A stretch of DNA of 46,530 nucleotides, counting the filler, from Sphacelaria rigidula (Eukaryota), in assembly GCA_964200075.2 (NCBI GenBank). It is 2 parts of 2 records of this genome, joined end to end, with 100 filler letters (N's around TTAATTAATTAA, not from the genome) between each part and the next. Parts side by side here need not be neighbours in the genome. Positions count along the whole stretch, not along the records: positions 23,320 to 46,530 come from CAXNAA020000276.1; 1 more part is not named here. One strand, given 5' to 3'. The position numbers and the translations under genes are program-made. Positions 1 through 46,530 of this stretch are shown here, piece after piece (positions within the stretch are counted from its first letter, which is position 1; the number at the start of each line of letters is the position of its first letter). Below the pieces are notes generated by a model, which was not told where the DNA came from, searched no databases, and was given only the letters and a program-made list of their open reading frames with translations.

Positions 1-3000
1 CCCGAACATCAGGCACTGTATGGCCATTTTTTTCGTGACACTTTTAGCTGGCTTTGGGGAGGGGAGCTATCGTAGAAAGTGTCAGCCCTTCCATGGGAAT
101 CTCCGCCTCTTCGGGTTCTGTCTGTTGTGTTTCGATTGGGCCTGGAAATGTCTACCGTGTGTTGTGAATCTATTGGCCTACTCCCACCAGGTACTTCACA
201 AGAGGGGGCACGGCTACACGGTCGGCAGTTCTCTCAAGCTGCGGGTTTGTTGTCGCTGCCGGCATATGCACTGCGCTTCGGCACGTGTCTGTACCTTGTC
301 TCGCTGTACACTGACGCGCTCGACATCGGTCGTAAATTGTAGCCTGTGCTAAGGTGCGCATTGCTTTTTGGGGGTGAACAAAAGCTAGCTGCCGCTTCCG
401 TCTCTTTTCCGTTTGTTGACACGACACCCCTCGCCAGCCGAAGACAGTCAGTAACTGAAATATGCAATCTTTTTCGGACTACCTGTTTTTTTGCCCCGCA
501 GTGAGTTAATCGCCCGTCATCTTAGAAGCTGTGTAACCGCCGCGTGATTGTGGGATGGGCTCTCCATGGATTGGTATAGTGGTGGTCGGAATGACAAGAA
601 ATTTCCCGATATTGAACGGCCAACAGCCAAAAGATAACAGAGAGTGCGGTGACGTGTACATGTTTTGGAGCTGGCCGAGAATCTGCGCGGTCAGGCACTT
701 TGATAGCCAAAAACGGGTGAAGTAGTCGTAATAAATTGTTCAAGGCCAAATTGAGTCGTCACCAGCAGATACACCGCACGTGCCTTTCGCCGGAATCCGT
801 TGGCGGCGTGATTCGGCCGATAAGGCCGCTGCGTTTGTTGCATTTCTGAAGTGGGTTTTCAGCTTTACCGTTCTTTGGCGATAGTTCAGGCGGTTTACTG
901 GGTTCTGGCGATTGCCCGAAGTGCTTCCCCCCTCTGCCGTGGAATGCATCCTTTGCTATTCGGGCGCCTCAGCCTGCTACGCTGTCCGTAGCGCCACCTT
1001 GCCGTGCTGATGTGGACCCGTCTGTTCCAAAGACCTTTGCCCCTCTAGTCTCAGCATATTTTACCCCTTAGTGCATGACCGTCTCCAATAAATATCACGA
1101 ATCATGCAACACAAATATTGCAAAATGCCTCTATATTTCCGAAGACCTGTTTGATGCACGAGTAGAACTTGCCAGCCAACACCGTTCTAGGCCAAAGTTG
1201 TGCCCATAAACTGAGTAAACAATGTGATATTTGCTGGTTGTGCTTTCAAACTCCCCTCTCATTGATTCACGAGAAGGATGTAGCACACCGGCGCTGAATG
1301 ACGTCGGTGGCTCCGTGTCTTAGCCTTCACAACCCATGTTGAATTGTATGTTGGCTTTGTATCGGTAGATATATCGTCTACTTCCATGCGCGTTGTTCGT
1401 GTGTGCTGTGCGTGTCAATTTCTTGCGCTTGTTGTGCACAGTCTGCTGTAGCCGGTCGAGGGAATATTTCTGCCCGAACCTCGGCGATAGAACAATCAAA
1501 ACGCCCCTCAACGACACAAGTACAGTACGTACAAGCCCTACCGAATACGCCTCGGCGTTCAGCGGTTGAGCAACAACTTTTTGTGCTGACAGTATACACA
1601 TGTAGTCCAACAATTTTCACTCTCGTCCTGAGATGACAAAGCACTGCTGATCGGATATCCATAACGCGCGCCATATGTGTGGCAGTGCCCTTTTCATGTA
1701 GGCGTTGTCCCTCCGCCGAAAGCAACCTTTCGGAACCCACTCAAGAGGCTCTGAATACAGGGCACACAACGTGATATGTAGTTTCATATGTCAAAACATG
1801 CCTAAGGGATGCCGGCACTGCCTCGAAAGTACCAAGACTTCGAACGCGTAAGCAGCGAGTATGCTGTCCGCATAAATCGCGTAGGAAGGGTTCAGCGAAA
1901 CCGTACATCGACTTGACTTGGTTCGAAATCCATCAAAGGTTCTTGTGCACGAATATTTAAAATATGCTCAATATCCACGTCTTCATATCATTAGGCTTGC
2001 TTTGTCACTTGACAAGCACACCTGTGATGCGCACCCCGTGAATATTGACGATGCGAAAATGACAGTACACGAAGATCTGCATGTTGGAATCACAGCTGTG
2101 AACTATTTCTCACGACGGATCTTGTTCTATGAGGCTATCGCACGGCTAGACACGCATGAGCGAAGATTCTACCCAGCGCCAACAGGTAAGCAAGACGTCT
2201 CTGCGGTGTCTGGTGAAGGCTCCATTGAGATGTTACCTGGTGGTCTGCGATGCGGCATCATCAACGCTTCATGGATTGCTCCATGTTCTTCATTTTCCCA
2301 GGAAACAGCGACGATCATCACCCAACCAATACGGAAGAACGCGGTATACAGCAGGCAGGCAGGATAGGCAAAATAGTCACAACAGCACGGCAATGAATAC
2401 CCACATTAAGCACACTGTCGACAATGCTGCAGGGTGGGTGTGTTGCCCCCGTGCTGAGAAGGCCGTCGGCGGCAGCAGCAAAAGCGTGGTAATGCCGTAC
2501 CTCCGTTCATGTACACCGCCTACCGTCATGAGCACGGTGGTGTGCAGTTGCTGTAAGATATGTCAGCTTTCCCTTGGCAGAAATGACGGTCGTACCCTGG
2601 GCAAGCTGTGGATCGCGAGCGATAAAGAGGATCACGAGTGCAGTGGGCGGCGTGCGTATTAGTAATCCGGAGGGTGGCGCTGGCTTAATCGGCTGCGATT
2701 ATCGGCGTGTGTAGTGTAAGCAAGCGAGTGGCGGGGCGCGGCTTCGATGCGAGGGCTGAATCAGATGGCGAAGACGATGACAGTACAACCCTCGGTGCAG
2801 ATATTCAACTGCACGGGCACACGATGCAAGAGATAATCGCCCGCCACAATTAACGTTCCTCGGGGTTTCTTCGCGGGCGATGAAATGGGATCGGAACGGC
2901 TGCAGGTATGTCTCTTCCAGCACTATGTGTGTTTCCCTAGTTTGCGCAATGCATACCGGGTATGGTAAGACAAGATGATGTATCTTCGGAGTTTTTGGCG

Positions 3001-5599
3001 TTGGAAATCCCAGTCCAGGCCGGTGGAATTGTATGTTTTACAGGGACAGTAGGTAAGGAATCATAAGTGCATAGTCAGTACCATCCCGGTTATGGCTACC
3101 GTCTATCAGGTAGAATACAGTACAGTATAGTAAAGTGCGGCGCCCTACAGATCGAGGTACAAGGTGACTGCAAATATTTCTGCAGCGCAGCGCAGTGCAG
3201 TGTAGTATGCCCTCTGCATAGAACAAGTGCATGCACTACGCCCTTGTGCTGACACGAAGCTACAAACTACAGCGATCAATACAAAGTACACCGACCTTTC
3301 AGACACGTACCACACCCGCCAACCTCGATACCGCCAGCACTTATTGAACTGGCACTCATTTCTCCAGTAACTGTAGTTCACTGTGCGGGGGTACAGTGTA
3401 TCCTCAGGAACCACCACGTGAAATCACAACGCATGTTCTGAGTCTGCGCGAAGCCCTCCTATTACTATTACAGTTGCTACCTGGCGCGCAGTGGTCACTG
3501 CTACTATTTTCCCGTGGTTTCGAACATTCCCTGCTGTTTTGCATGTTGTCCCTCCGAATCACTGTGGGTAGACACGTCTGGCGGCGACCTGGGCCACCGG
3601 ACGCAAGCTTAAGTGGGGGACTTATGGCTTTGGCGGAGACGGCGAATGCTACCATCCTGGCACGGATGTTTGAGGCATTTGCTGCTGAGGGGGTTCTGAG
3701 CCGCATCCGGGCACCGATCAATAGGCGGCGCTCTACCTGTCCTCCTCAACCTCTTCTGGACCTAGCACATGATTTACCCACGGCTGGCGTGACACAGCTC
3801 GATCCTCAAGATACCAGCTTTTATGTGATGCACATATGGTACGCGTTACTTTTGAATAAATACCTGGACTGTGTGGGGCGTGGGTATTGCTCAAAAACTG
3901 CGTCTGCTCCATGACCATGGAGAGGGGTACTCTACTCGCGAAGCATGGAGAGGGGGGGGGAGATGGAGCACTAAACGCCGGTTGGTCGAGTCGACGGCGG
4001 CGCTTTGTTCGGTCGCAAGTTTCTCATCGGGCTGCGTGTTCCCGCGGCGGTATACTGTCACCGCACGGTCACCTTCTCAGCATGGGCACAGTCGTGCAAA
4101 GCAGCAATAATCACAGATATGCGTTCCGGAAGCACAGGGCTGCGCGGCAACATATTACTCAACCTTGTAACACTGCACTCACTGTCATTCGCTCAAATGC
4201 GCTGTTGCATTTCGCTTGGAAATATTTTGTGGAGATTTTTCGTACAAATTCACGTGACTGTTTGCGACCGACAATAACAAGTGTCGCTGAAATCGGCAGC
4301 CGGCGATGTTGATACATGTGTATTGAACCGGCTTGCCCAACCACACACCTATCCACGCTGCAATGTAAACCAGGAAGCGGAACAGAGGGCGTTGGCTGCT
4401 CCGTTACAAGGGCGAAGCAAGCAGGTGAGGCCGCTCACCGTGTATCAATAATCTCGAACAACCACCCGCGGCGAGGTAGGCACTTCGACGTTAACACCCC
4501 AAATAAGAAAATAATAATGATACAATTGGCGGAACGACACAGATGCCTCAAATATGCAAAAAGAAACATGCCGCGTGCTACGTTCTGGCTGTGTTCCGTC
4601 AGACCGCACGAGGAGAAAATGCAGGTATACAAATGGCGAACCAGTGTAGACGCCTGAAACTTACAACAGCAACAACAAAAGCATGCGCAACGTTCTGCCT
4701 GAGTTCCAACTCACAGCACCACCAGCACCGACCGGCTAACACCAGTGCATGTATGACCTCTGGAACGAAAACGGACCCGTCGCGATTCTCGTCACTTCCT
4801 CGGTGGCGACAAGTTTTTCACTGGGGCCGACGGCGAGGATGGGATCAGATGAGTGCTCTCCCTCATACCGAACTGTTTTGCAGGACGAGAGCAGGGCGTG
4901 CCAGAAAAACGACTCGGTATCGGTTGGATCACTACGGACGAGGGCGACTTTATCCTTGACCAATAACTATGCCCCCAGAGGTCCATCGACCAATGGAGTG
5001 TACCCAAGTTAACAATGCTACGGTAAGGGTGCACTTCTGACGTTAAACCTTGTCTAGTTCGGGGGCTCCTCAAGATTTTAGATTCATAAGAGTATGGGTC
5101 AGGGCATCCTCGTTTGCCAATGCATTCGAGATATCCCCAGCACATTGGAGAAGTAATCCTGGCGTACTCTTACATATTTTATAAGTCGTGTTTTGGATGA
5201 GACAAAGGGCTCCTCACAAGCCTAACCTCAAAAAATAGTAGTGCTCCCCTACCCTAGCATCACTCAACCCGTCGACAAATCACATGGCTCAGAAGTATTT
5301 GGTTTCAGCCTGAGCAATCACTCTCGGATTCTCTGAAGGCTGACAGTACCAGGCGCTTGCCAGCGTTGGCAGCACGGGTGTCAGTTTCAATCGGGGCCGC
5401 ACGCTCCGCTTTGAGTCTGCCTACGCACACTTTGCCTACATCACCTCGCACACCGTCCTTTCACGATGCTTCTCGGTATGACTCGGGTTGAGTTTGACTG
5501 ACTTGGAGTTAAGGATACGTTTTGACCCAAACTAACTTTTGCCCTTGGATTTTGGCAATATATTGGGCACCATGTACCTCCAACAGGCGTTCCCAAGGT

Positions 5600-5860
5600 C
5601 AAACGTCGTTTGCCTGGACATGGATCTTTCTGCTCGTGAAGAGCATGAGTAGAGATAGATATGGTGGTAATTTCTGCGACAACTTTCTCGGGGAGCTTAT
5701 ATTCCTGGCAGACCTGTCGAGTCCCAACCTCTTCAACAGCGTTCGCGAGCTCGGTCGCTGGGCCGCCTCCCCTTTTCCGTGGCACAGGGAAGGACTGCTT
5801 CATCATGTCTATCCGCTACCTCAACGCGACACTCGATGTGTGCCTGCGCTACGGTGCTAC
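5600..5860 (+). mobile_element. Ty1/copia LTR-retrotransposon RT/RNaseH-junction remnant (degenerate)
   Basis: Across a frameshift it reads LGELIFLADLSSPNLFNSVRELGRWAASP..WHREGLLH..IRYLNATLDVCLRYG. This matches the copia consensus pattern GSLMYLA..TRPDIAFAV..LARFMSNP...HW....RILRYLKGT.DLGL.Y. No LTRs were found. Confidence 0.7.
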
Positions 5861-6499
5861 GGGAAGTTTTCGAAAACTAACCGTACTCAGACTAGGCGAA
5901 TGCCACGGGACCGCGCAGAGACGTACCGGCCTGTGTACTGTTGTCCCTGAAGGAAGCTAACCAATGCTTCGAAAAACCAATATGTGAGAGCTCATCGTTT
6001 GTGAGAGCTCATCATACTGCAAAGTTTTGAGTCCGAATAGACGGCTATGGTGCGGGGGTATGAATCACGGTATGTACATTGATTCGCTGATCGATCGATT
6101 ATTTGATTGCCGCACTCTCAGTGATTCCCGAGGTAGTCATGATCCAGCCGCGGTCATTATCCACACGATGAAAGTACACGAGAGAAAAAAAAATAGAAAC
6201 ACTCGCTGAAGAATAGTGAAGGAAAAATAGAAGGGGCAGAGTAGGCTAAGAAACGACATGAGAGCAGAAAAAATGAAGAAAGACCAGAACAGAACAAGGA
6301 CCCCCCCCCGACTATGGCATGCAAGATCATGAGTACACTCCCCCCTCCCCCTACGGCCTTCGCCACATGGCTCGGCGGAGGAGGTCTGGCGCAAAACCAC
6401 ACTCGCACCCAATCGTGTAAAACAAAAGCGGTGGGAACAGTTCGCGGTTCATCTATTCCGACCTCACTGTTTTGGGTTTGAAGTTGTCATCTATGAACC

Positions 6500-9400
6500 C
6501 CCCGGAGACGAGGTACCAAACTGCTACTTACATACACCGGAAGGAACGAACACACAAATAGAGAGATGGGAACGGAAGAGAGCGAAAAAAGAGGCTACAA
6601 AAGTGATGAAGCCCAAGAGACAGTACAGTAGAGTAGGTGTAGCCACACAGCAGGAAGCGGTGCAGAACCACCGGCCAAGGACAAAATTATCAACCAGTAC
6701 GGGAAGACAGGAGTACATCAGTTATCGTGATGGCCCATTTTTTCGCGTTCATTCCTAACTTGGTACGAAGCGGACCATTCTCTTGGTCATTTCCATCTCG
6801 AACTCCTCGCGAGCTGTTGTTGCTCTTGTGCTAGCGAGGGCGGTTCTCCGATTGGCGGCTCTCGCCGCTGCAGCCTCTCGTTTGTGACTGCGGTCCGATT
6901 CTCGTTGATCTTCGCGTCGCTTCGTGTCCTTTCACGCTTCTGCCCTTTTCTCAACTCCAAGATGCCATCTAGCCATGTTCTTCGCCGCAGTGACCCAATC
7001 GTGTGCGCCGTTTGACGAACCATTTCCGTCTCGTACTTTGCGTGGAGGAGCCCCCAGTGCACGTAGGTTCTCCTCGAGGTTGTCCCCCCAGTGCTCGAGG
7101 GGCTGCCATCCCCCTTGGGCCCTTGTGCGGCTAGCCGCCCGTGCATGATTCATTGGGGGAGGCGTCTCACGTCCTGCCGGGCAAGGGCTTTCGCGAACCA
7201 GATTTGACGCTTTCGGATAGTCGTCTCGATCCGTTCGTGGTTGGTCATCACGACCACGGCTCTGCAAGCGTCTTGTAGCTCGTGCGATCTTTCCTGCAGA
7301 ATCGAACTACTCGTAGCAGAAGCTTGTGATGGGGCGTACGTAGACTGTCAGAAGCACTCAGAACGGAACGTCCGTACGGCACATCCGTCCAACAGCGTGT
7401 GTCCACCACCCCCGCATTGAGCAGCTGGACTTTCAAGGATTGCTGAGCGTTTGGTCGATCGTCGAGTTGGGAGCTGTACTTTCGGAGACGTGTCCACGCC
7501 GCGCTGATGCGGTGGTTGATTTCGATAAATACATTCGCACCCACGCTGACAGCACCAAGTTAAACAGACTTGGCCGTCTGCTCATGCCATTGACCGGTCG
7601 CGCTGATGTGCGGTGCGGTATCTGTGGAGCTAGACACTGACCACAAGCGGATGGGCTTTGTTTTGCTCCCCGATACCGTCAATCCGAACCCCTGGCAGGT
7701 GATCACTACCACTACCATCATTCTAGCAAGGCCGTCTGGGGTCCTCGAGTCTGTGCCGGCGTCATCCGCATAACGCATTACCCACACCGCGTGTCGCACC
7801 ATTTCCATCGGCGTCTCTTCCAGGAGTTTACCGTCGTCACCGTTTGGCGCACCGTCTAGAAAAATCAAGCATGAGGCGATCACTGGGTCCGCCGCAAACC
7901 GCTGTACGATCACGTCGACCAAGGCTGCACCGAAGATGTTGGTGCAGACAACAATGAGGAGTCCCTGGCAGTCGTGAAACACGCTGTACCCGAGCTGGCA
8001 TGCCGTCGTGAAACAAAACATACGGATGGTCGTGGTCATCAACGGCGGGACTCCGAACCGAGCAAGCACTTCCCGCAGGAGCGTGCGGCCTACGGAATCG
8101 GGGGCTTGCCGCAGGTCGATGGAGCACATGTTTAGTGGGACATTGCTTGCCCGTCCCTATTCCTGTAGTCGGCGTACTGCGAACATCATGTCGATAGTCG
8201 ATCGCTGGCGTGTATATCCGCACTGGATTTCCGGGAAGATATTTGTTTCCTCGCATCATTGGCCGAGCCTATTGGCTGCGATCTTCAGGAGAACTTCAGC
8301 AGCATATTCCACGAGTGAAATGCCCCTGTAGTTTACACACTCGACCCCATCCTTCTCCTCGTGTAGCACTTTGAACCTGACATGTTTCCACTACTGCGGC
8401 ACCTCATCAGACGTCCAGACCGTAGCGACAATGCTGTGAAAGTGGTACAGAGTCTCCGAAGTCCCCCCGCCGTCCAAGCTCAAAGAGTTGGGCAGGTAGA
8501 CCATCGGGATCCGTCGCTTTGTCGTTCGATATAGCTTTCAGAACCCCCTCAGTTTCGCTTGTGCTTGGCGGGTCTCCAGGTGACAGTGCGGACAGTGCTA
8601 TATGTCCTTCTGCAATGTGCTCGATGACGGCTTGGTCGACGGTTGCCGATATGGAGTCCAGTAATGTGGAGCAAGCACCGTTCCCATCTGTCGCTGATGA
8701 AACTTTTTTCTTGCGGTATGTTCCCGTCCTCGTCCTGAGATGTATTGCTCTCTCTCTCTCCACAGTCTCCACCCTCATTTGAGATGTCTACACTATACTC
8801 TCATATCCCCAACTCGAGTATTCTTCTCCAACTCTCTAGCATACACATTCAGATACGTGTCCAGCCCAACGTGGATCCCCCCTTTGAGCTTTTTGCACGC
8901 TGCTCGCAATGTGCGTCATGCGGATTTATCTCTCGATGGTCCCAATCGCACCGTCGATATCGCCCTTTTCCCCTCATTCCAGGCGCGTTGAAGTTCCGTT
9001 CGGATGGCAGCATCCTCGAACCACCCCGGTATACGTGTCTTTCGGGTCACGCGGGGTACCACCTTTCACCTCTCCAGCGGCACTCGGGAGCACGTCGGCA
9101 AAGTTCGCAGTCAGGGTGCTAATTGTATCGCCAGGTTGACCCGGTTTGAGCTCGCTGATGAAGACCTGGGTGCATTGCTCATGTCTATCGGTATCAGATC
9201 CTACTGGCCGCCTGTCGACTGGTCTGCGCCCAATTGGGATTTGCCGAAGTCTGTTGTGTGCAAAGCGAAGAAGGAACCACACTGAGGTGCACACGATATT
9301 GTGGTCAGAGCCCGGCGAGTTAGGTGGTTGGATGGGAACGGTGACATTGCGAACAAGCCTGCGGTGATCTTGCCGTGTGAGGATGTAGTCAATGCGTATG

Positions 9401-11160
9401 TTGTCCGCGGGACTCTTCGCAATACCGGTGGACGTAGACGATGTGCCTTCCTTGGGGATGGAAAAAAAAATGTTGAGCAGGGCAAGCCTGTTACCACCTG
9501 CAAGTTGTAGTGAAGAGGTGCCGTTACTGTCGTTGGATCGGAATCTCGGCCGTATGACTCCACTATTTTACGTTCCTCCCAGCCTGTTCGTGCCCCAGTC
9601 CTAGCGTTAGCGTCCATTAAAATAGACAGGTGGTGTTTGCTGGGGATGCGTTTTACAATGCTGTCCAACTCAGTCCAAAACAAACCTCTATCCTCCTTCG
9701 AATGTGATGTATCTGTAGGAGGCATTGGCAACTACAAACGTAGCAACATTTGATTTGCCCGCGAGGTTTAAAGTCACCAACTTGAGGCGTTCGCTGATGA
9801 GTGCCCGGGTCCACGTCACCATATTGATGGTCGACTCGCTGACCGCCAACCCGACATCACGTTGGCCAGCCCTTCCCTTCCGCCCCGCAGCAAAAGACAC
9901 GATATCCCGCGGCAACGAACTCGAAGCGGCCCGCTCTTCGTGTCTGCTTTAGTCCGATGGCGTCACACCCCAACCCAATCCCATGTTGGCCAGCCCTTCC
10001 CTCGCTCTCTTCTGCCCCGCAGCAGAAGATACGATGTCCTCGGAGTGGCCCGCCTTTCGCGTCTGCTTCAGTCCGATGGCATCACACCCAGCGCATGACA
10101 TTTTTGTAAAACCATCTCAGCATGGCCAGCTCCGTTTTTCCCGCGACGGACAGAGAACGGACGTTACATATCTCCACTTTGAGCTTCCCTGTACCTGACG
10201 TTGCTCTAGCCTTCTCTACATTTGCACGTCTTCCTCTTTGTCCTGCCATCTTTCACGGTCTGTTTCGCCTTCTTGTTATGCGTGCGACGTTTTGTTTCTG
10301 TCCCTATCCATCTGTGGTAAATCGGTCATGGTACTTGCTTGTGTTTGGGTCTCGCGGCGACAGTGCAGCGTTCCCAGCCCGCATCGGCCGCTAGCTCCAG
10401 TCCGCCGAATCTGGGGGTTTCTCATACGTGTCTCATCTCTGTCAACGTGCTTCCCGTGATGGTGTCCCAACGCCGGTTTAAACCCTGGAGCTACGGGGCT
10501 TAGTCCGGCTCTCAGGACAGGGTAAAACTCTGCAGCTAACACGGGATCTTACAAATTGCGGATGGATCATTTATCGGGGATGAGAAACCCGGAGAATTAA
10601 AATTTTCGTATCCGCACGAAATCTTCGAAATATGGTTCTATTTCCTCACCGACTGATAGCTATTGACAACTGCTACACGCCATAGAAAATTGGATTTCGA
10701 TCACCGAAATGTTGAGGGAATTTTGGGTGTCCGAACGGACGCCAAAATGCTTCTGAAATTGGTTTTTCATCTAGGACCCCAACATTTCGGTGATCGAAGT
10801 CAAAATTTCTATGGCGTGTAGCTATTGTTAATAGCCATCAGCGGGTGAAGAAATGGAACCATATTTCGAAGATGTGAGGATACGAAAAAATTATTTTTCC
10901 GGGTTTCTCATCCCCAATAAAAAATCCATCCCCAATATGTAAGATCCCGTGTTAGCTGCAGGATTGAGCCTGGAGGTCAGCACTGTCGGCATGACCCACT
11001 GCCTAGACTGTGTGTTGCACCACCGTTGATGCGAAACACAGACTGGTCTGTAGGTAATGTCACTCCATTCCACGCGTTGGTTGAGTCGCTGTTGCTGTTA
11101 GCTTACCCTGACACAACCATCCCCAGTCGGACGGCGGTCGGGGGCAGGGAAGACAGTCGT
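6500..11160 (-). mobile_element. Decayed non-LTR retrotransposon (LINE, RTE-like; APE endonuclease + reverse transcriptase), near full length
   Basis: Ordered minus-strand motifs, broken by stops and frameshifts: endonuclease start (EICNVRSLS, ~10170), VGLAV..ISERL..VTL (9688-9915), FWTELD..ILMDANARTG (9201-9731), KATDPDGLPAQL (8407-8778), NYRGISL (~8320), IDLRQAPDSV and YADD (7560-8129), EINHRISAAW..LKVQLL (7248-7544), WVTAAKNMARW (6932-7267). UTR boundaries are approximate. Confidence 0.9.
10530..10961. mobile_element. Foldback/MITE with ~180-bp terminal inverted repeats, apparently nested in the LINE 5' region
   Basis: Left arm ctgcagctaacacgggatcttaca...atcaccgaaatgttg is the reverse complement of right arm caacatttcggtgatcg...tgtaagatcccgtgttagctgcag. 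There is a short spacer and a CTGCAG at both ends. Confidence 0.85.
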
Positions 11161-12707
11161 ATATATATAATTGTATTTTCTGCATGGCTTCGCGGTGAGA
11201 AACTAGAGCTACCGCAGGCCGTAACACCTCGACGCGAGATGAGTGCGTTGCGATCCAAACTACCATGGGCGTAATCGGACGCACAAGGCAAGTGAGCTTG
11301 AAACTCAAGTGTGCACCGGAAGACATTGAGTGAAGGCGGTTCTGCTAGGCTGTTATACTTACAACCGGATGGCTGGTAGACGTTGTCTCCAACCTGAGTC
11401 GATTTTACTGGGCGTATTGGTAGACTAGGTATTTGGGTAAACGCTACACCAATGTTACTTGCTCACGTGTAAGGTATTGTACATACCGTTCTGTTAATAC
11501 TAAAAAATGCGGGGAACGACTCGGAAGCGTCCCTGTTTTTTCCGTTCACGGCAGGAGATACTTCGGGGTAGGTTGGCTCGATGCAAGGGTGAAGGACACG
11601 CATTCTTGACGAGAACAACGTAATATCTTGTGTCCCACCTTTTGCGGCCTTGGCTAACATTGAACCAGATACGTGGGCAACAAATGGTTCGAAGGTCACG
11701 AACGGGGTACGATCGAAGTTCGCCTTGAGAGGTTCTTCGTTTGGGTGAAAAGTTTGCCCCAGCGGGAAAATTGGATCGAAAATACCAAAAGTTGATGAAA
11801 CTAAACCTATGCCAAGGGTGAGATTCGAAAAAGAGATCCCTGAAACCGAAGAGCCTACCCTTGACCAGAAAATAAAAGGCAGCTCGTATTATTCCCTGAT
11901 CATGATAGCGGGTGTGTTCACGTCCACGTGAGATCCAGTTTCCATCATTGTTTTTATTTGTTCTCACTCCTTACTCCTCCCCTTCCTGAGGACGAGTCCG
12001 AGGTCTCGAAGGATCAACCCATGTCCGCCCTGGTCATTGTACCCATGTGTTCTGCGATTAGCTGACGCGCTGATGACACAGTACAGAAACATCATGCTGA
12101 CGCTGCACACATCATGTGCCTCCTGCTTGAAAAATGTAGACAGACCAGAAGCGTTTTTATGGATCGTCTTGCGCCGACAGCTATATTCTACGTTCTTGTC
12201 TCTAACATAAAGTAGGACATCCCGGCTGCTGTTGGATAAAATGAGCACAAATGCTCCACAACAATATAGATGACTACGCAGTATTGGTTCCGGTGAACTA
12301 CAACATCGGTGGCACATTTTCCGGCTGCTGCTGTATGCAGTCGTCATTTCCGATGCTTCCTGGACCCATGTCTGAGTCATCGTCCCTCCCTCATATCTTT
12401 TACCTTTTCATTTTGCTCGAGCTTCCCCTCAGCAAGTATTTGTCGATCTGGAGTACGTCTGCCTTGTGACCATGACTCATCGTGACGGCTCGTGTATCGT
12501 GAGACAACCATTAATAATATTTAGCCATGTGCTCCTTGTACAAGGACTGATGCTGGAGTGCCCCTTACCAACCTGTCTTCAATTTGTGACGGTTGCCGAA
12601 ATCGTTGTTGTTGATATGTGAAGATCGGCAGTGCATTGTGTGTGCCCCATGAAGAAGCGCATTTGCCCGAAACTTCTTATGGAATCCGTTTGAAATCGTC
12701 TGTCCAG

Positions 12708-12866
12708 GGACCTGCAACAAAGACGCTAACCCAGCAGAAGGTGGTGATGATGGTAATCGGAAAGTTGTGGCGTGATGCATCTGAAGACGAAAGGAAGCCG
12801 TTCCACGAAGCCTCCGCGCGACTAAGAGCAGAGGGGGCAGACGAACTATTGGAGACCGTTCGAGCT
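12708..12866 (+). CDS. Exon encoding the C-terminal two helices of an HMG-box
   Basis: ccag| acceptor and |gtgagt donor flank 53 open codons. V..IGKLWRDASEDERKPFHEASARLR matches the HMG-box signature (LGE.WK.LS.EEK.PY...A). Confidence 0.7.
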
Positions 12867-15800
12867 GTGAGTGTACATTCGCCACCCCCGGCGTTACTCA
12901 TCTTCCGCTTCACCTTCGGAACGGCCGAGTAGGATAGCGTCAGGGTCGACCCTCTCAGGGTATGTGAACTGCCGACTGTGTTCATTGCCGTGGCTCTTCT
13001 CGGCATCGGTTGGTCTCGTCAACGTACGCACAATACCGTGTAGTTCGATGCAGCGAATCGGGGGGCTTGCGGGCAGAGTAGCGCAACAGACCGACATGCA
13101 GGCCCTCAACGTATGGTGGAGAACACATCCGTTGCATGTTCACTGCTAAGCATCTACCGTGGTCTGTCGTCCGACACACTGCACGTTCCTTCATTGCTAT
13201 GCGGGCTGTACACGTGAAGGCTTCTCTTTCTGCTCGCTATACCATACGGTTGTCTGTGTAGACAGCTAGGCACGCACAGTCCAGGTGCATGTCCATGGCA
13301 TTTTGTGCTGAGCATTGTGCCCGAAACCACAATCTGAGGAGTACCTGGGTCGCGTCGCGTCTTGATAAAGAGATTGACACCAGAAATTGTCTTCCTGAAA
13401 GATCCCCCAATATGTATTTTTAATTTTAGTTCCGATCAATCTAGTGCTCTGCCCAGCCGTTGGAAAGACAGGCTGCGTTTGGTTGACCCCGCCGCTCTTC
13501 CCCGTCGACCCCCCTCCATCGATCTCGAAACTGCCTCCTACGGTAGTGTGTGTTCACGACGTCGCTGTGTTTTAGTGTGGAACAAAAATGTTCAAGCTGC
13601 TACTTTCTGCGATGGTACATGTAGTTTCAGTGTGCGAGACGACACCTTCACGTCTAGCTGATTGGCAGACGTCATCGGACCCTTCCCTAACAGCGCCTAT
13701 CGGTTTTCTTCGTCACCACAGCTATCGACTGCAGATGTAGAAGTAGTCGCATCGGCCGGAACCGGCGGTGGGGGGGAGAGCGACATGGCAATTGCGCGCG
13801 CGAAACCGCCTGGTGGGGGGAAAGTGCGCAAGAAGAGTGGTCACATCACCGCAGCAGGTGGCGATGGTGAGATATGTGTGTAAGACCTTGGTCCGTTTGG
13901 AAAACAGAACGCATGCAGCAGGCGGAGTTGTCTTGTTGTGAACGCACGTGAGGGAAAGTACGTCAGAGGGAAAGGCTGCGGGCCGAGTGCTATCGAAATC
14001 GTATCCGTGGAACTTGCGTTATTCGCGTGGTTTTCATCCACGAACGGATACAGTGGCGATCGGAGCTTGCCACGGGAAAGTGCACGGGTTAGGACGGGAC
14101 CGAATGGTAAGGGACTGGGGGGGAATTCCAGCCCGGTCCCGTCGTTTCTTGAACGACGGGAAGCTGGTCCCGTCCGGCCCCATCACTTGATGGTAACGAA
14201 AAAACGTTCCAATAACGTCCTCACGGAAACATGTTCAATGTTTTCACGGATATTCCCGTGTAATCTAACATGAATTAGGGTATATCTTCACGAATGCAGG
14301 TGTAGGAATGTGCGGATATATCTTTGAACCCCGGTCTCTTCCATAGCTCATTCTTCACTTTCAGTGCACAGGAAGTGATGAAAGGTCACAATACCCGTAA
14401 CCGGGGCTTGTAACGGGACTTGGGGACGGGACGTCACCGTTTTCCCGTCGCAATTATGAGTCGATCCAACTGTTGTTGTCGGATGTTGTACAATACCTCG
14501 ATACCGGCGATTGTTATTTCGTGAACAAAAATGTTTTCATCGTGCTCCTCTTGGGGGGTTTACACGCACATTCCCATGAGGACGGGGCGGGACCGGAAAG
14601 TATCACGCGAACGTTTTCGTGAGGAAGGGACGGGAATTCCCGTCCCGTCCCATCTCATTAGTTTCCAAAAATTCCCACTCCGTCATTTTTTTTTGCGACG
14701 GGAGAACGATCCCGTCCCGTTCCGAATCCCCGTGATACGCCGTCATGGCGATGTGGGTTTCCTTTTGCCTGTTTTGGTGAAGCGATATAGCTTTTCGTTG
14801 CAGAAAATGGCATTATCTACGAGACAGCCTTTCCACCATGCGCTTGTGCATGAATGCCCTGGGTGTCGCTTGCTGCACGGCGATGTTGCCTATCTACCGC
14901 AGACCGTGACGTGAAGAGGTGGGCGATGGTACAAATACCCATGGTGCATTTTTGATCAGCCAAGGGATGTAGGAGATGTCGTTACTATCACGCCGCACTT
15001 TTGGCTATCCGCCTTTTTTCTCGTTGGGAACGGCTCAAATCGTGGTTGCGGCGGGCGCGCCCCAAGGCACGTGTTTGCTGCATGCAGCTTGTCCGTTTTG
15101 TACGTGTACTTCAGGAGGAAGCGGCATCGTTGGCGTAATGCTGTATAGCTCCAAACATATCTTCCACATCTAACACGTCCCCTACGACCATTTTATAAAT
15201 CGCCTTGCCCACGTTTTCTCCTTCGATAGTCAACACCCGCCATGCCTCCGCCACGTATACTCACCAGAACCAGCCAAAATGGAAGTACAAGAAAAGATTG
15301 AGATACCATGGGCATCATCCAAGAAACACATCACAGGGGACAAGGCGCCCTCTGCCTCTTCATCCGCTACGAATAAGGACCCTGCGCAAGCGACAGCGGC
15401 GAAACTTTCCCCATCGAAAGAGTTTCAATCCCCGCAACTCTCTAGCACAGTTACTCTGTCCAAGACGGCGATTTCGTCGTCGTCATCATCTGTACCCCCA
15501 AAGCACGCGTCATCCAAAGCCGGACCGAAGCCAAAGGGATCATCCACGGGGAAACACGAGTCTTCTGCAGCAAAATCTGCTGCTTCTGCGCCGTCCCTAG
15601 AGAAGAACAGTTCGTCAGCCGGCCAAGTGATTACTGCGATATCTCCTCGACAACAAGCCACGCCCGATATTGCTGCTACCGGAGGCGGGAAGTCCAAGAG
15701 TCACAGAAAAGGCTTGAGTGATGCCGGCAAAAGCAAGCGGAGTAGCGGTGCACACAAGGTAGCCGGTGGAGATGAAGATTCCGCAGCTAGTTCTGGACGG

Positions 15801-18800
15801 AACAGTCGACGCGCGCCGGTGATCGAGCTAGAGAGTGAGGAAGAGATGCAGGATGACGATGAACCAGAGGAAGAAGAGGACGATACACCGCGCGAGGGTA
15901 TCGGTGCTTCGGCGGCTGAGTTGGCGTCGATAGATCTCGAGCTGGGTGTGGAGAAGGAGTGGATCCAGGTTGAGTGGGAGGTGCAGAAGGTCGGCAAGAA
16001 CGTCGAAGATGTGAGTAAAAAACTACGTTCCGTGGATGTTGTCGTATTCCATGGGTTACATCTCTGGTGTAGTAGAAGTAATCGCTTGTTGGAAACACGG
16101 GCGAGCAACAAATAGCCGTGAGAGATGTGTTGTCATGATCCACTGTACCCGCGCGTTTATATGTACCTGCAGATAGCAGTCCACGGCTCCCGAAATCCGT
16201 GTCCCAGGTGTAGATCGGGAGAGAGAAGGATGTGTGTGCAAACAATGTTCTGGAAATGTTAGATTAATCTCTCATGCTCACCGTTGGTCGGTGATCTGCT
16301 CGACATACTTTCACGCACCAGCTCCCGTACACGCTGTCGCTTTTTTTTTTTTTCAAGACTATGTGAACGCGGGCACCAGTTCCAAGTTGCGCCTGCAAGT
16401 ACACGAGGTGTTTCAGTGGAGGCCAACAAAGTCAGCATCAGATCTGAGAGAGTTGAAAATAAGTTCCTGGATCATATCCTTCTTATGCAGTACTCACGTA
16501 ATTATTTGTTGATTCATTTACAAATTGGAATTGTTGAAGTCATCGCGCATGCGCACACCATGAACGACCACGCGCGTCGTTCGTTAGTTTGTAGAGAGTT
16601 TTAACAAGAAGCGATGGTTTAGCAACCCCGCCGCACGGGCTTGCGAACCTTTTCCAGACGTTAACCATTGACATAGCACCATTATCCATGTCCCAGAACG
16701 CGGCGTGGTGTTAGTGGGGGTGTAACCGTTGCTACCATATAACTAGGTACGCACTCTGGGATGATAAGCAATAGGGTGTGTGTGCTGTCGTCCCATCTAT
16801 TCTGGACGCCGGTCTACACCTTTCGGTATATGTGGGCGCACGAGCCGGGGTCACACAGGACCAAGGTCAACACAGGAGTTTTTCTTTTTTGTTCCGTTTT
16901 GATAATCCAACTTCCTCCTGCGGTGCTTGTCTTTATTTTTTATCGCGAGAGGAGTTCAGCTGTCGTCTTCCCTCGTCGACTATTGAGCCGAATTCTGTGT
17001 ACCCACGACATTGTCGTTCTCCACTGTTGGGCGTGAGAAAAAATCCCAGATCGCTCCGAGATTCGAATCCACGACTCAACCGTCAGAAGGTTTCGAGGTT
17101 ACCAACTAAGCCATCGGGGCGACCGGTAACAACACAATGTTGGATCTCGACGACAAATCACATACCCAGGAATAAAACAGTACACCCTCGCTATACCACG
17201 TTGAAGACGATACGCCACAACCCGCCAAGACGTTGAACAATATTAACGAGCACCACAGGTATCTTTCTGTGCGCTCTGCATTTTGAGATTTGGTTGTTTT
17301 GAACAGCACCTACTGCGGGTACGACAGCATCACCCATTCCATGTTATACAGGGCGGCGTGAGGTTGGTCGTGTAGGCTACGCTGGCGTATACGGTAGGTA
17401 CGGTTCACGGCGATGGCCAAGCCAGCTCTTGATCTTTTGGACAACACTGAGATGGTGGTTCTCTTCTCGAGTCCCGAGATTTTGATGAAAATATCACCTT
17501 GGAAAGTAACGCATAAGAACATGAAAACAAAGGAAGCAGCATCATACCCAACAACACATTACCGGCGCGTTTTACGTGGGAAGGTTGTGTGCTGCCGCTT
17601 GCCCTCAGTTTTAGGGCAGTCGATTTTCAGTGAAAATATATATTTCAATGCACCCAGGGGGGACTCTCGCGTGTTTTGCGCATGGTGCTCGCTGTGGGCT
17701 CATTTTACGCGCGTGCAGTTATTTACGGTAGTCACAACAAAGCGCCGTTGGGATACAAAATTGTCCAAAGAGATAAGATGCTCTTGGTAGGTTTGTCACT
17801 GCGTAGCGACTGAGGCAAAGTGATAGCTGTACATGCTCCAGGTTACGCGCGTCTAGAGGTGCCTGTACCCGTACTATTAGCAGACCTCAGCCTTCGTGTA
17901 GACGTGCTCAGTATAAGATACATGCGCTTCCTATGGCTTCGTCAAGCAAACATTTTTTACGGCATGATCTCGAACAAATTCAAGGATTGTTCTCCTTAAG
18001 TCATTGGAAGTAATTTTGGGCGGTCGATGGGCCCCCAGAACTGATACAAACAGTGGCCTTGATACTGATATGTTCTCATTGTGTTCAACCTTGGTTGCAA
18101 CTTTCTCGACATTATCAGCACCCAACCATTGATGGTGCCGTGTTCCGACGGGTTGACCCCCCCGTTTAGGTGCCTGCATGTGTATCGTCGCAACGCCAGC
18201 CGCTCCAGTCACGTTCACACTTTCTACTCTACCGGCATAGACTTGACTCACGGACCCGGTGACCGTTCGAGGTATGACCATGGTCATAGGCCGAGACCGT
18301 GTCAAGCGTGCTCGTTTGGTTTACCCGTATGTGTGTTGTCCCAACGTCAAGGGCCTCATTTGTGTTCACCCTTCTCACACTCTTGGGCTCGAGTTGCGAA
18401 CCCGATATCCGTTCGTAGTTTACGCATGATCCTAGAAAGAAGCCGCCGGCAACTCACTTAAGTAGATACTCGTAGCCGCAACACAGGCCTTGCCTCGGGC
18501 TTGCCATTTGGATGTGGAATATTGAGATATAGTATGCAGGGCGATGTGAGAAGGAATATTGCGGCGATCGCACGCTGCGCAACTCCTCCGGGTCAGTGAA
18601 TCGACGGACGAGTCCATCTCATTAGGATGGAAAATCATTAACGAACTCTGAACAGCTTCATAGTGACAATTATCGATTGCTGCAGGATGCTGCGGTCGGG
18701 TCCAGAAGCAAGTTGCGTCTTTAGTACGGTGGTGGATGAGACGCAGTCGATGGCAGCGTATCCGCCGAAATCTGAGTAGTCGTTTTTTTGGCTGTGGTGG

Positions 18801-20184
18801 AAGTTACGTCTGTGTGGATCATAGTGCTCTCTTCGCCATTGCCTGCGCGCGCGCCGTGTCGGCCATTCTTGCGCTGATTCCTCCGCTCCTGCTGTGTTGA
18901 TGAGGTCCTATTCACCGTGCGTTTCGACCCTGCATCGGTCTTGGTTGTCCCTTCCTAGTCGCGAGATCCTCGTCGTGATTGCCGTGGGAACGGTCGATGG
19001 ATATGATATCACAACCTTCAACCCGCTTCTACCTTGACCGCGTATCGAAGGCACTCGATGTTGTATGTCAAAACAAAATGTATGTTCGCCCGTCGATTTC
19101 AACACGAGTGTTGGAAGTAGGAGAGCATATCCCCGATGTACTTTTATACTTCATTGTGAAATAACGACACTGTTGCCCGTGATTCCAACGAAACGCAGTG
19201 GATGCAATGGTTTGAGGCGTCCGTGGACCTGAGAAAACCGGTTGAATTCGATGAACTCGATCGCCCCCGATGGACTATCAGCTACTCCAGATGCGGCACC
19301 CTGAAGGCCACCAAGGTGAGGACTAAATGAAGGAAGTCCAACGCATGAATGGAATGACCAGTTTGTGAGGTTGCCATCATTGTCGGTCGGTGTTCAATCG
19401 TTCGACGACGCTCCCTTGTACCTGTTATTCATTTTGTGCGCCGTCGCTCTGCCGATTCGCTGAGGGTAGGGCTACTGTGTGTTGCATTATCTCCACCTGT
19501 TTTTTTTACACTGCTGTCTTGAGGAGTGAATGAACTTTGCAATCGCTCTCATCAAAACTTGCACGTTCGTTACTTCCCTCTGACTCGGTGGTCGTGCAGA
19601 GTGTGGTGGTGTTCTTGACCAAGGACAAACTGCTCGACGATTTCGACGGGGTGCCGCTCAACTGGCGAAAGAAATCTGACGAGTTTCAGGATGTGGTGAG
19701 TGCTAAAACTCATCGCGCCCGTGCCTGGCAAGAGCGAGAGTTAAAGTATTGACAACGCACCTCTGATCTGGCCGTTGAAAGTACGCTATGTAGTTGGCAT
19801 GACTCTTGTGTTCTGTCGAGCTCGTTGCTCATACCGCTTCATGTTCTTGGCGAATGCTTGTCACCCTGTTGTGTTTTGTGTCGAGCTCCTGCTGACCATG
19901 CTTGAACGTTTCTCATGATGACTTATCTCCAGCTCCATACAACTCATGGGGCGTACCGTCGTCTTGGTGTGACGAAGTTCAGGCGTGAACATAGCATCAA
20001 CAAAGGCTCACCCACACCGTTTTCGTTCTGTCATGCTCCGCAACAGGTCGATCTGTCCAAGCCCAAGAGAAATTCGTCTAGCAAAGGCACAAGTAGCACT
20101 GCGTCTGCCTCCTCCACCAGTGCTAACGGCGCGGGGGGTTGGAAGGATAAATTCTTCGGGCGATCGTCGCGACGTCGGAGTTGA
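12708..20184 (+). CDS. Multi-exon gene (possibly partly degenerate): HMG-box, long S/K-rich and acidic linker, unassigned C-terminal domain
   Basis: Phase-compatible AG/GT exons: 12708-12866 (IGKLWRDASEDERKPFHEASARLRAE, HMG helices 2-3), 13722-13866, 15268-16010, 16180-16231, 16358-16407 (or to 16497), 17398-17505, 19199-19315 (WMQWFEAS..), 19600-19695, 19933-20184 (stop; possible small intron before 20047). A candidate exon at ~18959-19050 needs a frameshift. The 5' end and HMG helix 1 were not found. Confidence 0.5.
14083..14734. mobile_element. Non-autonomous TIR element rich in subterminal ACGGG/CCCGT motifs
   Basis: Ends cacgggttaggacgggac and gtcccgttccgaatccccgtg are imperfect inverted repeats. 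Many gggacggga/tcccgtccc motifs cluster near both ends. No clear TSD. Confidence 0.55.
16776..17126 (-). mobile_element. tRNA-derived SINE, full length
   Basis: Minus-strand head GCCCCGATGGCTTAGTTGGT...GTGGATTCGAATCTCGG carries Pol III A and B boxes. It ends in a CA-repeat tail, and its 3' body matches 21512-21662 in the opposite orientation. Confidence 0.8.
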
Positions 20185-20823
20185 ACATTTCATCAGCAAA
20201 ATAACCCGCCAGTTTGCATGGTTTTCATACAGTGAAGTGTTGTATTTAGTATGCCAAGAGTTCCCCGATTTGGCGTGAAGTATTTGTTTTTCATTACAAT
20301 ATGGATTCCTCGTGTTTATCGATGTTCACGCTGTTTTTCATTACGAAAGGAAGGGCAGCCTCCTGTAGATTAGCACAGACATATTTACCGATTTGCTTGC
20401 GGAATAACTATTCAATACAGAATCTGGGTGAAGCAAATGTTGCTGAATAGAAGCGCGGTCAGGTGACTGTAGGAAATCATTGCGTAGTTTAATCGGAGGC
20501 TCGGCACCAACCGCTAAATACAAATCACCAGACACAATCATCAGCGAAATTTCGTCGCGGGATGGTGACATACTGGACTTGGGGATGGCTGCTGTACGTT
20601 TTGTATATAAAATAAACGTGGTGTGTGTGCTCCTGTGCATGAGGTTACAGCGTACGGGGGAGCGGAACGAGCTTCGCCGCGATGACCAGGAGTGTGAAGG
20701 AAAGGGCCACAAGATGTCGAGACGCCAAATGATGGGGGCAGCAATACTTGTCCAAAAGAGGATCCCGCTTGAAATTTGGTGGGAAGCGAGAACGTTGATG
20801 TGGTACAACTACTTTAGTCGGTG

Positions 20824-21100
20824 AAGATTTGACGTGTTCGGTTATGGCCGCGAATAGCCTTGATGCCTGCGGCACAGATCGTTGTTTTTCAAGGGCTCAC
20901 GTTGACGCCGAAGGGTGCTACGCGGTGTGTTAGAAGTCGTTGTTCAAGAGAGTACACGAGTGGATTGTCCACCACATGTAGTCCGTAAAGATGTGAAGTG
21001 ATTACTTACAGCCGTGAGGAGCCGTGATGCCTGCGGCAAAGGTCGTGATCATTTAAAGGGGTCAGGTTGACGCCGAAGGATGCTACACGCTTTGCTAAGT
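20824..21100 (+). repeat. Diverged tandem duplication, ~165-bp period
   Basis: gatgcctgcggcacagatcg...gttgacgccgaagggtgctac (~20863) versus gatgcctgcggcaaaggtcg...gttgacgccgaaggatgctac (~21027). Confidence 0.75.
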
Positions 21101-21511
21101 CAACTTTTAATAGAAACCGCCAGTATATTGTTGACCACAACCATGAAGGCGATAAGAAGAGGACACTGTGGCCGATATCAAGACATGGGCGACGACTTCT
21201 ATCCTCCCCGTCCCCGTCTCACAGCTACTACTACTACTGTCTCACAGCTACTACTGCTGGTACCACATCAGCAGCATTCTTCGATCACGACGAGTGCTGA
21301 TGTATGATGTGAAAGAGGTGATTTCTCGACGGACACTTGCGGGGATTCCCCCCTTCTATGTGAGAGTATCTGGATCAGTCAGGTTGAGCGGGCGCGATAA
21401 GGTGCTCCTGTGCTCTTGCTACCGCTGCATCGCGCTTCTCCCTGAACGGTTTCTTCTTTCAACCCACTGAAGTGCGCAGCAGAAAACGAAAAAACATGAG
21501 ATGTACGAACC

Positions 21512-21662
21512 AGGAAACTGGCGGCGGGGGTACTAAAAACAAACAAAAATGAAAACACTCCTGGGCTGACCTTTCTCCTGTGTGACCCCGGCTGGTGTGC
21601 CCACATATACCCAAAGGTGCAGACTGGCGCCCAGAATAGATGGGAGGACAACAAACAACAAC
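21512..21662 (+). mobile_element. 3' portion of the same SINE family as 16776-17126
   Basis: cctgtgtgaccccggctggtgtgcccacatatacc..ccagaatagatggga is the reverse complement of ~16790-16860; it ends in a caa-rich tail. Confidence 0.75.
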
Positions 21663-22057
21663 GTGACACATGAGAAAAAAAACGCAAAAAAAACGTAACT
21701 TTGGGCCATTTAACGCTACGTAACTTACGTGAACCTAAAAGGTTTGATTTTTTGGACGAGACAGATGCAATGTAACGCGATGTAACATGTGGACCTTGAA
21801 GCAGTGCCTCCTCCAGATGTAAAAAAAAGGCTGTTTTTGTGGATTTTTAACGTGACACGGTACACGTTACATATTCACGAAAACAAGCAGAGTTTTCTTC
21901 ACATCTTATGGGGAACGCAATGTTAGCGTTAATGCGAAGGACCACACGTTACATCACGTTAAGTTGCATATATCCCATCCGAAAAATCAAATCTTACGTG
22001 GCTTTAAATGGCCCAAAGTTACGTGTTTTCGAATGTGTCACGTGTCACGTGTCACGT
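21661..22057. mobile_element. Foldback-type inverted-repeat element
   Basis: acgtgacaca..acgtaactttgggccatttaa..tttgatttttt..gatgcaa..gtaacatgtggacctt pairs with aaggaccacacgttac..ttgcat..aaaaatcaaa..ttaaatggcccaaagttacgt..tgtgtcacgt. Confidence 0.75.
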
Positions 22058-22119
22058 ATCCCTCCTTCGAATAAACAACTCAACAGCCAGTAAAGAAGAG
22101 CGAAATCTGTACATGGTAA

Positions 22120-22765
22120 TCGTATGTAGTATGTACGTGGATACCAGCAGTTGCTGCTCGTTTTCTCTCAAAACTTGGAGGCCCATTCAACGAATAGTAT
22201 GGTTCTCTCTTAGCGATTCCTTCTGCTGTAGTGATGGCGTATGTCGTTGCTGAGGTTTGTTCGTTAAAACAAAGTCCACCCCTGAGCCACTCAGTCAGCG
22301 CTGACTGAGTAGCTCAGTGGTGGAGTTCGTTCTGACGAACAAAAAAAGAAGTATGTTGAGTGCGTATCTCTCGGCGCCTTCTCTGGGTTGCCCCTCGCCA
22401 ACGCTGCAGCTGACAAGTTCCAAAACCTCTCACGTCTTTCCACAACAACTGTAGATAACTTTCCTCGACTGCGTACAGTATGGGAGAGAAGAAATGATCG
22501 CACCAAGAACCGACTTCGGGTTCACTTCTACGGAAGACCATCAGATCATACAGTCAGCGCTGACTACTTGGTCTAGCGGTGGGATCCCCTCTTCCGTAGA
22601 AAGGAATCCGAGTTCGATTCTAGGAGCGATCACTTCTACTTTCCCACTACAGTGAAGATATCTTCCCCATTTAGTCGTGGAAAGACATGAGATACTCCGA
22701 AACTTGTCAGTTGCGGCATTGGCGACGTGCAACCCGAAGAAAGCGCCGAGAGAGACTCGTACGAC
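22120..22765. mobile_element. Cluster of tRNA-headed SINE-like elements arranged as two head-to-head pairs
   Basis: Palindromic junctions AGTCAGC|GCTGACT at 22293-22306 and 22552-22565. A-box-like TAGCTCAGTGG and TGGTCTAGCGG follow the junctions, and a B-box-like GAGTTCGATTC follows the second. Arms 22370-22550 and 22566-22760 are reverse complements. Confidence 0.7.
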
Positions 22766-23140
22766 CTTAAAGACACTTGTTCTTCTCCCGTCCGAGTTTT
22801 CGTGTCAGTGGCCCTATCTTTTTGCTGTACGTGGCGTGGGCAACTATCGCCTGTGGATCACCATCGCCACTGCAGTGACGCACTCTCTCACCAGAGGTTT
22901 GATGCTTGTTGAATGCCGCCTCGGTGATCTAATGGTATAACTGACCCATTAGGTCGGATAAAACGCGCGCTCTTCCTGCCAGAGGCGTCTAGGTTGCCTT
23001 TTTTTTCACAACTTCCGTAGTACGTGTGTATCTGATACCCTAGTTGTTAGACGTGAGGATGTGAGCAGCAAGAACAGTGCGTCAGAGTTTGTTACGCAAG
23101 GCAACGCGATGCGGGAGTGCTGATGAGTCATGCTGCGATA

Positions 23141-23193
23141 GGGGGTACTCATGATCATGCATGCCATAGTCATCAGAGCATTGACCTTGCATC
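23141..23193. repeat. Dispersed ~30-50-bp repeat, probable DNA-transposon terminus (other copies at 6310-6338 and 28765-28816)
   Basis: GACTATGGCATGCA(T/A)GATCATGAGTAC occurs three times (+, -, +). The 23.1-kb and 28.8-kb copies share a further ~20 bp. Confidence 0.7.
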
Positions 23194-23219
23194 CATACAA
23201 TACCCAGACGGAGCACGAC

Positions 23220-23319
23220 NNNNNNNNNNNNNNNNNNNNNNNNNNNNNNNNNNNNNNNNNNNNTTAATTAATTAANNNNNNNNNNNNNNNNNNNNNNNNN
23301 NNNNNNNNNNNNNNNNNNN
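23220..23319. other. Artificial assembly spacer N44-TTAATTAATTAA-N44
   Basis: Exactly 100 bp. The central 12-mer puts a stop codon in all six frames. Confidence 0.97.
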
Positions 23320-23767
23320 AAGACAGATATGCCACTTCAGCCCCATATTTTGTTTGAACCCCAAAATATAAAATCGGCTGTTACATTGAAATTTAATGAA
23401 AGAGGGATAGAAGAGACAGACGCCTCCAATGAAGAGCGATGGGACTCGGCTTCTTTGGCGGCACCTGAGCCGCTGGTGTGAAGGAGAGAGAGTGCTAGAG
23501 CTGTGAGGGCCCTTTTGAACTCTCTGACAGCGAAACGGATAGTCCATCTGGATCACGAATTCTTTTTTCAAGTGAAAATTGATGCCGATTCAGTAGGTCA
23601 CCTCCCGTCGCGGAGCTTGCGTGCACGACCCGCCGCAAGAGCGGCCGCGTTGCACGCTTTCCTCTTCAGATTGGCGTCACGTCGGGACTCATGCTTGGAT
23701 TTAGATGCGGATCGAGCTTCAGCATGACGCGCGTCGGATCCAACTATTGCCTTCATCATGTCGAGGT

Positions 23768-24222
23768 CACGTTAGGCTTGAGCTTGGGCGAGACTTGCTG
23801 ACAGTCTCGCAGCCCGCTGTTGCTTCAAGGCTTGAAGCCTTTCCAGCCTGCCCACGTACAAGGCACGGCGTCGCTCTTTGTTGGGAGACAGAGATGGGTT
23901 CGGTTCGGGCGGTCGCCCCTTTTTGGTTGCATCTCAGCCTCCGGCGTCAACTTTAAAACAGGATAGAAAGTGCTAGAGCTGTTACATACGTAGAAACAGT
24001 CAGCAACCCCACGTTTATGGCTCCTAATTGACATGCACGCGACCGCCTCGCCCGCCTTTCATGCACTACTGGACGGTTGTCCATCGAACAAAGTCTGTTT
24101 TGTGTAGATGATGAGCTCAGCTTGAACAATGCGCTTAAGTGGTGGGCGTCTATGCGTCGGTTCCGGGCTCGTTGTATCGGCTCTGTGCTATGTCGTTGCG
24201 TCTTGTCCGCTGCACTAAAGTT
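23768..24222 (+). repeat. Diverged direct repeat of 26501-26930
   Basis: cacgttaggcttgagcttgggcgag..gttgcttcaaggcttgaa..atgggttcggttcgggcgg..tgtatcggctctgtgcta aligns colinearly with 26501-26930. Confidence 0.8.
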
Positions 24223-24649
24223 AGGGGTGCGAATCGCTCACAAAACATATAGGAAATTTCCCCCAGAAGTGTCCTGGCTCTTCCTGATGGACAAATCAAG
24301 CTAGCCACTCAGAAACAAAGGATCCATCCGGTCGGTTGCAAGAGAACCGTGGAAGGCCTTCTGCGCAGATCACACACTCTGCCGCAGATGCATTTCTCAT
24401 GGGCGTACTGGTGAATCATTTTGCAAGTAAATATTATTCCGATGCAGATACCGACTTTGGGGGTGACTACCGACAACGACAAATTCAAACAGAGAGTACA
24501 ACAACAGCAGTACAATGCAGTACGAAAGCCCTGTGGTACAGACACTACAGTGCAGTATTATCTCAACCACCCCCCCCAAGACACCCCCCNNNNNNNNNNT
24601 TGCCAAACCACTCACGGAAGCCACAAATAAGCCCCCCCCCCCCCCCCCC

Positions 24650-25400
24650 CCGCTGCTTTCCTTCCCTTCTTCGATGGGCGCCAGAAATGATCAGATTACA
24701 CGAAATCTTTGAAAAGCGTTGAACCTGTGAGCCTCTACGGCGGATCAACCGGGTCTTGCATCTATCTTTCAAGTCAAAATTAATTCAATTCACAATAAAT
24801 TACTCTCCCTGAAGGTGACTGTATATGGATGGACAAAGCCGAACAAGGCTCAGTACAGCACAGGACAATGCAGCATGATGTAGAACAGTACAGTTCAGGA
24901 GAGTGTTGTCTTCTCTCCTGCCCCCCCCCTGCGTTCCTTCCCATTGCTCCCATCATCTATGTCCATTACCATGGACCAGATTACAAAAAAGCTTTCGAGA
25001 TCGTGGACTCGTCCTGCCCCTAGCTCTGGAATTGAACCCTTGGACCTCCAAGGTGGGAATTCTGTATCTTACACTCATATTTCAAGTAAACAATGTGCCA
25101 GTGCACAACAGTTGGCTCGCCCTGAAGGTGGTTATGAAGATATGGGCAATGCCGAACAAGGCACAACAGTACAATACAGGGCAATGCAGTACAGCCCAGT
25201 TGAACAGAGTCTTGTCTTTTCTCTCTCCCTCCGTGCGTTCCTTCCCACTGCTCCTATTAACTATGGGCATCACCATGCACCAGATTGCAAGAAACCTTTG
25301 AAGAGTGTGAACTCGTCCTGCCCCCAGCTATGTACGTGAACCGTTGGGCCGTCACGGTGGCAATCTGGGTCCCGTTCATATTTCGAGTCAAATCATGCCA
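24650..25400 (+). repeat. Diverged tandem repeat, ~300-bp unit
   Basis: ccctgaaggtg, gccgaacaagg, tgcgttccttccca.tgctcc, ccagatt.caa.aaa and actcgtcctgcccc each recur about 300 bp apart. A 10-N gap lies at 24590-24599. Confidence 0.75.
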
Positions 25401-27118
25401 AGTCAAAATATGTAAACACAACACTGAATCTTCATGGCAGCGCAGAGATTATGTACAGTCGGCAGGCCACATGTGGCGGTGAAGGTGGACACTGCATAAC
25501 CAGGAAAGAGGATAGCACAAGACAGTCACCATGGTGTTATCTGTTCCAGTACACACCACGCTCCCTTACGTGGGTCCCCAGAGCGGCTGGGTATACAGGC
25601 AGCAACACTTCTCTGTTACTAACTTGTCGGAGTGCATTACACACGGATATACTCTTACGGAACCGAAAACGTTACTCCGGCTCAAACCTCTCCTCCTTCT
25701 TGCCCCCACCGTCCCATCTGCGTATTTTCTGTTCATTTGCTCTTGTCGGGGATGGTGTTTTGTTGGGAAGGGTCCATAGATAGACCGCCTAAATCAGAGA
25801 CGATCTCGTCGACCACGAGTGCGATTCAAGCGCTGTTTTTTGCGTTGGGTGCTTCAAATCACAATGCTTGTTGTGATGACTTTGCTTTCCGGGAACGTCC
25901 CACGCTCGGCACACCAGACGGCAAAAAGATTTGTTTTGCAGAGTTTCAGCGAACGCTACAAGAGTTGAGAAGAAAGTATGTCATCTTGCAGTGTGTGTCA
26001 GGGATGTGGACGTGTATGTAGCGCCTGAACAGGGGGGACGTCGCTTGAACCTTAGACCGCGAGGGTAGGTCATCAGTTGAATCGTCATCAATTTCACTTG
26101 AAAAAATTATTCATGATCCAGATAGACTACCCTCGCGGTCTGAGGGTTAAACGCACAATTTGCTCCTTCTAATGATGTTGTGTCTAATCAAGTGTATCCA
26201 CATGAAAGAAAGGAAACAAGGATGAGTTGTCTCTGGTCGATAAAATTCCGTCAAACGGCCTGACAAAATTCGAAGGCTAACACTCCCCCTGATTCGCACC
26301 CCTAACAGTGACATTTGACTAACGTTTACGTCCGACTGCCGAATTTGATACTTGTGCGCAGATCTGGACTTCGATCTCAACATCACTGCTTATCGATGAA
26401 ACTCATCACTGGTCGTTGTGGTGACATCACTTCTCCGCAGGTGGTGTTTTCAAAAGTGATGGGGGCACTTTTGATACGACCCTTGTCTTCACTTCCACCG
26501 CACGTTGGGCTTGAGCTTGGGCGAGGCTAGCTGACAGCCTCGCAGCCTTCCGTTGCTTCAAGGCTTGAAACTTTCATAGCCTGTCCTCGTGCATGCCATG
26601 GCGTCCTATTGTTGGGTGACACAAATGGGTTCTGTTCGGGCGGCCGCCCCTTCCTTGGCGTCATCTCAGGCTACGGTGTAAAGGGTAAAAGCATGAGATA
26701 TATCTATATAGTCAGCAACACTACGTTTTCGGTTGCTATTTGAAACGCACGCCACCGCCTTGAATGAAATGCTGGACAGAGTTCCGTCAAACGAAGGCTG
26801 TCTTGTGTAGAAGACGAGCTAGCGCTTGAAAAATGCGCGTGGGATGTGGACGTCTATGCGTTGGGTTTCGTGGGTCGATGTATCGGCGCTGTGCTACCTC
26901 GTTGGTCTTGTTCGCAGCACTACAGAGTTTCCGGTCTAACGCTGCTTCCAGAACTGCCGCAATTTTTACCTGTGCGCAGATCTGTGCCTCGATCTAAGCA
27001 TAACTTCTTGTTGATGAGACTCATCACTGGTCGTTATCGTGGCATCACTTCACGACCGGAGACGTGTTCACTCGACCGGAGACCCTATTCCCCGACGCAA
27101 GACAGCAAAATAAGTGTA

Positions 27119-27357
27119 TGTTAGGATTAAACTGTGTGTAGAACCCTGAACGTGACGCAAGGGCAGGCGCTACAGCTGCTAAGCTGATCGGGAGAAGGAT
27201 GTAAACACCGAGTGCGGAGCTTGTATTGATGGTTCCCGGGAACGTGGAGAGAAGAGTAAACAAGGAGGTGACCATCTACAGATCTACAATACCATCACTC
27301 TGACGGTTACAACAAGTTGAACCGTAACCAATCACACCGACTATTCCGTGTCTAACA
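27119..27357. mobile_element. Possible solo LTR
   Basis: Bounded by inverted ends TGTTAG...CTAACA, 239 bp. The flanks gtgta/gtccg are not a convincing TSD. Confidence 0.4.
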
Positions 27358-28046
27358 GTCCGCATGACAGGCTGCAACTGTGACAACGCCTTAATGCTCT
27401 TGAACGTTGACTACTAAATGAATAGACATATATCATTTCTTGACAACTATACGGATATTCAAGTTCAGATGCGGTCCTCTAAGCATGCGGTCCTCACAAT
27501 CATTACAGTAGTACCGTTTCATTCGTATCTTTCACGTAGATATCTTTATACGTGTACCCACATAAGCACCTACAGGATACTACAGTATGGAGTAGGCGTG
27601 TTGCCATGATTTGTCAATTCTAGATACCTCTAGCAGAGTAAGATACCTCTAGCAGAGTATTGAGGCTGCGTGAGCTGACAGATATCTCGTGTGCAAGAGT
27701 GCAGTTGATCTAAGCTAAAGAGTTGGTAAGGCTGCCGCGTCAGCAGTAGCAAGGTTGAATTGGATGATGCGATTTGATCTCACGTACGTGTAGAGGGTTT
27801 GGCTTTTTGTTCCAGGTTTGAGGATGCTTGAATTCGGTGACCTCTACCGCTCTTGCATTTACTCTCCTTTGTTTCCACAGCCTTCTGCATTCAAAGGAGG
27901 CTGGTCGATTTTGTTTGGCAAAGTGAAGAGCCCCAAACACCCTGTGTCATTTCGATCTTCTGCTGCAGAAGCAAGTGATCTAACCACCACGGTGCTGCCC
28001 TGACCCAAAACACTTGTCTCAAATCATTTCTTGGTCCCGCACGCAG

Positions 28047-31000
28047 GTGCTTGGATTGACGGTAGACTTTGCTCTTAAGCTGGGAGGATTTCCGAGCCCC
28101 CTCGGCATGCTCGCCGCCCTACCCGTTGCAGGCACCAGGCCGAATCTAAGGTGAGTAGAGATGACAAATTTTGATCCATGTTATCGGTGACATCCCTAGC
28201 TTCATCCGGTGTTGCGACATTTGCATGTGATAGCACTGAAATCGGATGAACGCCGGAAATAGTGAATGCTGGGGACTGGTACGATTGAGTATCCATTTTC
28301 ATCACCCCCCGACCCCCCTGGCGTCGGTTGGCGATGGCGCTATAAAAGCACGCCACTTACTACGTATGCTAGGCAACCAGGTTACCGTTTGTTTTGCGCG
28401 CTTGGGATTTTTTTGCGGTAACCATGATGGCAGTCGAGCTAGATCATGTTGTGCGGCGTGGGAGAACCTCAACTCCGCACGATGGGGATGATCGTACTAT
28501 GTAGTGTTTACATAGTGAGACACCCATGAGGTAGTGTATAAGACGTTGCTGTCTCTGGAAGTGGCGATATCAGATATTAAAGCAACTCAATTGGGGCTGT
28601 CATCTAAATGCAAGATAATCAGTAGGCTTCGGGCCGAGTAATCGTAGCAGGATACAACTCACCCTTCATGCGACCGGCCAAACACACCACGACGCTTCGC
28701 GCTTGGTGATTGAGCGCGAGCCTGGTCCGGCGAGAACCCGGCGTGCTCCGCTCCGGCTCTGAAGGGATGCGAGGTCAATGGTCTTATGACTATGGCATGC
28801 ATGATCATGAGTACACCCGACCCTGCTCTAATCGGTTCAAAAGCTATACGACACTTGACTCCTCGAGATACGACACTTGACTCCTCGAGATGCGTGTTGG
28901 ATGACTCGACGGCTGAGGTATTTTTTTGAACATAGGGCACATTTTGCCCCCGTGCCACTCCATCCTTGGCGCCATACACCGATCAAGTGGGTCGTGGGGT
29001 CCATATATATGTTGTATGGCCAGCTTGTGGAACTGAAATGGCCTGGAAAACTGCTTGGAAATCAATTGAGAATGTTCTTCGATATGTAAAAGTACTCGAC
29101 ATGCTTAGAATGCAAAGAGTGCCCAGCGAACAACAAAAGCGCAAAACTTTAGGCTCAAGCCCAACCAAACTTGAAATATGATACACGTGCCCCCTGCCCA
29201 TAATGCTCTCGTTTTTTCCTGGCGCGATCCAATTGGCAGCGCCGGAGCGTCCAAGCAGTTTGCCAACCTTTGCGGTATCTTTATGGCGTTCATGGCATGG
29301 CTGCTCCTCCTCTTGGACTATACGATCGCCGCTCAAGTCTTCCTGGTGAGAGTTTCGAATTCGGAGTCATGACTTTGAAAGATCTCGGCGGTCTTGTGTG
29401 CTTCTTTCTCGATGTCCTCCGTTTTAAGGAATAGCGTGCGTCTACTATCATGAGAGAGTGGTTTCAATCTTCCTCGAACATTGTTCAGCCATCGAACGAG
29501 CCAATACCTGAAGCGCGCTTAAGACAGGTGCACCAACCCCCCCTCCCTTTCTCCGCGTAAGAACATGATCCTGCATGGGGGTTGCGCGCTTTGCAGTCAA
29601 CGTCGCTTCCATTTCCTGTACAATTTCACGACAGCAACGCGCGATGGGTCGTTGAGCATACCTCCTCATCGTCCATCGCTCTGTTCAACATGAATCCATG
29701 CACGTGTATGTTTAAACGATCAGATCGGACTGGCGGTGGCTACGGCCCTCCAAGGGTTTATCAACTTCTGCCTGGGTTGCTACATCTTCAAGTACCTACT
29801 ACGGTGGGGACTCGTCCGCGGCTCGGTGTACCGCATGCACATCGGCACGAGGTGATCGCGACATGTTTGTATTCTTACCGTGGCCGTTTTCATTAGTTTG
29901 TCATTGGGTGTGTTTTGAACTGCACGCTGCAAAAGCTCGCAGGGCAGACCAGATACGATTTGTAGTGAAGTGAAAGAGAGGAAGGCATGTGACACGCCCT
30001 CAAAACCGGCACGAAGGAGGACACATTTCATCACGCAAAACATCACGTCATGAGGACGACAAAGACAGGAAGAACACGTGATAGAGGTTTTGGGGGCTGG
30101 CGGGGTGTTCGGTGCATCCAACGTTCAATGCTCGCGCAGAAGGTATTGCTGTTCAAAACCTTGATCAGAAATGCGGTCCAGTGGACATCGAACAGCCGCG
30201 GGTGCACGACTCCTCCCTTGTCTTGGGACTTTTTATGGACAGTATATGTTGCTGTTTTGGCTGAGGAAAACAAGTGAGTCCAAAATGCTTGCCACTGACG
30301 ACCAATCGGGATGTGCCCTGCCACAGGAGCAACACCATGTATGCTTGGGAGAAAGTCAACATCCGCACCGGGAAGGGAGCTGCGCCGGAACCCGTCACGT
30401 ATCCCACCAAGGTCAGGAATAGACCTATGTCTCCAAGGCACGAAGAATTATTTCAAGTAGAATTTTTCGACTTGAACCCGTTTGTGCGCTACGTTGTCTT
30501 CAGGGGATCGTTTCCGGCCATGGATCTCTCTGGCTTCGGATGAAAAAAAAAACTGAAAGAATATGTGCGAGACCGAACTTTGAAGTGCTCATACTTTACT
30601 TGCGCCCGTCAATCCTTCGTGGGAGTCTTGCACTACCGTGCAACTTCCACGTGGGGTGTGGGTATATCCCGATAGGAATTCATCCGCGAAGACGTCCATT
30701 TGGGATGTGAATGTTTATATGGGGTGATCATCCGAAAAATCCATCTGTAATATTCTTCTGGGAGATTCAAGATGAACAAAAGGGTATCCCAGACGCATCT
30801 GGTACTGGAAATTAATATCCCAGATTTACGTCTACACCACTGATGTGTGAAATTAATATCCCAGATTTACGTCTACACCACTGATAGTGGTTACATAATG
30901 ATGCTGACCTGTGTAATCCGCTCCTCTCCTACTTCGTGCGGAAATGTGCGAGGGCTGTGCCTTTTCGTCCCCGGATTCATCGATTTGTGGACGAGGTTCA

Positions 31001-31732
31001 TGACGACGTTATAATGCGTGAGAGGACCGCGTGCTTAGGGGATCGCATCGGATATTAACCACCCCTATGGTTAGGGTTAGGTTCAAGTTAGTGCTGGGGT
31101 TGGGGTCAAGGTCGTGGTCCCTGCAGGGACTGGCCCGATTAAATTTGAAAAACGTCGATCCTGAGGTGTTTTGAACACCGATGTGGCCCCCTAAGCACGC
31201 GGTCCTCTCACGCATTACAACGTTCTCGTCGCAAGTTAGTGGTCACCATCGGCTCATCGTCGCCGCCATCAACAACGAACGACAACCCGCTAATCGAAAG
31301 ACTTATTCTAACAAGCCGCGTCCTACTTGTTCAGACACTGGCAGGGTTGACGCTCCATCGGAGTACCCGTACACATAAATGTCGCGCGAGCTGCGGTGCC
31401 TCGGTGAAAGCATGCCCTACAGCACCCTAGTTTTTTCCGTCGAAGAAATGTCGCCACTTTCGGCTTGATGGCCAGTCTGAACTCTGATAATGGTGCGGCG
31501 TGTAGTTTTGCTTTTTTAGGATTGCGAACGCGTAAGAACGTAATTTATCAAACATGGATGAGTTATTGTTGCCGGGCTGCAGGAGTGCCGATCAACTTCT
31601 CGGTAGTGATTTACTAGGCCAATTCCAGGGGAAAGAACTCTGGCGGCAGGAGGAGTGCTTGCGGAGATAAACATCGCAACTTTATATGATTTGCTACAGT
31701 CGCGAATAGTCAGCGAGTTGTTGCTATGTTGT

Positions 31733-31765
<33 letters not shown>

Positions 31766-34700
31766 CCGTACTTGCGATGATGCTTTCGCACGTGCATTAC
31801 ACGTTGGCAACTGCATAAAAACGTGGGGCGCTGCGATAGTCGTCTCAAGGTAATCCTATTGACATCTAGGTAGATGCTGTTGGACTACGGATTCGTCCGA
31901 GGAAATCGGGGGGGGGAGCGTAGAAGTCGGTCGAAGATAAAAGACAGGCAGAACAGCTGATGGCATGTTTGACGCAAGACGCGCATTTTGCGTGCACCCG
32001 AAAAGCCGACAACACTCTGTCGCGGAGGCCTGGTGCGACTCGTGTATTCAGTGCGAATGAGCGAGGTGGTGTGTCTTTAATACGGTAGTAGACATATCAA
32101 GTTGCATGAGACGTCTGGTAAGATAACTACAGGTTTCTCGAACACTGCATGCTGTATTCGTGTTCATGGTCCCTGTGGTCTCATGGCCTCGGTATCTTCG
32201 TGCCGACACTACAGAATGAACTAGTCCTGTCGAAGTGAGGTGCGAGCCGGAGATATTTTCCTGAACCCAGTCCTCTCAAATACAAGGCAAAGATAGATAG
32301 ACTTGGTGTCAACATTCTTCAACCTTCAATGCATTGAATCAAACGCAGTGGTCTTACCCAACACAATCATCCCGCGACGCCATGTTACAGTTCTGATTAG
32401 CTTTCATGGACACTAGGGGATAGGATACTTCGTACTCGATAAAACCTGCACTACATCCAATGTAACTTGTTTGTTGTTCCTCACCCGTGGACCACCTGTG
32501 GAAGGAATGCAGTATATGCTTGGTTTAGTGCACCAGGCGAATTGCCGGGAGTGATTGATACGTCACCGTATGTTGAAGCTAAATCATCTATCTCTCATCC
32601 ATCGTGTATATTGACTCCGGTCTGCTGGCGTCGTGTGTGATCGGGGACAACGCAGGGCGTACCGCGCAATCCGACCGATCTCAGGGCTAAGCGTGGGAGG
32701 GCCGACGACAAGTGGGAGCGTTTCCACCCCATCAAGTGTGAGTGTCTCAAACTAACTGATTGCTTCGGTTCTGTCATGGACAAATACGAATGGCGTCGAA
32801 GCAAGCTTCGTTTCCGTTCAGCGCGTGACATCAATTGATGGAATATTTGCACATTTTCCAAAGGCTAGAGTGCCCACCGGGGCTTCGATTCACCACATGG
32901 CAATACTTTGTCCTGTTCTGCATGAGAGGACCGCGTGCTTGGGAGACCGCATCGTAGTTCGAAACACCTCATGATCGACATTTTTCAAAACCAATCGGGC
33001 GAGTTCCTGCAGGGACCCACTCCCCTGACCCAAGCACTAACACTAACACTAACCCTGACACTGGGGATATTCCAACCCTTACCACAGGCGTGTTCAAATT
33101 CCGATGCGATCCTCTAAAAGCGCGGCCCTACCTCACGCATTACAATGTGACGACGCTGGCCAGGGTTCCTTTCCGTGCATAGGTTAGAACACAGGAGTTC
33201 ATCCTCCTGTGGTTGGATGTCGCAAGCGGTGTTAACTGTAACTCTTGACCAACCAGCGATTATTAGCGGTAGTCGGCATCCCTGGGAATCCGCATGCTTG
33301 ACTCGCCACCTACGATCATCCCACGATGTTGCCTGAGCGTGCACGTCCTGTGGCTGCTTCAAATCATCAACAGCTGAGCACATCAACCATTGCAGATGTT
33401 TGTTTTGCAGCAGCTCTAGCACAAACAGACACAACGCAACACGCGCACCCCGGAATATGTGCTCGCCCAGCTCTCCATCCGTGCTGTCGATTTCTTTTTG
33501 ACCGCCATGTTCCTCGTCCCGCTGCATTGCGCTCTTGTCTCGCCGCTGAGGTAGACCTCCATATGGCCTACTTCATGATTCCCCTTTCCGTGACTGGGCT
33601 TGGCCTCCCCTGGAAGCTTCTCTGGGTAACGGCGGGGACCCCAGAAGTCGTGTGGAAGGTATGCAAGTATCCCAGGCGATATTCCGAGAATGTGTAGCTG
33701 ACGACAACCTCCACATTGTGTTGACGGCATGAGCCTAAAACAAACACGAATACGATATTTACTGAACAAATGACGAGAGTTTTCCGCTATGTTGCTGTCT
33801 CCAGAATCAGAACTAAAGCGAATCACGATATCATAACAACTATTTCTTCCTTCTTGGTTTGTCTCGCCAATTTCAACGCCGTTGGGAAGTCGTTGTTTTG
33901 CATTCGCTACTGATGGTTCGGCAGCGACGAGAGGATAAGATGTGGAACGAAGAACGGCAACTGTTTGTAAGCCTTGCAGCAGCGCTCTCATCGTTTGAAG
34001 TTGACGTCGCCGTTCCCCTCCGAAAATCTCGTGGTTGCAGACGCTGGCCTACTTGGGGGCAGTTTTGCAGGGCATCCTCATAGTCTTACTCGTGGCCAAG
34101 TGCATCCTGTACCCTTCGAAGGTATACCTGTAACACGTGAAAACCTAGGTGTGAGCACCATACGCCCTTTGCAGCTGAAGAGACCTGGGGTTGCAAGTAA
34201 GAATTGCGGAAACCGTAACCCTCGTATTTGCGCTGCTAGGCTTGCCGACAGTACAATGAAATGCGCCAAACGAAGTTGCCTCCGTTTGCAGGGTGAGCTC
34301 AGGTGCCAATAAGATTGGTGTATGTGCTACATGTAATTGTTCATGACTACCGAGAGTGTTGCTTTGTGAAATCGTACATCATTTCCGCATACGTTTCCTT
34401 CGTGGAAGTCGGTGCACGTGCGAACCCTTTGAGCTATCCGGTTTCCCACCAACACGGACTATACAACGCCCCCGTGTCTTTTTGAGACGCTTGGGAGGTT
34501 ATGTGGTTTTGTCACCGCCCCACCGCCGATAGATGCGCTTCACAAGTACAAAGGGATGTGAATGTGACATACGTATCTTCCGGTGGATGTAATCGCCCCT
34601 TATCTTTCGCTCCGTTTCGTGTTGTTCAGCGCGCCAACTGCCGCCCCAGTCGATTTTGCTGGGTCCCTCTAGTCCAATCCCCTTACGAGAGAGATGTAGG

Positions 34701-37700
34701 CGGTTGCATGTTGTGTCGAAAGCCTCGAGGTCCAGCTTTATCTTGGGGATATTCGGTGGTTGAAGTAAATCGACGTAGTGCAAACGCATTTCAAATTTTG
34801 GTGACTTCGCCAATATTTCCGCGCTGACACAAGAAAAAAAAACTGAATTCCGTTGCAGATTCGGAAGGAGTTCAACCACCCGCTGCACCGTAGCACTTTT
34901 GCGCTGCCGTTCCTGATCTTCGTCGTCCTAGCACGAATCAGTGCCAACTGGACCGACCCCGTCAGCACCATCACTCTGTCGAGGGTGCTCTTCTGGATGG
35001 GGACCATTCCCCTGACAATGCTCACCTTGTTTGCGATCGCCAGGCAAGCTCTGAATAAATTGATATCGCGCAATGTTTTCTCGGCGGTACTTTCGTGGGG
35101 TTGAAGGTTGTCGTTGTTAGGGTTCCTAAGGATCGAGAGGAACAGGATGGACCTGGACGTAATAATAGATGCGGCGGTATCCTCAGCCATGGTGCTCACG
35201 TGAAATCTTTTATTTGGCTGATTTTGGGTCGTTATTGGCGCCAGTCAATCTGCTCATTTGCCGACAACTGAAATAGAGCGTTACGTGAAACTGATTCTCG
35301 TAACACACGTTGAATTGTTTATGAAATGGTTTGGCCTAACATGTTTGCCGCTCTGTCACTGGTAATAGGGAAAGCACGATTTTCACGTCGGGACGATGAG
35401 CTGACTGTTTGCACTTGCAGATCATTATTTTTTCTATTGGGTAATTCAAATATGCGCAGCTGGGTTGCCTCGCCTGTTGACCCGGAGCACATCCAGCCCA
35501 GCTGGATGCTCATGCCTGTCTCGAACTTGATGGGAGCTGCCGCTGCTTGGTCGGTCAACCCGGAGTACTACGAGTGGGGATGGTTCCTCTTTGGCACCGG
35601 CATTCTACTCTGGCTGGCCCTCTGGCCGATCACCTTCCGCAAGGTAGATGGTGATAGTGATGATCGCCTGGTGTTGTAGCGATCCATGCGCCCATGATTA
35701 AGATCGGCTGATACGTAAGCCAGTTTGACTCGCGCACTACAAATTCACTCTCGTCCTTGGTCCTCGCAAACGACTTTCGGTATGGAACGGGACACACGCT
35801 GTGAATATTGGAGAACCCCTCCTCTGTGTAGAACTTGGGACAACACAACTGTGGACTCGAATTTCGGATTCGGTAACAATGACCCAAGATGTGAAAATCA
35901 CTTTCCGCAACGCACAGCTTCGAGCGTGAAGAGTGTTCATGACCGTCGCGGATTTTCAAGTCGATAAGGCGTTCACACGACCCACGGCAAGCGGTCGGCC
36001 ACCAGTGGAGCCCTGTAATAGCTTTCAGTATTCATCTGGGACCATGTATGTGCATGGGATATTTATCTTGGATATCCACCAGAAATACTCCTCTGGGGCA
36101 TGAAAATGCGTGTGGCATGTCCACCTGGGCTACCGAAACCGTGTGGAATATCGCATCCGTCGGCGATCTCAATCGGATTTTTTAATTATCCGAATAAGCA
36201 TCTTTTTGCGACATGATAATCTATCTAGGACAAGTGACCCTGACCGTGACCCTGACTCAGAAAAGATTACTTTCTTGGGTCGGACATATCCTAAATGGAT
36301 GGCAGTTGGATATTCCAGACGGATACCCCACACGGGTGCCCACGTGAGAAGACATGTACAGATGAAAGTCCGGATACCCATAACTCAGATGGATATTCGA
36401 GTCATTCTAGGTTAGGGGGGGGGGGGGTATTTGGTTGCACGAAGAAAAGGCTGATAAGTGTGTCAGATGAACTGCAACACTCGCGATGCGCTTGTATTTG
36501 GTTCAAAACGGTGTCAATCGGTATGAATAACAACAAGCTCGTTCAAGCAACCGTTTCTGATTTCAGCGGCGATTTGCCTTGGAATTTCGTGCAAGAAGTG
36601 GCCCAAAATTCTCCCCCCCCCTATTGTAGGATGACTCATTCATATCCCAGGTGTATGCACAGCAATGCAAGACCATGCGAATGGCCGGCGACCAACGGTT
36701 GGGCGCGACACCAGATAATCATCGCAACAAACCCTCAGCCAAAAGCCACAAGTGTAGCATGCTGTACATCGCTATCGTTGTCATTCGTTGCGGTATCAAA
36801 CTCAAGGATATGGTCACAATCCCTCGCCGCATCAGAAACTGATGAGTAATGATCACGCCCCGAGGCATTACACCAATACTTCTAGGGAGGGTTGAGGATT
36901 GACTCCAGGGAAATCTGTTTACCGACTTTCGGCTGGGACGATAATCCCTCCGTTCGCATACATCCGGCACGGTGAGGCGAGCCCTGCGTAATCGTGCAGC
37001 CTTCGTCTATGATATCTATCTGGGGTATTTATGTCCTCAAGGGATGTCTATTTTTCAAATGGATGACCATATTTCAAATGTGTAGTAATCTCTCAGATGG
37101 ACATTCGAGGGGGATGCAATATATATATATATATATAATGGATATCCCATGGAGGTTGCGCGATACTTCGAGACAACAGCTGGAAGGGGGTGATCGACAA
37201 GAGTGCCAACATCCTGCGGTTACCATCGATGCCGGGTCGAGATGTCGAACACCATCCGACCTAGGTACGAGATAGGTTAGCTCGTCAGCGTAGAGGAAAA
37301 ATCGGACCGACCTTCTTGTAACTGACCAACCCCAGCTACACCATTCCTTTATCTCGCGAACCAACATGAACTACACTGCTGCACTTCAAGACTGGGCATT
37401 TTGGTCTATGATGGGTAAAGCAGTATGCATGCATTTTCCTGTTTCATTCCCACTGTGCCGCTCAGGCTATCTCGGACCACCACAGCGACGTCCGAACTCG
37501 GAACCTCTTCGCCATCTGGGTGGCACCCCCGGCTATGGCGATGCTGGCCTACCAACACCTGGAAAGTGTGCCAACCTTCGACTCTTTGCAGCGGGTGCTA
37601 TACTGTGAGTCATTGTAGAGTTCGTGGAGAGGTTGTCCGTGCTGAAGATATGATCAAGATTATTGTTTGACTTTTGGCGCTGTGTATGCACGAGGATATC

Positions 37701-40700
37701 TTCTCTCACCGGGCGATGTACCATTGACCATTGCAGACGAAGACATGAAGTGGAACGGATGGACTCCTGCGATCCAACCTGAATTTGTGTCAAAACGTCA
37801 ACAATGGTGAAAACCTGTGCATCGATTTCGAGTGTATGTACAAAGCTCAAAATTGTTGCATCGCCAGCTTGCAGTCGGAAGTCGTATTCGTGCTTGAAGT
37901 CCATCGTCTCCCGGTGGTGGCACATGCTGTATGCTTCGCCGTCTGGCAGACCCGGCCCTGTCGGTAGCCGCAGCCTTGGGGGTCCTCGCCTGGCCACTGA
38001 ATTTCTTCCTGGAGGGAGGGTTTAATATGTCCAACTGGGCGTTCGCATTCCCCCTTGACGCTCTCGCGGCCGCGTCTGTACTGGCTTACGACGGGTCCCG
38101 TCACGAAGCCATAAAGGTGCGATAGAACAACAGACAAAGGTTGTCAAAAATATTTTGTCTCTTCTTGTAGTGGTATGGGCTACTCGTGCATGACTATGCC
38201 CGAAGATCGGCACAGGGGCACACGTCTGAGGATGCGTATATCTGCTGGGCAATCTACGGCGTTCACGCACATGTTCACCTTTGTAATGCGTGAGAGGACC
38301 GCGTGCTTAGAGGATCGCATCGGAATTTGAACATCCTTATGGTCAGGGTTAGGGTTAGGGTTATGGTCAGGGGCGTAGTACCTGCAGGGACTGGCCCGAT
38401 TGGTTTCGAAAAACGTCGATCCTGAGGTGTTTTAAACTACGCCGCGGTCCTCTAAGCACGCGGTCCTCTCACGCATTACACCTTTCCCACGTTGACACCC
38501 AACGCCCCTATCACCACCTCCTTGAACAATATTGCTCATTTTACTTCATTGCATTCTACATGTATCTGTGGAACATCCATGAACCCCGACAGGTAATCTA
38601 CGTGATCGTGCTGACATCAGCCTGCTTAGTTAACGCCGTCAATCTCCTCGCCACGCTTGGTGCGCTGAAGGCCAGGAGCATTTTCACTCCATCGCCGAGG
38701 TGGTCCCCGCTGATCTTTGCAGAGATGATCCACGAGGCAAGTACTGTAAACCACCGGGGGCGTTCATTAAATCAGTGAAATACGTAAGGGCGGGGGAGAG
38801 GGCGGGTGTTATTTGCCTCGGGTTAGGGTTGACGCTAAAGCGGCGATCATTTCGGGGCTTGGAGGTTGTACCATGAACCTCAGGTATGTTTCATGTCTCC
38901 CAGAGCATTCACACAGCGCGTTTTTTGGCCGCGTGCTTTTAGGACCCCCTCGCTAACAGAAGCGTAAGGCACCTTTAGTCGCTGGAGCGCCAGGCTCAGG
39001 ATCCCCAAGTCGGGCCTGACCGCGGTACAGCGCTGTTGCAACGGACACCGAGGAGTAAGCTTTGTTTCAGAGTCTAGAAATCCAAAGAGAGCGTTACAAG
39101 AACCTCTACTTCATGCTGGGCAATTATCTGTTTCATTGGGTCTGGAGGTTGCCCGAACACATCCCGAGCTTAACGGCTGACCGAAAATATCTAGATACGT
39201 ATCACATCAAACCATTGCCCACGTGGGAACGAAAGGCTGTGTAGGTCCCACCGGAAGCAGGTTTCAGAGGATGGCTATAGTGCAATCTTCGTTCTTCTGC
39301 CGAAAATGAGGGAGACGATTATCTACATTGCGCGGGTTGGAGAACTCTAGTTAGTCCCAGTAACCCCATGGGCAAACGATCTCAGGAGGGGGATTCCGTT
39401 TATCCTTCGCTGCATTAGCCTATCACGGCTTGCACGTTCGGCGACATAATTTCACTTCATGGCGTGATATTCAGCGTTTCCCGTCCAGTTGGATAATGGA
39501 CGTAATTGTCGAGATCACCAACAAGGAGATTGTGAGCCTCAAACAGGCTTGCCTGCGTCATGCTTAGGGCTGAGGACTTCCCTGATTCATGTCGTGCTGG
39601 TGACCGCCCTCTTGATCTTATTCAGCAAAAGACTACAATTACAGCCCGCGTTGATCACATCACAGTCGGGGAAGACTCCATCGCAAGATCATCATGTTCA
39701 TCCTTGCCAACACTCATTCATCATCACGCTGCGGGTTTCCAGCGGTCTTGCTTGTTAAACAGTGTACGGTGGTGTCACAAGTTCGTGTTCAGGTATCCCA
39801 CTTTGCAGAGATTGCGAACCCCCACCATGTTGCATGAGCATGAGCAGTGCTGTGTGTTGGATAATCGTTCGCCGTTCACAGGCGTTCCGTGAGGCCGTTC
39901 CCAAGCTCGAGAAGCTTGCAGCGGCCACGAAGCCGGGTTTGACCGAGGTCTCCACTGTGCGCACGCTCGCTATTGCCTGGTCTGCCGTCAGCAAGGCGCA
40001 TGCTGTAAACACGAACGGCAAGGAGCGAGTGATATTCCCCGAGCTGGAGTCTTTTTTCCCGGGACAGGTAATTAACGCTCGTCGATCGGGCAGTTACTTG
40101 GTCGACGATCAAATGAGAGGGTCGAGTGTGCCACGTTCGGTTGAGGCGAGACTTGCGGCGCGCACTCTGAGGTTTCGTGCGAAGTTTGCCTTCGCTGTGC
40201 ACGATTCTCAGTTCTGGATGGCCGGGAGTGGGGGAAACAGGTTGTCTTGGGTTGCTTGCTCAGTAACACAACATGCAGGGTCGCCGCGCCGCTTCTTGTG
40301 TTTCGAGCGAGCTGGCTCAGAGCGCCCACTTTATAACCCAAGTACCCACAACTCGATCCTTATTGTGGAATACCCGTTCCTAAACGCGTTGGTATGCGTC
40401 CTCAAAACCGTCTTTCCATGAAGGTGATAACGTGAAGCACGGCGGTTTCCTCTCTCGCTCAGCACTGACACTATCGTGCAACCTCCATCTGGGACGTGGA
40501 ATCCCCGGAGGGACACCCATCTGAGATATCCATAATGCGCGAGGGAACCGCGTGCTTAGAGGACCGCATCGTGGTTCGAAAGAATTCAGGATCGATGTTT
40601 TAAAACCCAATCGGGTCAGTCCCTGCACAGTCCCTGCAGGGACCACGCCCTTGATCCTACCCCAATACTAACCCTAACCCTAACCCTGACCATAGGGATG

Positions 40701-43700
40701 CTCGAATTCCGATGCGTTCCTCTAAGCAAGCGGTCCTTTCAAGCAGTACAGTATCACAATCACAGCACATACATACCCAGATGGAAAATCAGATCCGTCT
40801 GGAATAGCGGTCTGAGATAGGGATATGGACATGCACCAGGGATGCCTCAAGTGTAGATCACAGGTGGACATCACAGCTAAATATTCATGTCCCAGATGGA
40901 CGTCCGTGTCCACGATGAATGTCCAGATCGTAGATGTTCATGACACTTTAGTTGGACATTGTACGATTACAGAAGGACTCCTTCGATGACAGCACGCGAC
41001 CGCTGCTACCAGTTGTGTGACGTCTTTTCCACGCTTTTTCTTAGCTTTCGCGTTTCGAGATCATCGTTCTTCTGTGAGTTTCCGTAAAACATTCCCTCGT
41101 GGCTGATACAGACAGAGGAGGCGGTCAAGAAACGCGAGGAACGCGAGGAGCTCATGTCGTCGGTGCAGATATCGCTCAACGTCCTTATGGATCGAGAGGG
41201 GAGGAGGTAAGTTCCTCACCATAACCCGTCTAACTGAAAAGCAGAGAAAATAGCACTCACGGTGATCACCGCAGATGTGGACGTAAGACCTACGTGTCGT
41301 GCAAGGCTTCTGCACGATAGTTCGGGCGCAGATTTCCAGCCCATTTCTCATGCTTCAAATGATTTATGTTGGGCCGGCGCGAATGCAGCGGCGGTGAGTA
41401 CGAGGACGAGTCCGTCCGTGCCGACGTACTTGGGGGACTGAGAGCTGATCTTCAAGACTTTGGAGCAGAACTCATTAGCGCCCTGGATGAAGAAGAGCTG
41501 GCGTTTGCCGCCCCCGTCGCCCGCAAGGTAGGCTGTCTCGTTTTGCATGCAGCAATGGCGATGATGCTCAGTAACTAATGGCTTCAGATATGTGTGTGTG
41601 AAATTTCATGAATTTGATTGTTGTTTCGCCGACGTTTCGGTCGTAAAGGCGTCACGCCATGGTGTCTGTAATGCGTGAGAGGACCGCGTGCTTAGAGGAC
41701 CGCGCCGTAGTTCAAAACACCTCAGGGTCGATGTTTTTCATAACCAATTGGGCCAGTTCCTGCAGGTACCACGCCCCTGACCATAACCCCAACATTAACC
41801 CTAACCCTAACCCTAACCATGGGGATGTTCAAATTCCGATGCGGTCCTCCAAGCACGCGGTCCTCTCACGCATTACAGTGTCAACGCGCGACAGCAACGA
41901 GCGCCTCGCATGGGCAAAGTTAGGGCTACCGACCATATTGATGTCGCTGTAATGCGTAAGAGGACCGCGTGCTTAGGGGACCGCATCGTAGTTCGGAACA
42001 CCTCAGGATCGACGCGTTTCAAAAGCAATCGGGTCAGTCCCTGCAAGGACCACGCCCCTGACCCTAACCCTACACTCACCATAGGGATGTTCAAGTTTCG
42101 ATGGGTCCTCTGAGTACGCGGTCCTCTCACGCAGTACAGTTACTGTTGTCATGGTCCGAAAGCAATCATATGAATGCCTACGTCTGGTTTAGCGCCTGTG
42201 ACCCGTCAGGTCGTCACCTTCATTCCGTTCAATGACCAGAAGGGTGTGTCAAGCGGGTAGACAGCAGCACCAGAGCCATCCGCGATCGCCACGTGAACAC
42301 ATACCAGCGATGCGCCTGGATGCGGAGGGAAGGGAAAGCATGACGCAGCGAGGATGCTTCTCGAAGACCTTACCTCGGATACCTCTCGATGACTCCGGTG
42401 TTGGCGGTTGGGTTACGGCTGTGTTTCACCGTGGACATGTCATCTGATGCTAGGGGAACGACATCGTCTGCCGGACTCGCAACTGTCTTACACGAGAAGG
42501 GGTTGTTACACTGGTATACGTGTTGTGCGGACACGTGATGATGCTGGAAATAGAAAGAAGCGGGCGCGCCCTGCATCGCTTTACCCTTTTGCGGTGATTA
42601 TTTTCGTTTCTTCTCACCTCGCGCTGGCCGTTGTCCTACACATCAATACTTGTACCTTGCTCGTTTTTGCGTGGAACCTTGTGCAGTACATACCCATCAG
42701 CACGAGCAAGGCCTTGGTGAGGAAGGTCTGGGACACCACCTCTAATTCGGACATGTCGGATCTCCTGGGATGGGTCATGATGACGCTCCGCATCCGTGGC
42801 CAGAGGGTGAGCGGTGCACGTGTATGTCGAAGTCGGATCATTATTATATCGCCGAGTTTCAATTGAATGTTGAGGCAATAATCACGTCCTGACCACCTCC
42901 GCGTGTATGGATGCAGCCTGATCTTACAACAGCCATGAGAAGAACCATAGACCTTTGTAAGCAAGTCGTTTCTTCATGTCGATTTACGTACGTTATTGCT
43001 GCAAGTTTGCTGATCTGACTCCCTGATGTCGAACATTCACTGATCCTCTACGCGCACACCTGTATTCACGAGATGAAAACAAATACGTACTCAAGACCAG
43101 ACAGAAACACTCGATGAACGAACTCGAAACCCGAATATGCGGCAGGATAGTAACAGAAGAAAATGGCAGGAGTAAAAGTGAAATGTTAGGGGGAACAAGT
43201 AGACCTCCCGACTATTGTTTAAAACAAGCACGGCCGCACCGTTATGCGTGGCCTGCGATGGGCAGGCCGTGAAACACGGCTGCGACTTTGCTACGGGAGG
43301 CGCACACCACTTGGCCACGTTCGTTTTCACACTGTTTTATACAGGAGCGAGGTACGCACAGGAGTTCAGCTTGTGGCAAAAGGAAAAAATAACGAGAAGG
43401 AGAAACAAATTTCATCATACTCTGGAACGATATTTGGATGGTGGTCACTCCCCGAACGAAACCGCTACGAGGAGGGGTAGCCAATCTTAGTCAAACACGT
43501 AGGGAGTATTTCCCTATTCCTCTTGCCCCTGCCTGCTGCACATGCTGCCACGAGCACACATTGAAATGTGGCCCTTATTGAGGGGGCAGAGCATGTGACA
43601 GGTGTAGATTTCCGAGCCAGAAGCGAATGCGGCCTGTTGTTCTCAACCTGGTCCCTCTATGAACAGTGTCCCCAATCGTAAAGTGAACCCGTCTACAGCT

Positions 43701-44027
43701 CCAGATGCCCCCACGCTTCTTTTCATTTGGTCGGAAGAAAATCTGGACGATTATCACGGTTCTCATTTCAGGGATATTTGGGTGTTGAGTACCCGGAGTG
43801 ATTGGAAACTTTTGACAAGCGCCTTCATGCCTTCCCACGCCCAATACGCCACCCAAACATGTCAGTCTCGGTTCCTGAAAGCGTGGGTCTGGGCGATGCC
43901 GGAACGTGCGCAGCAGCTAGGGCTGATGGTTTATCGCGTCGTCGATGATATCACCTGGGTCGAGGTGGCGCGCGACCTCCCCGAAATCGTCCCCCGTGGG
44001 CTCCCCGGGCACAGCCGCTACTACTAG
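28047..44027 (+). CDS. 17-exon gene, at least 736 aa: DUF4395-like N-terminal membrane domain + SLAC1/TDT-family anion channel + degenerate hemerythrin-like C-terminal domain (5' end unresolved)
   Basis: Exons 28047-28150, 29240-29345, 29724-29851, 30327-30411, 32656-32737, 33555-33658, 34041-34121, 34859-35043, 35460-35643, 37466-37604, 37950-38116, 38593-38736, 39882-40067, 41112-41206, 41389-41527, 42687-42806, 43866-44027. Total 2211 nt; every intron phase matches, there is no internal stop, and it ends GHSRYY*. Motifs: VDFALK..SPLG..KQFA..FCLGC; IRKEFNHP, PSWMLMPVSN, IWVAPP, FNMSNWAFAFPL; IHEAFR, KERVIFPEL, LDEEE. Confidence 0.9.
30650..30885. repeat. Intronic repeat family rich in CCATCTGGG/CCCAGATGG motifs (also ~36030-36400, ~37010-37150, ~40485-40930); this copy ends in a 41-bp-period duplication
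   Basis: atctggga/cccagat/gatatcc motifs recur in four introns. gaaattaatatcccagatttacgtctacaccactgat occurs at 30808 and 30849. Confidence 0.6.
31010..31219. mobile_element. TG...CA MITE with telomere-like core, copy A
   Basis: TIR taatgcgtgagaggaccgcgtgcttag, core ggttagggttagg, TSD ACGT. Confidence 0.9.
31741..31765. repeat. (AT)n microsatellite
   Basis: 25-bp pure AT run preceded by (AC)n. Confidence 0.9.
32914..33144. mobile_element. TG...CA MITE, copy B (diverged)
   Basis: tgagaggaccgcgtgctt...cactaacactaacactaaccctga...ctcacgcattaca. Confidence 0.8.
38282..38480. mobile_element. TG...CA MITE, copy C
   Basis: Perfect TIR tgtaatgcgtgagaggaccgcgtgcttagagga, core (ttaggg)n, TSD CCTT. 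Confidence 0.95.
40531..40750. mobile_element. TG...CA MITE, copy D, nested in a CCATCTGGG-type repeat
   Basis: Diverged TIRs, core ccctaaccctaaccctga, TSD (a/g)tatc. Confidence 0.85.
41667..41877. mobile_element. TG...CA MITE, copy E
   Basis: Near-perfect TIR, (ccctaa)3 core, TSD GTGTC. Confidence 0.95.
41948..42138. mobile_element. TG...CA MITE, copy F
   Basis: TIR tgtaatgcgtaagaggaccgcgtgcttag / cgcggtcctctcacgcagtaca, flanks gtcgc/gttac. Confidence 0.85.
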
Positions 44028-46530
44028 GGATGGTAGAACCCGATGATGATGCTACATAACTGAATGTCGAGCAATGCTTCGGTAGGAATGCACTTTTTGC
44101 GCGACATATTGTCTGGTTCAGGGCCTCCCAACGATTCTAGATTGCACGAGAATATGGGTCAAGGCATCCCCGTTTGCAAATTCATTCGGAATACCTCCAG
44201 CACGTTGAAAAAGTGATCCTTGCGTACCCTCCCATATTTTCGTAAGTGGCATTTATGATGAGATACAGGGCTTCTAACAGTTCAAAACTCAGAATAGATT
44301 TGTGCACCCTCACCGTAGCATCACTCTGTCGGAAAGAAGGGGGGAGGGGGGGGGGTTCATGCGGCTCTCTCTTTCGTCCTAAATTCATGGTGTAGACATG
44401 CTAAGTTTGGTGAACAAGTGCATGAAACGTGCACCATGGTTGGTGAGTGACATTTTGTTCCGATACGCAGGTTCCGCGGTGGAGAGACGGACGCGAGGGT
44501 TCCTGCCTAAGGTTGTATGATGTTGCGGTGTTTGTCCAAAGGGAGCATATGTTTCTCGAGAAACCCCAAGCCGCGAACAAGTACGGTCTCGGGGGTATTG
44601 TATAAGTCGTTCACTTACGTGAATATATGGTTGATATATTTCCGGTCAAATTTACAGAGAACCGGGTTAGGGAGTCAGGCTATTTTCCCACGGTAGTGTC
44701 CAACCAGTTGAGAGTTAGCTCACGTCTGCAGTAGGTAGTATTTGCCATGCAGGTGTATTCGTAGGACGACCTTGCGTCATTGAATATCGGTGATTGGTTT
44801 TAATGAAACATAATGTGATAGGCGATCAAGTACAAATCGTGCGTTTGTGATGAAGAGGTTTGGCAATCTGGATAGCGGTGCCACTTGGGGTGAGGATGAG
44901 AGGGGGTGAACCCGTGCTTCGTGTTTGGTTAACCGCTATAACCTTAGGCACGCATTCCCTGCTCTTTATTAGGGCGTGTAGTCGGCGAGGTCCTGGGAGG
45001 AGCAGCCATTGGGTAGAGGTCGCAGCAGTCGGACAAGAAAATTGTTGGCGATGTGCAAGAAAGCTACTGGTTGGTGGTATTCGTGTAAACTGCTCGTCGT
45101 CTTTATCCCACTACGTAAGGTTCAGAGCGTCCACCTCCATCAAAACCTGAATTTGTACACATGTTGAAAGTAGCGTGGTAGGTGTAGGTGAAAATACGTT
45201 GATATCGTGTAAAGTGGGAGCAGCAGAGGCTCTTTCAGCGTGCTATTCGTTGTCATACATTCATTTTGGCATTGCCGGTGCCGTTGCTGTTGATGGAGAA
45301 CAGTGGGCGAAGGTTTGATTGGATTTGAGTCGAAGTTGTATGTGTACCAATGTATCTTCACTACTTTCCAAGGTCATCGTCGGGTTTGAACAAAAAACCG
45401 AGGATGGCGGCGATGTTACGTCTATTGACCAGGTGCAAAATAAACCAATAATGCCATTGCAGGGACAACCCATGACATTGACGTTTTCGCAAGCTACGGT
45501 TGCATGATATATTGCCGACATCGTTTACTCAGTAGGGCAAGAACGTTTTCCTTTGACGACGTCGAGAGGGCGTCCCCTCGCTCGTACTGACCAAAATAGC
45601 CGTGTATCGATGGCCGACAACCTGCTTCGGGGCCCCTGCTGTGTGCTGCTGTCTCAAATGACACACTTTCTGACAATGAAACTTTGGTGTGAGGTTCACT
45701 CGCGTCTGCTGCGGAAGACCATAGTCAGACGGGTATTGATGGGCGCTTATTTGCCCTAAGACAAAACATGACACACAATATCTAACTTGACAACAACTGA
45801 ATGGGAGTGAGAAGAGTGACATCAGTAGGATCTTGAGATGATCGTACACGAGCTATGATCACTCTGGGAATAACAAGATTCGTCGTCGCGAGGGACACGT
45901 AGGTAAAAAAATATCGGATACCCTAGCTTAACTTGCTGATGTCGCATCAAGCTTGCCAGCATATTACTCTGTCTACCACAGGTTACGTGGCGTAGCTTTC
46001 GTACGGCGACAAAAAGGAATGACCACACGCTTTATGCCTAGGTATCCCACATACTCTGTGTTGTCATTCCATGAAATTCGGCGCCTATTTTAACCTCTCG
46101 CTACATTGGGCGTCGGCCGGGGTCAAACAGGCGGAAGGCCAACCCAGGAGGTCTTGATATAGTTTCGAGTTCTTACTCCGGCGTCCCAGGCTTGTGTCAG
46201 GATGTTGTTAAGCGTGCACTTCGATGCACGCGACAAGCTGTTCAAACAGATCAGTCCAATGATCTCTGCAAGGTTGTTTGGGTCGTGCCCGGAACAAGCC
46301 ACACCTGAAGATAACTTCACACAACAACACGTTGATATCCCCTTGATCTCAAAGACTCTTGTTCACTCGTATCCGTTATCGCTCTGTTCAATGCTTTTTC
46401 ACATTGCTCACCGAACTCTAGCAATGCTTCGCAGCAGGCTTCACCTCGGAAGTGTCTCGAGAACTGGGTGCTCGCTGACAATACCCTTTCTACCAAATTC
46501 ACAATCGATCTGATCGAAAGCCCGACCAGA

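What the first reader, a model, noticed from the sequence alone, without database searches (positions are those of the whole stretch)
28047..44027. Three-module anion channel: DUF4395-like + SLAC1/TDT + hemerythrin-like domains in one polypeptide
Seen: 17 exons that splice into one stop-free frame of 736 aa. Known: plant SLAC1/SLAH and bacterial TehA/TDT proteins are essentially the channel domain with short or regulatory tails; DUF4395 is a small uncharacterised membrane protein with an FCLGC-type Cys motif, often linked to rhodanese genes in bacteria; hemerythrin folds sense O2, NO or metals. The channel keeps the WAFAFP motif whose Phe corresponds to the gate residue (AtSLAC1 F450, HiTehA F262). 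Inference: this is an anion channel with built-in N- and C-terminal regulatory modules, perhaps thiol/redox-gated, for halide, sulfur-oxyanion or nitrate flux in an alga. I know of no functional characterisation, but cannot exclude annotated homologs.
Basis: partly seen in the sequence, partly recalled or inferred. Interest (0 to 1): 0.75.

Follow-up and report, generated by a model that had tools for sequence, protein, structure and literature searches.

The report
Brown-alga anion channel with redox modules
A brown-alga gene encodes a SLAC1-type anion channel fused to a cysteine-bearing membrane module and a worn-out iron-sensor domain, and it belongs to an uncharacterised channel family shared with diatoms.

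Summary
The 17-exon, 736-codon frame is real. It reproduces, exon for exon, an NCBI-predicted 716-aa protein of Sphacelaria rigidula.

It encodes three modules:
- the C-terminal half of a DUF4395 membrane domain with a conserved CxxC;
- a complete SLAC1/TDT channel domain that keeps the Phe equivalent to TehA F262;
- a C-terminal helical domain homologous to hemerythrin/HHE domains.

Three corrections apply:
- **Four modules, not three.** The family has a glutaredoxin (sometimes Rdx) in front. Glutaredoxin and the first half of DUF4395 are absent from the whole window, so the model is 5'-incomplete or truncated.
- **Degenerate hemerythrin domain.** In this copy 4 of 6 metal-ligand positions are replaced, and Pfam no longer detects hemerythrin.
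[quoted passage not shown] None is functionally characterised in the literature I searched.

Best reading: a sensor-degenerate paralogue of a thiol- and iron-regulated anion channel family of brown algae and diatoms. The substrate is unknown.

The parts
28047..28150 (+). Exon 1. The annotated CDS starts at the ATG at 28107. Homology to relatives starts at the AG acceptor at 28047. It encodes the end of DUF4395 helix 2 and the loop.
   Evidence: P0002 residues 60-93 match 28047-28148 at 100% identity. A family-built profile of the N-terminal region matches ORF 27984-28151 at E 4.3e-10.
29240..29345 (+). Exon 2. Holds the DUF4395 GASKQFA motif (29244-29264) and helix 3.
29724..29851 (+). Exon 3. 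Holds DUF4395 helix 4 and the CxxC motif FCLGC (29766-29780).
30327..30411 (+). Exon 4. Conserved linker.
32656..32737 (+). Exon 5. Conserved linker with the NPTDLRAK motif.
33555..33658 (+). Exon 6. Start of the SLAC1 domain.
34041..34121 (+). Exon 7. SLAC1 domain.
34859..35043 (+). Exon 8. SLAC1 domain, with a GC donor.
35460..35643 (+). Exon 9. SLAC1 domain.
   Evidence: (PF03595 E 2e-8 on the ORF alone).
37466..37604 (+). Exon 10. SLAC1 domain.
37950..38116 (+). Exon 11. SLAC1 domain with WAFAFP (38036-38053). Its second Phe aligns with TehA position 262.
38593..38736 (+). Exon 12. Last SLAC1 helix and the start of the C-terminal domain. Holds the retained ligand-position His482 (38731-38733). 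GC donor.
39882..40067 (+). Exon 13. Helices 1-2 of the hemerythrin-like bundle. Ligand positions are replaced here: N526 (40008-40010) and K530 (40020-40022).
41112..41206 (+). Exon 14. Helix 3. Ligand position replaced: R553 (41133-41135).
41389..41527 (+). Exon 15. Helix 4. Ligand position A608 is replaced (41480-41482) and E612 is retained (41492-41494).
42687..42806 (+). Exon 16. C-terminal helical subdomain.
43866..44027 (+). Exon 17. Well-conserved C-terminal tail (WAMPERAQQ ... VPRGLPG) and the stop codon.

Best explanation
What it is: a real nuclear gene of the brown alga Sphacelaria rigidula. It encodes one subunit of a SLAC1/TDT-type anion channel that carries extra modules.

The family plan, from N to C terminus:
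- a cytosolic glutaredoxin (sometimes an Rdx domain);
- a four-helix membrane domain, DUF4395, whose conserved CxxC sits at the end of helix 4;
- a conserved linker;
- the ten-helix channel domain, with a pore Phe at the position of TehA F262;
- a cytosolic four-helix hemerythrin-like domain with an H, HxxxE, H, HxxxE ligand set, followed by a small helical subdomain.

Proposed mechanism for the family (inferred, not shown): glutathione/glutaredoxin status sets the thiol-disulfide state of the membrane CxxC. A di-iron site in the C-terminal bundle reports iron, O2 or NO. Both sensors are packed against the channel and bias its opening, so anion flux follows cellular redox state.

The copy in this window belongs to a paralogue lineage (Sphacelaria P0001 and P0002, Ascophyllum P0004) in which the sensors are decaying:
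- 4 of 6 ligand positions are replaced.
- The glutaredoxin and DUF4395 helices 1-2 are missing from the assembled locus. They are either unassembled or lost.
- The channel domain, the CxxC and the C-terminal fold are kept.

I therefore read this copy as a channel or channel-modulating subunit that has kept the thiol site but no longer binds iron. The substrate is not known; chloride, nitrate, halides, sulfur oxyanions and dicarboxylates are all possible.
For: Shown by tool results:
- The exon model reproduces P0001 exactly.
- Pfam gives SLAC1 at E 4.2e-35 and DUF4395 at E 1.8e-10.
- The AlphaFold2 model has mean pLDDT 92.6 and pTM 0.90 over all 716 residues.
- Foldseek returns 24 hits at E <= 1e-3; every row listed is a TehA, SLAC1 or SLAH structure. 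TM (target) is 0.73-0.91 (0.85-0.91 for the TehA and SLAH1 chains), with the best rmsd values 2.1-2.7 A.
- Sequence hits to solved structures: SLAH1 at 1.7e-18 and TehA at 2.9e-16. WAFAFP aligns with TehA WAFSFG.
- The family plan recurs in the 59 best representatives scanned: DUF4395 plus SLAC1 in 49, SLAC1 plus hemerythrin in 40, all of glutaredoxin, DUF4395, SLAC1 and hemerythrin in 21, and Rdx in place of glutaredoxin in 2.
- Named members come from brown algae (Ascophyllum, Scytosiphon, Ectocarpus, Laminaria, Hapterophycus) and diatoms (Epithemia, Fistulifera).
- Conservation over 66 sequences: CxxC 63 of 63 and 62 of 63 non-gap; pore Phe 65 of 66; ligand columns H 60, H 57, E 53, H 55, H 54, E 58 of 66.
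- The window protein reads H, N, K, R, A, E at the ligand columns. These lie on the four long model helices 476-498, 503-541, 547-572 and 584-624.
- The CxxC and the PKQFA motif are shared with bacterial DUF4395 proteins.
- The paralogue lineage has SH-aLRT 100 in a quick tree.
- There is no rate acceleration: 19 changes on the window copy against 31 on P0002, among 716 sites, p = 0.12.
- The Ectocarpus orthologue is reported as copper-induced (PMC4108028, passage read).

Inferred: gating by thiol state and by iron; the cytosolic side of the CxxC, deduced from four helices after a cytosolic glutaredoxin (helices).
Against: - No transcript, localisation or transport data exist for any member.
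- Hemerythrin is not detected in the window protein itself.
- No separate hemerythrin structure appeared in the fold search of the whole model.
- The window lacks a start-to-stop model that matches the family.
- The ligand assignment (H, HxxxE, H, HxxxE) rests on my recall of hemerythrin-like domains plus column conservation. It does not rest on an alignment to a solved di-iron site; PDB sequence searches gave none.
- NCBIfam scores are far below the TehA and TDT cut-offs: 87 against 342 bits, and 100 against 237 bits. Function cannot be carried over from TehA.
- DUF4395 has no solved structural relative (best Foldseek E 0.56), so its role is a guess.
- The 59 representatives are the top hits of a four-domain query. 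They are biased toward fused forms and many are fragments.
Confidence: 0.6

Rival explanations
1. It is a TDT-type exporter whose extra modules process the substrate rather than gate a channel. For example, glutaredoxin and the membrane CxxC could reduce or thiolate a toxic oxyanion or metal-thiol adduct (selenite, tellurite, arsenate, copper-glutathione) that the TDT domain then expels.
For: - The best NCBIfam models are TDT and TehA.
- Ectocarpus annotators called it a glutaredoxin/malate transporter fusion.
- The Ectocarpus gene is copper-induced, and the authors propose export of copper-organic acid adducts (PMC4108028, passage read).
- A selenoprotein-type Rdx domain replaces glutaredoxin in 2 of 59 representatives.
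- One bacterial DUF4395 gene sits beside thioredoxin and a Cys/Met PLP enzyme (L009).
- From recall: Ssu1 (sulfite efflux) and Mae1 (malate) are TDT members.
Against: - The best sequence and fold matches include plant S-type channels as strongly as TehA.
- The pore Phe typical of the channel-type pore is kept in 65 of 66 members.
- Nothing here shows catalysis.
- A hemerythrin-like sensor fits regulation better than substrate processing.
Confidence: 0.2
2. The copy in this window is a truncated, non-functional duplicate (a young pseudogene) of the complete paralogue.
For: - No exon for glutaredoxin or for the first about 50 positions of the family-built N-terminal profile was found anywhere in 46.5 kb.
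- Exon 1 starts at an acceptor, not at a start codon.
- 4 of 6 ligand positions are replaced.
- Six copies of a dispersed repeat lie in its introns.
Against: - All 17 exons are open with intact splice sites.
- The window copy changed less than its paralogue: 19 against 31 lineage-specific changes.
- The same ligand losses are shared with P0002, and 3 of them with Ascophyllum P0004. They therefore predate the split of the two Sphacelaria copies, yet 229 of 256 C-terminal sites are identical between P0001 and P0002.
- Assembly gaps at 23220-23319 and 24590-24599 could hide the 5' exons.
Confidence: 0.12
3. The three modules are separate neighbouring genes wrongly joined by reading open frames across them.
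For: P0001 is only a computational gene model on the same assembly, and no transcript was seen here.
Against: - The same order of modules occurs in single proteins predicted in at least five brown-algal genera and two diatoms, and in 49 of 59 representatives.
- The linker and junction regions are conserved.
- The model folds as one body with pTM 0.90.
- There is no in-frame stop between the modules.
Confidence: 0.03

Closest known systems
Plant S-type anion channels SLAC1, SLAH1 and SLAH3 (PDB 7wnq, 7en0, 9m7r, 9m7s)
   Same: Same Pfam family PF03595. The ten-helix fold superposes with TM (target) 0.73-0.88. Sequence E values are 1.7e-18 for SLAH1 and 1.4e-52 for SLAH3 with the family profile. 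The pore Phe is kept.
   Different: Plant channels are regulated by phosphorylation of disordered tails (recalled). This protein has folded modules instead: DUF4395 with CxxC in the membrane, a hemerythrin-like domain, and glutaredoxin in complete relatives. Identity is only 16-24%.
Haemophilus influenzae TehA (PDB 3m71 and others), TDT family
   Same: Best structural match: TM (target) 0.89-0.91, rmsd 2.1-2.5 A. WAFAFP aligns with WAFSFG including position 262.
   Different: TehA is the bare channel domain. The NCBIfam TehA equivalog cut-off is not reached (87 against 342 bits).
Ectocarpus siliculosus Esi0050_0061, 'glutaredoxin/malate transporter fusion protein' (P0017)
   Same: Same family and brown-algal clade. 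It is 51% identical to the window protein.
   Different: It carries glutaredoxin and an intact ligand set. Its gene model lacks part of DUF4395. Its name omits DUF4395 and hemerythrin. It is known only from annotation and a copper-stress transcriptome (PMC4108028).
Hemerythrin-like (HHE, PF01814) sensor domains, such as those of FBXL5, BTS/HRZ and YtfE/RIC (recalled)
   Same: Complete relatives hit PF01814 (E down to 1e-11). They keep one H, an HxxxE, one H and an HxxxE on four helices. Language-model neighbours of the P0012 C-terminus are all hemerythrin clusters (30 of 30, top score 0.94).
   Different: The window copy keeps only 2 of 6 ligand positions and gives no Pfam hit. It has an extra conserved helical tail of about 90 residues.
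Bacterial stand-alone DUF4395 proteins (Chloroflexota, Actinomycetota; loci L001-L009)
   Same: 31-34% identity to the algal domain for L001-L008; L009 matches over about 60 residues only. They share the PKQFA and FCxGC motifs. Pfam E values are 1e-29 to 1e-34.
   Different: They are about 145-185 aa and not fused. None lies beside a SLAC1/TehA gene or a rhodanese gene (0 of 10 loci).

Membership tests
SLAC1/TDT (Pfam PF03595) | Profile match above the curated cut-off over the whole domain | tested here: met
   121.9 bits against a cut-off of 27.9. Residues 150-457 match profile positions 2-331 of 331.
SLAC1/TDT (Pfam PF03595) | Ten-helix fold as in TehA and SLAC1 | tested here: met
   Foldseek TM (target) 0.73-0.91 over the listed hits, with the best rmsd values 2.1-2.7 A over about 320 columns. 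24 hits at E <= 1e-3; every row listed is from this family. Model pLDDT is 92.6.
SLAC1/TDT (Pfam PF03595) | Pore-occluding Phe (TehA F262; AtSLAC1 F450 by recall) | tested here: met
   The second Phe of WAFAFP aligns with position 262 of chain 3m71. F in 65 of 66 family sequences. The mapping to AtSLAC1 was not tested.
SLAC1/TDT (Pfam PF03595) | Trimeric assembly and anion conductance | not tested
   A trimer of the full protein exceeds the size limit of complex prediction. Conductance needs electrophysiology.
TehA / TDT equivalogs (NCBIfam NF008032, TIGR00816) | Score above the curated cut-off | tested here: not met
   87.1 against 342 bits, and 100 against 237.25 bits. It is a distant relative, not a TehA orthologue.
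DUF4395 (Pfam PF14340) | Profile match above the cut-off | tested here: met
   41.7 bits against 24.5, E 1.8e-10.
DUF4395 (Pfam PF14340) | Complete domain (four membrane helices, profile positions 1-130) | tested here: not met
   Only profile positions 61-130 are covered in P0001. Extending exon 1 to 28047 adds 20 residues and still lacks the start of the domain, since the family-built N-terminal profile matches only from about position 50. No upstream exon was found in the window. The four helices are seen in the P0174 model.
DUF4395 (Pfam PF14340) | Conserved FCxGC (CxxC) and PKQFA motifs | tested here: met
   FCLGC at residues 65-69 and GASKQFA at residues 17-23. Both are conserved in bacteria and algae.
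Hemerythrin HHE domain (Pfam PF01814) | Profile match | tested here: not met
   No hit for P0001 or P0002 at E <= 0.1. Relatives P0004, P0009, P0012 and P0013 hit at 5e-8 to 1e-11. Homology of the window domain follows from about 60% identity to P0012.
Hemerythrin HHE domain (Pfam PF01814) | Four-helix bundle | tested here: inconclusive
   Four long helices at 476-498, 503-541, 547-572 and 584-624 with pLDDT mostly above 90.
Hemerythrin HHE domain (Pfam PF01814) | Metal ligands H, HxxxE, H, HxxxE (pattern recalled) | tested here: not met
   The window protein has H482, N526, K530, R553, A608 and E612, so 2 of 6 are kept. The family keeps each position in 53-60 of 66 sequences.
Glutaredoxin (Pfam PF00462), N-terminal module of the family | Glutaredoxin domain with a CxxC or CxxS active site | tested here: not met
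   No exon was found in any frame of the window (best profile E 2.6, which is noise; tblastn). It is present in 33 of 59 representatives.

The most novel reading that the evidence does not exclude
The family is a built-in redox, iron or NO-gated anion valve of brown algae and diatoms. Oxidation of the glutaredoxin-controlled membrane CxxC and of the di-iron domain opens a SLAC1-type pore. In kelps this could be the unidentified route of the strong iodide efflux seen on oxidative stress (PMC3697951, passages read).

Sensor-degenerate paralogues like the one in this window would then be silent or modulating subunits of mixed trimers, as SLAH1 is for SLAH3. Mixed SLAH1/SLAH3 trimers exist among the solved structures (9m7s, 9m7w).
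Probability: 0.1. Interest if true: 0.85.

Novelty: new variant of a known kind. Interest (0 to 1): 0.55.

Why it matters
- S-type anion channels are known as kinase-regulated plant proteins. A version with hard-wired thiol and iron sensor domains, conserved from brown algae to diatoms, would be a different way of coupling anion flux to cell state in ecologically dominant algae.
- It gives the first functional handle on DUF4395. This is a bacterial and algal membrane domain with a conserved CxxC, and I found no solved structural relative for it.
- It offers candidates for two processes whose transporter I know of no identification for (recalled): oxidative-stress halide release in kelps, and copper-stress responses.
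- The window copy shows how such sensors decay in a paralogue while the channel and the fold are kept.

Tried and rejected
1. **DUF4395 as a VKOR- or DsbB-like thiol oxidoreductase fold.** The domain model (pLDDT 90.2) has 0 PDB matches at E <= 1e-3. The best is E 0.56 with TM <= 0.27, and none of the listed hits is VKOR or DsbB. Dropped.

2. **A decayed remnant of DUF4395 helix 1 just upstream of 28047.** The local alignment score is 17 against shuffles of 16.7 +/- 3.4; 870 of 2000 shuffles reach it. No support.

3. **Upstream exons for glutaredoxin or the DUF4395 N-half.** tblastn with five N-termini and profile HMMs against all six-frame ORFs found nothing above noise.

4. **Mapping ligands onto a solved hemerythrin by sequence.** The C-terminus of P0013 alone hit only a collagen adhesin repeat (E 0.0015, spurious). 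The A2 profile listed only SLAC1, TehA and glutaredoxin chains among its best 60 of 124.

5. **Taxonomy of the unnamed representatives.**
   - A third homologue search with the alignment returned only 12 brown-algal proteins.
   - The range beyond brown algae and diatoms therefore stays unknown.

6. **Rhodanese linkage of bacterial DUF4395.** 0 of 10 loci within 3.5 kb. The 10 loci were picked by two algal-like motifs, and 5 of them share one synteny, so the sample is small and biased.

7. **Neighbours in the window.** 107 of the 159 long ORFs outside the gene were scanned against Pfam. Only weak RVT_1, Exo_endo_phos and HMG_box hits came up. Nothing bears on the 5' end.

8. **Atlas searches.** They only re-found DUF4395 and hemerythrin clusters.

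9. **Not done.**
   - No eukaryotic genome collection was available, so the gene structure of paralogue P0002 could not be compared.
   - The supplements of PMC4108028 were not opened.

Full report
**Origin of the window.** A 67-residue translation of one exon found a 716-aa protein, P0001, at 100% identity. NCBI calls it 'unnamed protein product [Sphacelaria rigidula]'. Its longest contig is listed as 23211 bases, which equals the part of the window after the N runs at 23220-23319. The window is therefore a scaffold of this brown alga.

- tblastn with P0001 and relatives located 17 colinear + strand blocks.
- A script that tried all GT/GC donors and AG acceptors near them found exactly one exon set whose translation equals P0001. 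The coordinates are in the parts list.
- Fourteen introns are GT-AG and two are GC-AG. Intron lengths run from 182 to 2244 bases.
- P0001 is a prediction on the same genome, so the independent support is orthology. Ascophyllum P0004 hits 17 of 17 exons (E 4.7e-4 to 1.9e-27). The majority of relatives align across the junctions without gaps.

**What the protein contains.**
- Pfam finds SLAC1 (E 4.2e-35, full length) and DUF4395 (E 1.8e-10, profile positions 61-130 only). It finds no hemerythrin at E <= 0.1.
- The AlphaFold2 model built on 66 family sequences is confident as one body: mean pLDDT 92.6, pTM 0.90.
- The channel part of the model superposes on TehA, SLAC1 and SLAH structures. TM (target) is 0.73-0.91, with 0.85-0.91 and rmsd 2.1-2.7 A for the TehA and SLAH1 chains. 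Every listed row among the 24 hits at E <= 1e-3 is one of these proteins.
- In the HMMER alignment to chain 3m71, the second Phe of WAFAFP falls on position 262.
- After the channel come four long helices (476-624) and five short ones.

- Relatives in Ascophyllum, Scytosiphon and Ectocarpus, and in the diatoms Epithemia and Fistulifera, carry four Pfam domains: glutaredoxin, DUF4395, SLAC1 and hemerythrin.
- An exhaustive phmmer search with Ascophyllum P0012 gave 2566 proteins at E <= 1e-3 and 127 at E <= 1e-30 among 1.84 billion representatives.
- I scanned 59 of the best 150 with Pfam. The result was:

| Architecture | Count of 59 |
|---|---|
| Glutaredoxin + DUF4395 + SLAC1 + hemerythrin | 21 |
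| Glutaredoxin + DUF4395 + SLAC1 | 12 |
| DUF4395 + SLAC1 + hemerythrin | 10 |
| Rdx in place of glutaredoxin | 2 |
| DUF4395 + SLAC1 | 4 |
| SLAC1 + hemerythrin | 8 |
| SLAC1 alone | 2 |

- Many of these are fragments, and the list is biased toward fused forms.

**Conserved sites.** In the 66-sequence alignment:
- The DUF4395 cysteines are kept in 63 of 63 and 62 of 63 non-gap rows.
- The pore Phe is kept in 65 of 66.
- The six positions I take as metal ligands (H; HxxxE; H; HxxxE, a pattern I recall for hemerythrin-like domains) are kept in 53 to 60 of 66.
- The window protein reads H482, N526, K530, R553, A608 and E612, one or two on each of the four long helices. So 4 of 6 are replaced.
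- Its Sphacelaria paralogue P0002 has the same set, and Ascophyllum P0004 has lost three.
- A quick maximum-likelihood tree puts P0001 and P0002 together as sister to P0004 (SH-aLRT 100), inside a brown-algal clade (SH-aLRT 100). The careful search did not finish, so this is the quick tree only.

**The 5' end is missing.**
- Complete relatives have about 200 residues before the point where the window gene begins.
- Neither tblastn with five N-termini nor profile HMMs of the glutaredoxin and of the DUF4395 N-half against every six-frame ORF of the window found them. The best glutaredoxin E was 2.6.
- Homology starts at 28047, directly after a good acceptor. The in-frame peptide upstream is unrelated.
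- Either the exons lie in unassembled sequence or this copy is truncated.
- The domain model shows four membrane helices. P0001 keeps helices 3 and 4, an even number that is topologically possible. The 736-aa frame adds part of helix 2.
- The copy is not decaying faster than its paralogue: 19 against 31 lineage-specific changes, p = 0.12.

**DUF4395.**
- A motif scan of bacterial and archaeal genomes found 10 loci, in Chloroflexota, Actinomycetota, Anaerolineaceae and Thermoanaerobaculia.
- Nine of the 10 DUF4395 ORFs hit PF14340 strongly. They share the PKQFA and FCxGC motifs.
- Neighbours within 3.5 kb include no rhodanese and no SLAC1/TehA gene (0 of 10).
- One locus (L009) has thioredoxin 8 bases downstream and a Cys/Met PLP enzyme upstream. 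Five loci share one synteny.
- The domain has no solved structural relative.
- The recurrent thioredoxin-fold partner (glutaredoxin, Rdx, or a thioredoxin neighbour) is the best clue that the CxxC is a redox site.

**Literature.**
- Full-text searches for DUF4395 (2 unrelated papers), SLAC1 with hemerythrin (2 unrelated), brown alga with SLAC1 (6 unrelated) and SLAC1 with glutaredoxin and diatom (4 unrelated) found no study of this architecture.
- The Ectocarpus member Esi0050_0061 appears once, as specifically copper-induced (PMC4108028, passage read).
- The library lacks most subscription journals.

**Verdict.** The gene and its module order are real, and the redox idea is strengthened. The architecture has four modules, and it is already annotated in Ectocarpus. 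This particular copy is 5'-incomplete and has a degenerate iron site. Function and substrate remain untested.

Noticed in passing
window 31001-31225, 32909-33148, 38281-38486, 40533-40756, 41666-41883, 41939-42140; partial copies at 23141-23217 and 27445-27510: A dispersed repeat of about 220 bases with an internal short microsatellite lies six times in introns of the gene and twice upstream. No copy overlaps an exon. It is probably a small non-autonomous transposon.
   Followed up: partly
window 7563-9567, - strand: Weak reverse-transcriptase (RVT_1, E 2e-3) and endonuclease (Exo_endo_phos, E 8e-3) matches in adjacent ORFs point to a degenerate LINE-like retroelement.
   Followed up: no
window 12615-12929, + strand: An ORF with a weak HMG-box match (E 5e-4, below the Pfam cut-off) may be an exon of a neighbouring gene.
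   Followed up: no
window 23220-23263, 23276-23319, 24590-24599: Three runs of N (assembly gaps) lie 3.4-4.8 kb upstream of exon 1. The contig length listed for P0001 (23211) equals the window after the second run.
   Followed up: partly
window 35044-35045 and 38737-38738: Two introns use GC donors. The junctions they give (…FAIA|SWVA… and …MIHE|AFRE…) agree with most relatives. The models of P0012 and P0002 differ exactly there, which suggests mis-splicing in those predictions.
   Followed up: partly
proteins P0068 and P0076 (representatives, organisms unknown): An Rdx (SelW/SelT-like, PF10262) domain with CxxC or CxxS replaces glutaredoxin in front of DUF4395. This is a second, independent thioredoxin-fold partner.
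   Followed up: partly
proteins P0004, P0016 and P0018 (Ascophyllum, unnamed, Laminaria): Three paralogue models start in the middle of the glutaredoxin domain and lack its active-site motif. Either the first exon is missed each time, or these lineages keep only a glutaredoxin remnant.
   Followed up: no
L009 5770-6613; L003 5368-6522; L007 9818-11551: Three features stand out in the bacterial DUF4395 loci. One gene is followed after 8 bases by thioredoxin. One locus has two DUF4395 genes in tandem. One has a luciferase-like monooxygenase fused to a hemerythrin domain 3.4 kb away.
   Followed up: partly
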